Made by a program: the position numbers and the translations under genes
The notes under the pieces: model-generated
The model's input: the letters and a program-made list of their open reading frames with translations, nothing else
Told to the model about the DNA's origin: nothing
The model's database searches: none
Source: an uncultured Candidatus Saccharibacteria bacterium
GTDB lineage: Bacteria > Patescibacteriota > Minisyncoccia > Phycocordibacterales > UBA9973
Direction: 5' to 3'
NCBI GenBank assembly: GCA_964468315.1
Contig: CAYXTA010000001.1
Location: 64,277-128,276, forward strand
Length of the DNA: 64,000 bases
Shown: positions 1-64,000 of the stretch, in pieces
How positions within the stretch are numbered: the first letter of the stretch is position 1
How the letters are laid out: every line of letters starts with the position of its first letter

Positions 1-1167
1 TATGCAGTTTTAATAACAGTTTTCCAACTGTTTAGACTTTTTGCTGCTATTATTTTCCCAACTATTTTAAGATACACTAGCTATTCAAACAAAGATGCTA
101 TTTTGAATTATTGGCCAGTAGTCACTATTGTTGTTCCTTGTATGAACGAGGAAGATGCTATTTTCCATACTTTAGAAAAATGCTTCCAAGCAGAATATCC
201 AGCTGAAAAATTGGAAGTGATAGTTATAAATGATGGAAGTACTGATAATACTATTGTTGAAATAAATAAAGCTAAAAAGAAATATCCAAAACTTGTTGTT
301 ATTGATTGGAAGGTAAATAAAGGAAAAAGAGAAGGTATGGCTGCTGGTTTTAGAATTGCACAAGGAGAAGTTGTTGTGCAATTAGATAGCGATAGTTATA
401 TAGAACCAAAAACTTTTAGAAACATGATACTTCCTTTTTACCACAAAGAAGTCGGAGCTGTTTGTGGTCATGCTGATGTTGCTAATGCAAATGTAAATTT
501 TATAACTAAAATGCAAGCAGGTTATTATTTTATTGCTTTTAGAATTTTAAAAGCAGCAGAATCAGTATTTGCTTCAGTTTTTTGTTGTAGTGGTTGTTCT
601 TCAGCCTATCGTAAGGATTTGGTATTACCAGTACTTGAACCATGGCTCAATGAGCGTTTTATGGGTGTTCAAGTAAAACACGGAGATGATAGATCTTTAA
701 CTGGTTGGGTTTTAAAATTAGGTTATAAAACAATTTATTCACACAAAGTACAGGCTTATACAATAGCACCCTCAACAGTAAAACAATTAATGAAACAACA
801 AGTTCGCTGGAAGAAATCTTGGGTTTCTAATGCTTTTTTTACATTTAAATATATTTTTAAAACAGATCCATTGGTAGGTATTTTTTATTTTACTCCACTT
901 ATTTTTATATCTTTTCTGACTCCAATAATAGCTTTTTATAATTTATATTACCTTTCTTTTTTTAGTAATACATTACCATTTAAATATCTTTTAGGTGGTT
1001 GTATAATCACAATACTTTACATGTTATATGCGTGGCGTTATGCAAAAAATAAAAAAAGATACATACAGTATTTTTTTATTTGGCAATTATTAACTTTAAC
1101 TGTTTTTAGTTATGTTTTATATTATTCATTTTTTAGATTTAGAGATCAACGTTGGGGTACTAGATAA
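1..1167 (+). CDS. Family-2 glycosyltransferase, processive synthase type (PgaC/IcaA/NodC/cellulose-synthase-like). 5' end lies outside the window.
   Basis: The reading frame is open from nt 1; the ORF track only starts at the internal Met at 103. Motifs seen: VVPCMNEE, INDGSTD, QLDSDS (DxD), QVRWKKSW (QxxRW), plus C-terminal TM helices. The upstream translation (AVLITVFQLFRLFAAIIFPTIL) looks like an N-terminal TM segment. Confidence 0.8.
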   Translation, partial: YAVLITVFQLFRLFAAIIFPTILRYTSYSNKDAILNYWPVVTIVVPCMNEEDAIFHTLEKCFQAEYPAEKLEVIVINDGSTDNTIVEINKAKKKYPKLVVIDWKVNKGKREGMAAGFRIAQGEVVVQLDSDSYIEPKTFRNMILPFYHKEVGAVCGHADVANANVNFITKMQAGYYFIAFRILKAAESVFASVFCCSGCSSAYRKDLVLPVLEPWLNERFMGVQVKHGDDRSLTGWVLKLGYKTIYSHKVQAYTIAPSTVKQLMKQQVRWKKSWVSNAFFTFKYIFKTDPLVGIFYFTPLIFISFLTPIIAFYNLYYLSFFSNTLPFKYLLGGCIITILYMLYAWRYAKNKKRYIQYFFIWQLLTLTVFSYVLYYSFFRFRDQRWGTR

Positions 1168-1169
1168 TT

Positions 1170-3971
1170 ATGCATAAAAAAAATATTACTACAAACAAAA
1201 AACATTTTATTTCTAGATCAATGCTTTTTATTTGCATGATCTTTATTTTTATTAGTGTTGTTTTTATTTTTAGTTCTAATTATTCTAAATTAAAATTAAT
1301 AAATATTAAATATCATTTAATAACCTCCTCCGGTATTTTGGTTGAAAAGTTTCTTTCTTTTAATAAAGATTTTTACTTAGATGATAAAATTGATGTTTCA
1401 AAATATACGAATACTCTACCAGTACTTCTGTATCACGGAATAAGTGAAGATAATAGTGATTATACTATTTCTAAAAAAGAATTTAGAGATCAAATGGTCA
1501 TGCTCAAAAAAGCAGGTTTCAATACTATTGATGTCGATACTTTTGTTCTTTTTATGAATGGTAAAATAAAATTACCTAAAAAATCATTTTTACTTACTTT
1601 TGATGATGGACGTAAAGATAGTTTCTATGGGGCTGATCCTATACTCTCTGAGCTTGGTTTTAAGGCTTTGATTTTTATTGCCCCTGGTCAATCATTAACA
1701 AAGTCTTCTTTTGATTCTAAATATTATTTAAATATTCAAGAAATTAAAAACATGGTTGAAACCAATAGGTGGGAAATAGGATCACACGCTATGCAAAATT
1801 TTGGTGGTTTTATTGATATTAATAAAAATGGTGAAAAAGGTAACTTTTTAAGTAATCGTATGTGGCTTTATGACTTTAATAGATTAGAAACAAAAGGTGA
1901 ATATATAAAAAGATTACAATATGAATTTTCTGAATCAAAAAAAGAAATATCTAATATAACACACAAAGAAAATATACTTTTTTCTTATCCTTTCGGTGAT
2001 GATGGTTATCAAAGTATAAACGAAAAATCCGCTATTCCTACTATTAGAAACATGATTTCAAAATATTATCCTTATGCTTTTAAGCAAGTACTTAGACCTA
2101 ATAATGGATTTGCTGCAAATAGCCCATATGATAATTCATATCTTTTAAAGCGTATAGAAATTAAGAAAAATACATTAAAAGAAAAATTATTAGAAGATTT
2201 AGAAAATAGTACAGATTTAATATTAAAAGAAGAAATTTTTGATTCAAAAAAAATGTTTAATTTGTTTACTCGTTGGCATACTATTTGGGGTAAAGATCCG
2301 GTCTATGAGAAAAAAGAAATGGTAATGAGATTAAGTAAAGAAAAACCAAGTAGCATGATAATGCTTGATGGAACTAGAAGTTGGTCTAATTATCAATTCA
2401 ACGTTTTAGTAAATAATGCACAAAAAGACGATATAATGCTTTACGCAAGACTTACTGATTCTAGAACTTACGGTGTTAGATGTTTATGGTCTAATAAATT
2501 TGTAACAATAGAAGAATTGTCCAATGTTTCAAATGAAGAAAAAAATAAATTTCCTAGAGTAAATAATTTGGATAATAATATTGATTTAAATTTAGGCATA
2601 GCAGTAAAAGACAATATTGCTGGTTGTTATGAAAATGGAAATTTAGTTGCAGCTATGGAATTAGTTGAAACTCCTAAAATAGGTGGTATCGGTATGGAAT
2701 TTTGGACAAATAAAAAAGAAAATTCATTTTTGAATATCAAATCATATTCTTTTTCTTTACCTAGAATAAATAAAGATGATGTAATTTTTTTGAATAAATT
2801 TATTACGAAATCTTTAGTTCAAGAAAAAGATCCTTTTTATTTAAAAAGCCTAATGAAGTCTTTTGAGTTACCACCTAGATATGCTACGGGTGAGTCTTTA
2901 ATAAATGATGACCCACAGTTTTTTATTGAACAAAAATATGGTTATATAGATTCTGTTTTCTCAACTTCTTTGGGTGTTTTTACTACTTCAATAAAATTTC
3001 TTTCAAAAGATTCCGGAGCTATAATTCTTTGGCCAACATTACCTGCTAAAAATGGAGAAGAATATATAATTGAATCTAGGTTTGTGTCTAATGTACCTTC
3101 AGTTTTAAAAGTAAAATTTACAAGATTAAACGGAAGTGTTTTTTGGCAAACTCTAAAAAGTTTTCCTATTTCTAATGAAGAAAAATCTTACCAAGTTTCA
3201 TTTAGGGTTCCTGAAACAGCTCATAGTTTTAATGTTTATCATATGATTGAATCTCCTGGTGAAATAACAATATTTTCTCCACGTATTTACCCATTAAGTA
3301 CTGGTGATTTAGACAAACCAATTGTTAGTCTAGTTTTTGATGATGGAAAGAAGACTTTCAAAGAAAATGTATTACCAATCTTATATAAAGAAAAAATACC
3401 AGCGACTGTTGCTATTATTACAAGTCACACAGCTTTTCCTAATTATATGAATCCAAAAGATTTATATGATTTATCGAAATTAGGTTTTGAAATATCAGCA
3501 CACACTAGAACCCATACAGATTTAAAGAGTGGTTTTTCAGAAGAATTTCTTGTAAAAGAAATAATAGGATCTTGGTTTGATTTATATGATTTAGGTTTTA
3601 ATGTAGATACTTTTGTATATCCATATGGAAATTACACAGAACAATCAAAAAAAATTAGTTCTACTCGTTTCTTGGGAGCTCGTGGAGTTGAAAGAGGTTT
3701 CAATGATAGAAATACAGATCTATATGCTTTAAAAGATCAGCTTATAGAAAAAACAACAACTGAAAATGAAATAAAAAATTGGTTGAGTATAGCAAAAAAA
3801 GAAAATTCTTGGCTTATTTTAGAATTTCATGATGTTTTTGCTGATGACAATTTTCTTGATTCTGAGGCAATTACAACTAAACAGTTGTCAATGATTATTA
3901 AAAATATTAAAGATAGCGGTGTGGAGATAGTTACTTTACATGATGGTATTATGAAATTGCGTGAACGTTAA
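1170..3971 (+). CDS. Large membrane-anchored polysaccharide deacetylase with two NodB-homology domains (PgaB/IcaB-like).
   Basis: N-terminal TM helix. Domain 1 has LLYHGISEDN...TFDDGRKDSF...GSHAM. Domain 2 has SLVFDDGKKTF...SAHTRTHTDL...ILEFHDV (DD and HxxxH metal motifs). It starts 3 nt after the GT2 stop, so it is probably in an operon with it. Confidence 0.75.
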   Translation: MHKKNITTNKKHFISRSMLFICMIFIFISVVFIFSSNYSKLKLINIKYHLITSSGILVEKFLSFNKDFYLDDKIDVSKYTNTLPVLLYHGISEDNSDYTISKKEFRDQMVMLKKAGFNTIDVDTFVLFMNGKIKLPKKSFLLTFDDGRKDSFYGADPILSELGFKALIFIAPGQSLTKSSFDSKYYLNIQEIKNMVETNRWEIGSHAMQNFGGFIDINKNGEKGNFLSNRMWLYDFNRLETKGEYIKRLQYEFSESKKEISNITHKENILFSYPFGDDGYQSINEKSAIPTIRNMISKYYPYAFKQVLRPNNGFAANSPYDNSYLLKRIEIKKNTLKEKLLEDLENSTDLILKEEIFDSKKMFNLFTRWHTIWGKDPVYEKKEMVMRLSKEKPSSMIMLDGTRSWSNYQFNVLVNNAQKDDIMLYARLTDSRTYGVRCLWSNKFVTIEELSNVSNEEKNKFPRVNNLDNNIDLNLGIAVKDNIAGCYENGNLVAAMELVETPKIGGIGMEFWTNKKENSFLNIKSYSFSLPRINKDDVIFLNKFITKSLVQEKDPFYLKSLMKSFELPPRYATGESLINDDPQFFIEQKYGYIDSVFSTSLGVFTTSIKFLSKDSGAIILWPTLPAKNGEEYIIESRFVSNVPSVLKVKFTRLNGSVFWQTLKSFPISNEEKSYQVSFRVPETAHSFNVYHMIESPGEITIFSPRIYPLSTGDLDKPIVSLVFDDGKKTFKENVLPILYKEKIPATVAIITSHTAFPNYMNPKDLYDLSKLGFEISAHTRTHTDLKSGFSEEFLVKEIIGSWFDLYDLGFNVDTFVYPYGNYTEQSKKISSTRFLGARGVERGFNDRNTDLYALKDQLIEKTTTENEIKNWLSIAKKENSWLILEFHDVFADDNFLDSEAITTKQLSMIIKNIKDSGVEIVTLHDGIMKLRER

Positions 3972-3990
3972 TTATTGATATAATAAACAT

Positions 3991-5229
3991 ATGAACAAAA
4001 TTAAATTTATTTTCAGCGCGGTATTAGTTTTTTTAATAGTTTTATTGTCTTTTAAAAGCTTTTTTTTGAAAGACAAAATTAAGCCATCTAAAAATATAGT
4101 TTATCGTAGTGTAAATATTTTTGACAACAAGTCATCAAACACCACAGCAAGTGCATTTGTCCCTTTTTCCTCATCTTTTAATGTTGAAGAAGCTGGTAGT
4201 ATGGCAGAGTCTGTTAGTAGTATTTTTTGGGTAAGCTCAGGAGGAAGGCTTAGTGTTAATAATGCTATCGCAGACACAATACAAGGAGATTTACTTCCTA
4301 CTGATAATTGGTATACAGTTTACTTGGCATCAAATGCTATTGATACTGATGCTGGTATTCATCCACAAAACATTTTTCGTTTAGTAACTAAAAATGTTTG
4401 GAAAGACGCCACACAAAGTTTGTATTTTAAAATAAATAAACTAAATTTAAGTAGTAGCCCAAATCGTAATGCATCAAATGGTATTTTTATGATGCAAAGA
4501 TATACTGATTCAAATAATTTATATTACACAGGTTTACGCGTAGATGGTTACGCAGTGATTAAAAAGAAGATTAATGGTAATTATTTTACCATGGCAAGCG
4601 CGAAAGTTTTTGATGGAACGTATGATCATGATAGTGCACCTAATTTATTACCATTAAACACATGGGTTGGCTTTAGAACAGAAACAATAAACAACACAAA
4701 CGGTGGGGTAGATATAAACATTTATGTTGATAAGGCTGGTAACGGAACCTGGGTAAAGGTATTATCATCTATTGATAATAATACTTCATATGGAGGGAAT
4801 TCATTTAGTAATACTGGTTATTCTGGTCTTCGTACTGATTTTATGGATGTTTCTTTTAAATCTTATGAATTGAATGACTTAACTCCTCCACCAACAATTG
4901 AACCATTCCCTACGACTCCACCGGTTGTTGTTAATACTGATTATTCAATACCACCAGTTGTAATTATTTCGAAACCAGCAGATAAAACTTTTATTTCTAA
5001 AAAGAAAGATTTGGTTGTGGGTATTTTAGGTAGTGATGCAAGTGGAATTAGTAAGATCGTTATGTTTATAGATAATAACGAAGTAAAAAATTGCACAAAT
5101 TCAACTTCATGTACTTTTACTGTAAGTATGAGAAATTATTCTATTGGTAAACATATAGTATCTGCAAAAGTTACCGACAAAGAGTCACAATCTACACTCA
5201 GTAATATAACTATAAATATTACAAAATAG
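3991..5229 (+). CDS. Secreted or membrane-anchored protein: possible concanavalin-like lectin/glycosidase-fold domain, a Pro-rich linker and a C-terminal Ig-like domain.
   Basis: N-terminal hydrophobic anchor. Central beta-rich region (YTDSNNLYYTGLRVDGYAVIKKK...NTWVGFRTE). Linker TPPPTIEPFPTTPPVVVNTDYSIPPVV. C-terminal Ig-like beta domain. It sits in the GT2-deacetylase locus. Confidence 0.45.
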   Translation: MNKIKFIFSAVLVFLIVLLSFKSFFLKDKIKPSKNIVYRSVNIFDNKSSNTTASAFVPFSSSFNVEEAGSMAESVSSIFWVSSGGRLSVNNAIADTIQGDLLPTDNWYTVYLASNAIDTDAGIHPQNIFRLVTKNVWKDATQSLYFKINKLNLSSSPNRNASNGIFMMQRYTDSNNLYYTGLRVDGYAVIKKKINGNYFTMASAKVFDGTYDHDSAPNLLPLNTWVGFRTETINNTNGGVDINIYVDKAGNGTWVKVLSSIDNNTSYGGNSFSNTGYSGLRTDFMDVSFKSYELNDLTPPPTIEPFPTTPPVVVNTDYSIPPVVIISKPADKTFISKKKDLVVGILGSDASGISKIVMFIDNNEVKNCTNSTSCTFTVSMRNYSIGKHIVSAKVTDKESQSTLSNITINITK

Positions 5230-5315
5230 TTTTTTTATGTGCTTTACATAGTTTTGAATGAATGCTACTGTCTAGTTAGTAGTAAATATAATTTGAACCT
5301 TAAAAACTAGAAATC

Positions 5316-5597
5316 ATGAAAAAATTAAAATTTATCGACAAGAAAATTTTGATCTCATTTAAAATGCAAGGTGATTTTATTTCACTTAAAAACTTACTTA
5401 AGTTATTAAGTAGAGAGAAAAAACTAGGCATTACGATGATTTCAGGAACTCCCAAAATGTTTCCTAAGGAAAAAAGACAGGATGCATCTATTAGAGAATT
5501 TTTTATAAAGATTGAGTGTATACAAGAAAAGCTTTCGGAAGTTGAAACTTTTATAAAAGATCATTTTCAAACAATCTCTGACGCCTCGTATCCTTGA
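5316..5597 (+). CDS. Small Lys-rich hypothetical protein.
   Basis: 93-aa ORF followed by a hairpin plus T-run terminator around 5620-5665. Confidence 0.3.
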   Translation: MKKLKFIDKKILISFKMQGDFISLKNLLKLLSREKKLGITMISGTPKMFPKEKRQDASIREFFIKIECIQEKLSEVETFIKDHFQTISDASYP

Positions 5598-5711
5598 ACT
5601 TCTTTGTTCTAAGAAAAGTCTATATTCATCGTAGTATGGACTTTTTATTTTTTATTTTGTCACATAATTCTTTATTATTCGTTATAATATCAAGAGTGTA
5701 TTACCCATACT

Positions 5712-6236
5712 ATGAAATTAGACCCAATCCTGATGCATATAGATGATGAAGCTTTATACAATGAGTTCTTTGCTCCGCTTTTTCGGTATTTATTTTTTCG
5801 AACGAAAGATCATAATATAGCAAATGATTTGACCCAAACCAGCTTTTTAAAGTTTCTTAGTCAGGAGAAAAAAGCTCTTGAAAAAGAATACGCAGTGAAA
5901 CTACTATTTACTATTGCGAGAAATACACTTATTGATTATCGACGAGTTGAAACTAAAAGAATTCATGAAAATGTTGATGATATAGAAAATATTCGAAGTG
6001 AGATATTAAATCCGGAAGAAGATGCAATTTTAGAAGAAGATAAGAAATTTGTCCGGGAAATACTGCACCAACTTGATGATCTCGAAGGAGAAGTTTTCTC
6101 AATGAGGTTGTCGGGAGAAATAGATTACACTACAATAGCAGCTACTTTGGGAATTAGTTCTGTAAATGCCCGTACAATATATTCACGGGCATTAAAAAAA
6201 GTCGGAGCAGAACTTAAAAAAAGTAATCGTTTTTAA
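5712..6236 (+). CDS. RNA polymerase sigma-70 factor, ECF subfamily.
   Basis: Region-2-like LTQTSFLKFL...TIARNTLIDYRR and a region-4 HTH (DYTTIAATLGISSVNARTIYSRALKKV). About 174 aa. Confidence 0.8.
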   Translation: MKLDPILMHIDDEALYNEFFAPLFRYLFFRTKDHNIANDLTQTSFLKFLSQEKKALEKEYAVKLLFTIARNTLIDYRRVETKRIHENVDDIENIRSEILNPEEDAILEEDKKFVREILHQLDDLEGEVFSMRLSGEIDYTTIAATLGISSVNARTIYSRALKKVGAELKKSNRF

Positions 6237-6240
6237 ATAT

Positions 6241-6741
6241 ATGGATACACAAGAAAAAAAAATTGAAGAAAAAATAAAGAGTTACTTGTTGCACATCAAG
6301 CCATCACAAGTATTATTTGAAGATACTCTAAAAAAAGCTGTCACAGACGGCAATGTACATCGTTATAGTAGAGAGAAGGCTCCAGGGCTTTCATTTTATC
6401 AATTAATTAATAGTTATATTAACATGAAAAAAAAGCTTTTGATTGGCGTACCTGTCGGGTTGGTTGCCCTTGTTGTGGTATTCTTTTCAATACAATCTAT
6501 TGATCAAGTTATGCCGATTGCAAAAAATTCGATAGTAGTACCACAAATAAATGGCAATATTCTGGATAAGAAAATAGTAAAAGAGGATGATTCTATCGAT
6601 AGTATTATTGCAAGCTTCAATGATGAGGCCGAAGATGATGCAAAAGTAGCATTAAGTGAATCAGAAGAAGCAACATCATTGATGGTTGAATTACAAGATT
6701 ATAATAATATAAAAATATACACATATGAAGACACAATATAA
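6241..6741 (+). CDS. Putative anti-sigma factor (single-pass membrane protein).
   Basis: It lies 4 nt downstream of the ECF sigma gene. About 60 aa of cytoplasmic N-terminus, then one TM helix (LLIGVPVGLVALVVVFFSI), then an acidic extracytoplasmic tail. Confidence 0.4.
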   Translation: MDTQEKKIEEKIKSYLLHIKPSQVLFEDTLKKAVTDGNVHRYSREKAPGLSFYQLINSYINMKKKLLIGVPVGLVALVVVFFSIQSIDQVMPIAKNSIVVPQINGNILDKKIVKEDDSIDSIIASFNDEAEDDAKVALSESEEATSLMVELQDYNNIKIYTYEDTI

Positions 6742-7462
6742 CAAAATAGTTGCTGGCGCATTTGCACTTAGCATTTTAGTTTCCCCGTTTGCTGGTTTTG
6801 CAGCTGAAACAAAAGTAAAAGGAGGATCTTTTTGCAATAAAATAGATGCCGTGACTGAAAAAATAAATACTCGCTTAGTAACCCACTTAGATAAGTTTGC
6901 TGTAAGGAAAAATACAAGAATCGCCAACATATCCAAGAGACGTGTCACTAGAGATGAAAACCGTGCTGACCATAGAGAAATTAAAGATATAAAAGTTGAT
7001 ACACGTATTAGTAATTTGACAGCAAAAGCTGATACAGAAGCTAAAAAATTAGCAGTTGTGTCTTTTGAGCAATCAGTAAATTCTGCTATATCACAAAGAC
7101 GTGCTACTGTGGATGAAGCAGTCCTAAAATTTAGAAATGGGGTAGACAACCTCATTACTACTAAATTTAATTCAATCGACAATAGTGCTGCAGTATTCAA
7201 GCAATCAGTAAATGAAGCGATTGTGGCAGCAAAGAATTCATGTGCAAATGGCACTGATAGCGAAATAGTTCGTACTACCATGAGAAATAGTATCAAAGTT
7301 GCTCAGGATAAGTTTAAAACAAATAGAATCGATACTTCGATAGAAGCAGACATAAATGCTCTTGTAGAAATAAAAAGACAATCGATAGATGGAGCGGTAG
7401 TAAAATTTAAAGCTGATATGGAGAAAGCAAAAGCAGATCTTAAAATTGCATTTGGGGCTTAA
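6725..7462 (+). CDS. Secreted alpha-helical protein with a signal peptide.
   Basis: Signal peptide MKTQYNKIVAGAFALSILVSPFAGFAAE. It overlaps the anti-sigma ORF by 17 nt, so it is probably in the same operon. The antisense ORF 6691..7296 is judged spurious. Confidence 0.5.
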   Translation: MKTQYNKIVAGAFALSILVSPFAGFAAETKVKGGSFCNKIDAVTEKINTRLVTHLDKFAVRKNTRIANISKRRVTRDENRADHREIKDIKVDTRISNLTAKADTEAKKLAVVSFEQSVNSAISQRRATVDEAVLKFRNGVDNLITTKFNSIDNSAAVFKQSVNEAIVAAKNSCANGTDSEIVRTTMRNSIKVAQDKFKTNRIDTSIEADINALVEIKRQSIDGAVVKFKADMEKAKADLKIAFGA

Positions 7463-7575
7463 GCTCAATGTGAGCCTTTAACAGATAGAACTAATTTGAT
7501 TCCTTACCCCACAAGGCGGTTTATTACCTAACTAAAATACCACATCGACCCTTCTCGTGTGTAAGTAAAAACCAA

Positions 7576-8049
7576 TTATTTCTTTAAGAGTTTCAGTTGT
7601 TTAATATCTTCGATATCTACTTCCCGGGATAATTTTGTTTTGTGTGCGATGAGAGCATCCAATTTCTCAATTGGAACTTTCTTTCCATATATTTCAATCA
7701 ATTCATAATCATCCAAATCTGAACCAGTCTTCTCCCAGATCTCTTTTTCTTTGTTGAATATTTTTGCTTCTATACCGGCAATATCAATTTCCTGTCCCTC
7801 GTATTGAAGCGTCATTAGATTCAAATCCCAATTTTCATCTTTATACCCATCAGGGCCATATACAATATACGGCTTAACTTCATTAGAAATTAGAGCTATG
7901 TCATTATCGTTCACTTCAATATCAATGTCAGCCAATTCACGATTTACACCATAGATACGAGCTGCAAAGCCACCTGAAATCTTGTAAGGAATTTTCATTT
8001 TTTCAAGAATTTCCGTTATCCATAAAAAAGCTTTTTCTGTATTTTTCAT
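7576..8049 (-). CDS. Nucleotidyltransferase-fold protein (Pol-beta-like NTase superfamily).
   Basis: SGGFAARIYGVNRELADIDIEV matches the hG[GS]-x(9-13)-DhD NTase signature. Confidence 0.5.
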   Translation of the reverse strand: MKNTEKAFLWITEILEKMKIPYKISGGFAARIYGVNRELADIDIEVNDNDIALISNEVKPYIVYGPDGYKDENWDLNLMTLQYEGQEIDIAGIEAKIFNKEKEIWEKTGSDLDDYELIEIYGKKVPIEKLDALIAHKTKLSREVDIEDIKQLKLLKK

Positions 8050-8210
8050 TTAGAATCCTAATAATATTGTTTAATATTTTTTAGTATACAATTTTAAACT
8101 TTCTTGTGCAATATTTAAATAGTGACAAAAGTGACACAAAATAAGATAAATAGTTACAGTTTTGTGTAATTATTTTTTAAGTTTAATATAATAAATTAAA
8201 TAATTTTTAT

Positions 8211-9116
8211 TTACCCAACTAATACACCACCAATACAGATTAAGATTATTGCAATAATCTTCCGTAATAGATTTTTAGTATCTAAGACCTCATTAAGATT
8301 AATTTTAAGTTTTTGTTGAATAATAAATACAATAAAAATTAGTACAAAAGGATAAAAAGATGACATGGATGATACTTGAGAAACAGAAGCTAAAGATAAA
8401 GCTTTCAAAAAGAAAAAAGAATTCCCGAAATCAGCAACCTTAGCAGGTATTGATATATATGTATATTTTAATAGTGTTGGCATATTTGGTTTTTCTACTT
8501 TTAAACATAAATGACTAAATATAATTACACAAGTTAAAAACAATACAGCCATACTCCAAACACTCACAAGAAAGCTTGTTTCTGATATTTTTAGATTTGT
8601 GTAAGAATTTTGAAAAATATACATTTCAGAACCATATAATATAGCATCAAAAATAAATATTCCGAAAATTAACATTTTTTGTTTTCTGCCACCAAAAATT
8701 CCTTTTTTAGCAAAAAATATAAGACCACCAGCTACTAACAAAAAGATACCTAAAATTGTAGATACATTAAAATTCTTACTAAGAATAAAAATATCGATTG
8801 GTAGAAATAATAAAGGTAAAAAATTACTCATTAAACTTGAAGATGTTACTTCTATCTTCTTAAGAAGATAAGTATAAAAAATAGCGCTTATTCCATAAAA
8901 TATTCCCAAAAAAATAATAGAAAAACTTAATGTTAATGTTGGAATCTTATTTTCTATTAGAATTCCTCCCAAAATACTAATAATTAAAAAAAGTACATTA
9001 CGAATCCATGTAGCGTTTAAATTGCCAATAGTTTTATTTTTAACTATATTTGCTTTATCTATCGTTTCTTCTAATGCTGCACTAAAAAGTGAACCAAAAC
9101 TATATATTTGCCACAT
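8211..9116 (-). CDS. Polytopic membrane protein (about 10 TM; possibly a DMT/EamA-like transporter).
   Basis: Hydrophobicity pattern only. Its first 7 codons (MWQIYSF) are duplicated at 11273-11300. Confidence 0.45.
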   Translation of the reverse strand: MWQIYSFGSLFSAALEETIDKANIVKNKTIGNLNATWIRNVLFLIISILGGILIENKIPTLTLSFSIIFLGIFYGISAIFYTYLLKKIEVTSSSLMSNFLPLLFLPIDIFILSKNFNVSTILGIFLLVAGGLIFFAKKGIFGGRKQKMLIFGIFIFDAILYGSEMYIFQNSYTNLKISETSFLVSVWSMAVLFLTCVIIFSHLCLKVEKPNMPTLLKYTYISIPAKVADFGNSFFFLKALSLASVSQVSSMSSFYPFVLIFIVFIIQQKLKINLNEVLDTKNLLRKIIAIILICIGGVLVG

Positions 9117-9155
9117 TTTATGATTATACCAAATAATTTGTGATATTATTAGTAT

Positions 9156-9719
9156 ATGTTAAGTATAAAAATACCAGATTCAAAAAGAAAAAAAGCACTT
9201 ATATTAATAGATCTCCAGCCCATATTTTTAAACAATAAAAATTCTTATGTTTTGAAAAACATGGAAAATCTTTTTAAAAATGAAGAATATTTTATGTATA
9301 TTAAAGCTACTTTTTCTGCTCCTAAGGGCTCTATTTGGGATAAACAGCTCGGATGGATTGTTGAAGAAAATAAAGATACAGATGTATTTCCAGCGAGGAT
9401 TTTAGAATTATTAAAAGATAAAAACTGCATCAATGTTAAAAAAGAAACAAAATCAATATTCAAAGGAACACCAGATATTTTACCGATCTTGAAAGAAAAT
9501 GGAATAGAAGAGATTAATATTATCGGCGTTGATACTAATGATTGTATTCTTGCTACAGCATATGAATCTTTCGACTATGGATTCTTTACATATATCATCG
9601 AAGAATGTGTACAATCCAGCGAAGGGGAGGAAATACATGAAGCAGGATTAAAAGTTTTAAGGCATGTGAATCTGACCAATAATTCTTGTATCGAGAAGAT
9701 TGGGTTTAAGGAAATATGA
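9156..9719 (+). CDS. Isochorismatase-family cysteine hydrolase (nicotinamidase PncA-like).
   Basis: ALILIDLQPIF (Asp) and IIGVDTNDCILATA (catalytic Cys) are typical of the family. The stop overlaps the next start (ATGA). Confidence 0.7.
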   Translation: MLSIKIPDSKRKKALILIDLQPIFLNNKNSYVLKNMENLFKNEEYFMYIKATFSAPKGSIWDKQLGWIVEENKDTDVFPARILELLKDKNCINVKKETKSIFKGTPDILPILKENGIEEINIIGVDTNDCILATAYESFDYGFFTYIIEECVQSSEGEEIHEAGLKVLRHVNLTNNSCIEKIGFKEI

Positions 9720-10060
9720 ACATGCAAACATATAATTTTTTATTTGTAATAGTTTTATCTACTGTTGTACTTACACGACTTTGGCTTTTATTGAAACCAA
9801 TATCTAGTCCTAGATTAAAAGGATTCAAGCTTCATCATTATATGTATGGTTTGATTATTGTTGGCATTTCTATTTTTCTTTCAAATATTATTTTATATGG
9901 AATTGGTTTTGGTTTAATAGTTGATGAATTACCACTTTTTTTAAGGTATAAAAATAATCATTTTCACTGGAAAGAATATAATTCAATTTATAGTAGATTG
10001 GGTGTTATTATTTGCCTTGTTTTGGTGTATATATTTAGAAAATATCTTATTTTATATTGA
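9716..10060 (+). CDS. Small membrane protein (3 TM).
   Basis: Translationally coupled to the isochorismatase-like gene. Hydrophobic. Confidence 0.4.
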   Translation: MNMQTYNFLFVIVLSTVVLTRLWLLLKPISSPRLKGFKLHHYMYGLIIVGISIFLSNIILYGIGFGLIVDELPLFLRYKNNHFHWKEYNSIYSRLGVIICLVLVYIFRKYLILY

Positions 10061-10101
10061 TTTGCTATAATTAAACCATTATTAATTTATAATAAAAATA
10101 T

Positions 10102-10608
10102 ATGACAATAGAAAATCCAATTGGAACGATAAAGAAGGCAGTACAAGCTTTTGCAGAACAAAAAGCAGAAAATGAATTTTTAGAAAAACCAGAAACTCGA
10201 CACTATGATGCTGTTTTTGAACAATTTCGAGCATTAAAAGAAGCTTCCCCTGAAGCACTTGAAACAGCTGTTAAGTTAGCTTCTAATTCTAAAGAAATAA
10301 AAGATGAATTAGGTTCAGAATTATTTATTCTTTATAAGAAAGTTGCAAATGAATTAGATGTAGAAATGAAAGATAAATGTATGATAGCTTTTAAACAATT
10401 AAAAGATGAAAATTTATCTAAAGATGATTTAGAAATAAAAGTAAAAGAATTATATATCAGAGTATCTAAACAAGTGGTAGATATGTTTAAAAATGATCCA
10501 CGCATTGTTTTGGCTTTTAATGGTAAAGAAGAACTTCTGGAAAAACTTTCAAAATTTATGGAAGAATCAGGAATTTCTTTAATAGATGCTATGTTTAAAT
10601 ATAAGTAA
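10102..10608 (+). CDS. Hypothetical helical protein.
   Basis: 168-aa ORF with a convergent terminator downstream. Confidence 0.45.
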   Translation: MTIENPIGTIKKAVQAFAEQKAENEFLEKPETRHYDAVFEQFRALKEASPEALETAVKLASNSKEIKDELGSELFILYKKVANELDVEMKDKCMIAFKQLKDENLSKDDLEIKVKELYIRVSKQVVDMFKNDPRIVLAFNGKEELLEKLSKFMEESGISLIDAMFKYK

Positions 10609-10792
10609 TTTAGATCAGCAGATTTTTAATATTTATTGGATCAATAATAATATTTAAATATAAAACAAAATTACTTCTGTTTTTTTTCTTGTATTGTTGC
10701 TGTCATTACTGACATGGCTTTCGTTTGGTGTTTGTATTTGTTTAGCATTTGTTGCTTTAATTTTGATTGGGTTGAAATAGATTATATATAAT

Positions 10793-10822
10793 TAAAAAAT
10801 CCCACAATGTGGGATTTTTTAA
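10793..10822. terminator. Bidirectional intrinsic terminator.
   Basis: AAAAAATCCCACAATGTGGGATTTTTT: a GC-containing hairpin flanked by an A-run and a T-run, between convergent genes. Confidence 0.6.
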
Positions 10823-10825
10823 TTA

Positions 10826-11185
10826 TTAAAGTAATTCTTTTAGTTCTTTGACTGCTTTTGAAGCATTGTTATATTTTGAAACTTCTCTATCATTTAAACC
10901 AGCTTCAATTATATCTAACTTGTCTTGAATTAATGATTTGAATTCTACATCACCAATACAATCTATTTGTTTTTTAATCGCCGAAAAGTAGTCATCCAAC
11001 ATACTATAATCATCTTTTATCATTGATTCGTATAAAGATTGTAGATTGACTGTTAGTTGTAATACACCAGACTTTTGCTCTGGTAGGATATGTTGTTTAA
11101 GAACTGTCGACAAATCTAATTTAGCCTTGTCTTCAATATCATGCTTTTCTTGTAAAGCTTTCATTCCATTTTCTATATTATTCAT
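10826..11185 (-). CDS. Hypothetical acidic helical protein.
   Basis: 119-aa ORF. Confidence 0.45.
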   Translation of the reverse strand: MNNIENGMKALQEKHDIEDKAKLDLSTVLKQHILPEQKSGVLQLTVNLQSLYESMIKDDYSMLDDYFSAIKKQIDCIGDVEFKSLIQDKLDIIEAGLNDREVSKYNNASKAVKELKELL

Positions 11186-11315
11186 TTATTTTCTTGTTAT
11201 TGTTTATAATCATTAGAGTTACCTCTAATTTACATATTATACTATAAATAAAAAATAGGGGAAAGTAAGCTTAGAAACTATATATTTGCCACATTTGGTA
11301 ATACTTCAAATGGCT

Positions 11316-11350
11316 CGAGCATTGACTTTTCACTTTTAATATGATATTAC
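11316..11350 (+). promoter_or_regulatory. Repeated promoter/operator-like box (copy 1 of 3): CATTGACTTTTCACTTTTAATATGATATTAC.
   Basis: Near-identical boxes at 12090-12125 and 13762-13797. TTGACT matches a sigma70 -35 hexamer, but the spacing to any -10 is ambiguous. Confidence 0.4.
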
Positions 11351-11385
11351 TTCATTAAGTAATCGCTCTTTTACATTCGTATTTG

Positions 11386-11426
11386 ATTGGTTTTCAGAGG
11401 AGATGCTGTCTCTTGTGGAAACCAAT
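11386..11426 (+). ncRNA. Conserved two-stem hairpin in the 5' leader (copy A) of the NADAR-HTH gene. A cis-regulatory RNA or an operator.
   Basis: ATTGGTTTTC CAGAGGAGATGCTGTCTCTTGTG GAAACCAAT. A 10-bp outer stem and a 6-bp inner stem. It ends 13 nt before the ATG and there is no SD. Confidence 0.5.
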
Positions 11427-11439
11427 TGAAACTAAAATA

Positions 11440-12012
11440 ATGGAAAATAAGAAAATTGACTCATTTAGCGAAGAGAATAGATTTCTCTCCAACTTCTGGC
11501 CCGTAGTCATTTGCTACGAGAATAGAATGTATCCAACAGTTGAACACGCGTATCAGGCTCAAAAGACAACTCAAGAGGAGAAACGACAAAAAGTTGCTGC
11601 TCTTATAACACCAGGCGAGGCTAAAAAATTTGGAGAAAATTTAAAGCGTCTTGGAAAAATACGTCCTGATTGGAGTGATGAATTGCGAATACAGCATATG
11701 ACAGCTTTGGTTGAAAGAAAGTTTTCTTTGAGTAATCTGGAATTGTCTCAAAAACTACTTGCAACTGGGGATATTGAACTTATTGAGGGTAATACCTGGG
11801 ACGATACCTTTTTCGGTGTTTGTAATGGGGAAGGAGAAAACCACTTGGGTAAAATCATTATGGCTACCAGAACAAAATTGAAGGCTGAAGTGCAAAAGAT
11901 AATGGATGCTTTAGTTAAGCATAATGGCAAGAGGCACGATGCTGCAAAGGATCTAAACATTGCGGAAAGGACACTGAGACTGCGCGAACAGGTATTTGGT
12001 ATTTTATATTGA
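11440..12012 (+). CDS. NADAR (YbiA/DUF1768) domain protein with a C-terminal Fis-type HTH.
   Basis: NADAR motifs: FLSNFWP, YPTVEHAYQAQK, LLATGDIELIEGNTWDDTFFGV. C-terminus: GKRHDAAKDLNIAERTLRLREQVFG, which resembles the Fis/NtrC HTH_8. I prefer the ATG at 11440 over the track start at 11383, which lies inside the hairpin. Confidence 0.7.
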   Translation: MENKKIDSFSEENRFLSNFWPVVICYENRMYPTVEHAYQAQKTTQEEKRQKVAALITPGEAKKFGENLKRLGKIRPDWSDELRIQHMTALVERKFSLSNLELSQKLLATGDIELIEGNTWDDTFFGVCNGEGENHLGKIIMATRTKLKAEVQKIMDALVKHNGKRHDAAKDLNIAERTLRLREQVFGILY

Positions 12013-12021
12013 GAAGCAATT

Positions 12022-12058
12022 AGGAGGTTAGAATATAATGTTCTAACCTCCTTTTTAT
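12022..12058 (+). terminator. Intrinsic terminator.
   Basis: Perfect 12-bp stem AGGAGGTTAGAA/TTCTAACCTCCT, followed by TTTTATTT. Confidence 0.6.
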
Positions 12059-12154
12059 TTACCCAAAATAACCATTCGAACATCTTCCCACGTTTAAAGT
12101 ATTGACTTTTAACTTTTAATATAGTACTTTAAGAAAAGTATTTGGTCTTTAACA

Positions 12155-12205
12155 TTGCATGTTTGATTGGTTACCAGAGAAGATTCTGTCTTTTGCGGTA
12201 ACCAA
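12155..12205 (+). ncRNA. Conserved two-stem hairpin (copy B) in the 5' leader of a membrane-protein gene.
   Basis: ATTGGTTACC AGAGAAGATTCTGTCTTTTGC GGTAACCAAT. The same architecture as copy A with compensatory substitutions. Confidence 0.5.
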
Positions 12206-12219
12206 TTAAAACTTAATAT

Positions 12220-12736
12220 TATGCTACAATTTGATTCACTTCTTCTAAAAAAATTCCAATCTTTTTCAGATTGGGTTTCAGTTACTTTTGGATTTAGTAA
12301 CTTCAAGGTTGCTAAATTGTTAATGATTTTATGTGTGATTGATACAGCCTGGGAGATTTATTTAAAAATCACCTACTGTAATATTGACCCAAAATCTTCT
12401 ATACCGGTGTTTAGTATCTTTTTTAGTTTACTATTCATTGTACTCTATGATTACACCATAAGGATTTGTGAGAAATTATCGGTTCTAAACTCAGGTACAA
12501 TCAATCCAGCTTACGTAATGTTACAACCTTGGCGATTCATGAAAATCGTTTTTATTTTCATGGGTATCACCCTATTAACAATAGATTTAACGGCGCATAT
12601 ATTTCTTACTCCATCTCCGTCTTTGAATCATGAGAAGGACCATATACATCACCTTACTGATATTTGTTACTTACTTTGGGATATATATAATCACAGCGTG
12701 TATTGTCTATTTAGTTTCTTGTTATACAAAACCTAA
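12220..12736 (+). CDS. Hypothetical membrane protein (about 4 TM).
   Basis: ATG at 12220, 14 nt after the hairpin. Hydrophobic segments. The track start at 12167 would overlap the structured element. Confidence 0.45.
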
Positions 12737-12842
12737 ACAGGAAAGTAAAATCAAGAAATGGATAAAAAGTATATCTTTTGTTTCCCAAGGTGTTTTGTCT
12801 CTTAAAGCACAAAAAATCTAACTTCTGAAGTCATAATCAATT

Positions 12843-12873
12843 AACCCACTCAATTTTGAGTGGGTTTTTTTAT
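12843..12873 (+). terminator. Intrinsic terminator.
   Basis: AACCCACTCAATTTTGAGTGGGTT followed by TTTTTTT. Confidence 0.6.
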
Positions 12874-12960
12874 TTACCCAAAATCACTATTCGAACATCA
12901 TCCCACGTTCGGAGCAAAATTTTATCATTTTTGAGTCTTTTCTGTTAAAATATATTTATT

Positions 12961-13740
12961 ATGCGAATCGAGAAAAAAGTTTGGCCGGAATATTTCCAAC
13001 AAATTGTAGATAATAAAAAGACCTTTGAATTAAGGTTAAATGATTTTGATATATGTGAGGGAGATACTCTTGTTCTTAATGAGTGGGATCCAGCTACCAA
13101 GGACTTCACAGGAAGAACACTTGAAAAAAAAGTAGGTTATGTTGGTAAGTGGAAAATAGATGATCTTACAAAGTTTTTACCAAGGCAAGACATTGAGGAT
13201 AAAGGCCTTCAAGTTATTTCTATGAAAGACCAAAAATCCCCAATGTCAAAACTAATAATAATCCGTGGAAACTCTGGCTCAGGAAAGAGCACTATCGCAA
13301 AAGAACTGAGAGCAAGATTAGGCAAAGAAAAAACCGCCCTCATTGAGCAGGATTATTTACGTCGCCACGTACTTGGAGAGATAGGCAAAAGTGGCGATGA
13401 TAATGTTGAATTGATAGAATTGACTACAAGATTTGCTTTAGAGAAAAACTATTTAACTATAGTTGATGGCATAATGCCGTCAGAATATTATGGTGCTATG
13501 TTAAAAAGGCTGAATGATATAAATCCTAAAAATACACATATTTTTTACTTAGATATATCCTTAGAAGAAACACTTAAAAGACATACTACCAAACCAAATC
13601 GTAATGATTTTGGTGAACCAGAAATACGAGAATGGTACAGAAATAAAGATACATTAAAACTAGAAAACGAGACTGTAATTGACGAGAAATCAACTTTAGA
13701 AGAAAGTATAAAATTTATATTGGAGGTTATTAAATATTAG
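12961..13740 (+). CDS. Fusion protein: an N-terminal ASCH/PUA-like domain and a C-terminal P-loop kinase (AAA_33/zeta-like).
   Basis: N-terminus KKTFELRLNDFDICEGDTLVLNEWDP...GRTLEKKVGYV (small beta-barrel ASCH/DUF3850-like). C-terminus Walker A IIIRGNSGSGKSTIAKEL and Walker B-like YLTIVDG. Confidence 0.55.
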   Translation: MRIEKKVWPEYFQQIVDNKKTFELRLNDFDICEGDTLVLNEWDPATKDFTGRTLEKKVGYVGKWKIDDLTKFLPRQDIEDKGLQVISMKDQKSPMSKLIIIRGNSGSGKSTIAKELRARLGKEKTALIEQDYLRRHVLGEIGKSGDDNVELIELTTRFALEKNYLTIVDGIMPSEYYGAMLKRLNDINPKNTHIFYLDISLEETLKRHTTKPNRNDFGEPEIREWYRNKDTLKLENETVIDEKSTLEESIKFILEVIKY

Positions 13741-13913
13741 GGAATACTTCAAATAGCTCGAGCATTGACTTTTATATTTTAATATAGTACTTTAAGAAAA
13801 GTATTCGGTCTTTAACATCCTTTGTTTACCTATTGAATTACTCACTTTGCTTTTCAATTTTGGAAGTCAATGTGGGTAATTCAATAATCTATAAACTTTA
13901 AATAATAAAAAAA

Positions 13914-14387
13914 ATGACAAAAGTTGTAAAACTCTTCGGACTTGATGATCCAAGTGTAGATAATAATATTAAAATAATTGCTTTAACAGGAAAATGTATC
14001 GAATGGGCGATGGGTTTTCTGGGAGGGGATGATGATCCACTTACAGGTCTTATTATAGGAGATAAAGATTTCGATGACACGATTCTTCAAAAATTAAACA
14101 TATTTGAGACTGAGGAAGAAAAAATTAAAACAATCCTTCAAGATTTAAATAAACCGGATTCTGAATTTGAAGGAAAACTTATGAGCCTGGGTGAACTTAG
14201 TGGAAGAGAAGAGGATACCCATATTGAGATAATTGCTCTAGCAGCAAAAAATCTGGAATGGGAAATTGGTGTTCTCGCAGGAGAAGATGAACCAATCACA
14301 GGACTTATCCTCGGAGAAAAGGAATTTGTTAAAGCAACTCTTCGAAAATTGAATAAATTTGATTTGCTTTTTAAGGAGCAGAAATAA
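13914..14387 (+). CDS. Hypothetical protein made of two tandem homologous ~65-aa repeats.
   Basis: IKIIALTGKCIEWAMGFLGGDDDPLTGLIIGDKDFDDTILQKLN is repeated as IEIIALAAKNLEWEIGVLAGEDEPITGLILGEKEFVKATLRKLN. Confidence 0.45.
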   Translation: MTKVVKLFGLDDPSVDNNIKIIALTGKCIEWAMGFLGGDDDPLTGLIIGDKDFDDTILQKLNIFETEEEKIKTILQDLNKPDSEFEGKLMSLGELSGREEDTHIEIIALAAKNLEWEIGVLAGEDEPITGLILGEKEFVKATLRKLNKFDLLFKEQK

Positions 14388-14410
14388 GTATAAACCATAA
14401 AAATAAAACA

Positions 14411-14716
14411 ATGTTAGACCTTTCAAAAAAAGAAGAGAAAACTCTTCGAGAAATAACAGAAAAATACGATGCTAAGTTCGAATTATCTTTAGACGAAGAT
14501 GGCAAAAACTTTTTATGTAAGATTGTGGCAGGGGATGGCCAATCTTTTCATTATAAAGATAAAACAAAGAAAAGTAATGGAGTCCTAATGAAAGCAATAA
14601 AATCTCTTAACCCAGAAGAAGCTATGAAAAAAGCAATTGAATTCTTTTCAACCGTTGAGTATTTTACTTGGAACCTTTATGAACCTAATTGTGTAGATAT
14701 GCATGATGATTGTTAA
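14411..14716 (+). CDS. Small hypothetical protein.
   Basis: 101-aa ORF with a terminator immediately downstream. Confidence 0.4.
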   Translation: MLDLSKKEEKTLREITEKYDAKFELSLDEDGKNFLCKIVAGDGQSFHYKDKTKKSNGVLMKAIKSLNPEEAMKKAIEFFSTVEYFTWNLYEPNCVDMHDDC

Positions 14717-14734
14717 TTAATTGATTTTTTATAC

Positions 14735-14768
14735 AAAAAACCGTTTCGTAAAGATACGGTTTTTTTTA
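14735..14768. terminator. Bidirectional intrinsic terminator.
   Basis: AAAAAACCGTTTCGTAAAGATACGGTTTTTTTT between convergent genes. Confidence 0.55.
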
Positions 14769-14847
14769 TTTTCCATCTAAAATGTCCCGTATCAGAGGTT
14801 TCCTAAAATATAAAAACGCACTGATATAATCAATGCGTTTTTGTTTT

Positions 14848-15450
14848 TTAAATTATCTCAACTTTCAAATTATTTAAAACAAAGGCTTCGTTTCGAAAAC
14901 AGACCATCCAGCGGTTATCCTTGTTGTAATACCTTACAAATTTTATCATATTAACATCTGTTATATATAAATTTGTAGGTATACAAAAATTCATGTATTC
15001 AACGAAATCTTCTTCAATTTCAGAAACAACTTTTGTTTTACATGTTCCCAAGATAGGAATAATCAAATTATGTTCTGTAACACACGAGTCGGGACCTTTG
15101 CAGGTAAAAGAAATTTTTAAGCTTTTACCTTTGAAAATAGCAGACTCTTCAATTTTGTTCAGTATAAAATACCAAGTACCAGAACGGTCGTCTTGTGAGC
15201 AGTACCATTTAGCTAACCACCCAGCTTGTCTGTATTTCCTGAGAACTTCATTTACTACTCTTTCATCGAGGCCCGATGAGATTCCTCCTTGCTTGTTACT
15301 ATAAGGGAAAGGTTTAGGCTCAACTTTTAGTTCTTTACCTTTAACATAGTATTTTACTATGTAATTGTCGATTTGTTTTTCATAAAGAGCGATCATACTC
15401 TTTTGATTATCGGTGAAAGTTTCATCAATGGATCCTGTTTTAATGGCCAT
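14848..15450 (-). CDS. Hypothetical Cys-containing protein.
   Basis: 200-aa ORF. The antisense ORF 14993..15304 is judged spurious. Confidence 0.45.
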   Translation of the reverse strand: MAIKTGSIDETFTDNQKSMIALYEKQIDNYIVKYYVKGKELKVEPKPFPYSNKQGGISSGLDERVVNEVLRKYRQAGWLAKWYCSQDDRSGTWYFILNKIEESAIFKGKSLKISFTCKGPDSCVTEHNLIIPILGTCKTKVVSEIEEDFVEYMNFCIPTNLYITDVNMIKFVRYYNKDNRWMVCFRNEAFVLNNLKVEII

Positions 15451-15709
15451 AGTTTCTATAGATTTAAGGGTTTATATTTATTTTTTTTAAAAGGACTTTA
15501 GTTATACGCAATATATCATATTATTATAAATATGTCAAATATACCTCATCTTTATATAGAAATTTTGTTTACCAAAAACGCTATTCCAATATTCTTCTTT
15601 GGTTAAAGTATTATTGACTATTATTTATTTTTGTGTTAAATTAAAACTAAATTTGTTTGGGCGTCTTGCCCGTTAAATAACTTAATTTAACCTTTAAAAA
15701 CTACATATC

Positions 15710-16180
15710 ATGGCAAGTATACTAATTCTTGAAGAGCTTGAACAAGCTTTACAGCTCTGGGAAGACACTAATCTTTGGGCAGAAGCAAAATTCCAATTAT
15801 TCCTACAGGGTAAAATTGAGGAAGATGAAAATTATGGTAAACCGCTCATTGGTACAGAAATCGATGATGCTGGATTCTTACAAAGAGGGATTAAAAATTT
15901 TAACTCTCTTCGTAGTGCTTTGAATAATCATATTGAGCTTGATCCAACTCAATTTCTTCCGAGGGTCACGACTGAAAAAAGACCGACACACACAACTCTA
16001 GATTTCTCTCGTATGTTTGTTGTGCGAGGGATCACTTTTTCCCCATTTTTTCTTTCGAAATGGATGAATTACAAAAAGGTGTTCAGTGTAAAAACCCCAG
16101 ACATTATTCAGCCTGTTTCTATTCTTGAAAAGAATTATCTGAGCAAAGTGCCTTACAGTTCTTTTATTATTAGGTTTTAA
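15710..16180 (+). CDS. Hypothetical protein with locally higher GC.
   Basis: 156-aa ORF whose codon usage is visibly GC-richer than its neighbours. Confidence 0.4.
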   Translation: MASILILEELEQALQLWEDTNLWAEAKFQLFLQGKIEEDENYGKPLIGTEIDDAGFLQRGIKNFNSLRSALNNHIELDPTQFLPRVTTEKRPTHTTLDFSRMFVVRGITFSPFFLSKWMNYKKVFSVKTPDIIQPVSILEKNYLSKVPYSSFIIRF

Positions 16181-16198
16181 GAACCTTTAAAGATTGAT

Positions 16199-17011
16199 TT
16201 GATAGAGGATAAAAATGCTGATCATGTGCATCAAATCGAGGAAAAGTTAGTTATGGTTACTACTGATGGTGTCTATATGGATATTTTCTGTTTAGGGCCA
16301 TCAAAAAGTATAACTGATTTTTCCTTAACATCACAGGTAAGGCATGATTTGGTAGAAAATCTTTCTAAAAAAAGCCAGACCCAAAAGTTTGTAAATCAGG
16401 TAAATTCTGTTAACTTAGGGTTACCTTTTGTCAGTTTAACGATTGAAGTTACTTCGGGCTTGTCAGTAGTTCAAAAATATAATGAAGGTGATGATACTTT
16501 TGTTACAACTTTTGACTCTAACAGAAATCCTGGAATCTTTGATTCTAAAATTAATGGAAAAACTGAACAGTCGCAAGCATATGTACCCGGTGACTATCCT
16601 CATGCGATGTCTGAAATACTCCATCTTCACCGATTTTTTATCGATCTGGTAAATGGTTTTTGCAAAGTGGTTTCTGAATTACCAGCAAGACAAACGGTTA
16701 TTACTGAAAGTCCTGCTTCGCTGCCTGAAACTTTAAGGCAGGGAAAACAAGAAACTAAATCCTGGTTTTCAGTCGAAATTACTGATGTCAGAGATGTGAG
16801 TGGTGAAGAAAATCCCAGTGTTCATTTTGCTTCACATACAGGTGGTGAAAAATCAGCTCATTGGAGAAGGGGACACTGGAGAATTTACATGAACAAAGAT
16901 GGGTCTTTCAAAAAAGAAGTATGGATTTCAGAGGCACTGATTCGGGAAGACAAACTGGAAACTGAAAACCTTCAAGGTAGCGCTACACTGCTAAAAAGTG
17001 AAAAAAGTTGA
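16199..17011 (+). CDS. Hypothetical protein with locally higher GC; TTG start per the ORF track.
   Basis: 270-aa ORF followed by a strong terminator. Confidence 0.4.
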   Translation: MIEDKNADHVHQIEEKLVMVTTDGVYMDIFCLGPSKSITDFSLTSQVRHDLVENLSKKSQTQKFVNQVNSVNLGLPFVSLTIEVTSGLSVVQKYNEGDDTFVTTFDSNRNPGIFDSKINGKTEQSQAYVPGDYPHAMSEILHLHRFFIDLVNGFCKVVSELPARQTVITESPASLPETLRQGKQETKSWFSVEITDVRDVSGEENPSVHFASHTGGEKSAHWRRGHWRIYMNKDGSFKKEVWISEALIREDKLETENLQGSATLLKSEKS

Positions 17012-17053
17012 CATGATTTTGCTAAATACTAAATTACCCAGAGCAATCTGGTA

Positions 17054-17080
17054 CCCCGATCTAACAAGATCGGGGTTTTT
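17054..17080 (+). terminator. Intrinsic terminator.
   Basis: CCCCGATCTAACAAGATCGGGG followed by TTTTT. Confidence 0.65.
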
Positions 17081-17173
17081 ATTTACCAAAAATCGTAATT
17101 TTAACATAATCCTACGTTTGAAGTCTTTAAAATATACCTTAATAGAAGTTCAAACTTGTGATATTATTGGTGT

Positions 17174-17655
17174 ATGAAAAAGTCATTAACTTTGTGTATG
17201 ATTCTTAAAGATAACCAGATACTCCTAGGTATGAAAAAAAGAGGATTTGGTGTTGGTAGATGGAATGGGTTTGGTGGAAAAGTTGATGAAGGTGAAACAA
17301 TAGAACAAGGAGCTATTCGTGAATTAAAAGAGGAGACTGGAATAGATGCTGTAAATATTAAAAAAGTTGGTATTTTGGATTTTTCATTTCAAAATGATAA
17401 TAAAATTTTAGAAGTTAATGTTTTTAAAGTTATAGATTTTATAGGAGAACCTACAGAAAGTGAAGAGATGAAACCACAATGGTTTTTTTTGATAAAATAC
17501 CATTTAGTCAAATGTGGACAGATGATATTCAATGGTTTCCATTTCTATTAAATAATAAATTATTTAGAGGAGAATTTTTATTTGATAGACCTTCTGATTC
17601 TGAATATTCTGCAAAAATAATTACTCAAAAACTAAATGAAGTTTCAAATTTTTAA
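17174..17655 (+). pseudogene. MutT/NUDT1(MTH1)-like Nudix hydrolase interrupted by a frameshift in a T8 homopolymer (17483-17490).
   Basis: Nudix box GGKVDEGETIEQGAIRELKEETGI in frame 1 ending at 17551. The adjacent frame continues DKIPFSQMWTDDIQWFPFLLNNKLFRGEFLF...QKLNEVSNF to 17655. From memory this matches the MTH1 C-terminus ([27 protein letters not shown]). Confidence 0.55.
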
Positions 17656-17691
17656 TATTTCCATTCGAATATTTCCCTAAGTTTTTCTGTC

Positions 17692-18273
17692 TTGATAGAA
17701 TTTCAAATTTTCTGTTATACTTATTTTATGGAAGGTCATTTTAATACAGAAAAAAATAAATCTGAACAATTAGAAATAATAAGAAAAGAGGTTGAAAAAA
17801 TTGTCGATAAACTCGGATTAGGAATCGATCAGGATATAAAAGAAACAGTGGCTATTTTTCGTGCAATGGATTTTCCAACTTCATCATCATGTTCTGGTCA
17901 TACTAACGATATGGGTGATGAAGGGTACGGATTGCCATATGTTGAAGTATACGCTCCTGCTCCCAAAGGATGGATTGAAGATAAAACGAATAAAGAATTA
18001 AGAGAAAAATGGAAACAAGAAAACGTTAAATATAGAAAAAAAATTATACCTCTTTTAGAGGATTTTAATAAAAAAAGAACTTCCGCGAATGACGTTCTTT
18101 TACACATAAGCGATATAGGTTCTTTTAGTGCTTTTAGAATTGAGAGTATTGGGGTAGAGGAGACAAGAAAATTAAAGTCTGAAGAAGAGTTGGTAATTAA
18201 AATAAAACAATTTCAAGAAGAAATGAAGTTTTTTACAGAGTTTTTGAAAGATAAATTCTTAAAAGGAAAATAG
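17692..18273 (+). CDS. Hypothetical protein.
   Basis: 193-aa ORF. The real start may be the Met at about 17725 (MEGHFNTEK). Confidence 0.45.
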   Translation: MIEFQIFCYTYFMEGHFNTEKNKSEQLEIIRKEVEKIVDKLGLGIDQDIKETVAIFRAMDFPTSSSCSGHTNDMGDEGYGLPYVEVYAPAPKGWIEDKTNKELREKWKQENVKYRKKIIPLLEDFNKKRTSANDVLLHISDIGSFSAFRIESIGVEETRKLKSEEELVIKIKQFQEEMKFFTEFLKDKFLKGK

Positions 18274-18316
18274 AATGAACGCTGTTATTTTTATATGATA
18301 AAATACAATATAATAT

Positions 18317-18748
18317 ATGGAAAGATTTAAATTAAATGTAGCTGTTTACTTGTTATTAATAAAAGGTGATAAAATACTTCTTTTGCGAAGATTTAATACT
18401 GGTTGGCAAGATGGAAATTACAGTCTTCCTGCTGGACATTTAGAAATGGGTGAAACTCCGACTTCTGGAATGATGCGAGAAGGTTTAGAGGAAATAGGAA
18501 TTACGTTACACAAAGAAGATTTAGAAATGGTACATACTATGCATAGAATACATGGATATTATATTGATTTATTTTTTACTGCTAAAAAATGGGAAGGAGA
18601 GATCGTAAATAAAGAATTAAATAAATGTGATGATCTAAATTGGTTTCCACTTGAAGATTTACCAATAAATATAGTACCTTCAGTAAAATCTGCCATTGAA
18701 CAATATAAAAAAGGTGTTCATTTTTCAGAGTTTGAAATGGAGGGGTAA
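18317..18748 (+). CDS. Nudix hydrolase.
   Basis: Nudix box GHLEMGETPTSGMMREGLEEIGI (Gx5Ex7REuxEExGu). Confidence 0.75.
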   Translation: MERFKLNVAVYLLLIKGDKILLLRRFNTGWQDGNYSLPAGHLEMGETPTSGMMREGLEEIGITLHKEDLEMVHTMHRIHGYYIDLFFTAKKWEGEIVNKELNKCDDLNWFPLEDLPINIVPSVKSAIEQYKKGVHFSEFEMEG

Positions 18749-18964
18749 TATATGCACATAGAATTCTTGCATTAGAAATATTAATGCAATATACTTTTAG
18801 TGGCGAATATATATATGGAATCAGCCCTAAGGGGACTATACTCTGCAAAAACAATAATTTTTCATTAACCGCTTAAGGTTAATACAACAATAATAAAAGA
18901 CAAAATCTACGGAAGTCAATGAAAGCAGAGCAAAAAGAATATTAGCGAATAAACACGCTTTTTA

Positions 18965-19012
18965 GGCTTTTTGCTCAGTTTGAAGTTAAGACTTCTTCTC
19001 GAGCAAAAAGCC
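18965..19012. repeat. Perfect 12-bp inverted repeat GGCTTTTTGCTC...GAGCAAAAAGCC with a 24-nt loop.
   Basis: Seen directly in the sequence. It lies at the left edge of the phage-like module, about 100 bp upstream of the ParB-MTase gene. It is not followed by a T-run. Confidence 0.5.
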
Positions 19013-19114
19013 AAGTACAAACTTGGTTTTCTTGTTGTATGGGCAACTTTTAAACAAAATATTCTTTCAACAAAATCTCCCAAAATTATTAAGTAATAAA
19101 TAAGGAATTTTAGT

Positions 19115-20398
19115 ATGAATAAAAATACTCAATTAATTTGGCGTACAGAAGTACGTAAAGTAGAAAGTCTTAAAACATGGAGTAAAAATCCTCGTAAATT
19201 AACAAAATCAGCATTTAAAACCTTAGTGGAAAGGATTGAGCAACGCGGTTTTCACGCAGTACTTGTAATTGATACAGATGACACGATTCTTTCAGGTAAT
19301 CAGAGAAAAAATGCACTTATACATTTAGGAATTACTGAAGTAACAGTGTTGGTTCCAAACCGTAAACTTACAGAAGATGAAAGAAAAAAGATTGCTTTAG
19401 AATCTAATTTAAATGATGGGGAATGGGATTTTTCAAAATTAAAATCTTTTAACATGGATCTGCTGAGTGATATAGGTTTCCCTGATTCAGATCTTTCAAA
19501 TATCTGGTCGGAAAATCTTGAAGCTGAAGATGATAACTTTGATGAAAAACTTGAACTGTCAAAAATTAAAGTTCCAAAAACTAAACTTGGAGATCTAATT
19601 ATTATGGGAAATCATAGATTAATTTGTGGAGATTCAACGGATCCTAAAGTTCTTAAAAAGTTATTCGGAAACGAGAAAGCATCTATGATATATTCTGATC
19701 CGATTTACAATATTAAAATAAATTATAGTAAAGGGATTGGAGGTAAACAAAAATATGGTGGAAATGTAAATGACAATCGTAGCTTTGAAGAATACAAAGA
19801 ATTTCTAAATAAAAGTTTAATTAGTGCACTTGCTGTATCAAAAGATGACCTTCATGTTTTTTACTGGAATGATCAGACAGGGATAGGAATTGTACAAGAT
19901 TTATATCGTGAACTTGGTATTGAAAACAAGCGAGTATGTTTGTGGATTAAAAATGGACAGAATCCTGTGCCGAGTGTGGCGTTTAATAAATGCTATGAAC
20001 CATGCATATATGGTGTAAAAGGACGACCATATATTTCTTCAAATTTACAAAACCTCAATGAGGTCATGAATAAAGAAATGACAACTGGTAATAGTCTTAT
20101 GGAAGAAACACTTGATCATCTTGATATTTGGACAGTGAAAAGATTGTCAGGTAAAGATTACGAACATGCTACAAGTAAACCTCCAAAACTTCACGAAAAA
20201 GCTATTCGTCGTTGCACTAAGCCTGGTGATATTATTCTAGATTCATTTTCAGGTTCTTCCAGCACACTTATTAGTGCTGAACAATTAAAACGTCGAGTAT
20301 ATGCTGTCGAGCTAGAAGAAGTATTTTGTGATTTGGCGATTCGCAGGTACGAAAAATTAACAGGTAATAAAGCAAAAATAATCCATGAAAAAAAATAA
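19115..20398 (+). CDS. ParB-like nuclease domain fused to a DNA N6-adenine/N4-cytosine methyltransferase (phage/plasmid type).
   Basis: N-terminal ParB/Srx-like region (GFHAVLVIDTDDTILSGNQRKNA). MTase motif IV SDPIYNI (DPPY-like) lies before motif I ILDSFSGSSST, the beta-class order. Confidence 0.7.
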   Translation: MNKNTQLIWRTEVRKVESLKTWSKNPRKLTKSAFKTLVERIEQRGFHAVLVIDTDDTILSGNQRKNALIHLGITEVTVLVPNRKLTEDERKKIALESNLNDGEWDFSKLKSFNMDLLSDIGFPDSDLSNIWSENLEAEDDNFDEKLELSKIKVPKTKLGDLIIMGNHRLICGDSTDPKVLKKLFGNEKASMIYSDPIYNIKINYSKGIGGKQKYGGNVNDNRSFEEYKEFLNKSLISALAVSKDDLHVFYWNDQTGIGIVQDLYRELGIENKRVCLWIKNGQNPVPSVAFNKCYEPCIYGVKGRPYISSNLQNLNEVMNKEMTTGNSLMEETLDHLDIWTVKRLSGKDYEHATSKPPKLHEKAIRRCTKPGDIILDSFSGSSSTLISAEQLKRRVYAVELEEVFCDLAIRRYEKLTGNKAKIIHEKK

Positions 20399-20792
20399 AA
20401 AGAAAGATGAGTTTTTAGAACAACTCAAAAAAGTTCCAATTGTTTTAGTTGCATGTGAAAAATCTGCACTCTCTCGCAATACTGTATATCGATGGCGAAA
20501 GGAAGATAATGAATTTTCTGTTGCAATGGATCAAGCCCTTAAAGAGGGCGAAGAATTAGTAAATGATATGACTGAAAGTCAGCTCTTAAGTATGATCAAA
20601 GATAAAGAATGGTCAGCTATTTCTTTTTGGCTTCGACATAGGAATCCAAAGTTTAGAGACAAGGTTGAACTCGTCGGAAATATTAACCATACCACTCGTG
20701 AATTAACTTCTGAAGACGAAGAACTACTTAAGGAAAGTCTTCGTCTTGCATTACCAACTAATCATAAACAAAATGATGAACCTAAATCCTAA
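20385..20792 (+). CDS. Putative terminase small subunit / HTH DNA-binding protein.
   Basis: HTH-like ALSRNTVYRWRKEDNEFSVAMDQALKEG. It sits immediately upstream of the terminase large subunit gene and overlaps it. Confidence 0.45.
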   Translation: MKKNKKKDEFLEQLKKVPIVLVACEKSALSRNTVYRWRKEDNEFSVAMDQALKEGEELVNDMTESQLLSMIKDKEWSAISFWLRHRNPKFRDKVELVGNINHTTRELTSEDEELLKESLRLALPTNHKQNDEPKS

Positions 20793-22230
20793 AGAAGAAG
20801 AGATTATCAAACATATGATTAAAGATCGTACCTTTCGATTAGCATTAGTTAAAAAAAGTCACTATTGGTTTTTCTATTATTACTTCGGACAAAAATATGC
20901 AAAGTATCCAACAGCAGATTTTCAACGTGAAATATTTAATATCACAGAAAATCCTGAATTAAAAAATATTGTAATCACAGCATTTCGTGGATCAGCTAAA
21001 TCTACGATTATTACCTTGTCTTATGTGATTTGGTCGATAGTCGGAATTAAACAAAAAAAGTTTCCAATAATTCTTGGTCGAACACAATTAAACACGCAAC
21101 CAAATCTTAATGCTATTAAGAAAGAATTAGAAGAAAACGATTTATTCAGAAAAGATTTTGGTCCATTTAAGGAAGAGGTTGATACTAATGGAACCACACA
21201 ATCTATTATTCTTCCTCAATACAATGCTCAGATATCAACACGTTCAATAGGGCAAAATATTAGAGGTATTAAACATTTGCAATACAGACCGGATTTAATT
21301 ATCGCTGACGACATAGAGGACTCTGATTCAATAAAAAGTCAGAAAAATAGAGATGAGTTATTTGATTGGCTAACTGGTGATGTCATTCCAGCAGGAGATC
21401 GTGATACTCAATTAATATTCATTGGTACACCACTTCATAATGATTCAATTCTAATGCGTTTAAAAGCATTATTTCAAAATGGAGATCCTAAAAATATTTA
21501 CCGTGAATTCCCAATTGTAGATGAAAATAATATTCCTTTATGGCTTGGAAAATTTAAGACACAAGAAGACATCGATAATGAGAGAAAAAAGTGTTTTAGT
21601 GAAATTATGTGGCAACGAGAGTATTTACTCAAGATTTTAGATAGTGAAGATCAAATAATTAAGCGAGAACATATTCATTATTACGAAGAATTACTAACTG
21701 GACATTGTCGTTTTTCTGCTACCGCTATTGATCCAGCACGTTCTCTTAAATCAACTGCTGATTATACTGCTATTGTTTCAGGAAAAATGTTTGAATATGA
21801 AAAGAATAGGAAATTATATATTATGCCTAATCCAATAAATGAACGTCTTACTACAGACCAACAAATACAAAAAGTAAAAAATATTTCGAAAGGATTAAAT
21901 AATAACGAAAGTTATTCCCGTGTATATGTTGAAGATGTTGGATTTCAAGGAGTCATTACTGATTTGTTAAAAAGTGAAGGAATTCCCGCAAAACCATTTC
22001 CTGTCCGAGGTTGGAGCAAAGAAGATCGTCTTATGTCCGTATCTTCACTTATTGAACTTGGGAGAGTGGTCTTTCCAAAGAAAGGAGCTGAAAAATTACT
22101 TGAACAAATTATTGGATTTGGGAAAGAATCACATGATGATCTGGTCGATGCTTGTACAATGTTAATATTTCAAGCTTTTGAAGATTCTAAAAAACCAAGA
22201 CCAAGAATTCAGAATATTTTTATTTATTAA
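20773..22230 (+). CDS. Phage terminase large subunit.
   Basis: Walker A-like FRGSAKSTIIT. Walker B/DE LIIADDIED. C-terminal RNaseH-like nuclease region (IDPARSLKSTADYTAIVSG...VEDVGFQG...HDDLVDA). The ATG at 20773 is preferred over the track start at 20746. Confidence 0.7.
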   Translation: MMNLNPKEEEIIKHMIKDRTFRLALVKKSHYWFFYYYFGQKYAKYPTADFQREIFNITENPELKNIVITAFRGSAKSTIITLSYVIWSIVGIKQKKFPIILGRTQLNTQPNLNAIKKELEENDLFRKDFGPFKEEVDTNGTTQSIILPQYNAQISTRSIGQNIRGIKHLQYRPDLIIADDIEDSDSIKSQKNRDELFDWLTGDVIPAGDRDTQLIFIGTPLHNDSILMRLKALFQNGDPKNIYREFPIVDENNIPLWLGKFKTQEDIDNERKKCFSEIMWQREYLLKILDSEDQIIKREHIHYYEELLTGHCRFSATAIDPARSLKSTADYTAIVSGKMFEYEKNRKLYIMPNPINERLTTDQQIQKVKNISKGLNNNESYSRVYVEDVGFQGVITDLLKSEGIPAKPFPVRGWSKEDRLMSVSSLIELGRVVFPKKGAEKLLEQIIGFGKESHDDLVDACTMLIFQAFEDSKKPRPRIQNIFIY

Positions 22231-22240
22231 TTAACAAATA

Positions 22241-22272
22241 AAAAAGACCTGTAGTTTATACAGATCTTTTTT
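22241..22272. terminator. Bidirectional terminator.
   Basis: AAAAAAGACCTGTAGTTTATACAGATCTTTTTT between convergent genes. Confidence 0.5.
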
Positions 22273-22289
22273 AAGTGCCAATTTAATTA

Positions 22290-22841
22290 TTAGTCTAGAT
22301 CTACTACTATTATTCCTCCTCCAAATAAACTTCCATTGTATTGGAATTGGAGACCTTTTGTGTTATTAGGTATTTCAAATCCAACCCAACCCGTACGCTT
22401 ACTATTTGCAATAACAGCACCATCAAGAGATTTGTTCATATTCTCTATAATTTTATCAGTAACACTTATTTGATAACTATTACCATCTGCGTCTCGTAAA
22501 AACATTTGTCCTAATGTTGTTATATATTGTTGTGTTGATCCGGTATTTTGAATAGTTATATTTAAATTAATATATTTATTACCAGTTGAAGGTTTTGCAA
22601 ATTCTGAACCTTGTGAAAATGAAACATTATTTACTGTGACTATTGAATCACCAAGTTGTATTTTATCTCCAACTTTGTAGGTTTGATTTTGTGATTGGAC
22701 TGTTGTTGTATCAGTGGTATTATTACTTCCAACTTTTTTAGGAGTAGAACTACCAGAACTAGCTATTATTAAAATAATAATTATCACAAGAATCCAAAAC
22801 CAAACTTTTTTATAAAATTTCTTTTTAGGAGTATTCTCCAT
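22290..22841 (-). CDS. Secreted/lipoprotein-like DUF4352-type beta-sandwich protein.
   Basis: N-terminal TM/signal. Ser/Thr-rich linker. A beta-rich domain (GDKIQLGDSIVTVNNVSF...YINLNITIQNTG...WVGFEIP) typical of the DUF4352 family, which is often next to phage genes. Confidence 0.5.
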   Translation of the reverse strand: MENTPKKKFYKKVWFWILVIIIILIIASSGSSTPKKVGSNNTTDTTTVQSQNQTYKVGDKIQLGDSIVTVNNVSFSQGSEFAKPSTGNKYINLNITIQNTGSTQQYITTLGQMFLRDADGNSYQISVTDKIIENMNKSLDGAVIANSKRTGWVGFEIPNNTKGLQFQYNGSLFGGGIIVVDLD

Positions 22842-22891
22842 AATATTTTCTTTTGCGTTTTATTATTTATAAATTCATGAAAATGAGACAC

Positions 22892-22982
22892 AAAAAGCTC
22901 ATCACATGAGTGAGGGTTTAAACCCTCCATATCCGTTTCCAGATACGGCCGTTGAAGACAAACCTCACATGATGAGCTTTTT
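22892..22982. repeat. 91-bp palindromic element with 13-bp terminal inverted repeats AAAAAGCTCATCA / TGATGAGCTTTTT and a nested perfect 16-bp palindrome GAGGGTTTAAACCCTC (22913-22928).
   Basis: Seen directly. It also contains a small CCGT...ACGG hairpin, and lies in the intergenic region upstream of the minus-strand DUF4352 gene. Confidence 0.55.
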
Positions 22983-23259
22983 ATCTTCAACGGACTTTTT
23001 ACCATGCCTTTATTGCTAAAGGTTTAGGCTACTTGTATTTAGTTGTAAATGAATAATACCATTCTCGACCATATTATTCAACGCCTCATTGTATCGCAAA
23101 CTCTTGAAATCACAGAGGATAGTTACCAACATATAAGACTATTCTTTAACATATCTTTTATACATTTACAAAATACCCATATCTTATATAATATGATTAA
23201 GTAAGTATGTCCTTATGGCTGTGTTCGACAGACTCGTTCATTAAAAAACATATAGAAAG

Positions 23260-23916
23260 ATGATAACTGAAAAGATTACATCAGACCAAGAGAAACAATT
23301 AACACGTTTCCTTGAAGACGCTATGCGTAAACTTGACCTATCAAAAGAGCAGGCTCAGGAAATTATTAAAAACGGTGGCAAAATGCAAGCCGAAGTGCGA
23401 GATGTATTGAATAAGTACTCAATAGCAGACAAACGCTTTACATGTGTAAACACCTTTGAAATTGTTGTACCTGCTAACTACAAGCATGAAACACGTTTGG
23501 ATTCATTTTTTAAAGAAAACAAGAAAAAGTTTTATTACTACAATAATGCTATTACTGACAAAAATTTTGCTAAAGCTACAACAAAATTGGAGCCAGGTAG
23601 AAAGTTTAAAGTGAAAGTATTCCAAATCAACAACATAATAACATTAACAGATTGTACAGATTTTTTAAAAAGTCAAAACGCAGTTTTAACTGGTGCCCAA
23701 GGAGCTTCGCTTGTTTACGAACAAAAGAAAGAGGAGTTAGTAAAAGGTAAATGGGCTATTTCTTTTGACGAAAAAGATTCGTTATGGAAAGATTCTAATG
23801 GTTACTTCAGGGTGCCTTATGTGTTCGCTCGCACAGATGGAGACTTCGAGTTCCTCCTTAGTCACTTTGGGATTGCCTGGGTTGAAGGTCGCTGTCTCTT
23901 GTGCTTCTGTGACTAA
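23260..23916 (+). CDS. Hypothetical protein.
   Basis: 218-aa ORF followed by a perfect 32-bp palindromic terminator. Confidence 0.45.
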   Translation: MITEKITSDQEKQLTRFLEDAMRKLDLSKEQAQEIIKNGGKMQAEVRDVLNKYSIADKRFTCVNTFEIVVPANYKHETRLDSFFKENKKKFYYYNNAITDKNFAKATTKLEPGRKFKVKVFQINNIITLTDCTDFLKSQNAVLTGAQGASLVYEQKKEELVKGKWAISFDEKDSLWKDSNGYFRVPYVFARTDGDFEFLLSHFGIAWVEGRCLLCFCD

Positions 23917-23971
23917 AAGTCCTTTGGCACTTTGTATCTTAAATCATCTTTTGCCTTTAATTCTTAAATTT

Positions 23972-24009
23972 GTCCCATTTACTTTATATAAAGTAAATGG
24001 GACTTTTTT
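23972..24009 (+). terminator. Intrinsic terminator built on a perfect 32-bp palindrome.
   Basis: GTCCCATTTACTTTATATAAAGTAAATGGGAC followed by TTTTTT. Confidence 0.7.
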
Positions 24010-24090
24010 GTTTTAATCTAACAAAAGTTACCAACACGTTACCAACGATCAAGCCTTAGCAAAAGGCTTTTTCTCTGTCATTAATTAGAT

Positions 24091-25434
24091 ATGGAGAAGA
24101 ATGCAATAGGGAAGATACACAATTCAATATCTGTATCAGAAGTTCGGATCAAGTACTGCCTATACGCCAGAAAATCGACAGAGCAAGATGAGAAACAAGC
24201 GCTATCAATAGATTCACAGGTAAAAGAAATGCTTCAAATTGCGGAGCGTGAAAATCTTAATGTCGTTGAAGTAAAAAGAGAATCGCATTCAGCAAAAGAT
24301 TCAGGAGAACGGCCAGTCTTTAAGGAAATATTGGAAGATCTACGATCAGAGAAATTCAATGGATTGCTCACATGGGCGCCGGACCGATTAAGTAGAAATG
24401 CAGGTGATCTTGGCTCGCTGGTAGATCTTATGGATCAGAAGAAATTAATCCATATACAAACGTATGGACAGACATTCAAGAATTCACCGAATGAAAAATT
24501 TCTCTTGATGATCTTGTGTTCTCAGGCAAAACTAGAGAATGACAATAAAAGTATTAATGTTAAAAGGGGATTACGGGCAAGAGTAGAGATGGGGTTATGG
24601 CCATGCCGTCCACCAACAGGATACTTCAAAGAGAAAAGAACAGATAGAAAATGTCAGTCAATATTCGATCCAGATCGAGCGCCGATCATAAAGCAGATAT
24701 TTGAAAAAGTAGGATATGATGGCTGGAGCGGAAGAAAGATATATCACTGGCTCAAGCATGAGATTAAATTCAAGACTGAATTTAATATGTTTCTGAGTTT
24801 GGGTAATCTCTATCGCATACTCGAAAATTCTTTCTATTACGGACGCTTTGAATTTCCGAAAGGATCAGGGAACTGGTACAACGGAGTGCATGAACCGATA
24901 ATCTCTAAAGAATTGTTTAATATCGTCCAAACACAGATCAAGAGCCAGATCTTAGAACCACGGTCACAGCAGAAAGAATTTGCCTTTACCAAGATCATGG
25001 CATGCGGATTATGTGGATCAGGAATAACGGCTGATGAAAAGTTCAAGAGATTAAAGAATGGCGGTGTGAATCGCCATGTCTATTACAAATGTACTAGGAT
25101 TAGAGATTCAAAATGTGAGTGCGGATTTATAAATGAAGAAGACCTGATTAAGCAATTACAGATTCTCATTGATGATCTTGAAATGCAGACGGTGCCAATG
25201 AGAGAGAAGATATCGGCTGAAGTGCAGCGATTCAAGAAATTCGAACAGATGCTCTTAGGTACAAAGACACCTATTACTGTAAAAGATATAGATATACGAA
25301 ACTATGCAAAGTTTATATTGCTAGAGGGGACCGTGGATGAGAAGAGGGAATTCTTGAGGTGTTTGAGGAGTGGGATTGTGTTGGAGAATAAGAAAATATC
25401 ACTTATTAAGCCTTCTCAATATATTTTGAAATAA
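24091..25434 (+). CDS. Large serine recombinase (serine integrase).
   Basis: N-terminal resolvase catalytic motif YARKSTEQDEKQALSIDSQ (Ser nucleophile). Recombinase domain. Zn-ribbon Cys cluster (CGLCGSG...YYKCTR...C). C-terminal coiled coil. Confidence 0.8.
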   Translation: MEKNAIGKIHNSISVSEVRIKYCLYARKSTEQDEKQALSIDSQVKEMLQIAERENLNVVEVKRESHSAKDSGERPVFKEILEDLRSEKFNGLLTWAPDRLSRNAGDLGSLVDLMDQKKLIHIQTYGQTFKNSPNEKFLLMILCSQAKLENDNKSINVKRGLRARVEMGLWPCRPPTGYFKEKRTDRKCQSIFDPDRAPIIKQIFEKVGYDGWSGRKIYHWLKHEIKFKTEFNMFLSLGNLYRILENSFYYGRFEFPKGSGNWYNGVHEPIISKELFNIVQTQIKSQILEPRSQQKEFAFTKIMACGLCGSGITADEKFKRLKNGGVNRHVYYKCTRIRDSKCECGFINEEDLIKQLQILIDDLEMQTVPMREKISAEVQRFKKFEQMLLGTKTPITVKDIDIRNYAKFILLEGTVDEKREFLRCLRSGIVLENKKISLIKPSQYILK

Positions 25435-25978
25435 ACCTCTGTTTAGCATCTTCCCACATTTGATCTGTGGTTAAAATCGTATCGTATTTATATATACTTC
25501 CACCAGCACCAAAAGCTTTAAGAAATTGATTAAGATATATCTTAGGATTAATTAATAAGAATTCGTCTTCTATTTTCCATCCCTCAGTCATATCAAAGTC
25601 ATAGCTTAAACTATGGCCCGCAACGTTTATCCAACGATGTGCAATAACATTTCTCCATTCATGAATCCTTTCAGCAACAGTAGAGAATTTAGTGTCTGGT
25701 TTATCACCATCAATAAAATATTCTAAGAAGAGTTTATACCCATCTTCTCCTCCTTTGTTCCAGAAACCATGAGCAATAGTAAGAGCAATTGAATGGGTGC
25801 CGAGAAACATTAATGATGTTTGATAATTTGGAGGATTATAAAAAACGATTCGAAGCTCATTTACTAAATGATTAGCCATTGAATTGGTTATAGTGGCTAC
25901 AACTTCATATGGACCATTATCGTCGAATCTTTTTAGTCTTTGTTCTTTTGTTTCTCCAAGATGTGTATTATTTTTCAT
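25406..25978 (-). CDS. Hypothetical protein with a HEPN-like Rx4H motif (Abi_2/AbiD-like candidate RNase effector).
   Basis: EWRNVIAHRW gives R-N-x-x-x-H, the canonical HEPN Rx4-6H signature with a polar residue after Arg. It is the last gene of a three-gene minus-strand operon. Confidence 0.45.
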   Translation of the reverse strand: MKNNTHLGETKEQRLKRFDDNGPYEVVATITNSMANHLVNELRIVFYNPPNYQTSLMFLGTHSIALTIAHGFWNKGGEDGYKLFLEYFIDGDKPDTKFSTVAERIHEWRNVIAHRWINVAGHSLSYDFDMTEGWKIEDEFLLINPKIYLNQFLKAFGAGGSIYKYDTILTTDQMWEDAKQRFISKYIEKA

Positions 25979-25981
25979 AAA

Positions 25982-28408
25982 TTAGGAATTAGTTTCAAAA
26001 TCAATTCTCCTTTTTTCTTTATCTTGATCAGCTTCTTTCCTTGCTCTTTCGTCTGAAGATTTTAAAGATGGCAGAGATAGTTCTACAAATTTTCTTATAT
26101 TAGGGTTTGTGTCATCTTTGTATTTCTCTAATACCATCCATTGAGATTTATAAAAATCAGCAATACCATACTGCCCAGATACAACCCCTGTGTTGTGAAG
26201 CATGCCTCCTATTTTCTTTAGGATTTTTTCATTATTTGTGTAACTAGCTAGTTTTACTGCTAATTCTATGCCTATACCATTAAAATCATATATAAGACCG
26301 AGAGTACTTTGTATAACCTTGTCGGTAATTTTTTTTCCACCGGTTAATATTTCTAATATAGAATGTGGCGAAATTCCAAAATGTTCATTAAGTTTTGCTA
26401 GGTCGTATTTTCGTTTTGCCCCTTCTTTACTTTTTGATGCTTTTATTATCTCTGGAACAATTTTTAGGTAATCTTTGTGATTAATAACATGCTCTACAAG
26501 ATGATTATTCATATCGAATGGTATTGCATCATACCTATTGTTCCTATCAAAATAATCACTCATTGATTTATTTAATTTTGCTTCTTTTTTTATTCTCTCA
26601 ATAAAAATTCTAATAATGTCTACAGGATTCGAATATAGATTATCTAGTAAAGAATGAATATGCCAATCGATTACTGGAACTTCTATAATTTTACTTGCGA
26701 TAAATTTCTTATTTTTATCTGACCACTCACTAAAATCTATACCGCCTTCTTTACCTGAATAAATAGATAATATATTAAGATAGTTCTCCAAGAAATGTGG
26801 TTCACTTTTTAATTCTGCAACAATTAAATTCTCTATTTTTTTAGGATTAAGATTATAAAGAGCCCTGAGTGCATTTGTTGTGCTGTAATTTATGTTCCAT
26901 GAATGCTTTTTCTTTGCAAGAAAATTGAAATATTTTTTCCTATTGGTTAGGTTTGTAAGTAAAGTTAAATCTTCTTTTCTGAGAACAAGATCGGTAAATA
27001 TATCAGCATATATATGTAGAGATGCAGGAATACTCCCTATAAAATCAGGATCTTTTGTTTTGATTATAGAATCAACTCCTTTATGCCATATTTCATATTT
27101 TCGTGAAAGGCGAATACCTCTTAATAAGAAAGCTAAAAACATTTGATTAGAAAGTGGCTTCTTGTATTTGATTGCATCTTGAAGCACAGTCAATCCAATT
27201 TCTGGTTTATGAGTACCGAGTGTTTCAAGTAATAATTGGAGAGTTCTAAACTTCCATTCTCCAATAACATCGGTTTCTGTTGCAAATAAATTCAATTCAT
27301 CGGTGATCTTATTTATGTTTAAATTTGTAACATTCTTCACGTAATCAATAACATTTTCACGATTCTGTTTTTGCTGTTCACCAGAGCCAATTTCATATTT
27401 TATTGAATCATCGTGAACGAATCTACTGAATTTTTCATAGAGTGGGTCTTTTGTGATTTTGTCATACAACGGTTGAGCAATCTCATTTTGTTGCTTATGG
27501 AAGATAAAATGCCAAAACAGCAAATGCTCTATTTCCAAGCAGAAAGATAGAGATGCTTTGAGTTTTCCTTTTTTGTCGAACATTACCTTATCAAGTTCTG
27601 AGATTATATACTCGCGATTTGCTTGGATAATAAGTCCTATCGGACTAGTTCGTTCACTATTCATAGGAAACTGACATGCATGAGCGAGCAGTTGTACGAC
27701 AAGAGTCTTTGTTACATTCTTTTCGCTTTTCTTATATATTAAAAAAATAAAATCAATGATTTTCTGTCTTAAATCCTTTAAATTATCTGTACCATTAAGA
27801 TCTCCTTTTCTAAGAGTAATAGTGTCGGGTGCAGTTAAAATAGTTGCGTCAGCAGATGTTTCAAGCATTTTCTCAATCGTTATTTTAATTGGATTGAAAT
27901 TAGTTTCAAAATCATCTTTTAAGGCATGTTTTTTAATATATTTAAAGATAATATTTTGAGGATCAAGATTGACATGAGTTATTGCTTGATAGTTATACTC
28001 GGCTATCTCTTCAATTAACTTTAAAGTCGTACTTCTGACCGATAGATCTTTATGGCTAGCAAAATCAAAAGCAATTTTCACAGTCTTTTCTAGTTCGTAG
28101 TATCGAATGTTTTTTAGGAGCTCAAGTGTTTTAACTTGAACTTTTCGCCAATCTTCTCCCTTAAGACCGTGATGAAATTTTTGTGTTTTAATCCCTTTTT
28201 TCCTATAAAGAATTTCTACGCAGATTTCTATGACCACCTTAGGAACTCGGTAGAAAATAGCACTGAGATAATCCAAGGTATCAATAATCTCCTCATTTGT
28301 CTTATATTTAGGTACCTCTACTCTTTTAGATAGAGCAAAATTAAGCAAAAATTTATTTGCCGTATTATTGTTGAGGGAAGCTAATTTTGATAATTTTTGT
28401 TTATCCAT
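25982..28408 (-). CDS. Large (808 aa) alpha-helical hypothetical protein. No P-loop or other recognisable catalytic motif.
   Basis: Long ORF that overlaps the upstream gene by 8 nt and lies 3 nt from the downstream gene. Confidence 0.5.
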   Translation of the reverse strand: MDKQKLSKLASLNNNTANKFLLNFALSKRVEVPKYKTNEEIIDTLDYLSAIFYRVPKVVIEICVEILYRKKGIKTQKFHHGLKGEDWRKVQVKTLELLKNIRYYELEKTVKIAFDFASHKDLSVRSTTLKLIEEIAEYNYQAITHVNLDPQNIIFKYIKKHALKDDFETNFNPIKITIEKMLETSADATILTAPDTITLRKGDLNGTDNLKDLRQKIIDFIFLIYKKSEKNVTKTLVVQLLAHACQFPMNSERTSPIGLIIQANREYIISELDKVMFDKKGKLKASLSFCLEIEHLLFWHFIFHKQQNEIAQPLYDKITKDPLYEKFSRFVHDDSIKYEIGSGEQQKQNRENVIDYVKNVTNLNINKITDELNLFATETDVIGEWKFRTLQLLLETLGTHKPEIGLTVLQDAIKYKKPLSNQMFLAFLLRGIRLSRKYEIWHKGVDSIIKTKDPDFIGSIPASLHIYADIFTDLVLRKEDLTLLTNLTNRKKYFNFLAKKKHSWNINYSTTNALRALYNLNPKKIENLIVAELKSEPHFLENYLNILSIYSGKEGGIDFSEWSDKNKKFIASKIIEVPVIDWHIHSLLDNLYSNPVDIIRIFIERIKKEAKLNKSMSDYFDRNNRYDAIPFDMNNHLVEHVINHKDYLKIVPEIIKASKSKEGAKRKYDLAKLNEHFGISPHSILEILTGGKKITDKVIQSTLGLIYDFNGIGIELAVKLASYTNNEKILKKIGGMLHNTGVVSGQYGIADFYKSQWMVLEKYKDDTNPNIRKFVELSLPSLKSSDERARKEADQDKEKRRIDFETNS

Positions 28409-29264
28409 ATATATATTCTATACCTTTTCTATTAATTAACTCACTAAGCAGTCCTTGAGCAGCCTTACTGTCTGTGACTGACAATACGTCTCCAACTTTT
28501 GTCATAATACCACTTGAAACAAGTTTATTTGTATAAAATTCAAATTCCATAGAACTCAAGCATGACTTAGAAAGTATTGATTGTAATACAGGGTCATTGC
28601 TTACAAGAAAAGGTGAGTAAAAAAATATCAATGCTTCTAAATCTAATATTTTTTCTAGGTCTCCTTGTATGAGCTGAGATAAATTATTCTTGTATTCTAT
28701 AAGATCCTCTTTTTCTATTTTTGTTTCAGAGTTTGGGACTTCTGTTGCCAGAATGGATGGTATTTTTGTAAAAGCATTGAAAAGATCTTCAATGCTTGTA
28801 TCTCTGATAATTTTCTCGTCTTTAAAGTGAACTGTTTTTGATTGTAGATTGGTCGTTTCAATATCTTCTATTTGAAGTACGGTTTTGATGTAATCTAAGT
28901 CAATCATCTCCCAATAACAAATTTTGTTAGGAATATCTACAAAGAAGGCAAACACAGGGTTAGGACATTTTGAATAGTAGCGTAGATCTTCAATAGAGAA
29001 TTTATATTTTTTTTTACCTTTAGTATTTGTGCTTTTTAATTGATAATCTGTTCTTGCAATCTGATGTTCACCATATTTTTTAAAAGTTCTAGGACCAGAA
29101 CCACCTTGGTTAAAAAAATGAACCAATCCATCAGTTGAAGGGTTATTACCACCAATATGTTGTATATTGATTTCTTTTTGACCCAAGAAAAAACTTTTTA
29201 GAATAACCAAAGAATCTTCTTCTTGTGCATGAGTAGGACTCATCTGTTTCATTTTACCAAGCAT
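28401..29264 (-). CDS. Hypothetical protein, possibly a restriction-endonuclease-like (Mrr-cat/PD-(D/E)xK) fold.
   Basis: STDGLVHFF, then about 29 aa, then DYQLKST. This resembles the Mrr-type D...QxK arrangement, tentatively. It is the first gene of the operon, directly downstream of tRNA-Glu on the minus strand. Confidence 0.4.
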   Translation of the reverse strand: MLGKMKQMSPTHAQEEDSLVILKSFFLGQKEINIQHIGGNNPSTDGLVHFFNQGGSGPRTFKKYGEHQIARTDYQLKSTNTKGKKKYKFSIEDLRYYSKCPNPVFAFFVDIPNKICYWEMIDLDYIKTVLQIEDIETTNLQSKTVHFKDEKIIRDTSIEDLFNAFTKIPSILATEVPNSETKIEKEDLIEYKNNLSQLIQGDLEKILDLEALIFFYSPFLVSNDPVLQSILSKSCLSSMEFEFYTNKLVSSGIMTKVGDVLSVTDSKAAQGLLSELINRKGIEYIYG

Positions 29265-29374
29265 TGAACTATTTTAACATTTTTAGAATCATATTTCTTT
29301 CACATAGAATTATGTTAACGCCTTCTCGTGCGCCCGAGAACCATTATTTTGACCCATTTAGTGCTAGCTGTCAA

Positions 29375-29449
29375 TGGTGACTCTACAGGGAATCGAACCC
29401 TGATTTGATCCTTGAGAAGGACCCGTCCTAACCGTTAGACGATAGAGCC
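29375..29449 (-). tRNA. tRNA-Glu (anticodon CUC). CCA is encoded.
   Basis: Hand-folded cloverleaf of the reverse complement: GGCTCTA/TAGAGTC acceptor with one G.U, D arm GTCT..GGAC, anticodon stem GGTCC/GGATC with loop TTCTCAA, T arm CAGGG TTCGATT CCCTG, then ACCA. Confidence 0.7.
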
Positions 29450-29496
29450 ATTTTGTATGACTTTCAAAATATAGCATTTTTAGATAAAAAAATAAA

Positions 29497-29530
29497 CGCG
29501 TCGTCCTATATCGGACTTCGCGTTTATTTA
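29497..29530 (-). terminator. Terminator downstream of the minus-strand greA-like gene.
   Basis: AAATAAACGCG ... CGCGTTTATTT: an 11-bp perfect inverted repeat with A/T runs. Confidence 0.5.
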
Positions 29531-29542
29531 CTTTTGTTTCAA

Positions 29543-30115
29543 CTAAAAACAAATCATTGAATCTGCTTTTTCTGCAACAACAGGAACTTCTTCGGCAACA
29601 ATAGGGGCTTTTTTGAAAATCTTCTTTGCTTCACTAAATGGTTTAATTTCAAATATTTCATAGAAGTATTTTATACCACCACTAGCAAGATAAGTTCCTT
29701 TGTCACCAGCTTTTTTACCAAAAATTTCCTTACCGATTGGGGAATTTAAAGAAATGATCTTTGTGCAAGATCCGGTAGAGATACTTTCCAAAAATACCTC
29801 CTTTGTTTCACGACCATTAATGCTTAGTACGATACTATTTCCAATACTGATTGAATCAGTATCTTCTCCGGGTTCGTAAACTTTTAATTTTGATAAGTTC
29901 TGTTTGATTTGACGTTTTTCATTTTCAAGCTTTTCTTTGGTGGAAGAATGAATTTTTGCAAGTTCTATTGAGTCTTCTTTTGATCCTGTATTTGGATCTC
30001 TGAATATGCTCTCTAGTTCATTTTCAATTTCTGTTAATCTTTTCTGCCAAAATTTTGCTGTGCAAGATGTTACACGCAAAAGACATTCCGTTAATGTTAG
30101 AACATTTTTCTTCAT
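29543..30115 (-). CDS. Transcription elongation factor, GreA/GreB family.
   Basis: N-terminal coiled coil and a C-terminal FKBP-like domain (ISIGNSIVLSINGRETKEVFLESIS...SPIGKEIFGKKAGDKGTY). Confidence 0.6.
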   Translation of the reverse strand: MKKNVLTLTECLLRVTSCTAKFWQKRLTEIENELESIFRDPNTGSKEDSIELAKIHSSTKEKLENEKRQIKQNLSKLKVYEPGEDTDSISIGNSIVLSINGRETKEVFLESISTGSCTKIISLNSPIGKEIFGKKAGDKGTYLASGGIKYFYEIFEIKPFSEAKKIFKKAPIVAEEVPVVAEKADSMICF

Positions 30116-30196
30116 AAAGTTTGTTTTTTAGTTTTTTTATTTAAAGAATATTTCAAAAGTATTATATAGAATTAGACGATATTTGTCAATTTTATT

Positions 30197-31261
30197 TTAT
30201 TCTTCAGTATTTAGTTTTGGCTTATCTATTTCTAGAGTAGAAAGTTCTGGAGAAGATCCAGAAATACGCATTACGTCTTTGTCGATTTTTTTTAGTTCTT
30301 TATTTGATGAATTGTAATGATTTATAACAGTTGAAAGGGAATTGCCTAGCTTCATGTGATAGTCTTCATATGATTTTAAATGTGTACCAAGTTCTCCAAC
30401 TCTTTTTCTTATTTCTACAGCATCCTTTTCTATTTTGAGAGCATTTAAACCTTGGAGAACTGTCTGTAAATATGCGAGAAATGAAGTAGGAGAAACTATA
30501 ATAACTTTATATTTATTTGCAGCACGTTGTATAAGATTTTCATCTTCTCCTTTACCAACCCTTCCTATTAAAAGATCATAATAAATTGCTTCATGTGGTA
30601 TAAACATAAATGCAAATTCCATTGTATTTAACTCAGGGTGTATGTATTTTGAAGTTTCAACAATTCTATTTTTTAAATCATTTTCAAAAATTTTCTCTAA
30701 TCGATCTTTTTCTATTGGATTACGTTCATCGATGATACGATTATAATTTTCTAATGAGAATTTTGAATCAATAGGAATAATTTTTTCTTTTACGAATACA
30801 ACTGCATCTGGTATAAGTTCATCACCATTGTCATTTTTTCCTAATCTATATTGCATTTCAAAACTTCCTGGTGGCATAACATTTTTTAATAGTGTTTCTA
30901 GATAATATTCACCTAAAATCCCACGTTGTTTAGGGTTTTTTAAAATATTCTGTAAGCTTTCAAGTTGATCGGTAAAAGATATAACTTGTTTGTTTGTCTC
31001 ATCCAGACGAGTGAGTTTTTCTGTAACATCACGAATTATTTCATTTGATTGTGTGGAATGGAATTTCAAAGACTCGTTCATTTGTTTATGACTATCTCCG
31101 ATTTTCGCATCTACTGTGCGTGAAAGTTCGTTTATTTGAGTGAGCACTAGTTGCAAACCAACATCATTTTTCTCTGTGTTTTGATTTTTCCTACCAAATA
31201 TCAAATAAGCTATAAGTCCTCCACCAAATATTCCTATAAGTATCCAAATTAAATTTTGCAT
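30197..31261 (-). CDS. rmuC: DNA recombination protein RmuC.
   Basis: N-terminal TM and coiled coil. Conserved core IPDAVVFVKEKIIPIDSKFSLENY...FAFMFIPHEAIY. Confidence 0.75.
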   Translation of the reverse strand: MQNLIWILIGIFGGGLIAYLIFGRKNQNTEKNDVGLQLVLTQINELSRTVDAKIGDSHKQMNESLKFHSTQSNEIIRDVTEKLTRLDETNKQVISFTDQLESLQNILKNPKQRGILGEYYLETLLKNVMPPGSFEMQYRLGKNDNGDELIPDAVVFVKEKIIPIDSKFSLENYNRIIDERNPIEKDRLEKIFENDLKNRIVETSKYIHPELNTMEFAFMFIPHEAIYYDLLIGRVGKGEDENLIQRAANKYKVIIVSPTSFLAYLQTVLQGLNALKIEKDAVEIRKRVGELGTHLKSYEDYHMKLGNSLSTVINHYNSSNKELKKIDKDVMRISGSSPELSTLEIDKPKLNTEE

Positions 31262-31262
31262 A

Positions 31263-31988
31263 TTATTTTCCTAAAAAATGTTCTAATGTATAAATCCAAT
31301 CTTCTTCCATATTTTCACTCATTTTCTTTTGATTATAAAGCCATTCCAAATAACCTCGATCATTTTTGACTATATCTTCGATATTTTGTCCTGCATATTT
31401 ACCGAAATTTATTTTCCTTAAAATACTTGGATGAGAAGATATTTCAATCATTTTATTTATAGCTTCTTCTTTTGTACATTTATCTTCTTCTGTTATTTTG
31501 TTTTGTAATCTTTCAAAAAGTTTTTCTAGTACGAGTACATCACCCAATGCATCATGTGCTTGAGCTTCTATCTCTATTTCAAGTAAATATCTTAAATATT
31601 GTAAATTGTATTTTTCTATTTTTCCTTCAGGATCTAAATGTCTAGCTACACGAAGGGTACATATGAATTTCGTAGGTATTATGTCTTCTTTTGCAAGCAT
31701 AGTCATATCAAAAACTGCATTATGTGCTACAGCTACAGAATTTTGATCTTCAAAAAGAGATTTTAATTTTTCATAATTTTCACTTTCTTTAAAAGGTTTT
31801 TTATCAGCAACCATTTTGTTGCTTATGTGATGCACAGCAGAAGCTTCCGGAGGAATTTTTACATTAGGTTTGTATAATTCATTGAAAGTTTCATTTTCAG
31901 TTTTGTAAGCAATCTGACAAATTAAATCCTTGTCTGTATTTCCAGTTGTTTCTGTGTCGAAAAATATAATTTTATTTGTAGTATTCAT
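31263..31988 (-). CDS. DEDDh 3'-5' exonuclease (DnaQ/epsilon-like).
   Basis: Exo I FFDTETTG, Exo II AHNAVFDMTML, Exo III HDALGDV. Confidence 0.75.
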   Translation of the reverse strand: MNTTNKIIFFDTETTGNTDKDLICQIAYKTENETFNELYKPNVKIPPEASAVHHISNKMVADKKPFKESENYEKLKSLFEDQNSVAVAHNAVFDMTMLAKEDIIPTKFICTLRVARHLDPEGKIEKYNLQYLRYLLEIEIEAQAHDALGDVLVLEKLFERLQNKITEEDKCTKEEAINKMIEISSHPSILRKINFGKYAGQNIEDIVKNDRGYLEWLYNQKKMSENMEEDWIYTLEHFLGK

Positions 31989-32024
31989 AGTGGTATTTTA
32001 GCATATTTTTGCTATAATAAATAA

Positions 32025-32474
32025 ATGCTTCAAGCAAATATAAAAAATAGTATAAAAGACGCAATGATGGCTAAAGACGCTGTTCGTTTGGAAACATTAC
32101 GAGCTATGTCTTCAGCTTTTACTAATGAATTAGTTGCTAAAGGTAAGAAACCTCAAGATATCTTGTCTGATGAAGAAGTTATCGCCGTTATTACTCGTCT
32201 TGCGAAGCAAAGAAAAGATTCTATTGAACAATTTAAAAAAGGTGGAAGGGAAGATCTTGTTGCCGAAGAAGGAGCCCAGCTCGCTATATTGGAAACATAT
32301 TTACCACAACTTATGTCTCGTGAAGAAATAGAAACTATTGTAAAAACAAAAATCGCAGAAGCAGGAGAAATTGATAAAACAAAAAAAGGTATGTTTATGG
32401 CAGGAATTATGAAAGATTTGAAAGGTAAAGCCGACGGAGCCTTGGTCAAAGAAATAGTAGATGCATTATTTTAA
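32025..32474 (+). CDS. yqeY: GatB/YqeY-domain protein.
   Basis: 149 aa. IKDAMMAKDAVRLETLRAM...YLPQLMSREEIE is typical of YqeY. Confidence 0.7.
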   Translation: MLQANIKNSIKDAMMAKDAVRLETLRAMSSAFTNELVAKGKKPQDILSDEEVIAVITRLAKQRKDSIEQFKKGGREDLVAEEGAQLAILETYLPQLMSREEIETIVKTKIAEAGEIDKTKKGMFMAGIMKDLKGKADGALVKEIVDALF

Positions 32475-32477
32475 TAT

Positions 32478-33083
32478 ATGCATACCGTTAATTTTCTAAC
32501 GAAATTAGTCGAACATCATCAAGTATTTGCTTATGCAGTTATTTTTTTTGGTTTAATTATTGAAGGAGAATTCACTTTGATAGCAACAGGTGTACTCGCT
32601 CATCTAGGAGCTATAAATTTCTGGTTCGCATTATTTTTTGTTTTTTGTGGAGGAATTTGTAAAACATTTTTAGGATATTACATAGGGCGTGCTTTAAGTA
32701 ATAAATGGAAACATACAAAATTTTTAAAACATATAGAGAAAAAAGTTTTGACTATTATGCCTCGTTTTAATCACAAACCTTTTTGGTCAATATTTGTTTC
32801 TAAATTTATTATGGGAGTGAATCATATTGTGATAATTTTTGCTGGTTATGAAAAGATACCACTTAAGAGATATCTAAAAGCAGAAATTTCCTCTACAATT
32901 ATCTGGGCACCACTTTTACTTTCTTTAGGATTTTTCTTTAGTTATACTGCTCTTGGTGTTAGTAATGAAATATGGAGATTCTTACTTACTGTTTTGCTTT
33001 TGATTATCGGATTTATTATTTTTGATAGATTTATCGCTTTTATTTATGGTATTTTTGAAGAATTTTATGACAATGGAAAATAA
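32478..33083 (+). CDS. DedA/VTT-family membrane protein.
   Basis: About 200 aa, polytopic, with FGLIIEGEFTLIATGVL. Confidence 0.5.
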   Translation: MHTVNFLTKLVEHHQVFAYAVIFFGLIIEGEFTLIATGVLAHLGAINFWFALFFVFCGGICKTFLGYYIGRALSNKWKHTKFLKHIEKKVLTIMPRFNHKPFWSIFVSKFIMGVNHIVIIFAGYEKIPLKRYLKAEISSTIIWAPLLLSLGFFFSYTALGVSNEIWRFLLTVLLLIIGFIIFDRFIAFIYGIFEEFYDNGK

Positions 33084-33978
33084 AGAAAAGAAAATTTTAG
33101 CTACACATAATGGCACTTTTCATAGTGATGATATTTTTGCATGTGCAACATTATCGCTTTTTCTTGAAAAGAATAATCAGGAATTTGAAATAATTCGTAC
33201 TCGTGATGAAAACATAATAAATAGAGCTGATTATGTTTTTGATGTTGGTGGTGTATATGATAAAGAAAAAAATAGATTTGATCATCATCAAATAGGTGGA
33301 GCTGGTAAACATGATGATGGTATAGAATATGCTTCTTTTGGTTTAGTTTGGAATAAATTTGGTAGTGAAGTTTGTAATTCAGAAAAAATAGCCCAAAAAA
33401 TAAATTTGAAATTAGTAGAAGCTATTGACGCTCATGATAATGGTATAAGTTTAACAAAAAATAATTACGATATTTCATCTTACACGATACAAGATGTTTT
33501 TAACTCTATGCGTAAGACATGGAAAGAAGATGCAGATTTCAACAATGAAATGTTTTTTAAATGTGTATCTTTTGCAAAAGAAATTTTAAAAAGAGAAATA
33601 AAACAAATACAAGATTATTTATTGGCAGAAGAAAAAGTAAAAGAAATTTATGAAAAAACAAATGACAAAAGAATTATTGTTTTAGATGATAATTATCCTT
33701 TTGGTGAAGTTCTTTTTGATTTTCCAGAACCTATATATGTAGTAAGACCAAGAGATAATGATGATACTTGGGGTATAGATTGTATGAGAAAAGAAAAAAA
33801 GAGTTTTATGAACAGAAAAGATTTACCATTTTCTTGGTCTGGCCTTCGTGACGAAGAATTTCAAAAAGTTACAGGAGTTAGTGATGCTGTTTTTTGTCAT
33901 CGTGCACTTTTCTTAGCTGTTGCGAAGTCAAAAGAGGGGGCAATCAAGCTTGCACGATTAGCATTAGAGAATAACTAA
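33067..33978 (+). CDS. MYG1/UPF0160-family metal-dependent hydrolase.
   Basis: ILATHNGTFHSDDIFACATL near the N-terminus. ATG at 33067/33073 is preferred, since the track start at 33022 overlaps the dedA-like gene. Confidence 0.7.
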   Translation: MTMENKEKKILATHNGTFHSDDIFACATLSLFLEKNNQEFEIIRTRDENIINRADYVFDVGGVYDKEKNRFDHHQIGGAGKHDDGIEYASFGLVWNKFGSEVCNSEKIAQKINLKLVEAIDAHDNGISLTKNNYDISSYTIQDVFNSMRKTWKEDADFNNEMFFKCVSFAKEILKREIKQIQDYLLAEEKVKEIYEKTNDKRIIVLDDNYPFGEVLFDFPEPIYVVRPRDNDDTWGIDCMRKEKKSFMNRKDLPFSWSGLRDEEFQKVTGVSDAVFCHRALFLAVAKSKEGAIKLARLALENN

Positions 33979-34001
33979 ATTTTAGCGTATACTACACTTA
34001 T

Positions 34002-34991
34002 ATGGCATTTATAGACGAAATCAGAATACATGCGAAATCAGGCCAAGGGGGAAATGGCGTTGTACGTTGGCGTCAGGAGAAATTTATAGCAAAAGGAGGC
34101 CCTGCAGGAGGCGACGGTGGCCGTGGTGGTGATTTTTTTATACAAGCAGTTCGTGATGTACACATACTTGCGAAATACAAAGCAAAAAAACATTTCGAAG
34201 CTGAAAAAGGAGAAGATGGAGGAAGTAAAAGTCTACATGGAAAAAATGGTGAAGATTTTGTTTTAGATCTACCTATTGGTTCTGTTGTGACAAATGTTTT
34301 CACCGGTCAGAAATGGACTCTTCTTGAAGAAGGACAAAAAGAAATGTTACTTCATGGTGGACGTGGTGGTTATGGTAATGAACATTTTAAAAGTTCTACA
34401 AACACAACACCGAAAGATTGGCGCCCAGGACAAGAATGTGAAGAAGGGGAATTTACTATTGAACTCGAACTCTTTGCAGATATAGGTCTTGTTGGTTTAC
34501 CAAATGCTGGTAAATCAAGTTTACTTAATTCAATTACAAATGCTGATGCAAAAGTAGGTGATTATGCTTTTACCACACTCGATCCAAACCTGGGAGAATT
34601 TTATGGTTATATTATTGCTGATATTCCAGGAATTATTGAAGGTGCTTCAGAAGGGAAAGGACTCGGTGTTAAATTTTTGAAACATATAAAACGTACAAAA
34701 ATGATAGCTCATCTTGTGTCTTTTGAAAATGAAAACATGATGAAGACTTATAAAGAAATTCGTAAAGAATTGGAAAATTATGATAAGAAAAGTGGTCTTG
34801 AAGACGGACTCTCTTCAAAAAAAGAAATAATTATTCTTACAAAGACAGATGTTGTAGAAGATCAAAAACAAATAAATAAAATTTTGAAAGAATTTGAAAA
34901 ATTAGACAAAAAAGTTTTTGTCCTATCACTTTTCAACGACGAATCTGTAAAAGGATTTCGTGATGCACTTGTAAAGATTTTGAAGAAATAA
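34002..34991 (+). CDS. obg: GTPase Obg/CgtA.
   Basis: Gly-rich Obg fold (GGDGGRGGD, GGRGGYGN). G-motifs GLVGLPNAGKSS, DIPG, TKTD. Confidence 0.9.
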   Translation: MAFIDEIRIHAKSGQGGNGVVRWRQEKFIAKGGPAGGDGGRGGDFFIQAVRDVHILAKYKAKKHFEAEKGEDGGSKSLHGKNGEDFVLDLPIGSVVTNVFTGQKWTLLEEGQKEMLLHGGRGGYGNEHFKSSTNTTPKDWRPGQECEEGEFTIELELFADIGLVGLPNAGKSSLLNSITNADAKVGDYAFTTLDPNLGEFYGYIIADIPGIIEGASEGKGLGVKFLKHIKRTKMIAHLVSFENENMMKTYKEIRKELENYDKKSGLEDGLSSKKEIIILTKTDVVEDQKQINKILKEFEKLDKKVFVLSLFNDESVKGFRDALVKILKK

Positions 34992-35289
34992 AAAAGCCTA
35001 CTTTTTAGCAGGCTTTTTGTTTACTTTTTTAAATCTTTGTACGTTTTTGTTTCCTTGAAAGGTTTCATTTCTCCTTCTTCTCCTTTAGCTACTCTCATTA
35101 AAAGAATCGCCCAGATTATTGCTACAATCCCAATCAAGGTTTGATACATGATTGTTTTTTCTGATAAAAGCAAGAAACAACCAAAAAGTAAACAAAGTAA
35201 AATTCCGAAGTGTCTTCTTATATTTTCCATATATTTTGTAAATGTATATTTTGTATATAATACTCATTAAAATATATTTTGTCAATACT

Positions 35290-35318
35290 TTGTGAATAAA
35301 CCCTTATTTTGTTATAAT
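35290..35318 (+). promoter_or_regulatory. Sigma70-type promoter of gatB: TTGTGA, 17-nt spacer, TATAAT. The leader is very short (about 5 nt), so the mRNA is near-leaderless.
   Basis: -35 at 35290-35295 and -10 at 35313-35318; ATG at 35330. Three direct repeats of TATATTTTGT lie just upstream. Confidence 0.4.
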
Positions 35319-35329
35319 TTATAAACTTT

Positions 35330-36766
35330 ATGGAGAAAAAATATTATACAACCATTGGACTTGAAATACATGCGGAGTTAAAGACAGCTACCAAGATGTT
35401 TTGCTCTTGTAAAAATGATCCTGATGAAGAAAAACCAAATGTAAACATTTGTCCTGTATGCATGGCACATCCAGGGACTTTGCCTGTTGCAAATAAAAAG
35501 GCGATTGAGAATGTGATAAAAGTCGGTCTCGCTATTGATGCAAATATTGCAGACTTCTCAGAATTCGACAGAAAGAATTATTTTTACCCAGATATTCCAA
35601 AAGGCTATCAGATTTCACAATACAAATACCCGATAGTCTCTGGAGGACATCTCGCAGGTCTTGATATTACACGTATTCATTTAGAGGAAGACACGGCAAC
35701 TTCAAAGCATGATAAGGGTGATTATTCTCTCGTTGATTACAATCGTGCTGGTGTACCACTTATGGAACTCGTCACCGAAGCACATACTTTCGAGAACCCA
35801 GAAGATGCAGCCAAAGCAGCAAGTGTTTTTGCAAAAGAATATCAACTATTACTTTGGTATCTCGGTGTTTCCGAAGCGAATATGGAAAAAGGTGAAATGC
35901 GTGTGGAAGCCAATGTTTCTATTTCTCCAGATAAAGATAAAAAATGGACTGCATATGTTGAAGTGAAAAATTTGAACTCTTTCAAGAGTGTTGAGAAAGC
36001 TATCAAATATGAAGTAGAAAGAATGATAGAACTTTTTGAAGAAGGGAAGGAAAGTGAGATAGTTAAGGAGACTCGTGGTTGGGATGAAATGAAACAGAAA
36101 ACAGTTTCTCAAAGAAAAAAGGAATCAAGCCAAGATTACCGCTATTTCCCAGATCCTGATCTGCCAAAAATGAAACTTCACGAAGCTTTTGATTTAGAAG
36201 AAATGAAGAAAAATTTATCTGAGACTCCAGCACAAAAGCGCGCAAGATATAAAAATGATTATGGAATAAAAGATGAAGATATAGAAGTATATATTAATGA
36301 TTTAGAACTTGGAAAGTTTTTTGAAAATGTTTCAACAGAGCTTTCAGAAAATAAAGATATTATAAAAATCGCTTCAAACTACATTACTTCTGATTTTATT
36401 GGATTAAAGAAAAATAATTCTGAAATAAAACTTCCTTCAGCAATTAATTTTGCTGAACTTGCAACACTTATTTTTGAAAATAAAATTTCTTCACGTGCTG
36501 GTAAAGATATATTAGCTATGATTGTTATAAACGATGAAAGCCCACTTAAGATAGCTACGGAAAAAGACCTACTTCAGAAAAATGACACAGGTGCACTTAC
36601 AGAAATTGCACAGAAAATAATCGATGCAAATGAAAAAGTCGTTTCTGACTACAAAGCAGGTAAAGAAGCTGCTTTAATGTCTCTAGTTGGTCAAATGATG
36701 AAAGAGACAAAAGGCTCTGCGAATCCTCAAATAGCTAAAAACCTCCTTATTGACTTATTAAAATAA
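35330..36766 (+). CDS. gatB: Asp-tRNA(Asn)/Glu-tRNA(Gln) amidotransferase subunit B.
   Basis: YTTIGLEIHAELKT..., C-terminal YqeY-like domain, 478 aa. Confidence 0.9.
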   Translation: MEKKYYTTIGLEIHAELKTATKMFCSCKNDPDEEKPNVNICPVCMAHPGTLPVANKKAIENVIKVGLAIDANIADFSEFDRKNYFYPDIPKGYQISQYKYPIVSGGHLAGLDITRIHLEEDTATSKHDKGDYSLVDYNRAGVPLMELVTEAHTFENPEDAAKAASVFAKEYQLLLWYLGVSEANMEKGEMRVEANVSISPDKDKKWTAYVEVKNLNSFKSVEKAIKYEVERMIELFEEGKESEIVKETRGWDEMKQKTVSQRKKESSQDYRYFPDPDLPKMKLHEAFDLEEMKKNLSETPAQKRARYKNDYGIKDEDIEVYINDLELGKFFENVSTELSENKDIIKIASNYITSDFIGLKKNNSEIKLPSAINFAELATLIFENKISSRAGKDILAMIVINDESPLKIATEKDLLQKNDTGALTEIAQKIIDANEKVVSDYKAGKEAALMSLVGQMMKETKGSANPQIAKNLLIDLLK

Positions 36767-36821
36767 GTTTCGTATAGTAAGAGAAAATAAATTTATATAA
36801 AAATTTTAAATTCTCTGACAT

Positions 36822-37406
36822 ATGAAAAAAATAATTATTACTGTTGTGAAACTCAACGGACGACTTTACTTTTTATTCGAATATGGAGGTAAAAAGATTT
36901 ACTTTTTTGAACTGAGTGCTTTGGCTAACTATTTTAATGGCTATAGTGCAAATACGATTTTAGTATTAAGAAATAAAAAAGATTTTGATAAAGGAAATGT
37001 TCGTTATGCTGGGACACACGCAGGACAGGAATGGTTTTATGGATTCGAAAAAATTATCCCAAAAAATGATCAAGTGAAGTATTTGAGCTCATCACCTCCA
37101 ACAACGGATACTCTTAAAGTTTCTTATTTTAAAGAAGGTGATATTTTAGAAATAGAAAGTGAAATAATGGAAATTCAATTCTTTGTTGCTTTATCAGCCC
37201 TAACTTGGCTCAAAAAAGATACTGATGAATCTGAACAACTTGAAAAACTTGAAAAAGAGAAAGAAGAAGAAATTGAAAGTAAACACGGAAAAAATGAAAA
37301 AGTTCGGACAATGCTATTGCGTAGGTTATGGAACAAAAATGCAAAGATTCGTTCTGAAAGAATTGAAAAAAGAAAAGAAATGTTAGTGGTTATTGAAAAT
37401 GGTTAA
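36822..37406 (+). CDS. Hypothetical protein with a Lys/Glu-rich tail.
   Basis: 194-aa ORF. Confidence 0.4.
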   Translation: MKKIIITVVKLNGRLYFLFEYGGKKIYFFELSALANYFNGYSANTILVLRNKKDFDKGNVRYAGTHAGQEWFYGFEKIIPKNDQVKYLSSSPPTTDTLKVSYFKEGDILEIESEIMEIQFFVALSALTWLKKDTDESEQLEKLEKEKEEEIESKHGKNEKVRTMLLRRLWNKNAKIRSERIEKRKEMLVVIENG

Positions 37407-37471
37407 TTAACCAAAAAGCTACGACTTAATTGTTGTGGCTTTTTTTATTTTCAATATGGTAAAATATAGAT

Positions 37472-38338
37472 ATGAAATTATTACGTGAATACATAAAAGA
37501 AGCAGAAGAGAAACATGTGGCTATTGGGCATTTTAATATTTCAAATTTAGAAGCTTTGCATGGTATTTATAATGCAGCGAAGAAATTAAATTTACCAGTC
37601 ATTATCGGAGTCTCAGAAGGGGAAGAAAAGTTCGCAGGCTTAGAAGAAGTTTATGCATTAGTCAGTGAAATTCGTACTCGTGATAATTACCCTATATTTT
37701 TAAATGCAGATCATCATGCAAGTTTTGAATCAGTAAAAAAATGTATTGATGTTGGTTTTGATATGGTTATTATTGATGCTGCGAAATTACCATTTGAAGA
37801 AAATGTAGCAATTACGAAGCAATGCGTAGATTATGCTCGTGAAGTTTCAAAAAATACTGGAAGAGATATCCTTGTGGAAGCAGAACTTGGATTCATAGGT
37901 TCTGGTTCTGTTATACGTGATACTGTTCCAGAAGGTGCGGGAGTACTCACTACACCAGAAGATGCACAGAAGTTTGTAGAGATGACGGGTATTGATTTAT
38001 TTGCTCCATCAGTCGGCAGTATTCATGGACTTATAAAAACTGGTAAGCCACACATTAACTCAGAGCTTGTATCAGAAATAAAAAATATCACAGGAATCCC
38101 ACTCGTACTTCATGGAGGTTCAGGATTACGGGATGAAGATTTTACCAATGCGATCAAAGCTGGTATCTCAATCGTGCATATAAATAGTGAGATCCGTTTG
38201 GCATTTAAAGAAGCAGTTGAGAAAACAATTTCAGAAAATCCTACAGAAATAACTCCTGCAAAAATTCTCCAGCCCGCCGTCGATGCTATAGAAGCAGTAG
38301 TGGAGGCACGATTAAAATTATTTAACGGGATTCAATAA
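37472..38338 (+). CDS. fba: Class II fructose/tagatose-bisphosphate aldolase.
   Basis: HFNISNLE, DHHASFE, LHGGSG. Confidence 0.8.
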   Translation: MKLLREYIKEAEEKHVAIGHFNISNLEALHGIYNAAKKLNLPVIIGVSEGEEKFAGLEEVYALVSEIRTRDNYPIFLNADHHASFESVKKCIDVGFDMVIIDAAKLPFEENVAITKQCVDYAREVSKNTGRDILVEAELGFIGSGSVIRDTVPEGAGVLTTPEDAQKFVEMTGIDLFAPSVGSIHGLIKTGKPHINSELVSEIKNITGIPLVLHGGSGLRDEDFTNAIKAGISIVHINSEIRLAFKEAVEKTISENPTEITPAKILQPAVDAIEAVVEARLKLFNGIQ

Positions 38339-38340
38339 TT

Positions 38341-38658
38341 ATGAACTGGATCATTTTTATTCCTTTTTTAATACTCTGTGAGCTCATCGCAGATATTTTA
38401 GCAAAAGAATATTCTCTGAAAGGGAACTGGTATTTCTGGGTGGGTGCAGCTGTGGCATATTTTGTTGGTACGCTTTTCTGGCTTTTAACCATAAAGCACG
38501 GTTCAGGACTTGCTCGTGGAGCTATTATTTTTTCTGTCACCACAGCTATAGCTGCAACTGTAATAGGAGTCTTTTTTTATAGCGAAACAGCTACTAAGAT
38601 ACAGATTGTTGGAATGGTTCTAGGGGCTTTATCACTCGGATTAATTTTTTGGGAATAA
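38341..38658 (+). CDS. Small 4-TM membrane protein (SMR/EamA-like).
   Basis: 105 aa with four hydrophobic helices. Confidence 0.4.
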   Translation: MNWIIFIPFLILCELIADILAKEYSLKGNWYFWVGAAVAYFVGTLFWLLTIKHGSGLARGAIIFSVTTAIAATVIGVFFYSETATKIQIVGMVLGALSLGLIFWE

Positions 38659-38659
38659 T

Positions 38660-40330
38660 ATGAAAGAAGAAATAAAAAAAATAATAAAAGGGGAAGTGGA
38701 AGATGGTGATGAAATACTTTCAAAGTATTCACACGATGCTAGTATTTTCGAAGTGCGACCAAAGTTTGTGATTTTCCCTAAAGACAGTGAAGACGTACAA
38801 AATTTAGTTAAATGGGTAAATGAAAATAAAGAAAAACATCCCGAACTTTCTATTACTGCTCGCTGTGCTGGTACATGTATGTCGGGTGGAGCGATAGGTG
38901 AATCTATAATTTTGGATTTCACTAAATACATGAACAAATTAATATCTTTTGATGAGAATTTTATTACAGTGCAACCCGGAATGTTTTATAGAGATTTTGA
39001 AAAATTAACTTTAGAAAAAGGTCTGATTTTTCCTTGTTATACTGCATCAAAAGGTTTGAACGCTATGGGTGGAATGTTTGGTAATAATTCTGCGGGAGAA
39101 AAAACATTAAAATATGGAAAAACAGAAGACTGTGTACTAGGATCAAAAATTGTATTTGCTGATGGAGTAGAAAGAAATATCACAAAGACACTTTTGAGTG
39201 ATATACCACAGCAAGATGAATATACAAAAAAAATATTTGAATTAATAAAAGATAATGAAGAAATAATACAAAAAGCAAAACCAAAAGTTAGTAAAAACTC
39301 TGCTGGATATTATCTTTGGAATGTAGTTCGCCCAGCAAACAAAATTCCAAATCTCCCATCTATTTTGCCTCCTGTTTTTGATTTAAATAAATTATTTGTC
39401 GGTTCTCAAGGAACATTGGGTATAGCAACAGAAATAACTTTCAAACTCGTGCCTGTGCAAAAATATTCTAAACTTGTAGCTGTCTTTATGAAAGATTTGA
39501 GTATTTTAGGAGATTTAGTAGCAGAGATTGTAAAATTAAATCCTGAAACTTTAGAAACTTACGATGACAAAACAATGAAACTCGCTGTAAAATTCTTCCC
39601 AGATTTTTTGAAAAATAAAGGAGTATTTGGAATGATAAAATTTATGTGGTCTTTCTTACCAGAACTTGGGATGATGATAACAGGAGGTTTCCCAAAATTA
39701 ATTCTGCTTGTAGAGTTTGCTGGTGTAGATGATGCTGATGTTGAAAGACAATGTATAGAATTAAAAAATAAAATTTCTAATTTTAATATAAAAACCCATA
39801 TTACTAAATCAGAATCTGAAGCAAATAAATACTGGGATATACGAAGAGAAAGTTTCAATCTTCTTCGTAAGCATGTCTCCGGTAAACGAACTGCACCATT
39901 CATTGATGACATTATCGTTCGCCCGGAATTCTTGCCAAAATTTATTCCAGAATTAAATAAAATACTAGATACTTATGATATTACTTATACGATAGCGGGA
40001 CATGCAGGAGATGGAAATTTCCATATCATTCCTCTTATGGATTTTTCTAAAAAAGACATATCTAAAATAATTCTTGAATTAGGAGAGAAAGTTTACACTT
40101 TAGTTTTGAGTTATGGTGGATCAATCACGGCTGAACATAATGATGGTATTATCCGTACCCCTTATGTAGAACAAATGTATGGAGAAAAAATGTATAGTAT
40201 TTTCAAACAAGTAAAAAATATTTTTGATCCAAAAAACATCTTAAATCCTGGTAAAAAAGTCGGTGGTACGAAGGAATATTTGGTCAGTCATATCGCATTA
40301 GAACATCCAAAACCTGAACACAGCATCTAA
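38660..40330 (+). CDS. FAD-linked oxidoreductase (PCMH-type FAD-binding; GlcD/D-lactate dehydrogenase-like).
   Basis: FAD-binding N-terminal domain (VIFPKDSEDVQNLVKW...ARCAGTCMSGGAIG) and an FAD-oxidase C-terminal domain. Confidence 0.7.
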   Translation: MKEEIKKIIKGEVEDGDEILSKYSHDASIFEVRPKFVIFPKDSEDVQNLVKWVNENKEKHPELSITARCAGTCMSGGAIGESIILDFTKYMNKLISFDENFITVQPGMFYRDFEKLTLEKGLIFPCYTASKGLNAMGGMFGNNSAGEKTLKYGKTEDCVLGSKIVFADGVERNITKTLLSDIPQQDEYTKKIFELIKDNEEIIQKAKPKVSKNSAGYYLWNVVRPANKIPNLPSILPPVFDLNKLFVGSQGTLGIATEITFKLVPVQKYSKLVAVFMKDLSILGDLVAEIVKLNPETLETYDDKTMKLAVKFFPDFLKNKGVFGMIKFMWSFLPELGMMITGGFPKLILLVEFAGVDDADVERQCIELKNKISNFNIKTHITKSESEANKYWDIRRESFNLLRKHVSGKRTAPFIDDIIVRPEFLPKFIPELNKILDTYDITYTIAGHAGDGNFHIIPLMDFSKKDISKIILELGEKVYTLVLSYGGSITAEHNDGIIRTPYVEQMYGEKMYSIFKQVKNIFDPKNILNPGKKVGGTKEYLVSHIALEHPKPEHSI

Positions 40331-40369
40331 AATCCATAAAGGGTTGCAATTTATATATTTTTATATATA

Positions 40370-41014
40370 ATGGTACTTATGTTTACAATAAAAGCTAAAA
40401 AGAGAGATATTAGTGCAAACTTAGAAATGCTTAGAAAAGCAGGTGAAATGCCATCTGTTTTTTATGGTATGGGCAAGGAATCAACCCCTGTTTCTGTATC
40501 AATTATTGATTTCAAAAAAATCTGGCGTGATGCTGGAGAATCTTCAACAGTCACTGTCTCTACTCCAGAAGGAGATTTAAATACTCTTATCCATGACGTA
40601 CAAGTAAACCCTATTACAGATGAACCAATACATGCTGATTTTCTTGTTATCGACGTTAACAAAGCTATCCAAGTCAATGTTCCTATTGAATTCGAAGGTG
40701 TTTCAAGTGCTGTAAAAGGTGGTCTTGGAACATTGGTAAAAGTTCTTCATGAAGTTGAAATCGAAGCTCTTCCAAAAGATTTACCACACAATTTAGTTGT
40801 AGATATTTCAAAATTAGAAACAGTTGATGATCAAATTCTTGTTTCAGATATTGTCCTTCCAAAAGGTGTTATCATGGTAACACCCGCAGAAGAAGTTGTT
40901 GCAAGTATAGCTCTACAAAAAGAAGAAGTAGAAGATTCGACTCCTATTGATCTATCTGCTATTGAAGTAGAAAAGAAAGGAAAGAAAGAAGAAGAAACTC
41001 CAGCATCTGAATAA
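40370..41014 (+). CDS. rplY: 50S ribosomal protein L25 / general stress protein Ctc.
   Basis: FTIKAKKRD...GEMPSVFYG...VHDVQVNPITDEPIHADFL, with an acidic C-terminal tail. Confidence 0.75.
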   Translation: MVLMFTIKAKKRDISANLEMLRKAGEMPSVFYGMGKESTPVSVSIIDFKKIWRDAGESSTVTVSTPEGDLNTLIHDVQVNPITDEPIHADFLVIDVNKAIQVNVPIEFEGVSSAVKGGLGTLVKVLHEVEIEALPKDLPHNLVVDISKLETVDDQILVSDIVLPKGVIMVTPAEEVVASIALQKEEVEDSTPIDLSAIEVEKKGKKEEETPASE

Positions 41015-41046
41015 TAAATTTATTTAAATATGTTATAATAAAAAGT

Positions 41047-42414
41047 ATGGTAAAGAAATTTTCCATACTTTTTTTTGTATTATTTTTCTTAAGCGGCGCA
41101 CAAAATGCGTCCGCGGTTGTTGATTGTTCCGTATCTGGAAATATCATTACTCAAGCAGATAAAGATTTTTGTTATAACGAACTTACACAAACAGAAGCTC
41201 AACTTGCAGATCTTTTAAATCAACAAAAAGAACAACAAAAAAGAACAGGTACTTTAAAGGGAGATATCACTTATCTAACAACACAGATAAATGCTTTAAA
41301 AACAAAAATAAAAGCACGTAGTCTTGCTATTGCCCAGCTTAAAATTTCTATTACTAGTAAAGTAAATAAAATAGAAACATTATCTGAAAAAATAAAAAAA
41401 GAACATCAGTCTTTGGCGCAATTACTTCGTAATACAAATGAAATAGATAATGAAAATATGGTTCATCTTATTTTTTCAAATAGTAGCGTTTCAGATTTTT
41501 ATAGTGATTTTTATACTTATGCTTCAATAAAACAATCTATTAAAACTTCAGTTGAACAAATAAATGGTATAAAAACTCAAACCGAAGCAGAGAAAAAAGA
41601 TCTTGAGAAAAAACAAAATGCAGAGCTTGACACAAAATCAGAATTAGAAAATGCGCAAAAGAAAGTTGTACAAACAGAATCAAATAAAAAAGAGCTTTTA
41701 GCTATTAGTAAGAAAAAAGAAAGTGATTATCAAAAGCTTGCAGATGAAAAGAAAGCTCGTGCAAATAAAATCCGTGGCGCTTTGTTCTCTCTTGCTGGTA
41801 TTTCTCAGAAAATAGATTTCGGTACAGCTTTGCAATATGCAACTGAAGCAAAATCAAAGACAGGTATAGACCCAGCATTTTTGCTCGCAATTCTTACTCA
41901 AGAAAGTAATTTAGGTTCGAACGTTGGTAAGTGTTATCTTACAAATATCGATGGTCCACAAGCGGGTTATGGAGTAAATATTAGTACAGGGAAAACATGG
42001 AATAATTTAATGAAGCCTACTCGTGATATTGCTCCTTTTCTTGAAATTACAGGAAAACTTGGTTTTGATCCTCTTAAGACAGTTGTATCTTGTCCTATTG
42101 CTGGTGTAAAGGGTTATGGTGGTGCTATGGGACCTGCACAATTCATTGCTTCTACTTGGAAACTTATAGAAAAAAGAATTGCAAGTAGTTTAGGAATTTC
42201 TACACCAAATCCTTGGAATCCTCGTGATGCGTTTATGGCTTCAGCAATATATCTTACTGATCTAGGGGCTTCTGGTACTAGTTATTCTTCTCAAATCAAA
42301 GCCGCTTGTAAATATTATGGTACCGGAGGTAGTAATTGTTCCTATGGTAAAAGTGTTATGAATTTTGCTAAAAAGATACAGATAAATCAGATCGATCCAT
42401 TGCAAGGTATATAA
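41047..42414 (+). CDS. Secreted coiled-coil protein with a C-terminal lysozyme-like/SLT (lytic transglycosylase) domain.
   Basis: Signal peptide, long coiled coil, then DPAFLLAILTQESNLG (SLT E-S motif). Confidence 0.6.
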   Translation: MVKKFSILFFVLFFLSGAQNASAVVDCSVSGNIITQADKDFCYNELTQTEAQLADLLNQQKEQQKRTGTLKGDITYLTTQINALKTKIKARSLAIAQLKISITSKVNKIETLSEKIKKEHQSLAQLLRNTNEIDNENMVHLIFSNSSVSDFYSDFYTYASIKQSIKTSVEQINGIKTQTEAEKKDLEKKQNAELDTKSELENAQKKVVQTESNKKELLAISKKKESDYQKLADEKKARANKIRGALFSLAGISQKIDFGTALQYATEAKSKTGIDPAFLLAILTQESNLGSNVGKCYLTNIDGPQAGYGVNISTGKTWNNLMKPTRDIAPFLEITGKLGFDPLKTVVSCPIAGVKGYGGAMGPAQFIASTWKLIEKRIASSLGISTPNPWNPRDAFMASAIYLTDLGASGTSYSSQIKAACKYYGTGGSNCSYGKSVMNFAKKIQINQIDPLQGI

Positions 42415-42451
42415 ATTTGCATAAATACGACTTTTGTGATAAATTAAAACT

Positions 42452-42682
42452 ATGAAAAAAGATATACACCCAAAATACGATATCAAAGCAAAAGCTACTT
42501 GCGCCTGCGGAGCTGTTTTTGAAGTTGGTTCTACTATGCCTGAAATAAGTGTTGAAATATGTAGTAATTGTCATCCTTTTTATACTGGTAATGATAAAGT
42601 TCTAGATACTGCTGGACGTGTTGATCGTTTCAAGAAACGCGTTACTGCTTCAACTGCTGTTAAAGCAAAAGCTAAGAAATAA
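42452..42682 (+). CDS. rpmE: 50S ribosomal protein L31.
   Basis: MKKDIHPKY...CACG...[10 protein letters not shown]. Confidence 0.9.
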
Positions 42683-42684
42683 AT

Positions 42685-42798
42685 AAAAAAAGCCTGTTTA
42701 TGCCTTTTAGGGAACGAAATTTTCTTTTTAGAAAATTTCTCAAGTTCAAGCACTAGTCGTGCTTGAAAGTCCCTAAAAAACATAAATAGGCTTTTTTT
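42685..42798 (+). other. Highly structured ~114-nt element: an 18-bp A-run/T-run closing stem enclosing a second 9-bp stem and two perfect 9-bp hairpins. A complex terminator or a small structured RNA.
   Basis: Outer AAAAAAAGCCTGTTTATG / CATAAATAGGCTTTTTTT (one G.U). Inner TTTTAGGGA/TCCCTAAAA. Hairpins GAAATTTTC-TTTTTA-GAAAATTTC and TTCAAGCAC-TAGTC-GTGCTTGAA. Confidence 0.5.
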
Positions 42799-42815
42799 GA
42801 TATAATAATTTACAT

Positions 42816-43787
42816 ATGGAAATAAATCTTGAAGAATTAAAAAAGAACCACAACACTAGTTATCTTGCTAGTGTTTTAGAACGTTTAAATAGAGAAGAGG
42901 GCGAAGTTCGAGAAATGCTTGATAGTGACGAGAGTTTACATGAAATGGCAACTGCAGAATTAAAAAATATTCAAGAACAACGCGAAATTACAGAGAAACA
43001 AATTCAAGATATTTTAGATAAAGATAAAGAAGAGGAAGAATTTCCAAATGAAGTTGTACTTGAAGTTCGTGCTGGTGCTGGAGGTGATGAAGCATCACTC
43101 TTTGCGTGGCAACTTGCACATATGTATGAAAGATTTGCAGAAATGCAAGGTTGGACTTGGAAAGTGAACTATGAATCAAAAAGTGATCTTGATGGTTACA
43201 AAGAAGCCAGTTTTGAAATTTTAGGTAAAGATGTTTACAAAAAATTACAATATGAAATGGGAGCACACCGCGTACAAAGAATTCCTGCAACAGAAAAAAA
43301 TGGCCGTGTTCACACTTCCACTGCATCTGTTGCTATTTTACCAATACGTAAAAAAGTAAAATTTGAAATAAATCCCGCTGACCTAGAAATGGAATATTCT
43401 CGTTCTGGTGGAAAGGGAGGGCAGAATGTTAACAAAGTTGAAACAGCTGTCCGTCTTATTCATATTCCTACTGGTCTCGATGTTCGTTGTACTTCTGAGC
43501 GTTCTCAATTAAAAAATCGTGAAAAAGCATTATCTATTCTTTCTGCAAAATTACAACAACTCAAAGAAGAAGAAGAAGCAAAAAAATATTCAGGTGAAAG
43601 AAAAGCTCAAATCGGTACAGGCGATAGATCTGAAAAAATCCGCACGTATAACTTTCCACAAGACCGTATTACTGATCACCGTATCAAGAAATCTTGGCAT
43701 AATTTACCTAAAATAATGGAAGGAGATATCGCTCCTATAATAAACTCTCTAGAATCTGGTGAGACAGGGGACGAAGACGAAGATTAA
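42816..43787 (+). CDS. prfA: Peptide chain release factor 1.
   Basis: GGQ motif SGGKGGQNVNKVETAVRLIH; RF-1-type domain 2 with PAT (RIPATEKNGRVHTS). Confidence 0.9.
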   Translation: MEINLEELKKNHNTSYLASVLERLNREEGEVREMLDSDESLHEMATAELKNIQEQREITEKQIQDILDKDKEEEEFPNEVVLEVRAGAGGDEASLFAWQLAHMYERFAEMQGWTWKVNYESKSDLDGYKEASFEILGKDVYKKLQYEMGAHRVQRIPATEKNGRVHTSTASVAILPIRKKVKFEINPADLEMEYSRSGGKGGQNVNKVETAVRLIHIPTGLDVRCTSERSQLKNREKALSILSAKLQQLKEEEEAKKYSGERKAQIGTGDRSEKIRTYNFPQDRITDHRIKKSWHNLPKIMEGDIAPIINSLESGETGDEDED

Positions 43788-43991
43788 GATAAAACCCTTA
43801 TAAAAAGGCTCTGTGGATAACATTGCTTTTTTTGTATTTGTATGCTATACTTTCTTAGTAGTTTCTCAAAGCTTTTTTGTGTAAATTGTGAGTCGTGAAT
43901 TTTTTGCATCAACGAAAGAAAACAGCGGTCAGGGTATCTACGTATTATAAATAGTTTTTGCCCGATTTTTAAAAAACGGGAGAAAAATAAT

Positions 43992-44318
43992 ATGGCAACA
44001 AAGCTATATGTTGGTGGTCTACCTTACAGTACTACTAACGATGAACTTTCTGCACACTTTAGTGCTGCAGGATCTGTATCATCAGCAACTATTATCATGG
44101 ACAAGATGTCTGGTCGTTCAAAAGGTTTCGGTTTCGTTGAAATGTCATCTGACGCAGAAGCGCAAGCAGCTGTTGAGATGTTCAATGGTAAAGATTTCGG
44201 AGGACGTAATCTTACTGTGAACGAAGCTCGTCCTATGGAAGCTCGTCCACCAAGAACTGGCGGATCTTTCGGAGGAGGAAATGGAGGTGGCTACGGAGGT
44301 GGTCGCCGTGAATACTAA
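43992..44318 (+). CDS. RRM-type glycine-rich RNA-binding protein.
   Basis: RNP2 KLYVGGL, RNP1 KGFGFVEM, Gly-rich tail. Confidence 0.8.
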   Translation: MATKLYVGGLPYSTTNDELSAHFSAAGSVSSATIIMDKMSGRSKGFGFVEMSSDAEAQAAVEMFNGKDFGGRNLTVNEARPMEARPPRTGGSFGGGNGGGYGGGRREY

Positions 44319-44368
44319 TCTTAATTAGTTTTCTATTAAAAACATTCTAGAAATAGGGTGTTTTTAAT

Positions 44369-44623
44369 TTGCTAATTTTAATAATGTGTGATATTATTTA
44401 TTTGGAATTCATAAACATTTTAAATTTAAATCATATGAAAAGATTAGTTCTATTTTTGTCACTTCTTATAGTGATTGTTTTTTGTGAAATACACTGGCCT
44501 TCAAAAAATTGGCGACTTGTTTTCTGGATATTTTTTGCTCCTGGAGCTTTTTATTTTTGGAATCAAGACATAAAAGAAATTGATAAAGCTAGAGTAGTAA
44601 AAAAGAAGCCTTGTTGTAAATAA
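44369..44623 (+). CDS. Small hypothetical membrane protein.
   Basis: 84 aa, hydrophobic. Confidence 0.3.
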   Translation: MLILIMCDIIYLEFINILNLNHMKRLVLFLSLLIVIVFCEIHWPSKNWRLVFWIFFAPGAFYFWNQDIKEIDKARVVKKKPCCK

Positions 44624-44702
44624 CAATGGGGCTTTTTTATTTGCCCTTTTTTGGTATATTTGTTATATTTTATACGCCTCTTTTCGTAGGGGATTTTGAT
44701 TT

Positions 44703-44774
44703 GAGCGTGTAGTTCAGTGGTAGAACGCTGTCCTGATAAGACAGAGGTCGATGGTCCGATTCCATCCACGCTCA
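44703..44774 (+). tRNA. tRNA-Ile (anticodon GAU). CCA is not encoded.
   Basis: Hand fold: acceptor GAGCGTG/CACGCTC, D arm GTTC AGTGGTA GAAC, anticodon arm CTGTC CTGATAA GACAG, T arm GATGG TCCGATT CCATC, discriminator A. Confidence 0.75.
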
Positions 44775-44775
44775 C

Positions 44776-45000
44776 ATGGAAGATAATAAAGAAAAAATAT
44801 GGTGGCACCCCGCAATGTTCTTCTTTGGAAAGACAACCGGTTGGATCATCTCACCACTTATTATTATTTTTTTAATTAAAAATTTTTTTGTTTTAAATAA
44901 CATTATTTTTTATCTTCTCTTTGGTCTCGGCTTCATTATGACTTGTTTTGGTATTTACAGAGAAATAAAAAAATATAAGAAAGATATACATCAAGAATAA
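44776..45000 (+). CDS. Small 2-TM protein, possibly ATP synthase protein I/AtpZ-like.
   Basis: The position directly 5' of atpB and its size and topology support this. The ATG begins 2 nt after the tRNA-Ile 3' end. Confidence 0.35.
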   Translation: MEDNKEKIWWHPAMFFFGKTTGWIISPLIIIFLIKNFFVLNNIIFYLLFGLGFIMTCFGIYREIKKYKKDIHQE

Positions 45001-45003
45001 ATT

Positions 45004-45921
45004 ATGGCAAATATAACAACAGAACAGCATAATACAGAGCACGTAAATCACGAAGTAACTATATACGCAGAACCTATTTTTTCTGTAGGTAATTTTCAAA
45101 TCACAAATTCACTTATCACTTCTTGGCTCGCACTTATAATCATTTTCGCACTGGCTCTCACTATCAGAAGAAAAATGAAAAAAATACCAGGTAAACTTCA
45201 GCATTTTTTTGAAATAATTATGAATGGTGCGATTTCTCTTTGCGATCAAGTTACTAATGACAGGAAGATATCGGTAAAGATATTTCCGCTTATCTTTTCA
45301 CTTTTTCTTTTTATTCTCATATCCAACTGGCTCGGGCTAGTACCAGGCTTAGGTGCCCTTGGTTTTACTCTATATGAGGCAGGTCATGCTTCTTTTGTTC
45401 CTCTTTTCCGTTCGGGTACGGCTGACATCAACACAACCCTTGCTTTCGGCCTCATGGTTGTCATCGCTTCCAATTTCTTTGGCGTCATCACGGTTGGTGC
45501 ATGGAAAACTTTCAATAAATATGTTAATCTAAAAGCGCTCGGTTCTATGGTCACCAAGGTGCGCAAAGATCCGGGTGTGATCATTGTTGCCCCCATTACA
45601 TTCTTTGTAGGGCTTCTCGAGCTCATTGGGGAAATGGCAAAAGTCGCTTCGCTCTCGTTCCGTCTTTTTGGAAACGTTTTTGCAGGAGAGGTGCTTTTAG
45701 TGTCGATGTCTGCACTTTTTGCGTATCTCGTACCTGCACCGTTCCTCTTTTTAGAGGTGTTCGTCGGCTTGATACAGGCACTTATCTTCAGTCTTCTTGC
45801 GGCAGTCTATTTCACTATAGCAGCACAAGACCATGATGAACATGAACCTGCCCACCCTCACGATGTGTCGGGAACAGGAGGGGAGCATGAGCATCACGAC
45901 AAAGAAGTGGCGCATGCATAA
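45004..45921 (+). CDS. atpB: F-type ATP synthase Fo subunit a, with a His/acidic-rich C-terminal extension.
   Basis: Conserved Arg-containing helix (LSFRLFGNVFAGEVLL). Tail AQDHDEHEPAHPHDVSGTGGEHEHHDKEVAHA. Confidence 0.85.
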   Translation: MANITTEQHNTEHVNHEVTIYAEPIFSVGNFQITNSLITSWLALIIIFALALTIRRKMKKIPGKLQHFFEIIMNGAISLCDQVTNDRKISVKIFPLIFSLFLFILISNWLGLVPGLGALGFTLYEAGHASFVPLFRSGTADINTTLAFGLMVVIASNFFGVITVGAWKTFNKYVNLKALGSMVTKVRKDPGVIIVAPITFFVGLLELIGEMAKVASLSFRLFGNVFAGEVLLVSMSALFAYLVPAPFLFLEVFVGLIQALIFSLLAAVYFTIAAQDHDEHEPAHPHDVSGTGGEHEHHDKEVAHA

Positions 45922-45981
45922 ATTATTAAAAAGTAGTCGAAAAATTATTAGTAATCCGTCCCGCACAGCGGGATCAATTAA

Positions 45982-46230
<249 letters not shown>

Positions 46231-46255
46231 TGTTTGAAGCCTCAATGTTCAATTT

Positions 46256-46750
46256 TTGAACATTGTGCTTTGGATAGTATTAAAAATTAAAATAAATAAA
46301 ATTATGGATTCATTAATATCAACATTTCATATAGATTTCAAATTGATGATTGCTCAGCTCTTTAACTTTGCACTCGTCTTCATATGTTTGTATTTCATTG
46401 CAGCGAAGCCACTCCGCAAGCTCATCGATGACCGCGATGAAGAGATAAAGAAAGGCCTCGCTGATGCTAAAGCCAATGCTGAAATTCTTGAAAACACAGC
46501 AAAAGAATCAGAAGCAGCTATGCGTAAAGCTCGCACTGAAGCAAATGAAATCTTTGATAAAGCAAAAAAGGAAGTAGAAAAGAAAAAGACTGAAATGCTA
46601 GAGAATGCAAAAAAAGAAGTCTCTGATATGTTAGCTCAAGGAAAGAAAATGCTTGATTCAGAAAGAGAAAAGATGATAGCTGAAGCAAAGAATGAAGTAG
46701 TAGGTTTGGTTGTCTCTGCAACAGAGAAAATTCTTGCAGAAAAAAAATAA
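46256..46750 (+). CDS. atpF: F-type ATP synthase Fo subunit b.
   Basis: N-terminal TM plus a long charged helix. The true start is possibly the Met at 46304. Confidence 0.75.
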   Translation: MNIVLWIVLKIKINKIMDSLISTFHIDFKLMIAQLFNFALVFICLYFIAAKPLRKLIDDRDEEIKKGLADAKANAEILENTAKESEAAMRKARTEANEIFDKAKKEVEKKKTEMLENAKKEVSDMLAQGKKMLDSEREKMIAEAKNEVVGLVVSATEKILAEKK

Positions 46751-46761
46751 ATAATAAAAAT

Positions 46762-47169
46762 ATGGCAAAAATTTCAGTACAAAACATAGCTCAAGCGATA
46801 TCGGATTTTACTAAAGGTAAATCCGGCAGTGACTTGGATATTGCTTGTAAAGAAACACTGAAATTTTTAAATAAAAAGAAATTGTTAAATAGATCGAATG
46901 AAATACTAGATTCAGTTGGAAAAATAATAGACAAAGAAGATGGAGTGGTGAGAATAAAAGTTTTATCTGCTAAAAACTTAGATGGGCATCAGAAAAAAGA
47001 AATCGAAGAAAATATAAAACAAAAATACGGAGCGAAAGAAATAGTAAGTGAATATATGGAAGACAAAGAATTACTAGGAGGGATGAAAATAATAATCGGT
47101 GAAGAAATACTAGACACGACATACAGAAATAAATTGAATCAATTAGCAACACACTTAATCAATAAATAA
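46762..47169 (+). CDS. atpH: F-type ATP synthase subunit delta (OSCP), short form.
   Basis: Position between atpF and atpA. C-terminal [24 protein letters not shown] is OSCP-like. Only 135 aa. Confidence 0.65.
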
Positions 47170-47170
47170 T

Positions 47171-48673
47171 ATGACAAAAAATAACATTGTAGAAAATTTA
47201 AGAAAAGAAATAGAAAATTTCAAAGCTGATACAAAAGCTGAAAAGATCGGCCACGTTGTCGAAGTTTTCGATGGTATTGCAAAAGTCTCAGGTCTTTCAG
47301 ATATCAAAGCTTCTGAAATGGTTACTTTCTCAAATGGTGTTGAAGGTGTTGCTCTTAATCTAGAAGATGATTCTGTGGGTGTTATCGTTCTTGGCGATTT
47401 CTCAAAGATTCGTGAAGGGGATGAAGTGAAAGCTACTGGTAGAATTCTCGAAGTTCCTGTTTCAGATCTACAAATCGGTCGCGTATTAAACGCTCTCGGT
47501 CAACCTATCGATGGTAAGGGTGTTGTAAAAACAGATAAGACAAATCCTGTGGAGCGTGTTGCTTCTGGGGTTATGAGTCGTCAATCAGTCGATCAACCAG
47601 TACAAACAGGTATCAAAGCTATCGATGCACTTATTCCTATTGGTCGTGGACAACGTGAGCTCATAATCGGTGACCGTCAAACTGGTAAGACTGCTATTGC
47701 TATCGATGCTATCTTGAACCAAAAAGGTCAGAATATGATCTGTGTTTATGTTTCAATCGGTCAAAAAGATTCTAAACTTCGTAAGATAGAAACTCGTCTC
47801 GCCGAAGGTGGCGCGATGGATTACACCATCATCGTCTCTGCTGGTTCATCAGAACCTGCAGCTATGTCTTACATTGCTCCTTATACTGGTGTCGCTATCG
47901 CTGAACACTTTATGGATGCAGGAAAAGATGTTTTGATTATTTACGACGATCTTTCAAAGCACGCTGTTGCGTATCGTGAAATCTCACTTTTGCTCCGCCG
48001 TCCACCAGGCCGTGAAGCGTATCCTGGAGATGTGTTCTATTTGCACTCACGTTTGCTCGAACGTGCTTGTCGAAAAAATAAAGATTACGGAGGTGGATCT
48101 ATCACAGCTCTTCCTATCATCGAAACTCAAGCTGGAGATATTTCTGCGTACATTCCTACAAACGTTATTTCTATCACTGATGGACAAATCTTCCTCGAAA
48201 CGGATCTCTTCTATAAAGGCGTGCGCCCTGCTGTGAACGTCGGCTTCTCTGTGTCTCGCGTGGGAGGATCTGCACAAATCAAGGGTATGAAGAAAGTTGC
48301 TGGAACTTTGAAACTCGACCTCGCACAATTCCGTGAACTCGAAGCCTTTTCACAATTCGGTTCTGATCTCGATGACGCTACAAAGAGACAACTAGAAAGA
48401 GGAAAGAGAGCAGTGGAAATGCTTAAACAACCACAATATTCTCCGATCGTCGTCGAACATCAGATCATTACTTTGTTTGCTTTGGTCAAAGGCCTTCTCG
48501 ATGAAGTGCCAGTAGAAAAGATTAAAGAATTTGAAGCAGGACTTATTTCTTATGCGGAAAATAATGCAAAAACTTTCCTCAAAGAAATCCGCGAAGCAAA
48601 AATGTGGACTGATGCTGGTGAAGCAGAATTAAAACAAGCGATAGGGGATTTTAAAGCAGGATTTTTGAGTTAA
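47171..48673 (+). CDS. atpA: F-type ATP synthase subunit alpha.
   Basis: P-loop GDRQTGKT, plus ...[28 protein letters not shown]. Confidence 0.95.
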
Positions 48674-48679
48674 AAAATT

Positions 48680-48982
48680 ATGAAAAATACGCGTTTAATT
48701 TTTAATATAGATTGCCTCTTAATTATCCTATGGGTCATTGAGGTAGTTTTTCTATTTAGAAGTGAGAATTTCATAGTTATAGCGTACAATATTATTTTTC
48801 TACTTTGCTTAAGTGTCATATCTTTTGTTTTGGGTATTTGGGGAATTAAAATGACACAAGGCATAACATTAATTACTGATATTAATGAACTAAGATTATA
48901 TAAAAAATTGTATTATATCTCTTTGCTCTTAATTTTAGTAACGATCATAACTTTTTTTATTAAATTCAATGGCATCAACTAA
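48680..48982 (+). CDS. Small 3-TM hypothetical protein inserted between atpA and atpG.
   Basis: 100-aa hydrophobic ORF, co-directional, 6 nt after atpA and overlapping atpG by 14 nt. Confidence 0.4.
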   Translation: MKNTRLIFNIDCLLIILWVIEVVFLFRSENFIVIAYNIIFLLCLSVISFVLGIWGIKMTQGITLITDINELRLYKKLYYISLLLILVTIITFFIKFNGIN

Positions 48983-49874
48983 AGAAATTAAAAATCGAAT
49001 AAAGAGTATCAAGAATACGAAAAAGATCACGAAGGCGATGGAGCTCGTGGCAGCTTCGAAGATGCGACGTGCGGTGGCAACTACGCTCGCTTCACGTTCA
49101 TATGCGGGATACTCTTGGGAACTTTTAACTTCTTTGAGTGGTAAACTCGATGATGTGAAGCATGTATTTTTTGATGAAATGAAAGAAGGTAAGACTTTGA
49201 TCGTCCTCATTACTTCCAATGGATCATTGTGCGGAGGTTACAATGCCCAAGCCATAAAGAAAGCATTACAAATTTTAAAACAAGATACTACAAAAGAAAT
49301 AGACTTTATTTCAATCGGTAAAAAGGGTGACAATGCAATGCGAAAAATCGGTCAAAATATCATTGCATCTTTTACAGACTTGCCAGTAAATATTTCAATA
49401 AATAATGTAAACTCTATTTCAGCTCTAATTTTAAATGAATATAAAAAGGGAATATATAAAGAAGTCTTTGTTGTTTATACCGACTTCATCTCTGCACTTA
49501 CACAGAAACCAAATGCCAGAAAACTTTTACCTATATCTAAAGAAGAATTGAAAGATTTCCTGGAGATCGAGAAAGAAAATATTATAAAACAAGATCTTAA
49601 GGCAGTTACGAACGAAATTCCATATTTGATAGAAGGCGATGCAAATAAATTGATAGAAATGTTGGCCGAGAAATTGGTTAGAATGCAGGTATACCAAATG
49701 TTGCTCGAGTCGGGAGCAAGTGAGCAGTCAGCTAGAATGGTAGCCATGAAGAATGCGAGTGAAGCTGCCGGAGAAATGATAGACAACCTAACCCTCGTAT
49801 TCAACAAAGCCCGCCAAGCTGGTATCACTCAAGAAATTTCCGAGATCAGTGCAGGTATGGCAAGTGTGTCGTAA
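48969..49874 (+). CDS. atpG: F-type ATP synthase subunit gamma.
   Basis: MASTKEIKNRIKSIKNTKKITKAMELVAASKMRRA...; conserved C-terminal helix. Confidence 0.9.
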   Translation: MASTKEIKNRIKSIKNTKKITKAMELVAASKMRRAVATTLASRSYAGYSWELLTSLSGKLDDVKHVFFDEMKEGKTLIVLITSNGSLCGGYNAQAIKKALQILKQDTTKEIDFISIGKKGDNAMRKIGQNIIASFTDLPVNISINNVNSISALILNEYKKGIYKEVFVVYTDFISALTQKPNARKLLPISKEELKDFLEIEKENIIKQDLKAVTNEIPYLIEGDANKLIEMLAEKLVRMQVYQMLLESGASEQSARMVAMKNASEAAGEMIDNLTLVFNKARQAGITQEISEISAGMASVS

Positions 49875-49882
49875 TAATTTAT

Positions 49883-50371
49883 ATGGAAGGATATAAAAAT
49901 TCACAAGAAAATATTGAAAATCTTAGAAAAATTGCTAAAAAAGTCAATGATTATTTGGATCCTATAGTTAAAAAAATTTTTGATATAAAGTCACGATTAA
50001 ACTACATTGAAACAAATATAATAGATTTTTCAGAAGCCAAATCAAAATTGGAAGATCGAGCAGATAAATCAGAAAAGCTTGGTTTACCTGATGAAACTAT
50101 TGAAAAGGATTGGAAAGAAGTTTGGGATGAATACGAAAAAACAAATCAAATCATTAAAGAAACCAGACCAGAAAAAAACTTAGACATTAAAGACGTGGTA
50201 AAAAATATAAAGCAAATAGATGTAAATGGAGAACTTGAGAAAAATATAAATGAAATATATGGAGAGCGGGATATTAAAAGTTGGGAAGAATTTATTGAAG
50301 GGTTAAACATTGCTTTAAAAATTTCTCCATCACATTGGGAAAATTTAAGAAGAAGGTCAGAAACAAATTAA
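49883..50371 (+). CDS. Hypothetical soluble protein inserted between atpG and atpD.
   Basis: 162-aa charged, helical ORF, co-directional. Confidence 0.4.
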   Translation: MEGYKNSQENIENLRKIAKKVNDYLDPIVKKIFDIKSRLNYIETNIIDFSEAKSKLEDRADKSEKLGLPDETIEKDWKEVWDEYEKTNQIIKETRPEKNLDIKDVVKNIKQIDVNGELEKNINEIYGERDIKSWEEFIEGLNIALKISPSHWENLRRRSETN

Positions 50372-50393
50372 AAATTATTATAAACATTATTAA

Positions 50394-51752
<1,359 letters not shown>

Positions 51753-51763
51753 AAAGTTAAAAC

Positions 51764-52282
51764 ATGGTCAATGAAATACCAAAATTAAACATCACACCAA
51801 GAGAGCAACCTGAATTTAGACCAAAAAGTTCTAAGCAAGAGCTTTTAAATCTACGTATACAGATTGTTAATGACACTGTAAACAATAACCTTCCTTCTTT
51901 TAAGGAAGTGCATCTAATGCATGGAGATGAACAAATTGGTGGTTTAGATTTTGAGCAATATCCTGAAGATAAATTTATTAAAATAAATAAAGCTACGCTT
52001 GACAACAAGTACAAAGGAAACGATCTTGGTATGAAGTTATATGAAACACTTATATCTTTTGCTAAAGAAAATAATTTTGAAAAGATAAAGAGTGATAATA
52101 TTGTTCAAGGAGGAGCTATTGCAGTATGGATAAAATTGTCTGATAAATATAAAGTTTTAGTAAATCCAAGTATCCAGGAAAAATATACTGAATTTGTAAA
52201 AATTTATAAAGATAACAAGTTTTTTAAGGATTACTTATCAGTCTCTCCAGGTGAAAGTGTTTTTGAATTAGATTTAAAATAA
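51764..52282 (+). CDS. Possible GNAT-fold acetyltransferase-like protein inserted between atpD and atpC.
   Basis: YKGNDLGMKLYETLISFAKENNFEKI resembles GNAT motif A. This is a weak call. Confidence 0.35.
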   Translation: MVNEIPKLNITPREQPEFRPKSSKQELLNLRIQIVNDTVNNNLPSFKEVHLMHGDEQIGGLDFEQYPEDKFIKINKATLDNKYKGNDLGMKLYETLISFAKENNFEKIKSDNIVQGGAIAVWIKLSDKYKVLVNPSIQEKYTEFVKIYKDNKFFKDYLSVSPGESVFELDLK

Positions 52283-52289
52283 AAATAAT

Positions 52290-52733
52290 ATGGCAAAACA
52301 ATTAAAACTAAAAATAGTCACCCCAGAAAAGCTCGTATTGGAAGAGCTTGTTGAAAGTGTGACATTGCCGACATTGGAAGGGGATATCACAATCTTGCCT
52401 GAACATGTGCCAATCATCGCTGGGCTCAAATCTGGGGATGTCGTTGCGTTTGTAAATGGTGAGCATGTACCGATGGCTGTCGTCGGTGGTTTTGTCGAAG
52501 TTAAGAAAGAAGATGGAATTACAACTGTCGCAGTGCTTGCCGACTTCGCAGAACATATTGCAGATATTACTGACGAAGCAATAGAGAAAGCAAAAGCTCG
52601 TGCAGAAGAACTCCGAAAGCTCGCAGAAAACAAAGAACATGTCGACTACGAACATTTTGCAACTGAACTCGAACGCTCTCTCACTCGCGTCAAAATCGCA
52701 GATAAATGGAAGACAAGAAAATATAGAAAATAA
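52290..52733 (+). CDS. atpC: F-type ATP synthase subunit epsilon.
   Basis: KLKIVTPEKLVLEELVESVTLPTLEGDITILPEHVP, with a C-terminal helical hairpin. Confidence 0.85.
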   Translation: MAKQLKLKIVTPEKLVLEELVESVTLPTLEGDITILPEHVPIIAGLKSGDVVAFVNGEHVPMAVVGGFVEVKKEDGITTVAVLADFAEHIADITDEAIEKAKARAEELRKLAENKEHVDYEHFATELERSLTRVKIADKWKTRKYRK

Positions 52734-52737
52734 AAAT

Positions 52738-52768
52738 TAAAAACTCCCTAGTGTGGGAGTTTTTAATT
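52738..52768 (+). terminator. Intrinsic terminator of the atp operon.
   Basis: AAAAACTCCCTAGTGTGGGAGTTTTTAATTTTTT. Confidence 0.65.
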
Positions 52769-52785
52769 TTTTGTTATAATAAACT

Positions 52786-53254
52786 TATGCAAAATATTGA
52801 AGAAAAAATTGAAAGTGTAGATATGAAGATAATTCACTTTATAAAAAAGCATTCTTTGCCAATGGCTCGTTGGGCTATTTTTATCGTGTACTTTTGGTTT
52901 GGAATTTTGAAAGTTTTTTCTTTGAGCCCTGCGAATCCAATAGTGGCAGATTTATTAAGTCATACTTTACCTTTTATTTCTTTCGATACTTTTATTTTAT
53001 CTCTTGGAATCTTCGAAATGATTATAGCTTTTGTTTTTATTATCAAAGGTTTTGAACGTTTGGCATTTCTTTTATTAATAGTTCATCTCATTACAACAAT
53101 AATGCCATTATTTATCTTGCCTACAGTGGCTTGGCAATCATTCCTTGTGCCTACAATAGAAGGTCAATATATTTTAAAAAATGTTTTAATCGTCGCTTGT
53201 GCTATGGGCATAGTCGCACATTTACATCCTTTAAATTATAAAAATAATGTCTAA
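52786..53254 (+). CDS. Hypothetical 4-5 TM membrane protein.
   Basis: Hydrophobic ORF. The Met at 52786 is preferred because the track start at 52751 overlaps the terminator. Confidence 0.4.
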
Positions 53255-53921
53255 TTTTTACGTTATAGCGACGCCAATAGGAAATATGGAAGATATTACA
53301 CTTCGAGCAATTCGTATTTTAGGTGAGGTTGATTTGATATTGTGCGAAGATACTCGTATGACACAGAAAATTTTAAATAAATACGAAATAAAAAAAGCTA
53401 CAATGAGCTATCATGCTCAAAGTAAGATTGGCAAGATAGACAAAATTTTTGAATTACTAGAAGAAGGAAAAAATATTGCACTTGTATCAGATGCTGGTAC
53501 ACCGGGGATTTCCGATCCAGGTGCATTACTTGTGTCACAAATAAAAGAAAGGTTTAATGATGGAGTAAAAATAATACCAATACCAGGAGCAACAGCACTC
53601 ATAAGTGCACTTTCTGCTTGCGGACTTCCAATACACGAATTCACTTTCCTTGGTTTCCTTCCTCACAAGAAGGGAAGAGAGACTTTATTTAAAGAGATAG
53701 CTGAAGCAAAACGTACTATGGTTTTTTATGAATCTACACATCGTATATTAAAAACACTTGAATCTTTAGATAAATTTGCACCAAATAAGAAAGTTTGTGT
53801 AGCTAGAGAAATAACAAAAATATATGAAGATTTCAAAACAGACTCTCCAAAAGATATATTAGAATTCTTCAAAAAAAACCCAACAAAGGTAAAAGGGGAG
53901 TTCGTGGTCATTGTTGCATAG
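53247..53921 (+). CDS. rsmI: 16S rRNA (cytidine1402-2'-O)-methyltransferase RsmI (tetrapyrrole-methylase fold).
   Basis: FYVIATPIGNMEDITLRAIRILGEVDLILCEDTR...SDAGTPGISDPG. Confidence 0.8.
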   Translation: MSNFYVIATPIGNMEDITLRAIRILGEVDLILCEDTRMTQKILNKYEIKKATMSYHAQSKIGKIDKIFELLEEGKNIALVSDAGTPGISDPGALLVSQIKERFNDGVKIIPIPGATALISALSACGLPIHEFTFLGFLPHKKGRETLFKEIAEAKRTMVFYESTHRILKTLESLDKFAPNKKVCVAREITKIYEDFKTDSPKDILEFFKKNPTKVKGEFVVIVA

Positions 53922-53948
53922 ACTTTTTTCTCAGAGTATAATGTTTGT

Positions 53949-54185
53949 ATGAAAACAGCACGAACACTTTTGATTTTAGGTATTTGGATAGCAATATTGC
54001 CATACTTAGGATTCCCTTATTCTTGGAAAAAAATACTATTGACATTGTCTGGTCTTGGTGTTGCTTATGTGGCTTATATTTTATACAAAAAAGAAAAGAT
54101 AGATACTAAAAATATTGGTTCTATGAAGTTTGATAATTTCTCTCAAAATAGTGGTTTTAGAAACAACCCTCATGAACAGATTTAG
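53949..54185 (+). CDS. Small 2-TM hypothetical protein.
   Basis: 78 aa. Overlaps the ctpA start by 14 nt. Confidence 0.3.
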   Translation: MKTARTLLILGIWIAILPYLGFPYSWKKILLTLSGLGVAYVAYILYKKEKIDTKNIGSMKFDNFSQNSGFRNNPHEQI

Positions 54186-55404
54186 AGATTTTTTTTATAG
54201 AACAAAATATATTTTTTTAGCTACTTTTTTAGTTGTAGGTTTTTTCTTTTTTGGTATTTATGTTGGCCAAGGTAAAGTTCCAGAAATAGAAAAAGTTCTT
54301 GCACTAAGTAATAAAGATCCCCAAGTATCTACAACAGCTGATTTCGCTCCTTTTTGGAAAGTTTGGAATACAATAAATGAAAAATATCCAAATGCAAAAA
54401 ATGTTTCTGATCAAGACAGAGTTTATGGTGCAATAAAAGGTCTTACAAATTCTTTAAATGATCCATACAGTACATTTTTCTCTCCTGATGAAACAAAAAT
54501 GTTTGAGAGTGATATAAGTGGAGAATTCACTGGTGTTGGTATGGAAGTCGGTATAAAAGATAAAATTCTCACAGTTATTGCACCTCTTAAAGGTACTCCA
54601 GCATATAATGCAGGAATAAAATCTGGAGATAAGATTTTAAAAATCGACAAAACAGTCACCTCTGATTTAAATATTGAACAAGCTATAAAACTTATTCGTG
54701 GTGAAAAAGGTACTGAAGTAGTTCTTACAATATACAGAGATGGAGCAAAAAAACCATTAGAAATAAAAATTGTTCGCGATGTCATAAATACTCCTACTAT
54801 TGAAGCAGAATTAAATAAAGATGGAATTTTTGTTGTTAGTTTGTATAGTTTTTCTGCAAACTCAGCTTCTTTGTTTAGAGATGCAATGAAAAAATTTGTT
54901 GATTCTGGTTCTGATAAATTACTTTTAGATCTACGTGGTAATCCTGGTGGATACTTAGAAGCTTCTATAGATATGGCTAGTTGGTTCTTATCACCAGGTA
55001 AAACTGTCGTTATAGAAGATTATGGAAATAATATAAAACAAAAAATTTTTAGAAGTCATGGTTATGATATTTTTAATAATAATTTAAAATTTGTAATCCT
55101 TATGGATAGCGGTTCAGCATCAGCTTCAGAGATATTTGCTGGTGCAATGCAAGATCATAAGATTGCAAAATTAGTCGGTACAAAGAGTTATGGTAAAGGT
55201 TCTGTGCAAGAAGTCATAGATGTAACACCTGATACAATTTTTAAAATAACAGTAGCAAAATGGCTTACACCACTTGGAAGATCTATATCAGAAAAAGGTC
55301 TTGATCCAGATTACAAAGTAGAAATTACAGAAAAAGATCTTGAAAATAAAAAAGATGCTCAAATGGAGAAAGCTATAGAATTATTAAAGAATTGGTCTAA
55401 ATAA
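54172..55404 (+). CDS. Carboxyl-terminal processing protease (S41 family, CtpA/Prc-like) with a PDZ domain.
   Basis: N-terminal TM. PDZ (GVGMEVGIKD...GDKILKID). Catalytic region LRGNPGGYL...DSGSASASEIFAGA. ATG at 54172 is preferred over the TTG track start. Confidence 0.8.
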   Translation: MNRFRDFFYRTKYIFLATFLVVGFFFFGIYVGQGKVPEIEKVLALSNKDPQVSTTADFAPFWKVWNTINEKYPNAKNVSDQDRVYGAIKGLTNSLNDPYSTFFSPDETKMFESDISGEFTGVGMEVGIKDKILTVIAPLKGTPAYNAGIKSGDKILKIDKTVTSDLNIEQAIKLIRGEKGTEVVLTIYRDGAKKPLEIKIVRDVINTPTIEAELNKDGIFVVSLYSFSANSASLFRDAMKKFVDSGSDKLLLDLRGNPGGYLEASIDMASWFLSPGKTVVIEDYGNNIKQKIFRSHGYDIFNNNLKFVILMDSGSASASEIFAGAMQDHKIAKLVGTKSYGKGSVQEVIDVTPDTIFKITVAKWLTPLGRSISEKGLDPDYKVEITEKDLENKKDAQMEKAIELLKNWSK

Positions 55405-55430
55405 ATTTATAAAAATAAAAAACAAAAAAT

Positions 55431-55874
55431 ATGAAAGTAATTTTCCTAAAAGATGTTCCAAGAGTTGGTAAAAGAAATGATGTAAAAGAAGTAAATGATG
55501 GATATGCAATGAATTTTCTTATTCCTAAGAAATTTGCTGAACTTGCAACTACAAAAGCTATAAATGCTTTAGAGCAACAAAAAAAAGAAATGATATTAGA
55601 GAGGACTATGGCAGAACAAGCTCTAATAAAAATAATGAATGAGATAAAAGATAAAGAAGTTACTATAAAAGGTAAAGCAAATGAAATAGGACATTTATTT
55701 TCCGCTATTCATAAAAAAGAAATTGTTGAAGCATTAAAAAGGGAACACAGGATAGATATAAATGAAGATTTCTTAGACTTAGAAAAACCACTTAAAAAAA
55801 CAGGTGAGTTTGAAATCTTTGTAAAAGTAAAAGATAAAAAAACTACATTCAAAGTTATAGTTAGCAAAATTTAA
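55431..55874 (+). CDS. rplI: 50S ribosomal protein L9.
   Basis: MKVIFLKDVPRVGKRNDVKEVNDGYAMNFLIP. Confidence 0.85.
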   Translation: MKVIFLKDVPRVGKRNDVKEVNDGYAMNFLIPKKFAELATTKAINALEQQKKEMILERTMAEQALIKIMNEIKDKEVTIKGKANEIGHLFSAIHKKEIVEALKREHRIDINEDFLDLEKPLKKTGEFEIFVKVKDKKTTFKVIVSKI

Positions 55875-55876
55875 CA

Positions 55877-55907
55877 AATTAAAAACCCAGATCATCCGGG
55901 TTTTTAA
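55877..55907. terminator. Bidirectional terminator between rplI (+) and rpmA (-).
   Basis: AAAAACCCAGATCATCCGGGTTTTTAATTTTT. Confidence 0.6.
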
Positions 55908-55910
55908 TTT

Positions 55911-56183
55911 TTATATTACGTTTACAGTTTTCTTTACAGAAGTTTTTCCATTGAAAGAAGTTTTACGTTTTGATCCAAATTTAACTTTCCCATCTCTGAG
56001 AGCGAATAGGGTATGATCTTTTCCCATTCCTACGTTTGTACCAGCCAATATAACTGTACCACGTTGACGAATGATAATAGAACCACTTTGAGCTTTTTGG
56101 CCATCATAAAGCTTCGTACCGAGGTATTGTGGGTTTGAGTCTCTTAAGTTTTTGGCGGTTCCGCCGGCTTTTCTATGTGCCAT
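55911..56183 (-). CDS. rpmA: 50S ribosomal protein L27.
   Basis: [29 protein letters not shown]... Confidence 0.9.
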
Positions 56184-56202
56184 TGCTTTATATTAAAATT
56201 AA

Positions 56203-56661
56203 ATGATAAAATATCTATGTAAAAAGAGTATAAACTATTCTATGGAAAAAATCAAGTCTTTTATAGAAAGTGAAAAAGGGAAGGATATACTGATTATTTT
56301 AATCATAATTTTAGTCGGCATTGCTTCATTTTTACTAGGAAGACTATCTAAAAAAGGCCAAAATGGCCAATTTAAGGTCATTTATCCTAATGGCCAAGCA
56401 AATGCCATTTCAGGGCTAAATGAGGCTCAAAATGGCTTAAATTTGCAAAAAAATGCTAATTTAAGCCAAAATACTGTATTGGATAAAAATTCAGATATTT
56501 CAATTCCTAAAGGAAATTTTTTCGCATCAAAAAGAGGGAAGAAATATTATGCACTTGGATGTTCTGCTGGTAAAACAATAAAAGATTCTAACAAAGTTTG
56601 GTTCAATACAGGGGAAGAGGCTGTTTTAGCTGGTTATGAGCTTTCTAGCTCCTGTAATTAA
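56203..56661 (+). CDS. Membrane-anchored hypothetical protein with a Gln/Asn-rich repeat region and a C-terminal Cys-containing motif.
   Basis: TM near the N-terminus. Repeats NGQ.../QNGLN. C-terminus KKYYALGCSAGKTIKDSNKVWFNTGEEAVLAGYELSSSC. Confidence 0.4.
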   Translation: MIKYLCKKSINYSMEKIKSFIESEKGKDILIILIIILVGIASFLLGRLSKKGQNGQFKVIYPNGQANAISGLNEAQNGLNLQKNANLSQNTVLDKNSDISIPKGNFFASKRGKKYYALGCSAGKTIKDSNKVWFNTGEEAVLAGYELSSSCN

Positions 56662-56738
56662 AATATAATAGAGTGTCGCACAATATATCTTTTACGACAC
56701 TATATATAAAAATAAAGCTTTTAAAATTAATACATAAA

Positions 56739-57359
56739 TTAGTTATGTATTACAAAAAAGCCGTGTAGTACTGCTACGAAGTTCAATACAGAATGAGTTA
56801 AAGATATTAGAAACAAATTAGGATATTTCATATAGATCACAGAAAATGCCAGTCCCCCGATAAATGCCAATGGAAGCATTAATTGAGGTATTGGATAGAT
56901 TATATGTAAAAGAGTAAAAAGGAGTGCGTTTATGATTACAACCCCCAATCTGTCATCAAAAATTTGTTTTAATTTAGGAATAAGAAAACTTCTATAAGCG
57001 AATTCTTGTAAAAAAGAAACTATTAAAAATAAAAACAAAAAATGAGGTTGAGTCCACCAATTTGGCTGTGGTTCCATTTCTAATTTTTCTGCATAAGCAA
57101 CAATAGATAAAACACTCAAAGTCATTAAGGATAAATAAGGTATTAAATATTTTTTAAATGTGTGTACAGATATACCTAATTCTTGTAGAGAATATTTTTC
57201 TTTTTTTATAATTCCGTATATAACAAGACATACGAGGATTAATATGAATACCCTTGCTTCTTTTGGTAAAATATTAAAATAGATCGACATTATAGGGACG
57301 ACGAATATAAAAAATATTTGTAGAAATACAATTTGTTTTTTATGAGTAGAAATTTCCAT
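56739..57359 (-). CDS. CPBP-family (CAAX protease / Abi, PF02517-like) intramembrane metalloprotease.
   Basis: Polytopic. LQEFAYRSFL (EExxxR-like) and FTLLHI (FxxxH) motifs. Confidence 0.55.
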   Translation of the reverse strand: MEISTHKKQIVFLQIFFIFVVPIMSIYFNILPKEARVFILILVCLVIYGIIKKEKYSLQELGISVHTFKKYLIPYLSLMTLSVLSIVAYAEKLEMEPQPNWWTQPHFLFLFLIVSFLQEFAYRSFLIPKLKQIFDDRLGVVIINALLFTLLHIIYPIPQLMLPLAFIGGLAFSVIYMKYPNLFLISLTHSVLNFVAVLHGFFVIHN

Positions 57360-57530
57360 TTTTATTTAGATAACATTTTTTATTGTATTAATTATCCAAT
57401 GAATTATTCCAGTAAATGTAATATGAAAATAAGACATTATAAGAAGTAAGATAACTATTATAAAAATAATTCTAAGAAAACCTCCCTCTTTATTTTGTAT
57501 ATTTTTATTCATATTTTTATTTTAACATAT

Positions 57531-58817
57531 TTATTTATAAGCAGGTAAATAAAACATTGGATCAAGATAAGCATTTATGGGAGAAATTGGCATAGTATAT
57601 GTTTTACCATTACAAGTTTTACTTGCTCTAGATTCCATTTTTACAGCATCTGAAGCATATAATGATACATGTAGATGTGGACCTGTTGAATATCCTGTAT
57701 TTCCACTATAACCAACAATTTCTCCTCTTGAAACTTTTTGTCCTTCACTAACTTTTATAAGTGAAAAATGTCCATAAGTACTGGAAAGTCCATTATCATA
57801 TTTTATAAAAACAAATTTACCAAAAGATGCTCCTGGACAAGTTATATCTGTATCACCGGTACCTAAAACAATACCATTTGCCATAGATTTGACTGGTGTG
57901 CCCACAGAAGCACGAAAATCTATTCCATTATGTGTTCCGTTTACATAAAGCCTCTTCCCTGCTTCAGTTTTACCAAAAAATTGAGTTATATAAACATTAT
58001 CAAGTGGCCAAGAAAGTACACCTTTGTTTGGTAATTTTGAAGTATCTAGAATAAATTTTAATTGTGATTCAAAATTTCTAACTTCATTTTCGAAAGCTTC
58101 TTTTTTTGCTAAATTAGCTTTTAGTAATTTTTGATAATTTGTTTCATTATTTTTCGTTTCTTTTAAGAGTTTGTTTTTTTCTTTAGAATTTTGATCGATA
58201 ATTTTTTTCTGATCAGCCAATTCCGTTTTTAAAGACACTAGTTCATTCCTAGCTTTTTCTGTAGTACTTTTACTTTTTTCTAAAGATTTCTTTTCATCTT
58301 TTAATTCAACTATTTTATTTTTTACAGTTCCTTGAAGAGAGATTAAATTATCAATGTCATTCCAAACAGTAGAAATATCGTCTTTTGAAAGAAGTTTTTC
58401 TACCATTGAATCTATTTCAAATTCATTTATTTGTTTTATACTTAAAATTATCGTGTCTGTACTATTTTTTATTACATCTTTTGTATCATCTATTTTTCCG
58501 CTTAATTTTTGTATTTCAGTATTTTTATTTGATATTTTATTTTGTGTTACTGCTATATCTGCTGTAAGTTTCTTTTTTGTTAAATCTAATTGTTTAAGTA
58601 AAACACTTAAAGAAGAAGCTTGTTTACCTAGGCTATTGAGTTGTTGTTGATAAGCTGATATTTCTTTTTCTAAATTTTGTATATCAGTATTTCGAGAATT
58701 TATTTTTTGGTTTAATTCTTGAGCCGTTTGTGCATATGCAAAAAAAGCTGGAATTATTAATAATAAGAATACAACAAATAAATTAAATTGCTTTTTGTAG
58801 TCTTGAAATTGTTTCAT
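57531..58817 (-). CDS. Coiled-coil M23 (LytM-type) murein endopeptidase, EnvC-like.
   Basis: Signal/TM, about 250 aa of coiled coil, then M23 motifs HNGIDF...GNTGYSTGPHLHVSL. Confidence 0.8.
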   Translation of the reverse strand: MKQFQDYKKQFNLFVVFLLLIIPAFFAYAQTAQELNQKINSRNTDIQNLEKEISAYQQQLNSLGKQASSLSVLLKQLDLTKKKLTADIAVTQNKISNKNTEIQKLSGKIDDTKDVIKNSTDTIILSIKQINEFEIDSMVEKLLSKDDISTVWNDIDNLISLQGTVKNKIVELKDEKKSLEKSKSTTEKARNELVSLKTELADQKKIIDQNSKEKNKLLKETKNNETNYQKLLKANLAKKEAFENEVRNFESQLKFILDTSKLPNKGVLSWPLDNVYITQFFGKTEAGKRLYVNGTHNGIDFRASVGTPVKSMANGIVLGTGDTDITCPGASFGKFVFIKYDNGLSSTYGHFSLIKVSEGQKVSRGEIVGYSGNTGYSTGPHLHVSLYASDAVKMESRASKTCNGKTYTMPISPINAYLDPMFYLPAYK

Positions 58818-60087
58818 TTTTTCCTAAGATTTCTGCTATTGTAAAAGGGTCTGGTGATTTATCGATTCCTGATAAGGCAAATCGTAATGGGTGTAGTACT
58901 TCTCCCCTACTTGGCAAAGTATTAGCATATTCCATAACTTTATTTTTTATATTTTCAATATTAAATTCTGAAATAGATTCAAAAATAGAAATTACTTTTT
59001 CTAAATTTTCCTTAGTTTTTTCTTTTGGTGTATCTTTATAATTTAATTTACTTTTATCTATTTTTGGAGAATTAACAAAAAAATCCAATTCTTTATTTTT
59101 TAACATATCTGAAATGTCATTAAATTTTACAATTCTTTCTGAAATAACTGGAATTAATTTATCTATATGTAATTCATTCGGTAAAAATTTAAAAATTTCA
59201 TTTTTTAATAATTCTGGTTCTATTTTTTTTATATATTCTTTGTTAATCCAATTTAATTTTTCTTGATTAAATATTGCTGGAGATTTTTGTACTTTAGCTA
59301 AATCAAACTCTTTTATTAATTCTTCTTTAGAAAAAAGTTCTTGATTTGTACCAGAATTCCATCCTACCATTGAAACCATATTTAAAATTGCTTCAGGTAG
59401 ATATCCTTGATCTCTGTATTCTGTCATTGCCAAAGCACCTTTTCTTTTAGAAAGTTTTTGTTTATCTTCACCTAAAACAAGTGGTAAATGAGCATATGTT
59501 GGTGTAGGAGCTCCTATTGCTCTTTGTATAAGTATTTGTCTTGGTGTGTTTGAGACATGATCTTCTCCTCGTATTATGTGAGTTACTCCTTCATCGAAAT
59601 CATCTACAACAACAGCCAAATGGAAAAGTGGTTCATTTATATTTTTTGCGATAACAAAATCACCAAGATCAGCTGTATGCATAGTAACAGTCCCTTTTAT
59701 TTCGTCTATAAAAGATACATCTTCATTTGGATTTTTAAAACGTACTATTTCTTTTATAACTCCAGATCCATCTTTAGATTCTTCTTTTGATATATATGCG
59801 TGACCATCTTTTATCATTTTTTCTAAAACTTCTTTGTGACGGTTTACATGTTCAGATTGCCTGAAGAAATTATCATATTCTAAACCAAGCCATTTTAAAC
59901 TTTCTAAAATGTTATCTTCATTTTCTTTTGTAGAACGATCTTTGTCTGTGTCTTCGATACGTAATATAAATTCACCATTATTTTTACGAGCAAAAAGATA
60001 AGCAAAAATAGCTGTTCTGTAAGCACCAGAATGTAATTTTCCTGTTGGACTTGGGGCGAATCTTGTAACTACTTTCTTTTGTTCCAT
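58783..60087 (-). CDS. gltX: Glutamyl-tRNA synthetase (short form, 434 aa).
   Basis: HIGH-like FAPSPTGKLHSGAYRTAIF and KMSKS-like KLSKR. Confidence 0.85.
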   Translation of the reverse strand: MEQKKVVTRFAPSPTGKLHSGAYRTAIFAYLFARKNNGEFILRIEDTDKDRSTKENEDNILESLKWLGLEYDNFFRQSEHVNRHKEVLEKMIKDGHAYISKEESKDGSGVIKEIVRFKNPNEDVSFIDEIKGTVTMHTADLGDFVIAKNINEPLFHLAVVVDDFDEGVTHIIRGEDHVSNTPRQILIQRAIGAPTPTYAHLPLVLGEDKQKLSKRKGALAMTEYRDQGYLPEAILNMVSMVGWNSGTNQELFSKEELIKEFDLAKVQKSPAIFNQEKLNWINKEYIKKIEPELLKNEIFKFLPNELHIDKLIPVISERIVKFNDISDMLKNKELDFFVNSPKIDKSKLNYKDTPKEKTKENLEKVISIFESISEFNIENIKNKVMEYANTLPSRGEVLHPLRFALSGIDKSPDPFTIAEILGKNETISRLQKAI

Positions 60088-60126
60088 TGGAACATTTTAA
60101 CATTTTTTGTAACTTTTTAAAAGTTT

Positions 60127-61257
60127 TTATTTTTCGTGACCAAGAGCTATGTCTACAAGAACTTGAGCAATTTTATTAGCAGCATCTTTTTTACCAAAAT
60201 TTTTAGCATTTGAAGACATGCGTTCATGTGTTACAGGATCATTTGTAATTCTTTCTATTTCGGAAATTAAAATATTTGAAGTCATATTCATTTCTTCTAT
60301 TACGCTACAAGCACCAGCTCTGGCGTAGTTGAAAGCATTTTTCCTTGCATGGTCTTCATTAGAAGATGTAAATGGTATAAGTATTGAAGGAACACCCCAA
60401 CAAGCTATTTCAAAAAGTGCTGAACCAGCGCGAGATATTATAATATTTGCACAACTAGCAGCTGTTTTCATTTGAATATTATTTAAATAATCTATTGATT
60501 TGTATCTTGATTTATTTGGATTATTTGCGAGTACAACTTCTGATCTTTTTTGTACTGTTTTGTAATTCCTTACTCCTGTCTGGTGTATTACTTGAAAATT
60601 TTCTACAAGTTTCGGTAATGCATCTATTAGAACATTATTTATTAATTCAGCACCCTGAGAACCTCCCAATATAACAATAACAGGTATGCTTGATTCTAGG
60701 TTCCAATATTTTAAAGCTTCATCTTTTGAAATTAAATTAGATATTTCAGCTCTTATGGGTTGCCCTGTCCAAGCCGTTTTTTCTTTTGGGAAATAAGGTG
60801 ATACTTCTGGAAAAGATATTGCAATTTTTTTAGCAAATTTTCCTGCCCATTTATTTACTCTTCCTGGTGCACTGTCTGATTCATGGATTACTACAGGGAT
60901 TCTTAATATTCTTCCAGCTAAAAGTGTCGGAAATGATGCATAACCTCCTTTTCCAAAAATTACATCAGGATATATAGAGTACACTTTGAACATTGCAGAA
61001 AATATACCAGCAAGAGTTTTGAAAAAATCAAAGAAATTTTTTATTGAAAAATAAATTCTTAATTTACCGGCATTTACTTGTTCGTAAACTAAACCATTTT
61101 CAAAAACCATTTCTTTGTCGTAGGGTGAATCTGAAAAATAATACAATTTTGCTTGCAGTATATTTTCTTTATCTATTATTTGATTAACTTTTTGAGTTAC
61201 AGCGATAATTGGATAAAAATGGCCACCTGTTCCTCCTCCTGTAAAAATTATTTTCAT
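60127..61257 (-). CDS. murG: UDP-GlcNAc:undecaprenyl-PP-MurNAc-pentapeptide GlcNAc transferase.
   Basis: FTGGGTGGHFYP at the N-terminus; GT28 architecture. Confidence 0.85.
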   Translation of the reverse strand: MKIIFTGGGTGGHFYPIIAVTQKVNQIIDKENILQAKLYYFSDSPYDKEMVFENGLVYEQVNAGKLRIYFSIKNFFDFFKTLAGIFSAMFKVYSIYPDVIFGKGGYASFPTLLAGRILRIPVVIHESDSAPGRVNKWAGKFAKKIAISFPEVSPYFPKEKTAWTGQPIRAEISNLISKDEALKYWNLESSIPVIVILGGSQGAELINNVLIDALPKLVENFQVIHQTGVRNYKTVQKRSEVVLANNPNKSRYKSIDYLNNIQMKTAASCANIIISRAGSALFEIACWGVPSILIPFTSSNEDHARKNAFNYARAGACSVIEEMNMTSNILISEIERITNDPVTHERMSSNAKNFGKKDAANKIAQVLVDIALGHEK

Positions 61258-61260
61258 ATT

Positions 61261-62364
61261 TTATATATTTTTTATTTGATATTTTGATATTTGAAATACA
61301 ATACCTATTGCCATCAGATCTATCATAAGCGAAGTTCCTCCATGACTCATAAAAACAAGAGGTACACCAGTAAGTGGAAAAACTCCAATAATTGAAGCTA
61401 TGTTCATGAAAGATTGAGCTGTAAGAAGTATAACAATTCCAGATACTAAAAGTCTACTAAACAAATCCGGGCTTCTGTTCGCAATTCTAAGTCCTCTTAG
61501 TGCAAATAAAACATAGAAAAAAATTATAGTTACACAACCTATAAAACCAAGTTCCTCACCTATTACTGCAAAAATAGAATCTCCTTGAGGTTCTGGTAAA
61601 TAACTAAATTTTTGTATACTTTGACCAAAACCTCTACCAAAAATTCCTCCTGAGCCTATCGCTATCAAAGATTGTTGAAGTTGATACGAAGAACCTTGTG
61701 CATTTTCTGATGGATGTATAAAAGTATTTATTCTAGCTTTTAAATATGGTGTAAAAGCAACTAAACTTCCTAAAACTAAAAGTGCAGCCAAACCTATACC
61801 TACAATATATTTCCAGGAAACTCCTGATATAAAAAGCATACATATACCTGTCATTGCTATCAAAATAAAACTTTTAGTATCTGGTTGTTTAAACAATACA
61901 GCAGCTATAACCGTAAGCATTATACCTAATGGTAAAATGCTAAATTTGAAATCTTTTGCCCTATTTTTCGCCCAAGAAAGCCAAGCGGAAAAATATATAA
62001 TAAAAGAAAATTTTAATATCTCACTTGGTTGAAATGATATTGGGCCAAGCTCTATCCATCTTCTCGCTCCTCCATGACTAAAACCTAAATGAGGTATAAA
62101 AACTGAAGCTGTAAGTATTATAGATGAAAGAAAAATATAAAAAGAATATTTACGCCAAAATTTGTAAGGTATTTTTAAACAAAGATACATTCCAGTAAAA
62201 CCAAAACCGAGTCCTAATACAAGCTGACTTACAAGTACAGAATAAAAAGTTTTTTCATTTTTAGCTAAAATTCCTAAAGAAGCAGATACAAACATAGCCA
62301 CACCAGTTAAAACTAGAGTCATTATGATTACAAGAAAAAATTTATCTATTTTATTTTTATTCAT
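61261..62364 (-). CDS. ftsW: SEDS-family peptidoglycan glycosyltransferase FtsW/RodA.
   Basis: 10-TM SEDS protein with conserved ...PEPQGDSIFAVIGEELGFIG... The ftsW versus rodA assignment comes from its position in the mur cluster. Confidence 0.8.
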   Translation of the reverse strand: MNKNKIDKFFLVIIMTLVLTGVAMFVSASLGILAKNEKTFYSVLVSQLVLGLGFGFTGMYLCLKIPYKFWRKYSFYIFLSSIILTASVFIPHLGFSHGGARRWIELGPISFQPSEILKFSFIIYFSAWLSWAKNRAKDFKFSILPLGIMLTVIAAVLFKQPDTKSFILIAMTGICMLFISGVSWKYIVGIGLAALLVLGSLVAFTPYLKARINTFIHPSENAQGSSYQLQQSLIAIGSGGIFGRGFGQSIQKFSYLPEPQGDSIFAVIGEELGFIGCVTIIFFYVLFALRGLRIANRSPDLFSRLLVSGIVILLTAQSFMNIASIIGVFPLTGVPLVFMSHGGTSLMIDLMAIGIVFQISKYQIKNI

Positions 62365-63437
62365 TAATTTAAAACAAAAAGAATGATACCTATAACAGCA
62401 AACATAACACTCAGTACCCAGTATCGCATAGTAATTTTATACCTAGACCAACCAATAGCTTCAAAATGATGATGAAGTGGTGCTATACGAAAAACTCTTT
62501 TGTTAAAATATTTTTTAGAAAGTATCTGTATACTAGAAGAAAGAGAAGTTGCAACTAATGGAAATGCAATTATTGGTAAAAGTAAAACAGAATTTGTAAG
62601 GAAAGCTATGGTTGCAAGTACTATAGTTAAAGGCATCATACCTGTTTCCCCCATATAAAATCTTGCTGGAGGAATGTTGAACCAAAGAAATGCAAGCGTT
62701 GCACCAGTAATAACACCACAAAAAGCAGCTAGGTCTATTTGATTGTTAGCAAAAGCTATAAATGAATATGAAGCAAAAATAGAAGCAAGAACTCCTCCAG
62801 AAAGGCCATCTATACCGTCTATTACTCCACCAGAAAAAGTTCCGAGCATGACTATTACAACAAAAAGAATAAATAAAATACCTAATTGCCAAGATCCATC
62901 AAATGGTATGTGTATTGAATGCATTCCTAATTTATAAAAAAACCAAGAACCAGCTATAAGTCCACAAACTACAATCATGAAAACTTTTGCTTTTGTGTAC
63001 CAACTAGATTTTCTTGTTATGTTTGATTTACCTTTTATCTCTAATAAATCATCGATAAGACCGAGCAACGATCCTAGAATAAATATTGAGATAGGTATAA
63101 AAGTTTGAGATCTACTAAAGAAATTTAATTTTGTAAGAAAATCATTTTGAAAAAACAAAGATAGTATAAAAAATAAAAACGTTGTTATTAAAACAGAAGA
63201 CCAAATAATTATTCCACCAACACAAGGAACAGAAATCTCTTCTTTTGCTTTTTCCTCATGAATTTTTTTAAATTCTTCTGAAGAAGTGTCTTCGGTTCGC
63301 ACCTTCTTCTTCCACATTTTATGTTTATAGAAAAAATGTGTAGCTATAGGAGTAATTAAAATCCCTAATGTAAAAGAAACGATAGTCGGTAGAAATATTT
63401 TAATAAAATTTAAATACATATAAGTATTATAATACAT
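62364..63437 (-). CDS. mraY: Phospho-N-acetylmuramoyl-pentapeptide transferase (MraY/WecA family).
   Basis: Polytopic. NIPPARFYMGETG (the PAxxFMGDTGS region). Sits next to ftsW-murG. Confidence 0.75.
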   Translation of the reverse strand: MYYNTYMYLNFIKIFLPTIVSFTLGILITPIATHFFYKHKMWKKKVRTEDTSSEEFKKIHEEKAKEEISVPCVGGIIIWSSVLITTFLFFILSLFFQNDFLTKLNFFSRSQTFIPISIFILGSLLGLIDDLLEIKGKSNITRKSSWYTKAKVFMIVVCGLIAGSWFFYKLGMHSIHIPFDGSWQLGILFILFVVIVMLGTFSGGVIDGIDGLSGGVLASIFASYSFIAFANNQIDLAAFCGVITGATLAFLWFNIPPARFYMGETGMMPLTIVLATIAFLTNSVLLLPIIAFPLVATSLSSSIQILSKKYFNKRVFRIAPLHHHFEAIGWSRYKITMRYWVLSVMFAVIGIILFVLN

Positions 63438-64000
63438 TTAATATTTTTTCCATATCTGAAAAACGACCTTCTTTACTAGAACCCATCACAGTTATCGCGT
63501 ATTTTTTATTTGAATTATTTTTCCAAATAAGTGTAAGGTTACCGCCTGCAAGCTCTGTATAACCTGTTTTAGAAAAAAATATATTGGAAACCTTTCCAAG
63601 TAAAATATCAGTATTTTTCACATTATCAACCTCGAGATCTGTTGTTCTTATAAAAAAATTAGTTAAATTAAAAGCGTATAAAGCTAATATATTTGCATCT
63701 TGAGCACTACCATACGCGCCAGCATTACTTTCGTTTATATCTAAACCTGTAGGATTATAAAAAACTGTATTCTTCATTCCTATTTTTTTTGCTTTCTCGT
63801 TCATTTTTAAAATGAAATTATCTACACCAAGTGATAATTTGTCAGCCCCTTCGTTTGAAGAAGAAACCAATGTGAACCTAGCTAAATTCAATAAATCTAT
63901 AGAATTTTCTTTTTCTTCAAGAGCTATTAGAACAGTCATGGTTTTTGTTAAAGATGCAAAAGGTAAGGAAAGAGTATCATTTTTACCGTAAATAAATTCT
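63427..64000 (-). CDS. D-alanyl-D-alanine carboxypeptidase (S11, PBP5-like). The N-terminal part lies outside the window.
   Basis: SxN (VSSSNEG) and KTG (FSKTGYT) motifs, plus AKKIGMKNTVFYNPTGLD. The frame is open to the window edge: the upstream translation is ...EFIYGKNDTLSLPFASLTKT before the track Met. Confidence 0.6.
   Translation of the reverse strand, partial: EFIYGKNDTLSLPFASLTKTMTVLIALEEKENSIDLLNLARFTLVSSSNEGADKLSLGVDNFILKMNEKAKKIGMKNTVFYNPTGLDINESNAGAYGSAQDANILALYAFNLTNFFIRTTDLEVDNVKNTDILLGKVSNIFFSKTGYTELAGGNLTLIWKNNSNKKYAITVMGSSKEGRFSDMEKILNVL

What the first reader, a model, noticed from the sequence alone, without database searches (positions are those of the whole stretch)
11440..12012. 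NADAR (YbiA-like) domain fused to a Fis-type HTH: a possible ADP-ribose-sensing regulator or DNA-ADP-ribosylation reversal factor
The N-terminus carries the NADAR hallmarks (FLSNFWP, YPTVEHAYQAQK, LLATGDIELIEGNTWDDTFFGV). The last ~30 aa (GKRHDAAKDLNIAERTLRLREQVFG) match the Fis/NtrC-type HTH_8 pattern. NADAR proteins are known as N-glycosidases of riboflavin intermediates and, more recently, as enzymes that remove ADP-ribose from guanine in DNA, acting as an antitoxin to DarT-type toxins. A fusion to a DNA-binding HTH is an unusual architecture. It suggests either a DNA-targeted ADP-ribosylguanine hydrolase or a ligand-sensing transcription factor. The conserved hairpin immediately upstream could be its operator.
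Basis: partly seen in the sequence, partly recalled or inferred. Interest (0 to 1): 0.55.

Follow-up and report, generated by a model that had tools for sequence, protein, structure and literature searches.

The report
NADAR enzyme with DNA-binding tail
A small gene in a Nomurabacteria-like (candidate phyla radiation) genome really does fuse an intact NADAR ADP-ribose-removing enzyme to a Fis/NtrC-type DNA-binding helix-turn-helix, most likely to hold the enzyme on DNA, while the hairpin in front of it is a shared RNA leader of a shuffled gene cassette rather than its operator.

Summary
Window 11440-12012 (+) encodes a 190-aa protein with a YbiA-class NADAR domain (Pfam E 2.5e-20). All three catalytic residues are invariant. 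The C-terminal 40 aa is an HTH_8 three-helix module: the tail alone scores 24.1 bits (cut-off 22), the AlphaFold model has pLDDT 95.8, and the tail superposes on the NtrC1 DNA-binding domain at 0.7 A. At least 25 protein clusters share this architecture, out of more than 24,000 NADAR clusters. None was found in cultured phages or in the literature searched.

No ADP-ribosyltransferase lies next to the gene in seven independent loci, and none was found among about 40 window proteins scanned. The gene is a free-standing cassette beside a prophage remnant.

The upstream hairpin is real. It belongs to a 12-copy 5'-leader RNA family with compensatory and G.U covariation, and it precedes unrelated genes. 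It is absent from four other loci that carry the fusion gene. The operator idea is therefore not supported.

Best reading (inferred): a DNA-tethered hydrolase that removes ADP-ribose from nucleobases, acting as an orphan protective or counter-defence enzyme. The rivals are an ADP-ribose-responsive regulator or a small-molecule glycosidase. I rate it a new variant of a known kind, of moderate interest.

The parts
11440..12012 (+). Complete ORF of the NADAR-HTH_8 fusion protein (190 aa, stop codon included)
   Evidence: ORF and sequence; the homologues' N-termini align with the ATG at 11440; the exact protein is in public collections on 5+ contigs.
11470..11883 (+). NADAR domain (residues 11-148), YbiA class. 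Catalytic codons: E35 = 11542-11544 (GAA), K42 = 11563-11565 (AAG), E116 = 11785-11787 (GAG).
   Evidence: Pfam PF08719 E 2.5e-20. phmmer against PDB: YbiA 2b3w 4.8e-13, NADAR 8bau 5.2e-5. Foldseek. E35, K42 and E116 are invariant in the 100-sequence alignment A3. Residue roles come from PMC11543638 (E88/K95/D171 of E. coli C7 NADAR) and PMC11125620 (a Glu in the last strand defines the YbiA family).
11887..11997 (+). Fis/NtrC-type HTH_8 module (residues 150-186): helix 1 continues the last NADAR helix, then come turn-helix 165-172 and recognition helix 176-186. The module is basic (tail pI 9.4).
   Evidence: the tail profile hits the HTH_8 consensus peptide 7zbs, NtrC1 4l5e and ZraR; tails have net charge +1 to +6 in all 13 homologues, while the NADAR cores are neutral to acidic.
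12022..12052 (+). Intrinsic terminator of the gene (14-bp stem followed by TTTTTATTT)
11381..11431 (+). It is a member of a 12-copy 5'-UTR RNA hairpin family.
   Evidence: Alignment A5 and RNAalifold give 21 pairs, 7 of them with compensatory changes. 97.1% of cells are paired against 37-54% when the partners are slid, and 0/500 shuffles reach the observed value. Covariance model R1 scores sense 76 bits against antisense 35 bits, and it finds two copies in L213 that were not used to train it. There is no Rfam match.
11346..11363 (+). Leader hairpin hp1 (ATTACTT-catt-AAGTAAT). A different sequence forms a hairpin at the same place in the sister copies (TACTTT-aaga-AAAGTA).
11321..11342 (+). Conserved box P (ATTGACTTTTCACTTTTAATAT). 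It reads as a -35 TTGACT, a 17-nt spacer and an extended -10 TGaTATTAC, so it is the putative cassette promoter. It recurs at 12101 and 13764.
   Evidence: 3 exact copies, and 6 matches at up to 3 mismatches against 0.78 expected; two copies in L001. The consensus promoter scan did not call it, so promoter function is inferred.
11281..11312 (+). A -10-like TATATT followed by the hairpin CATTTG-gtaatactt-CAAATG. It occupies the position that element E holds in sister cassettes.
12075..12098 (+). Decayed copy of element E (TTCGAAC-ATCTTCCCAC-GTTTAAA) between the terminator and the next box P. It marks the 3' boundary region of the cassette.
11317..12112 (+). The exchangeable cassette: box P, leader, NADAR-HTH gene, terminator, E, and the start of the next box P.
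   Evidence: L213 (protein 96% identical) shares exactly window 11317-12112 at 94.4% nt identity, and the flanking genes are unrelated.

Best explanation
The gene encodes a two-domain enzyme. The first domain is a catalytically intact YbiA-class NADAR N-glycosidase (ADP-ribosyl glycohydrolase). Its last helix runs straight into a basic Fis/NtrC-type three-helix HTH_8 module. The domain composition, the conserved active site and the confident HTH fold are shown.

The rest is inferred. The HTH anchors the enzyme on double-stranded DNA, so that the NADAR active site can remove ADP-ribose from nucleobases (guanine N2 being the documented NADAR substrate). In this it would play the same role as the basic N-terminal extension of DarT1-associated NADARs, achieved by a different appendage.

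The gene has no partner toxin. It is a self-contained cassette with its own promoter-like box, structured 5' leader and terminator. It sits in a shuffled array of small accessory genes next to a prophage remnant in a Candidatus Nomurabacteria-like genome. It therefore most likely acts as an orphan protective or counter-defence factor against DNA ADP-ribosylating toxins that come from elsewhere (host bacterium, competitors, phage or defence systems), comparable to the orphan phage NADARs (AdfN).
For: Domains and fold. The catalytic residues E35, K42 and E116 are invariant in 100 relatives and map onto the residues shown by mutagenesis to be needed for guanine-ADPr hydrolysis and DarT1 rescue (PMC11543638). 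All NADAR and YbiA proteins tested so far hydrolyse ADPr-guanine in DNA (PMC11125620, PMC11257639).

The tail is basic in all 13 close homologues, while the cores are neutral or acidic. The recognition helix keeps the NtrC-family 'S-x-R-T-L-Y-R' signature.

The fusion is conserved: there are 13 clusters at 90% identity and 12 further 50%-identity representatives. All 25 fall within one NJ sub-tree of 50 leaves, out of 172 sequences.

DNA-binding extensions are already proposed to decide which NADARs act on DNA (PMC11543638, PMC11125620). The neighbourhood is mobile and phage-like: large terminase (E 1e-77), ParB-methylase, serine recombinase and two NUDIX genes. Orphan phage NADARs that neutralise DarT1 are documented (PMC11257639).
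Against: No activity or DNA binding has been measured. No ADP-ribosyltransferase was found in the 64-kb window or next to any homologue, so the threat it would counter is unknown.

The YbiA class (Glu in the last strand) also includes enzymes that act on small molecules (riboflavin intermediates), and E. coli YbiA did not rescue cells from YarT toxicity (PMC11125620).

Several divergent members of the clade have acidic residues in the putative recognition helix and no Pfam HTH call, so DNA binding may not be universal.

The neighbouring cassettes (NUDIX, isochorismatase; Ham1 and glyoxalase in L001) look like metabolite house-cleaning enzymes. That would fit a small-molecule role as well.
Confidence: 0.45

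Rival explanations
1. It is a bifunctional or ligand-responsive transcription factor. The NADAR domain binds or turns over ADP-ribose or a related metabolite. The HTH_8, as a dimer, binds an operator to autoregulate the gene or to control the cassette array that shares box P and the leader. This would be analogous to NrtR (Nudix domain plus winged HTH, with ADP-ribose as effector) or to enzyme-repressors such as BirA and NadR.
For: In all characterised proteins HTH_8 is a sequence-specific DNA-binding domain of regulators (one search hits: NtrC1, ZraR and other sigma-54 activators, and a Fis-like protein). An enzyme-like sensor joined to an HTH has a precedent in NAD metabolism (NrtR, PMC2330246). 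The same box P and leader stand in front of several genes in the genomes that carry the fusion (window x3, L001 x2, L213 x2, L005). The long helix 135-160 could mediate dimerisation.
Against: The catalytic residues are strictly conserved, unlike many sensor-only domains. No palindrome or motif is shared by the upstream regions of the seven independent loci. The shared hairpin covaries as RNA, with G.U pairs and strand asymmetry. The leader family is absent upstream of the fusion gene in L003, L005, L008, L009 and L010. There is no evidence of dimerisation.
Confidence: 0.2
2. It is a small-molecule house-cleaning glycosidase. It would act on YbiA-like substrates, or on free ADP-ribose derivatives and immune signalling nucleotides. 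The HTH tail would be accessory, serving localisation to the nucleoid, weak autoregulation or structural stabilisation.
For: It belongs to the YbiA class (Glu116). The riboflavin-intermediate glycosidase model TIGR02464 hits at E 1.6e-16. Neighbouring cassettes encode NUDIX hydrolases, an isochorismatase and, in L001, Ham1, glyoxalase and SDR enzymes. Iyer et al. argue that phage NADARs mainly target soluble ADPr derivatives (PMC9503650).
Against: The TIGR02464 score is below its cut-off (60.9 against 73.7). No riboflavin genes were seen among the window proteins scanned, and candidate phyla radiation genomes generally lack the pathway (general knowledge, not tested here). A conserved basic DNA-binding module on a soluble-metabolite enzyme has no obvious purpose. 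All NADARs tested experimentally are active on ADPr-DNA (PMC11125620, PMC11257639).
Confidence: 0.2
3. The tail is a structural helical cap that merely resembles an HTH and binds no nucleic acid, or binds a protein partner instead.
For: A pTM of 0.90 suggests the tail has a fixed position relative to the core. Divergent members carry Glu or Asp in the third helix and lack a Pfam HTH call. Close relatives at about 60% identity lack the tail altogether (P0012, P0015).
Against: 11 of 13 tails reach HTH_8 with E values down to 3.8e-10. The tail superposes at 0.7-0.8 A on bona fide DNA-binding domains. The tails carry a consistent positive charge.
Confidence: 0.1

Closest known systems
E. coli YbiA and the YbiA family of the NADAR superfamily (PDB 2b3w)
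   Same: Same fold (Foldseek E 7.7e-7, TM 0.67-0.75). Same catalytic set, including the family-defining Glu in the last strand (E116). It is a 'naked' core with no N-terminal extension.
   Different: YbiA has no C-terminal HTH. Sequence identity is about 29%. The riboflavin-glycosidase equivalog model is not reached.
DarT1-associated NADAR antitoxins (DarG1; E. coli C7 and Geobacter lovleyi NADAR; PMC11543638)
   Same: A NADAR hydrolase proposed here to work on ADP-ribosylated DNA. It carries an extra basic appendage that could bind DNA.
   Different: Those proteins belong to the BC4488 family (Asp in the last strand), carry an N-terminal beta-beta-alpha extension and are encoded next to DarT1. 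The protein here has Glu, a C-terminal HTH_8 and no adjacent transferase.
Orphan phage NADARs: AdfN (T4 gp30.3), NADAR-Bas32 and NADAR-Bas60 (PMC11257639)
   Same: A stand-alone NADAR gene in a mobile or phage-like context with no cognate toxin. Its relatives are abundant in phages (457 phage records; PHROG 1017 E 5.8e-38).
   Different: AdfN-type proteins have His in the last strand, and the window protein gave no hit to the Phage_30_3 model PF08010. None of the phage homologues found covers the HTH tail.
Myxobacterial YbiA-YarT toxin-antitoxin pair (PMC11125620)
   Same: A YbiA-class NADAR acting as protection against an ADP-ribosyltransferase.
   Different: That YbiA is a bare domain encoded beside its toxin. 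Here there is no neighbouring toxin and there is an added HTH.
DNA-binding domains of NtrC1/NtrC4/ZraR, and Fis (Pfam HTH_8)
   Same: Same three-helix fold (rmsd 0.7-2.5 A) and the same sequence signature, G-x-[KR]-x-x-A-A-x-x-L-x-I-S-x-R-T-L-Y-R.
   Different: Those domains sit at the C-terminus of AAA+ sigma-54 activators, or after the Fis dimerisation helices. Here the domain is fused to an enzyme, and neither an AAA+ domain nor the Fis N-terminal region is present.
NrtR (Nudix-like domain plus winged HTH, ADP-ribose effector; PMC2330246)
   Same: An ADP-ribose-recognising enzyme fold fused to a C-terminal DNA-binding domain. This is the model for the regulator reading.
   Different: Both folds are unrelated (Nudix and winged helix). 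NrtR has known operators upstream of NAD genes, and none is seen here.
PeSL (promoter-early stem-loop) cassettes of T4-type phages (PMC2839356, PMC4122927)
   Same: Conserved composite terminator, promoter and stem-loop modules flank small accessory ORFs. The differences between related genomes start and end in the module (window against L213).
   Different: PeSLs were described in T4-type phage hyperplastic regions. Here the modules lie in a chromosome or prophage remnant of a candidate phyla radiation bacterium, they have different sequences, and they include a roughly 100-nt structured leader and element E.

Membership tests
NADAR superfamily (PF08719) | Significant match to the family profile above the curated cut-off | tested here: met
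   73.8 bits against a cut-off of 35.1, E 2.5e-20
NADAR superfamily (PF08719) | YbiA fold (helical core flanked by two small sheets) | tested here: met
   AF2 model pLDDT 95.8. Foldseek: 2b3w E 7.7e-7, 8bau E 2.4e-4.
NADAR superfamily (PF08719) | Catalytic Glu and Lys of the E-H-x-x-Q-x-x-K helix (E88/K95 in E. coli C7 NADAR) | tested here: met
   E35 and K42 are invariant in A3. They align with YbiA and 8bau. Residue roles come from PMC11543638.
YbiA family (as opposed to BC4488/DarG1 and phage gp30.3) | Glutamate (not Asp or His) in the last beta-strand | tested here: met
   E116 in L-I-E-G-N is invariant. The criterion comes from PMC11125620.
Riboflavin-intermediate N-glycosidase equivalog (TIGR02464) | Score above the curated equivalog cut-off | tested here: not met
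   60.9 bits against a cut-off of 73.7
DarTG1 toxin-antitoxin system (NADAR antitoxin) | Encoded adjacent to a DarT1 ADP-ribosyltransferase | tested here: not met
   No ART domain appears in the neighbours of 7 loci or in about 40 window proteins. PADLOC gives only a weak PDC-M42C hit.
DarTG1 toxin-antitoxin system (NADAR antitoxin) | Asp in the last strand and a basic N-terminal extension | tested here: not met
   The residue is Glu116, and the protein starts 10 residues before the core.
Phage AdfN / gp30.3 (PF08010) | Match to the Phage_30_3 profile; His in the last strand | tested here: not met
   The window protein gives no PF08010 hit at E<=1. Relatives give only faint sub-threshold hits. 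The last-strand residue is Glu.
HTH_8 (PF02954, Fis/NtrC-type HTH) | Profile match above the cut-off | tested here: met
   The whole protein scores 20.2 bits (<22), but the tail alone scores 24.1 bits, and 11/13 homologous tails match, the best at 3.8e-10. A tail profile hits the HTH_8 consensus peptide and NtrC1 in the PDB.
HTH_8 (PF02954, Fis/NtrC-type HTH) | Three-helix fold superposable on solved HTH_8 domains | tested here: met
   4l5e rmsd 0.7 A over 40 columns; 2m8g 0.8 A over 42; NtrC4 and Fis 2-2.5 A
HTH_8 (PF02954, Fis/NtrC-type HTH) | Binds DNA | not testable with these tools
   The only evidence is indirect: a basic tail and a conserved R-T-L-Y-R motif.
Sigma-54 enhancer-binding proteins (NtrC family) | Central AAA+ sigma-54 interaction domain | tested here: not met
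   Only NADAR and HTH_8 are found in 190 aa.
NrtR-type ADP-ribose-responsive repressors | Nudix-like effector domain plus winged HTH, with conserved operators upstream of target genes | tested here: not met
   The folds are different, and no shared upstream palindrome occurs in the 7 loci.
PeSL-like mobile regulatory cassettes | A conserved terminator/promoter/stem-loop motif flanks small ORFs, and indel or exchange breakpoints between related genomes fall in the motif | tested here: met
   Repeated modules. The block shared by the window and L213 is exactly 11317-12112, from box P to box P.
PeSL-like mobile regulatory cassettes | Located in hyperplastic regions of T4-type phages, with early-promoter activity | tested here: not met
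   The host is a Nomurabacteria-like contig. The pattern was not found in IMG/VR. Promoter activity cannot be tested here.
Integron gene cassette (attC) | attC with RYYYAAC ... GTTRRRY cores, 57-141 nt; a nearby IntI integrase | tested here: not met
   Element E is a 24-nt hairpin, TTCGAAC-N10-GTTCGGA. The only recombinase nearby is a large serine recombinase.

The most novel reading that the evidence does not exclude
The NADAR-HTH protein is the regulator, or a sensor-effector, of a previously undescribed mobile cassette system in candidate phyla radiation genomes. The system consists of arrays of single-gene cassettes. Each cassette is bounded by a conserved module: a -10 box, the E hairpin, box P and a structured leader (hp1/hp2). 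The cassettes are shuffled between strains by recombination in these modules. The HTH_8 would bind box P or the GTTCGAAC-type palindromes and couple cassette expression to ADP-ribose or ADP-ribosylated DNA. Even without that regulatory link, the hp2 leader and element E would be new RNA or DNA motifs, and the arrays would be a bacterial counterpart of phage PeSL shuffling.
Probability: 0.12. Interest if true: 0.7.

Novelty: new variant of a known kind. Interest (0 to 1): 0.42.

Why it matters
NADAR enzymes were shown only in 2023-2024 to reverse ADP-ribosylation of DNA bases. What decides whether a given NADAR acts on DNA or on small molecules is still open, and appendages to the YbiA core are the main suspects. 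A clade in which the bare YbiA-type core has acquired a bona fide Fis/NtrC DNA-binding module is a natural experiment on that question, and it is easy to test: compare the protein with and without its 40-residue tail.

It would also extend DNA ADP-ribosylation conflicts to candidate phyla radiation bacteria, which are episymbionts exposed to the toxins of their hosts.

The cassette context is a separate point of interest. Conserved promoter/leader/hairpin modules, exchanged as units between strains, suggest how these tiny genomes trade accessory genes. They also supply an uncatalogued 5'-leader RNA motif.

Tried and rejected
1. I scanned genome contigs with the 22-nt box P pattern. The pattern was too AT-rich and degenerate: it gave 119+ chance hits, none carrying the extended leader. 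The taxon was obtained instead from exact-protein look-ups.

2. I scanned viral contigs for element E, box P plus hp1, and the hp2 core. The first two found nothing. The third gave chance hits only, and none matched covariance model R1.

3. The afdb50 fold library was not available. The viral fold library showed only NADAR cores. The best long hit, an Aeromonas phage protein, has a non-HTH C-terminal extension.

4. Rfam gave no family for hp1, hp2 or E at either the gathering or the E-value threshold. Group I introns and tRNAs near some E copies do not overlap them.

5. A leader peptide inside hp2 was rejected. The start codon is not conserved (ATG, ATT, CTT/TTG) and an indel shifts the frame in L005.

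6. Element E as a tRNA 3' half or as an attC was rejected on sequence geometry (see the notebook). Its nature remains unresolved.

7. I searched the upstream regions of seven loci for a shared operator palindrome and found none.

8. Literature searches for NADAR with HTH or helix-turn-helix found no description of this fusion.
Full report
**1. The observation**

Window 11440-12012 (+) is an ORF of 190 codons. The mechanical ORF list starts it at a TTG at 11383. The N-termini of all homologues, however, align with the ATG at 11440, and the extra codons lie inside a leader hairpin.

Pfam gives NADAR (PF08719) at E 2.5e-20 over residues 11-148. It gives HTH_8 (PF02954) at E 5e-4 and 20.2 bits over residues 150-182, just under the curated cut-off of 22. 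The marginal HTH call was then tested in four ways.

- The 43-residue tail scanned alone reaches 24.1 bits. Of 13 homologous tails, 11 hit HTH_8, the best at 3.8e-10.
- A profile of the 13 tails finds the designed HTH_8 consensus peptide (7zbs), the NtrC1 DNA-binding domain (4l5e), a sigma-54 regulator (7vbs) and ZraR in the PDB.
- An AlphaFold2 model built on a 100-sequence alignment has mean pLDDT 95.8 and pTM 0.90. A long helix at 135-160 is followed by helices at 165-172 and 176-186.
- In Foldseek the core matches E. coli YbiA (2b3w, E 7.7e-7) and Phytophthora NADAR (8bau). The tail superposes on NtrC1 (rmsd 0.7 A over 40 columns), 2m8g (0.8 A), NtrC4 and Fis.

**2. Is the enzyme intact, and which NADAR is it?**

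Mutagenesis of E. coli C7 NADAR showed that E88, K95 and D171 are needed for guanine-ADPr hydrolysis and for rescue from DarT1 (PMC11543638). The residue in the last strand separates the families: Glu in YbiA, Asp in the DarT1-linked BC4488 family and His in phage gp30.3 (PMC11125620).

Here the equivalents are E35 and K42, with the same 7-residue spacing in V-E-H-A-Y-Q-A-Q-K, and E116 in L-I-E-G-N. All three are invariant in the 100-sequence alignment and align with YbiA and 8bau. The protein is therefore a YbiA-class NADAR with a complete active site.

It does not reach the equivalog cut-off of the riboflavin-intermediate glycosidase model TIGR02464 (60.9 against 73.7 bits). It gives no hit to the phage gp30.3 model.

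**3. How common is the fusion?**

Among the 120 best of 5,493 hits in the 90%-identity collection, 12 clusters besides the window's own have the same 184-191-aa architecture. Their tail consensus is G-K-R-K-x-A-A-x-E-L-G-I-S-E-R-T-L-Y-R-Y-I-x-x-F. The other relatives listed are mostly shorter, typically 137-160 aa, and stop after the NADAR core.

A profile of the 13 fused proteins, searched against 1.84 billion 50%-identity representatives, found 24,211 NADAR proteins. Among the top 150, 13 match through profile position 184-186, and 12 of those are new. Some carry further unknown domains: P0159 and P0166 share a roughly 70-aa module, C-terminal in one and N-terminal in the other, and P0162 and P0163 share a roughly 100-aa C-terminal module.

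In a crude neighbour-joining tree of the NADAR cores, all 25 fused proteins fall in one sub-tree of 50 leaves out of 172, interleaved with tail-less relatives. This fits one or a few fusion events followed by losses, or limited resolution of the tree.

No phage record among 457 with a NADAR homologue covers the tail. The best long viral structure hit has an unrelated C-terminal extension. Full-text searches for NADAR together with HTH or helix-turn-helix found no description of this architecture.

**4. Genomic context**

Exact-sequence look-ups place the window on a 158,632-bp NCBI contig. Its ATP synthase beta subunit clusters at 90% identity or more with Candidatus Nomurabacteria MAG proteins. 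A LOOT RNA is also present.

Around the gene lie:
- an isochorismatase, several unknown small proteins and a membrane protein;
- a DUF3850/ASCH-P-loop kinase fusion and two NUDIX genes;
- a ParB-DNA methylase, small and large terminase subunits (PHROG 38, E 1e-77) and a large serine recombinase.

This is an accessory region beside a prophage remnant.

About 40 window proteins were scanned against Pfam and ten against PADLOC. No ADP-ribosyltransferase and no known defence system was found.

Seven independent loci with fusion homologues were fetched: L001, L003, L005, L008, L009, L010 and L213. The first five are AT-rich, and L010 is GC-rich. In all of them the gene stands alone. The neighbours differ every time and there is no transferase. 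A toxin-antitoxin pairing of the DarT1-NADAR or YarT-YbiA type is therefore not seen.

**5. The upstream hairpin and the cassette**

The 101-nt leader folds at -30.3 kcal/mol, z-score -4.96. It is not specific to this gene.

A roughly 120-nt block recurs at 12101 in front of a membrane-protein gene, and in part at 13764. It consists of box P (ATTGACTTTTnnnTTTTAATAT), hairpin hp1, the motif CTCTTTnAnAT, hairpin hp2 and the ATG. The block also occurs twice in L001, a genome whose fusion protein is only 59% identical, at up to 96.6% nucleotide identity over 87 nt, or 90.4% over 115 nt.

Twelve hp2 copies were found on seven distinct contigs: window x2, L001 x2, L154 x3, L151, L005, L152 and L213 x2. 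The evidence that hp2 is an RNA structure is as follows.

- RNAalifold predicts 21 pairs, 7 of them with compensatory double changes. One G.U pair is invariant, and another pair alternates among G.U, A.U and G.C.
- 97.1% of cells are paired, against 37-54% when partners are slid by 1-3 columns. No shuffle out of 500 reaches the observed values.
- A covariance model scores the sense strand at 76 bits and the antisense strand at 35 bits. It recognised the two L213 copies, which were not used to build it.

This is the signature of an RNA structure in the 5' UTR, not of a protein operator.

The genes behind hp2 are unrelated. They are three NADAR-HTH genes (two independent), a membrane protein, lipoprotein-like proteins and small unknown proteins. 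Conversely, hp2 is absent upstream of the fusion gene in L003, L008, L009 and L010, and from the fusion gene's own upstream region in L005. No palindrome is shared by the seven upstream regions. The 'operator' suggestion is not supported.

Downstream of the gene comes a strong terminator (12022-12052). It is followed by a T-rich stretch and element E, a 24-nt hairpin TTCGAAC-N10-GTTCGGA followed by GCA. A metagenome scan found E on 77 contigs, of which about 40 distinct copies lie in AT-rich contigs like those of candidate phyla radiation bacteria.

A box y-A-w-w-A-T sits at a fixed 5-nt distance upstream of E (A 34/40, A 39/40, T 29/40). This is the geometry of a -10 hexamer that would start transcription at the hairpin. 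In front of the NADAR-HTH gene the same position is held by a different hairpin (11292-11312), preceded by TATATT. In L001 it is held by the 3' end of a real tRNA-Asn gene. I could not settle what E is (see the notebook).

What is clear is the cassette behaviour. L213 encodes a 96%-identical NADAR-HTH. It shares with the window exactly 11317-12112 at 94.4% nucleotide identity, that is, from box P to the next box P. The genes on both sides are different. This matches the logic of the promoter-early stem-loop (PeSL) cassettes that mediate modular shuffling in T4-type phages (PMC2839356, PMC4122927), although the sequences and the host are different.

**6. How it most likely works**

Shown:
- an intact YbiA-class NADAR active site;
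- a confidently folded, basic HTH_8 fused through a continuous helix;
- conservation of the fusion;
- a stand-alone, mobile cassette context with no partner toxin.

The tails have net charge +1 to +6 and pI 8.0-10.2 in all 13 close homologues, while the cores are neutral to acidic.

Established knowledge:
- Every NADAR or YbiA tested hydrolyses ADP-ribose from guanine in DNA (PMC11543638, PMC11125620, PMC11257639).
- Protection in cells depends on features outside the core. DarT1-linked NADARs carry a basic N-terminal extension proposed to bind DNA (PMC11543638).
- Orphan phage NADARs neutralise DarT1 (PMC11257639).

Inference: the HTH_8 is a different solution to the same need. It tethers the hydrolase to duplex DNA so that ADP-ribosylated bases are cleared. 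The gene then acts as an orphan protective or counter-defence factor for the bacterium or its prophage. I put this at about 0.45.

The main rival is a regulator of the NrtR or BirA kind (0.2). It is favoured by the fact that HTH_8 domains are otherwise found in regulators, and by the shared box P. It is disfavoured by the strict conservation of the active site, the absence of any shared operator, and the RNA nature of the shared hairpin.

A small-molecule house-cleaning role with an accessory tail (0.2) fits the NUDIX, isochorismatase and Ham1 neighbours but leaves the DNA-binding module unexplained. A purely structural tail is least likely (0.1).

**7. Comparison with known families, and novelty**

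The protein is a member of the NADAR superfamily and of its YbiA family, and its tail is a member of HTH_8. It is not a DarG1-type antitoxin, because it has no DarT, has Glu rather than Asp, and has no N-terminal extension. It is not an AdfN/gp30.3 protein, an NtrC-type activator (no AAA+ domain) or an NrtR.

It may work like a DarG1 or AdfN enzyme with a built-in DNA anchor. The architecture exists in public protein collections, where some entries carry precomputed PF02954+PF08719 hits. It appears undescribed in the literature searched. I rate it a new variant of a known kind.

Interest is moderate (0.42). The prediction is sharp and easy to test, and it bears on the open question of NADAR substrate targeting, but it does not overturn anything.

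The cassette modules (the hp2 leader RNA, element E and box-P-to-box-P exchange) are the less expected part of this locus and deserve their own follow-up.

Noticed in passing
window 11281-11440, 12052-12220, 12843-12960, 13736-13913, 17050-17173; L001 7326-8000 and 8590-10170; L213 intergenic regions: This is an array of single-gene cassettes bounded by conserved non-coding modules: a terminator, a T-rich stretch, a -10-like box, the E hairpin, box P, and a leader with hairpins hp1 and hp2. The modules are up to about 96% identical between genomes whose proteins are only about 59% identical. In related strains the shared DNA runs exactly from box P to box P, which is PeSL-like modular shuffling.
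   Followed up: partly
window 11381-11431 and 12161-12211; L001 7457-7507 and 7941-7995; L154 x3; L151; L005 5335-5403; L152; L213 x2: hp2 is a roughly 50-nt 5'-UTR hairpin family of 12 copies. It shows compensatory and G.U covariation and strong strand asymmetry, and it has no Rfam match. It precedes unrelated small accessory genes and contains a conserved AGGAG-like stretch about 45 nt upstream of SD-less start codons.
   Followed up: yes
window 12890-12914 (good copy), 12075-12098 and about 17095 (decayed copies); 77 metagenome loci L130-L206: Element E is TTCGAAC-ATCnTCCCAy-GTTCGGA-GCA. It is highly conserved across many AT-rich contigs like those of candidate phyla radiation bacteria, and a -10-like box yAwwAT precedes it at a fixed distance. 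In L001 a tRNA-Asn 3' end occupies the equivalent position before box P. Its nature is unresolved: it could be a 5' stabiliser hairpin, a processing signal, a small RNA or an operator.
   Followed up: partly
window 19115-25434: This looks like a prophage remnant or satellite-like block. It holds a ParB-N6/N4 DNA methylase, a small terminase-like protein, a large terminase (PHROG 38, E 1e-77), a DUF4352 protein, a LOOT RNA (22912-23030, minus strand, 90.5 bits) and a large serine recombinase (24091-25434). No portal or capsid genes follow the terminase.
   Followed up: partly
window 17174-17655: The NUDIX (MutT-like) gene appears interrupted. The ORF ends at 17551, soon after a T8 run ('tggttttttttg'), and NUDIX-like sequence seems to continue in another frame to about 17655. 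This could be a frameshift, a pseudogene or a homopolymer sequencing error.
   Followed up: no
window 12961-13740: This gene fuses a DUF3850/ASCH-like PUA-fold domain (E 4e-17) to a P-loop kinase (AAA_33/APS-kinase-like). The members of its 90% cluster are mostly 90-aa ASCH-only proteins, so the kinase fusion is unusual.
   Followed up: no
window 13914-14387: A 157-aa protein of unknown family is built from two internal repeats (…IIALTGKCIEWAMGFLGGDDDPLTGLIIGDKDF… and …IIALAAKNLEWEIGVLAGEDEPITGLILGEKEF…). It has its own box P and leader. A 157-aa gene also follows the NADAR cassette region in L213.
   Followed up: no
proteins P0159, P0166, P0162, P0163 (relatives, not in the window): Some NADAR-HTH relatives carry further unknown domains. 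P0159 and P0166 share a roughly 70-aa module (…GxxGxNSAxxLIGxxxAI…RRxLGSxxTYP…), C-terminal in the first and N-terminal in the second. P0162 and P0163 share a roughly 100-aa C-terminal module (…DDSRExxSEGLEW…VAWKL). Pfam gives no hit to either.
   Followed up: partly
L151 3504-3722 and L159 1562-1797: Group I introns (Rfam RF00028, 61-69 bits) lie within about 1 kb of element E copies on two metagenome contigs. They do not overlap E, and any relation is unknown.
   Followed up: no

Follow-up and report, generated by a model that had tools for sequence, protein, structure and literature searches.

Probable recent inactivation of an island-borne MTH1-like Nudix gene by a single-nucleotide frameshift in a Patescibacteria chromosome

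In the human 8-oxo-dGTP diphosphatase MTH1 (NUDT1), residues Asn33, Trp117, Asp119 and Asp120 recognise the base, and W117, D119, D120 and W123 form the oxidised-base pocket together with the C-terminal helix. Phase variation classically switches through homopolymeric tracts within coding regions, and homopolymers are also the classic sites of sequencing error. During transcription, single-base insertions cluster in A/T runs, with an exponential increase as the run lengthens, and a genome-wide survey in Buchnera found no transcription error that restored the frame of a pseudogene (PMC5574713). E. coli RNA polymerase rescued approximately 5-10% of T7/T8 frameshift reporters, with about 10% at T8 (PMC6260861), and the productive, well-established transcriptional slippage sites of bacteria use runs of nine A/T with high efficiency (PMC5009743).

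Here, we analysed an MTH1-like gene that is divided at a run of eight thymines (T8). It lies in a 64,000-nucleotide stretch of DNA, referred to throughout as the window, with a GC content of 31.8%. Among the genes of the window are those for GatB, subunits of an F-type ATP synthase, an FAD oxidase and two tRNAs; identity of this GatB with those of Candidatus Paceibacterota/Nomurabacteria MAGs does not exceed 80%. On this gene content and GatB, the window belongs to the chromosome of an uncultured CPR (Patescibacteria) bacterium of the Paceibacteria/Nomurabacteria type. We consider it probable that the gene, a cassette copy of an MTH1/NUDT1-like Nudix gene, carries a recent, real and inactivating frameshift. 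Coordinates of the features are collected in Table 1.

Table 1. Features of the MTH1-like locus, the surrounding island and the adjacent chromosome (window coordinates unless a contig is named).
Feature	Position	Strand	Remarks
Frame-0 ORF, MTH1-like Nudix gene	17174..17551	+	125 aa; ORF reading
T8 run, lesion site	17483..17490	+	exactly 8 T
-1-frame continuation	17491..17655	+	codes residues 106-160 of the ancestral protein (DKIPFSQMWTDDIQWFP...)
Upstream neighbour, 433 aa	15710..17011	+	weak AcrVA2-like Pfam match; CAA>TAA at 16178
Intrinsic-terminator-like hairpin with T tail	17053..17076	+	ends the upstream gene; consensus scan only
Promoter-like sites	17082-17110, 17139-17167	+	consensus scan only
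Intergenic 43-nt repeat (family D1), upstream copy	17076..17118	+	77%; repeat comparison
Intergenic 43-nt repeat, downstream diverged copy	17641..17683	+	63%; repeat comparison
Further copies of the ~43-nt repeat (TTTTTATTTACCCAAAATAACCATTCGAACATCTTCCCACGTT)	12052-12094, 12867-12909; L001 ~5485-5515; L105 ~10234-10270
Second Nudix gene, intact, MutT-like	18317..18748	+	NUDIX + NUDIX_4; 660 nt downstream
Island, approximate extent	~9000-25434
Isochorismatase	9156-9719
NADAR-domain protein	11383-12012
DUF3850-kinase fusion	12961-13740
ParB-domain N6/N4 DNA methyltransferase	19115-20398
TerS	20385-20792
TerL	20746-22230
Superinfection-exclusion (Sie)-like protein	22290-22841	-
Large serine recombinase	24091-25434
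tRNA-Glu(CTC)	29375-29449	-	~4 kb beyond the serine recombinase
tRNA-Ile(GAT)	44703-44775

An MTH1-type protein encoded in two frames

The frame-0 ORF contains a canonical Nudix box, G35-x5-E41-x7-R49-E50-L-K-E53-E54-T-G56-I57, bearing out the claim of the initial annotation that the box is intact in the frame terminating at 17551. The product comprises 104 native residues, followed by an out-of-frame tail (FLIKYHLVKCGQMIFNGFHFY) and the stop codon. Past the T8 run, the continuation in the -1 frame is still free of stops, and a second ORF in this frame (equivalently +2) extends from an ATG at 17479 to 17655, encoding 58 residues (MVFFDKIPFSQMWTDDIQWFPFLLNNKLF... / MVFFDKIPFSQMWTDDIQWFPFLLNNKLFRGEFLF...). 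The sequence quoted earlier for this frame is found as given up to 17655, with the correction that TGGTTTTTTTT (TGG) starts at 17480 and not at 17481. A further in-frame ATG for the second fragment occurs at 17512, from which gene callers predicted a 47-aa ORF. By translation, nine T at the run give a single ORF of 160 aa and six give one of 159 aa, as had been proposed; seven or eight T give no single ORF. Positions 17485-17491 read T TTT TTG in phase with the frame starting at 17174, a nominal X_XXY_YYZ slippery heptamer.

Both the T9-repaired protein and the 125-aa ORF match PF00293 above its gathering score (E=4.8e-15 and E=2.7e-14, respectively), which together with the box places the gene in the Nudix hydrolase superfamily; the generic NUDIX domain is the only Pfam match to the MTH1-like protein. 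Searched against the PDB, the repaired protein matches MTH1/NUDT1 chains from zebrafish, other vertebrates (mouse/dog-type) and human at E=5e-50 to 5e-46, in alignments that run without a gap across the frameshift junction, and the best match to a Nudix protein other than MTH1 is at E=2e-9. It is 54% identical to zebrafish MTH1 without gaps (54-55% to vertebrate MTH1 over ~135 residues) and 55% identical to human MTH1, the human sequence used agreeing with the PDB match table. The 58-aa second-frame peptide by itself matches MTH1 residues 108-143 (E=1.4e-9 for zebrafish and 4.6e-7 for human), a likeness that, judged from these alignments, is far beyond chance. The resemblance to the C-terminal region of MTH1, pointed out in the initial annotation, is therefore real, given the matches of both the repaired protein and the lone peptide to PDB chains. 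Full-length similarity of the MTH1/NUDT1 type is found for the repaired 160-aa reading only.

An assignment as the E. coli MutT equivalog was ruled out: the NCBIfam models TIGR00586 and NF008044 score 43.9 and 47.3 bits, far under their cut-offs of 97.9 and 148, and the gene is thus MTH1-type, not MutT-type. Human residues N33, W117, D119 and D120 correspond to N31, W115, D117 and D118 of the repaired protein (an offset of +2). The 125-aa frame-0 product keeps the equivalents of human N33, E52, E55, E56 and E100; those of W117, D119, D120 and W123 are coded only in the -1 frame past the T8 run and are missing from it. The base-recognition set Asn33/Trp117/Asp119/Asp120 is, in consequence, incomplete in the product of standard decoding. 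On these sequence features, we predict that the gene encoded an 8-oxo-dGTP / 2-OH-dATP diphosphatase of the MTH1/NUDT1-like type.

Ancestral state, distribution and age of the lesion

A search at E<=1e-10 gives 4911 homologues of the repaired protein. Of these, the best 120 are all 151-212 aa long with a single Nudix domain and come mostly from Patescibacteria, several being named 8-oxo-dGTP diphosphatase by their source; with none shorter than 151 aa among these best 120, orthologues that naturally end at the first stop, a condition under which the initial annotation would have been refuted, do not appear. All six homologues whose sequences were inspected are uninterrupted through the site equivalent to the lesion, and the three closest proteins (92-95% amino acid identity) are intact, reading ...PQWFSFDKIPF.... 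The nearest intact relatives, represented by three proteins from nine contigs (L001-L007, L013 and L014) and by one metagenome contig (L015), are 92-93.5% identical in nucleotide sequence. At the lesion, they all read CAATGGTTTTCTTTTGAC (also written TGGTTTTCTTTTGA or TTTTCTTTT; Phe-Ser-Phe), and the window reads CAATGGTTTTTTTTGAT, that is, CAATGGTTTT-TTTTGAT. The site TTTTCTTTT of the nearest relatives is not a homopolymer, and its serine is also kept in more distant CPR homologues (WFSF). By exact-pattern scan, no allele of the lesion site was present in IMG/VR viral contigs or GTDB genome representatives, and in metagenomes the same scan returned one further TTTTCTTTT-type contig only, the L015 contig just mentioned.

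Given TTTTCTTTT in the intact relatives, the T8 run is best explained by one C having been lost from between two runs of T4. A path in two steps, in which TCT became TTT and the resulting T9 then shortened to T8, is less parsimonious than a direct deletion of the C. Shortening of an ancestral T9 run is disfavoured as an origin, as the intact relatives carry TTTTCTTTT and not a run of T. Nine T as the 'correct' state, as first suggested, is likewise probably wrong; judged from the nearest relatives, the ancestral state was the Ser codon TCT.

In the mechanism that we propose, the ancestral codons would have been TGG TTT TCT TTT GAY (W-F-S-F-D), and loss of the C would have joined the T4 runs on either side of it as T8, with a -1 shift of the frame. 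Decoded conventionally, the gene would then yield a 125-aa product that has the Nudix catalytic box and lacks the C-terminal third, and with it the base-recognition residues (human W117, D119, D120 and W123) and the final helix of the fold. Judged by homology to solved MTH1 structures, this product is most likely inactive. By analogy with the ~10% rescue at T8 in E. coli (PMC6260861), 'inactive' may here amount to strongly down-expressed.

The truncated ORF (125 aa, or a shorter call of 117 aa) and the T8 run are present in eight other public assemblies (Logan SRR25018341, SRR25018342, ERR4405440, SRR11088444, SRR35185575 and ERR15657118; NCBI GCA_020050275.1; JGI 3300043411), which are 99.95-100% identical to the window across 1.1-7.2 kb. 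Counting the window, T8 stands in nine of nine consensus sequences, without variation in tract length between assemblies, and the carriers of the frameshift show zero substitutions between them within the gene. The T8 allele occurs on both haplotypes of a C/T SNP at 16178, in the upstream neighbour, so the frameshift is older than this SNP. Every assembly with the frameshift is at least 99.95% identical to the window, and all relatives examined are single ORFs. The lesion is thus of the lineage-specific kind that defines a pseudogene, namely a 1-nt deletion relative to the TTTTCTTTT of all near relatives, confined to one clone.

Downstream of the shift, comparison with the two nearest relatives gives 1-2 nonsynonymous and 4-6 synonymous changes, a dN/dS of 0.05-0.07 that bears the signature of purifying selection; upstream of it, dN/dS is 0.09-0.12. 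The undegraded state of the downstream frame indicates that, set against a synonymous divergence of ~0.15-0.3, the lesion arose recently. The same state is also expected under continued selection on a product made by slippage; ongoing selection on the downstream frame is less likely than recency as its explanation. Of the possibilities raised by the initial annotation, recent inactivation is the one that gains support, from the intact relatives, the recovery of T8 in several datasets, the restriction to one lineage, the undegraded downstream frame and the decaying, accessory surroundings described below.

A cassette in a mobile island

DNA identity between the window and the contigs of the nearest relatives is confined to 17135-17684. 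In their flanks, the intact relatives show no relationship to the window in either DNA or protein, and a protein-level comparison of the relatives' neighbour genes with the window found no shared synteny. With homology limited to this segment and the flanks unrelated, the gene appears to have moved as a cassette. No second MTH1-like copy was found in the 64-kb window by protein comparison. With a terminator-like hairpin behind the upstream gene, the MTH1-like gene would be transcribed from a promoter of its own within 17080-17170.

Homology to the relatives stops at 17684, by the downstream copy of the intergenic repeat. The repeat core trails the intact gene in the relatives and the 433-aa gene in a sister island, its diverged copies being weak. 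Since the relatives' homology ends at repeats, cassettes may be exchanged through recombination at a terminator/promoter module that they have in common. As a separate observation, the ~43-nt repeat is sometimes followed by a shared promoter-like segment containing TTGACT, and it bounds several cassettes in this island and in related contigs.

The sister island, on contig L105 (SRR12901027), was found through the 433-aa neighbour; it is 88% identical over window positions 13760-17032 and holds a different, 222-aa gene in the slot of the MTH1-like gene. No sister island with an intact MTH1-like gene in the same slot was found, and homologues of the 181-aa downstream neighbour lie in unrelated contexts. 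In the 433-aa gene itself, position 16178 gives TAA, a nonsense codon, in the window and in ERR4405440 (L009) and CAA, leaving the gene intact, in five assemblies (L008, L010, L011, L016 and L017); it is the sole difference between the window and its sister assemblies. This gene is therefore a segregating knockout lying beside the frameshifted one.

The second, intact Nudix gene downstream is a possible functional back-up, conferring redundancy. In L021 (positions 2705-3137; ENA ERZ27272751), an otherwise unrelated island that also has the 181-aa neighbour gene, two frameshifts, neither of which is at a long homopolymer, break the homologue of this second Nudix gene into three ORFs. There, the split gene lies amid PRK-like kinase, HAD, NTPase_I-T (ITPase-like) and GrpB genes, which are parted by a conserved intergenic repeat of that island's own. 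Accessory Nudix cassettes in such islands are evidently gained, swapped and lost.

The island combines terminase, Sie-like and serine recombinase genes (Table 1) with no portal or capsid gene detected between terminase and recombinase, and so looks like a degenerate prophage remnant or a satellite-like element. A megablast search of 16000-20500 against 50,697 phage records gave no match; in protein scans of viral contigs, the MTH1-like protein had just two distant Nudix matches and the 181-aa neighbour had none. We also observed in the island a set of nucleotide-'housecleaning' or modification genes, comprising the isochorismatase, the NADAR protein, the DUF3850-kinase fusion and the two Nudix genes.

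Alternative explanations and comparison with known systems

The best-surviving alternative, which we nonetheless regard as improbable, is functional recoding, in which the full-length protein is still made through -1 ribosomal frameshifting on U_UUU_UUG or through insertion of a U by RNA polymerase and is under selection, the run acting as an attenuator or 'savior indel'. The codons TTT TTG preceded by T do form the nominal heptamer, and the two routes would give WFFLDKIPF (-1 slip) and WFFFDKIPF (U insertion), both in proteins of 160 aa, the length inferred for the ancestor. The undegraded downstream frame, the exponential growth of polymerase insertions with the length of A/T runs (PMC5574713) and the 5-10% rescue of T7/T8 reporters by the E. 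coli enzyme (PMC6260861) also speak for it. Against this, the 60 nt past the run (17491-17550) fold at -7.8 kcal/mol, like shuffled sequences (z=+0.24), with z=-1.4 for a 100-nt window. No stimulatory hairpin or pseudoknot was found downstream of T8, the folds being no better than those of shuffles and wider windows unremarkable, and a -1 frameshift stimulator was ruled out on these grounds. The flanking sequence is the same as in the intact relatives, which, with the unstimulating fold, argues that nothing has evolved to stimulate shifting.

The run is of eight T; characterised bacterial slippage sites have at least nine A/T, the established productive ones having nine (PMC5009743), and rescue at T8 by the E. 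coli enzyme was ~10% (PMC6260861). The survey in Buchnera saw no rescue of pseudogene frames by transcription errors (PMC5574713), and the neighbouring gene is decaying as well. Moreover, the frameshift occurs in one near-clonal lineage, the other homologues examined all being single ORFs. By analogy with the reporters, slippage on T8 may return a few per cent of transcripts or ribosomes to frame without being programmed; nothing indicates that leakiness at this level is selected. The narrower version, in which T8 is a selected expression attenuator and ~5-10% of transcripts gain a U (or ribosomes slip by -1) to provide a low, tolerated dose of enzyme, seems to us slightly less probable still. 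If true, it would account for the perfectly kept downstream frame and for the spread of the allele through many environments, and would constitute a CPR example of a 'savior indel'. Taking programmed frameshifting, transcriptional slippage and phase variation together, as the initial annotation did in proposing a slippery site, we find them jointly unsupported and unlikely: the frameshift belongs to a single near-clonal lineage with single-ORF homologues, no stimulator and no length polymorphism.

It is very unlikely that the T8 run is a sequencing or assembly error, the true sequence being T9 or TTTTCTTTT, both in frame, and a base having been lost from a stretch of low complexity. Runs of this kind are where such errors are expected, and the evidence here consists of consensus assemblies. 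The same T8 was, however, recovered from at least six separate sequencing runs and through several assemblers or sources (Logan, JGI and NCBI), and an exact look-up in ~15 billion proteins returned no in-frame version of the allele (T9, T6 or TCT); these two results make an assembly error unlikely. A dropped C between T runs is, besides, atypical of a miscalled homopolymer length. The error first offered as one explanation is thus not supported, as T8 was reassembled in eight other datasets, no in-frame allele was found and the site is not a homopolymer in the nearest relatives. The window holds 27 A/T runs of at least eight, and the other 26 lack a split-gene signature, so that a general unreliability of the assembly at homopolymers was also rejected. 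When A/T runs of at least seven were scanned, only this T8 was found to split a gene, and five other flagged sites proved to be ordinary gene junctions.

The contigs of three independent assemblies break within the last ~75 nt of the gene (L016 and L017, both at 17644, and L018 at 17580). These breaks are consistent with branching of the assembly graph at k-mers common to the island copy and a co-occurring intact homologue, and an intact copy, from the same or a related genome, may coexist in these three samples.

As improbable as a sequencing error is a functional Nudix enzyme in the form of the truncated 125-aa protein, or of two separately made fragments that re-associate, the second starting at ATG 17479 or 17512. 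In its favour, the 125-aa product has kept both its Nudix box and its metal-binding glutamates, in-frame ATGs exist, and the 47-aa ORF was called from the second of them. The first fragment, on the other hand, is without W117, D119, D120 and the C-terminal helix, inspection of the sequence reveals no clear ribosome-binding site before either internal ATG, and not one of the best 120 of the 4911 homologues is naturally split or shorter than 151 aa. Least probable of all is phase variation at the DNA level, with the tract as a contingency locus switched ON (T9/T6) and OFF (T8/T7) by replication slippage, since, for all that a T8 run inside an ORF resembles the classical coding-homopolymer switch, nine of nine consensus sequences are T8 on two haplotypes with no ON allele on record, the tract is not ancestral and was made by the lesion, and A/T runs of eight are common here (27 in 64 kb at 32% GC) and otherwise in frame.

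With recent inactivation as the probable reading, the appropriate annotation is an MTH1-like 8-oxo-dGTP diphosphatase pseudogene with a frameshift, instead of two hypothetical ORFs, and the run should not be 'corrected' to T9. Beyond its correct annotation, the locus is of little import, as it adds one more ordinary pseudogene, broken by a frameshift, to a known enzyme family. It does illustrate cleanly how independent public assemblies can separate a real lesion from a homopolymer artefact, and how an apparent slippery run can be made by a lesion and need not be a pre-existing signal. Of wider interest than the frameshift are the existence of a large CPR family ~55% identical to vertebrate MTH1 and the travel of nucleotide-'housecleaning' genes as cassettes in CPR mobile islands. 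The Patescibacteria MTH1-like family is far nearer to vertebrate MTH1/NUDT1 than to any bacterial MutT in the PDB, which, at the level of sequence, points to inter-domain transfer or to unusual conservation; we found no open-access paper linking MTH1 and Patescibacteria.

Compared with programmed -1 frameshifting as in E. coli dnaX (A_AAA_AAG), the locus shares a nominal heptamer, U_UUU_UUG, in the correct phase, but it has neither the downstream stimulatory structure nor an evolved upstream element nor conservation. It resembles the A/T-run frameshifts with partial slippage rescue in Buchnera and Blochmannia, and tssM of Citrobacter rodentium, in that an indel in a coding run, within an AT-rich reduced genome, could be restored to frame by a 1-base insertion (PMC5009743). 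Those productive cases differ in having longer runs (9-11 or more), some of them conserved between species, whereas the present run is of eight, was made by a lesion and is confined to one clone, with rescue only hypothetical.

With vertebrate MTH1/NUDT1 (PDB 1IRY and 5OTN), the repaired protein shares the same Nudix box, equivalents of N33, F72, F74, W117, D119, D120 and W123 and a similar length (160 aa, compared with 156 aa); unlike its vertebrate counterparts, the gene is bacterial (CPR), island-borne and split by a -1 frameshift. The closest comparison is with the Patescibacteria '8-oxo-dGTP diphosphatase' family (for example P0001-P0003, and P0012 of Candidatus Nomurabacteria), with thousands of homologues of ~160 aa that reach at most 93-95% amino acid identity. 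Its members differ from the present gene in being unbroken single ORFs whose codon at the lesion site is TCT (Ser) and in lying in unrelated chromosomal contexts, such as beside an M1 peptidase. By sequence, this family is clearly the source from which the MTH1-like gene of the island derives.

Follow-up and report, generated by a model that had tools for sequence, protein, structure and literature searches.

Three tightly packed genes beside a tRNA-Glu gene in an uncultured Candidatus Saccharibacteria bacterium (Patescibacteriota; contig CAYXTA010000001.1) probably form a composite of two independent modules, carried as cargo at the outer end of an integrative element of about 10 kb that encodes a serine recombinase and is inserted beside the tRNA. 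Positions given here are those of the window, the whole 64,000-nt stretch of DNA that was analysed. ORF calling places the three genes on the minus strand at 28401-29264 (287 aa), 25982-28408 (808 aa) and 25406-25978 (190 aa). Gene 1 shares 8 nt (28401-28408) with gene 2, a gap of 3 nt (25979-25981) lies between gene 2 and gene 3, and gene 3 overlaps by 29 nt the 3' end of a convergent 447-aa ORF (24091-25434). The packing, the serine integrase, the tRNA-Glu and the motifs quoted in the original prediction are all present. Names of the five genes that make up the rest of the element (19115-23916) come from PHROGs and from the Pfam labels of an identical contig. The features are as follows.

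19115-20398: ParB-N6/N4 methyltransferase
20385-20792: small terminase (TerS)
20746-22230: large terminase (TerL)
22290-22841, minus strand: DUF4352/Sie-like protein
23260-23916: 218-aa ORF
24091-25434, plus strand: large serine recombinase, 447 aa, convergent with gene 3 (Pfam Resolvase, Recombinase, Zn_ribbon_recom)
25406-25978, minus strand: gene 3, HEPN-like, independent of genes 1-2; conserved gene on the 3' side of a slot with variable defence cargo
25637-25654, minus strand: gene 3 codons R109-N110-V-I-A-H114, candidate HEPN Rx4H active-site motif (R109, N110 and H114 invariant in 49/49; helix-end position)
25982-28408, minus strand: gene 2, HEAT-like alpha-solenoid, putative sensor/scaffold of the two-gene module
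28401-29264, minus strand: gene 1, effector-adaptor protein of the two-gene module (Pfam DUF4365, E 2e-8; conserved, tightly coupled upstream partner of gene 2 homologues)
28404-28772, minus strand: gene 1 C-terminal adaptor domain, aa ~165-287 (BLAST and jackhmmer; common to all partner proteins whatever the effector domain)
28770-29264, minus strand: gene 1 N-terminal nuclease domain, aa 1-165, DUF4365/DREN-type PD-(D/E)xK (invariant alignment columns; weak alignment to 9jsb_D)
29130-29132 (D45), 29040-29042 (Q75) and 29034-29036 (K77), minus strand: gene 1 catalytic candidates, with E15 (invariant columns)
29346-29374, minus strand: promoter-like site TTGACA-17-CAAAAT between the tRNA and gene 1 (consensus scan only, weak)
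29375-29449, minus strand: tRNA-Glu(CTC), outer boundary of the cargo slot and probable integration landmark (ARAGORN)

Gene 1 had been taken for a PD-(D/E)xK-like nuclease, and this holds up well. The protein passes the gathering score of Pfam PF14280 (DUF4365) over residues 61-162 (34.7 bits against a cut-off of 24.3, E 2.1e-8), and homologous gene 1-type partners score 36.9-41.4 bits against the same family. D45 lies in STDGLVHFF and Q75-L-K77 in DYQLKST; all of 11 homologues (20-75% identity) keep E15, D45, Q75 and K77, and the DG...QxK stretch aligns weakly to the DG...QIK of the SPARDA DREN-APAZ protein 9jsb_D. By its domain, gene 1 is a DUF4365 (DREN-type) PD-(D/E)xK nuclease, and activity is predicted accordingly from sequence. 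In the literature DUF4365 appears mainly as the SPARDA effector. The only PADLOC match is a weak one to the Argonaute-associated Aga_REase-PNTD1-PNTD2 (E 0.0033). The C-terminal adaptor of about 110 aa is also found by BLAST and jackhmmer at the C-terminus of partners with DUF4365 or HNH domains and of partners of ~440 aa and ~290 aa, and two fusion proteins (L053 and L132) keep it between effector and solenoid.

Gene 2 was described from its sequence as an all-helical protein of the sensor or scaffold type, and the AF2 model (pLDDT 90.1), essentially all-helical, agrees: the protein is, as modelled, a HEAT-like alpha-solenoid built of helical repeats. Its best-conserved motif, T740-G-V-V-S-G-x-Y-G-I, lies close to the C-terminus. 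No ligand- or protein-binding signature was recognised beyond the solenoid, no NTPase domain was found in Pfam searches, no Walker motifs occur among the conserved residues, and there is no sequence link to solved structures. No match was found in GenBank phages or IMG/VR. A profile search gave a family of about 600 representatives at 50% identity, ranging over Patescibacteria, Legionella, cyanobacteria and many metagenomes. HMM searches recovered a family for gene 1, but left genes 2 and 3 unmatched in Pfam.

The case for a two-gene module comes from the neighbourhoods of gene 2 homologues. In the ~65 loci outside the close Patescibacteria relatives, ~800-aa forms of gene 2 are accompanied on the same strand by a partner at -20 to +12 nt, and a gene 1-type partner or a fused effector is always present. 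Thirty-six partners of the ~800-aa forms cluster with gene 1; partners share with gene 1 only its C-terminal domain, their N-terminal domains being DUF4365, HNH, PIN_12 or unknown, and PIN-plus-solenoid pairs occur in Legionella and Pseudanabaena. Single-chain relatives of ~1000 aa have RelA_SpoT, TIR_2, DUF4365 or NB-ARC fused to the solenoid, NB-ARC being carried only by two distant relatives (P0215 and P0256) in which the solenoid is the C-terminal module. By these comparisons genes 1 and 2 are a conserved two-gene module subject to effector swapping and to gene fusion and fission. Its surroundings include integrases, R-M systems and Schlafen-like genes. The expected conservation of neighbourhood is therefore borne out for the gene 1-2 pairing, but does not extend to gene 3, whose HMM gave no match in any of the ~65 loci.

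Gene 3 is probably an independent HEPN RNase, catalytic activity being predicted, and appears to represent a new HEPN-like family, confined to Patescibacteria and counting at least 405 clusters at 90% identity. The motif E107-W-R109-N-V-I-A-H114-R-W is in place. A bare Rx4-6H pattern turns up in 54% of shuffles of gene 3 and by itself is therefore meaningless, against 4% for the stricter R[NDH]x3H; what gives the motif weight is its invariance in homologues and its place in the structural model. Across 49 homologues of 44-87% identity, H106, W108, R109, N110, H114 and W116 never vary. HEPN domains carry Rx4-6H with a polar residue (N, D or H) after the arginine, at the end of helix 3 (PMC3710099). 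The gene 3 family has this arrangement: in the AF2 model (pLDDT 90.3) R109 lies within helix 98-113 and H114 is the first residue past it, and an extra helix (77-89), which falls between helices 54-73 and 98-113, also agrees with the published description (PMC3710099). The model further has an extra beta-hairpin and C-terminal helices.

The HEPN proposal for gene 3 thus survives in the invariant R109, N110 and H114 and the helix-end motif, but not in a profile match to any described HEPN family. Membership of the Abi_2/AbiD family, also suggested, is not supported: none of the 49 members matched Abi_2 at E <= 10, and against the Pfam HEPN/Abi models as a whole the only match at that threshold was one at chance level to HEPN_Swt1 (E 0.16). 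Foldseek gave no significant structural match, Pfam, NCBIfam, PADLOC and PHROG searches gave none, and a PDB profile search was empty. An origin of gene 3 as a phage gene was rejected, since it has no relatives in IMG/VR or GenBank phages. That gene 3 is a non-catalytic four-helix bundle, lacking RNase activity and keeping the motif for structure or binding, is unlikely.

Where gene 3 sits is the second line of evidence for its independence. In 29 of 45 non-redundant gene 3 loci a gene in the same direction lies no more than 30 nt upstream, and these genes fall into 23 clusters. They include CD-NTase with Cap15, SMODS with AGS_C, SduA_C, STAND NTPase, caspase, ThiF/DUF6791, DUF4209, and AAA_23 with DUF2326, amounting in some loci to complete CBASS and Shedu systems. 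Gene 3 homologues at least 79% identical follow differing cargo, and similarity between loci starts exactly at the gene 3 ATG; no att-like conserved site was found at the junction of cargo and gene 3. The gap to whatever precedes is 2-12 nt, a close translational coupling that makes a functional link of gene 3 to its upstream cargo possible. By sequence comparison the slot is a mobile-element defence hotspot, with a conserved flank and variable cargo that includes known defence systems, and the mobile defence-cargo position originally proposed is strongly supported. Since it stands after highly variable cargo and is often convergent on a serine recombinase, gene 3 marks this hotspot. In one locus (L004) the gene 3 homologue is preceded by a 1265-aa protein without any Pfam domain; homology of this protein to gene 2 was considered and rejected, the two being unrelated at an hhalign probability of 0.2%.

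Gene 3 could instead belong to the backbone of the element, as a recombination directionality factor or regulator for the large serine recombinase next to it, or as a lysogeny or maintenance factor beside which cargo accumulates. At least five loci (the window, L014/L148, L022, L046 and L146) independently show a convergent, abutting pair of gene 3 and serine recombinase, in five loci gene 3 is the last gene of an operon headed by an S24 repressor-like gene, and the directionality factors of serine integrases are structurally diverse. However, a serine recombinase lies within six genes of gene 3 in 14/45 loci and in the other 31/45 there is none, with the caveat that many contigs are short. 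In gene 3 no DNA-binding domain was detected, and the invariant R-N-x3-H and putatively HEPN-like fold point to an RNase. A backbone role is therefore quite unlikely.

Between the NUDIX gene (~18.3-18.7 kb) and the tRNA-Glu the window contains only the methyltransferase, TerS, TerL, DUF4352 protein, 218-aa ORF, recombinase and genes 1-3, with no capsid, portal or tail genes in that interval. A complete prophage was rejected on this ground, terminase being present without capsid, portal or tail genes. The methyltransferase-TerS-TerL cassette also adjoins gene 3 or gene 2 homologues in four other loci (L004, L020, L030 and L139).

On the composite reading preferred here, genes 1 and 2 would be a two-component module of the effector-plus-sensor kind. 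The adaptor of gene 1 would dock the nuclease onto the gene 2 solenoid, the solenoid may recognise a phage protein or other infection cue, and cue binding would release or assemble the nuclease, so that DNA is degraded and infection aborted. The second module would be gene 3 alone, a stand-alone HEPN-like protein with its R-N-x3-H motif intact, encoded by the conserved final gene of a slot in which upstream defence systems turn over rapidly. It may be expressed from the end of the cargo transcript and act alone as a metal-independent RNase, either Abi-type or as a back-up suicide effector. Free HEPN RNases normally need an antitoxin or activator; a conserved partner gene of gene 3 was not found.

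An anti-phage role for genes 1-2 is suggested by architecture and neighbourhood, and the pair might instead serve mobile elements in addiction or in competition with one another, or consist of a toxin and a large protein that gives immunity or acts as a chaperone. The genes are always on or beside mobile elements, and nuclease, PIN, RelA_SpoT and TIR domains are typical of toxins too. But NB-ARC/STAND-solenoid fusions, and effectors that are exchanged while the sensor stays constant, are hallmarks of innate-immunity sensors, 800 aa would be an unusual size for an antitoxin, and in related elements the slot filled by the pair in the window is occupied by CBASS or Shedu, so that a role outside phage defence is rather improbable. 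More speculative still is the idea that serine recombinase and gene 3 comprise a Patescibacteria-specific platform for cassette acquisition, a functional analogue of the integron. Defence modules would be captured directly upstream of gene 3 into one transcript, and the HEPN RNase would be either a universal downstream back-up suicide effector or guard, firing on activation or inhibition of the upstream system, or an enzyme processing cargo mRNA. If so, gene 3 could anchor a systematic search for new immune systems in a clade regarded as defence-poor, and the gene 1-2 family one of several unnamed systems so found. Least credible is the obligate three-component system of nuclease, helical protein and HEPN RNase as second effector, as first proposed; for all the tight packing (8-nt overlap, 3-nt gap) and the recurrence of the triad in L006-L008 and L146, it is largely refuted by comparative data, since the triad recurs only in close relatives (gene 2 identity 59-77%) that share the tRNA-Glu context, gene 3 is missing from the ~65 gene 2 loci that are more distant, and it follows at least 23 unrelated clusters including the self-sufficient CBASS and Shedu.

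Comparison with known systems places genes 1-2 near several and within none. Like SPARDA (short pAgo with DREN-APAZ), gene 1 has a DUF4365/DREN PD-(D/E)xK effector coupled by an adaptor to a separate sensor protein; unlike SPARDA, genes 1-3 have no Argonaute and no APAZ (Pfam, PADLOC), the ~110-aa adaptor is another domain, and the sensor is a HEAT-like solenoid rather than a guide-loaded pAgo. In DSR2 a SIR2 effector is followed by a C-terminal sensor of HEAT repeats, which binds the tail tube of the phage. The fused gene 2 relatives of ~1000 aa (RelA_SpoT, TIR, DUF4365) resemble it in having an N-terminal enzymatic effector on a HEAT-type solenoid of ~700-800 aa, but no SIR2 NADase domain or homology to the HEAT sensor of DSR2 was found in the module. 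In the NB-ARC proteins the gene 2 solenoid occupies the position of the phage-protein sensor of Avs/STAND NTPases; gene 2 itself, having no NTPase domain, falls outside that group. The constant core with interchangeable nuclease, HNH, PIN, TIR and RelA_SpoT domains recalls effector swapping of the Lamassu and CBASS style, but the module has no SMC protein, CD-NTase or second-messenger components. In known-system searches, only the RelA_SpoT N-terminal domains of fused gene 2 relatives touch PDC-S33. As anticipated, no named system was found for genes 2 and 3, which have no model in PADLOC 2023, Pfam, NCBIfam or PHROGs; full-text literature searches found no description of the two-gene family or of the Patescibacteria hotspot, and every named copy is annotated "hypothetical protein" in its source record. 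The gene 1-2 system may already bear a name, the known-system comparison having covered PADLOC 2023, Pfam and NCBIfam.

Gene 3 differs from the HEPN Abi proteins (AbiV, AbiD/F) in matching neither Abi_2, HEPN_AbiV nor other HEPN models and in its extra hairpin and helices; AbiV lacks the canonical histidine (PMC3710099), which gene 3 keeps. It differs from MNT-HEPN toxin-antitoxin pairs in having no adjacent MNT antitoxin, the only nucleotidyltransferases next to it being CBASS CD-NTases in two loci. As for the slot, Rousset and colleagues reportedly described in 2022 defence hotspots of phages and satellites (P2/P4) in which conserved flanks bracket a site with turnover of defence systems. 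The gene 3 slot is similar in its conserved flank, its turnover of known and unknown systems, and its place on an integrative element next to the integrase. It differs in the Patescibacteria host, the serine rather than tyrosine recombinase, a conserved flank that is itself a HEPN-like gene, and, in the window, an element with terminase and methyltransferase in which no structural genes were seen.

Should the composite reading prove true, genes 1-2 would be a candidate immune system of wide distribution (~600 clusters at 50% identity). Its adaptor would plug interchangeable effectors (DUF4365, HNH and PIN, besides TIR, RelA_SpoT and NB-ARC in fusions) into a single HEAT-like sensor, an architecture that is easily testable. 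Patescibacteria, whose genomes are tiny, are commonly described as poor in defence systems. Gene 3 would mark a slot of CBASS, Shedu, STAND and caspase systems together with several large unknown proteins, and so provide a practical anchor for defence-gene discovery in the group. The locus would also illustrate that tight operon packing is not evidence for a single system.

Scanning the locus for sigma-70 promoters and terminators gave nothing informative; promoter-like sites are fewer in this region than in its shuffles, which makes the evidence for the promoter-like site upstream of gene 1 weak. The same tRNA-Glu lies upstream of gene 1 in L006-L008, with compensatory changes in its stems.

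Three tightly packed open reading frames lie on the minus strand between a large serine recombinase and a tRNA-Glu gene, and the original prediction put them forward as a single candidate three-gene defence or abortive-infection system. The layout, the tRNA, the recombinase and every motif quoted from the sequence were all found in the window.

Features of the locus (window coordinates)
25406-25978, minus strand: gene 3, ORF of 190 aa
25982-28408, minus strand: gene 2, ORF of 808 aa
28401-29264, minus strand: gene 1, ORF of 287 aa
29375-29449, minus strand: tRNA-Glu(CTC), just upstream of gene 1

Gene 1 overlaps gene 2 by 8 nt, and a gap of 3 nt separates gene 2 from gene 3. The 447-aa serine recombinase (Pfam domains Resolvase, Recombinase and Zn_ribbon_recom) is convergent with gene 3, their ends overlapping by 29 nt.

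As judged by sequence comparison across homologue loci from other genomes and metagenomes (designated L below), gene 3 is not part of the gene 1-2 system, and the reading of all three genes as one system is not supported. The neighbourhoods of gene 2 were sampled in 80 metagenome loci, together with loci fetched for single homologues; the gene 3 family HMM has no match in those 80 loci, nor in L136-L142. In 29 of 45 non-redundant loci a co-directional gene ends no more than 30 nt from the start of gene 3, and the genes found there sort into 23 unrelated clusters. Gene 3 homologues with at least 79% identity to that of the window come after different cargo, and nucleotide similarity between such loci begins exactly at the gene 3 ATG. 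The full triad was found again only in close relatives (L006-8 and L146), where the same tRNA-Glu lies upstream with compensatory changes in its stem.

Genes 1 and 2, by the same kind of comparison, belong together. Gene 2 homologues of about 800 aa are almost always preceded by a same-strand gene that ends between -20 and +12 nt from their start, and 36 such partners cluster with gene 1. What these partners have in common is only the C-terminal region of gene 1 (residues ~165-287), referred to here as the adaptor; their N-terminal domains vary and include DUF4365, HNH, PIN_12, an unknown domain of ~320 aa, and others. In annotated plasmid sequences from Legionella adelaidensis and Pseudanabaena galeata, a "PIN domain-containing protein" is followed directly by a gene 2 homologue of ~805 aa, the Legionella pair adjoining an integrase/toprim island. 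Relatives of gene 2 of about 1000 aa have no partner and carry an N-terminal RelA_SpoT, TIR_2 or DUF4365 domain instead, and in those of about 1270 aa an NB-ARC STAND NTPase stands ahead of the full solenoid. Two fusions, L053 (TIR) and L132 (DUF4365), retain the adaptor between effector and solenoid. Gene fusion and fission, and the exchange of effectors on a constant module, are strong evidence that the proteins of genes 1 and 2 work jointly. The comparisons also indicate that the solenoid would be the constant part, for sensing or scaffolding, with gene 1 providing the output.

Residues 61-162 of gene 1 match DUF4365 (Pfam, 34.7 bits against a cut-off of 24.3); nucleases of this family go by the name DREN in SPARDA short-Argonaute systems. 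Across 11 aligned homologues (20-75% identity) E15, D45, Q75 and K77 never vary, which bears out the D...QxK arrangement first read from the sequence; over that stretch gene 1 also gives a weak alignment with the solved DREN-APAZ chain 9jsb_D. A separate conserved domain, the adaptor, occupies the last 110-120 residues.

Searches of Pfam, NCBIfam, PADLOC and PHROGs gave no match for gene 2. A word-indexed search found only 13 close relatives, and a profile search of 1.84 billion representatives returned a family of 600, 368 of them at E <= 1e-10. An AlphaFold2 model built from 47 diverse sequences is confident (pLDDT 90.1, pTM 0.80) and agrees with the large all-helical protein that had been predicted, with the exception of a short beta-hairpin at residues 185-203. 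Conservation across the solenoid family peaks in a glycine-rich loop, T-G-V-V-S-G-x-Y-G-I (residues 740-750), which does not correspond to a Walker motif; after it comes a long terminal helix (residues 769-807) ending R800...F804. The loop may be a surface for oligomerisation or effector docking.

How the pair could function is inferred from its sequence, its predicted structures and its gene neighbourhoods. The gene 1 adaptor would dock the DUF4365 nuclease onto the HEAT-like solenoid, which would bind a phage component in the manner of the C-terminal sensors of Avs proteins or the HEAT domain of DSR2; binding would switch on the nuclease and infection would be aborted. The logic of an effector joined to a repeat sensor, with swappable effectors, is already known. 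Neither the solenoid family nor the adaptor domain is covered by Pfam (2025), NCBIfam (2026) or PADLOC (2023), and no description of either was found in the literature; they may already be named under newer defence-system models.

The surroundings of gene 2 homologues are mobile and defence-rich, with tyrosine and serine recombinases, a Schlafen/AlbA_2 protein, a type IIG restriction-modification enzyme and ParB-methyltransferases. At L136 (3873-6881; also L137 and L138) a RelA_SpoT-solenoid fusion of 1002 aa directly adjoins a serine recombinase, a type IIG-like enzyme (N6_Mtase/Eco57I/TaqI_C) and a ParB-methyltransferase, an element backbone of the same kind as the window's but without gene 3. 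The gene 1-2 pair at L140 (37% identity to gene 2) is followed downstream by genes for a DUF2726 protein and for two members of the dCTP-deaminase family (DCD), at 3444-5050. Both families are often linked with defence, which suggests a defence island in another lineage.

The gene 3 family numbers 122 clusters by single-sequence search and at least 405 by profile search, all of 186-193 aa. Nearly all of its 44 genome loci are labelled Patescibacteria MAGs, the few other labels belonging to bulk-binned assemblies, and no relatives were found in IMG/VR or GenBank phages; the family appears to be confined to Patescibacteria. Both the family and the Patescibacteria hotspot that it marks appear to be undescribed. 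At the following loci the cargo directly upstream could be named.

Annotated cargo upstream of gene 3, by locus
L001: CD-NTase and Cap15 (CBASS)
L022: SMODS and AGS_C
L016, L032: Shedu SduA_C
L036, L038: STAND NTPase, 1285 aa
L023: caspase
L018: ThiF/DUF6791
L020: 8xMP
L030: ResIII helicase
L019: DUF4209
L052: AAA_23 and DUF2326
L043: Hypoth_Ymh
L046: DUF5677

Other cargo genes encode large unannotated proteins. One such protein, ~1265 aa long and lacking any Pfam domain, fills the slot in two genomes (L004, 4201-7998; L010, 4046-7849) and could be a further defence gene without a name; hhalign detects no similarity between it and gene 2 (probability 0.2%). Further candidates are proteins of 572 aa (L011), 536 aa (L024) and 362 aa (L013, with related proteins in L030 and L027), and one of 463 aa two genes upstream of gene 3 in L031 and L041. 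These last loci, two contigs of one MAG (CAYVXQ01), have the gene 3 homologue behind the same two genes (463 and ~245 aa) and, one gene further up, related proteins of 378 and 628 aa; they are either a duplicated island or co-binned strain variants. At L035 (9661-10573) the gene 3 homologue directly follows tRNA-Asn with no cargo between and other genes downstream, so gene 3 can exist without an upstream partner, and this locus may represent the empty state of the slot.

Gene 3 probably belongs to the HEPN superfamily. All 49 sequences compared share R109, N110 and H114, along with H106, W108 and W116. In a confident AlphaFold2 model (pLDDT 90.3) the motif lies at the end of helix 98-113 and an extra helix is placed between the second and third long helices, exactly as HEPN proteins were described by Anantharaman et al. 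2013 (PMC3710099). Several results count against membership. The bare Rx4-6H pattern arises in 54% of gene 3 shuffles, HEPN profiles match none of the 49 family members above chance level, and the best Foldseek match, AbiV, has an E of 0.74, with other four-helix bundles close behind. The more specific assignment to Abi_2/AbiD was not upheld. Gene 3 has no conserved partner gene. It would work alone as a HEPN RNase made from the last gene of the cargo transcript, and would be either an Abi-type effector itself or a back-up to whichever system lies upstream.

A window-type serine recombinase occurs within six genes of gene 3 in 14 of the 45 loci, and it is convergent with and abuts gene 3 in the window, L014/L148, L022, L046 and L146. 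Gene 3 might on that account belong to the backbone of the element, for instance as a directionality factor for the recombinase that it abuts; we consider this unlikely. Many gene 3 slots are flanked by tRNA genes, the cargo operon is headed by an S24 repressor-like gene in five loci, and a ParB-methyltransferase/TerS/TerL cassette recurs beside the hotspot (L004, L020, L030, L139).

In the window the element extends from ~19.1 kb, after a NUDIX gene, to tRNA-Glu.

Element backbone
19115-25434: ParB-N6/N4 methyltransferase, small and large terminase, DUF4352/Sie-like protein, serine recombinase

The gene order is methyltransferase, TerS, TerL, DUF4352/Sie-like protein, a 218-aa ORF, recombinase, gene 3, gene 2 and gene 1. 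No capsid, portal or tail genes were found between the NUDIX gene and tRNA-Glu, so the "prophage-type" label originally applied to the integrase fits only in part. The element resembles a remnant or a satellite-like element, perhaps one belonging to Patescibacteria phages, and not a prophage.

The tRNA-Glu(CTC) at 29375-29449 is conserved in the related genome at L006 (6984-7057), with paired changes in the anticodon stem (GGGTCC...GGATC in the window, GAAGCC...GGCTT at L006). Its far side differs, with GreA/RmuC in the window and PaaX_M and a dcw cluster at L006; the tRNA is either a shared insertion landmark or travels with the island. Just beyond tRNA-Glu and GreA, the stretch 30197-31988 holds two genes, one for a 354-aa RmuC-domain protein and one for a 241-aa RNase_T/ExoX-like exonuclease. 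The Shield defence system makes use of RmuC domains, but the pair in the window looks like host housekeeping.
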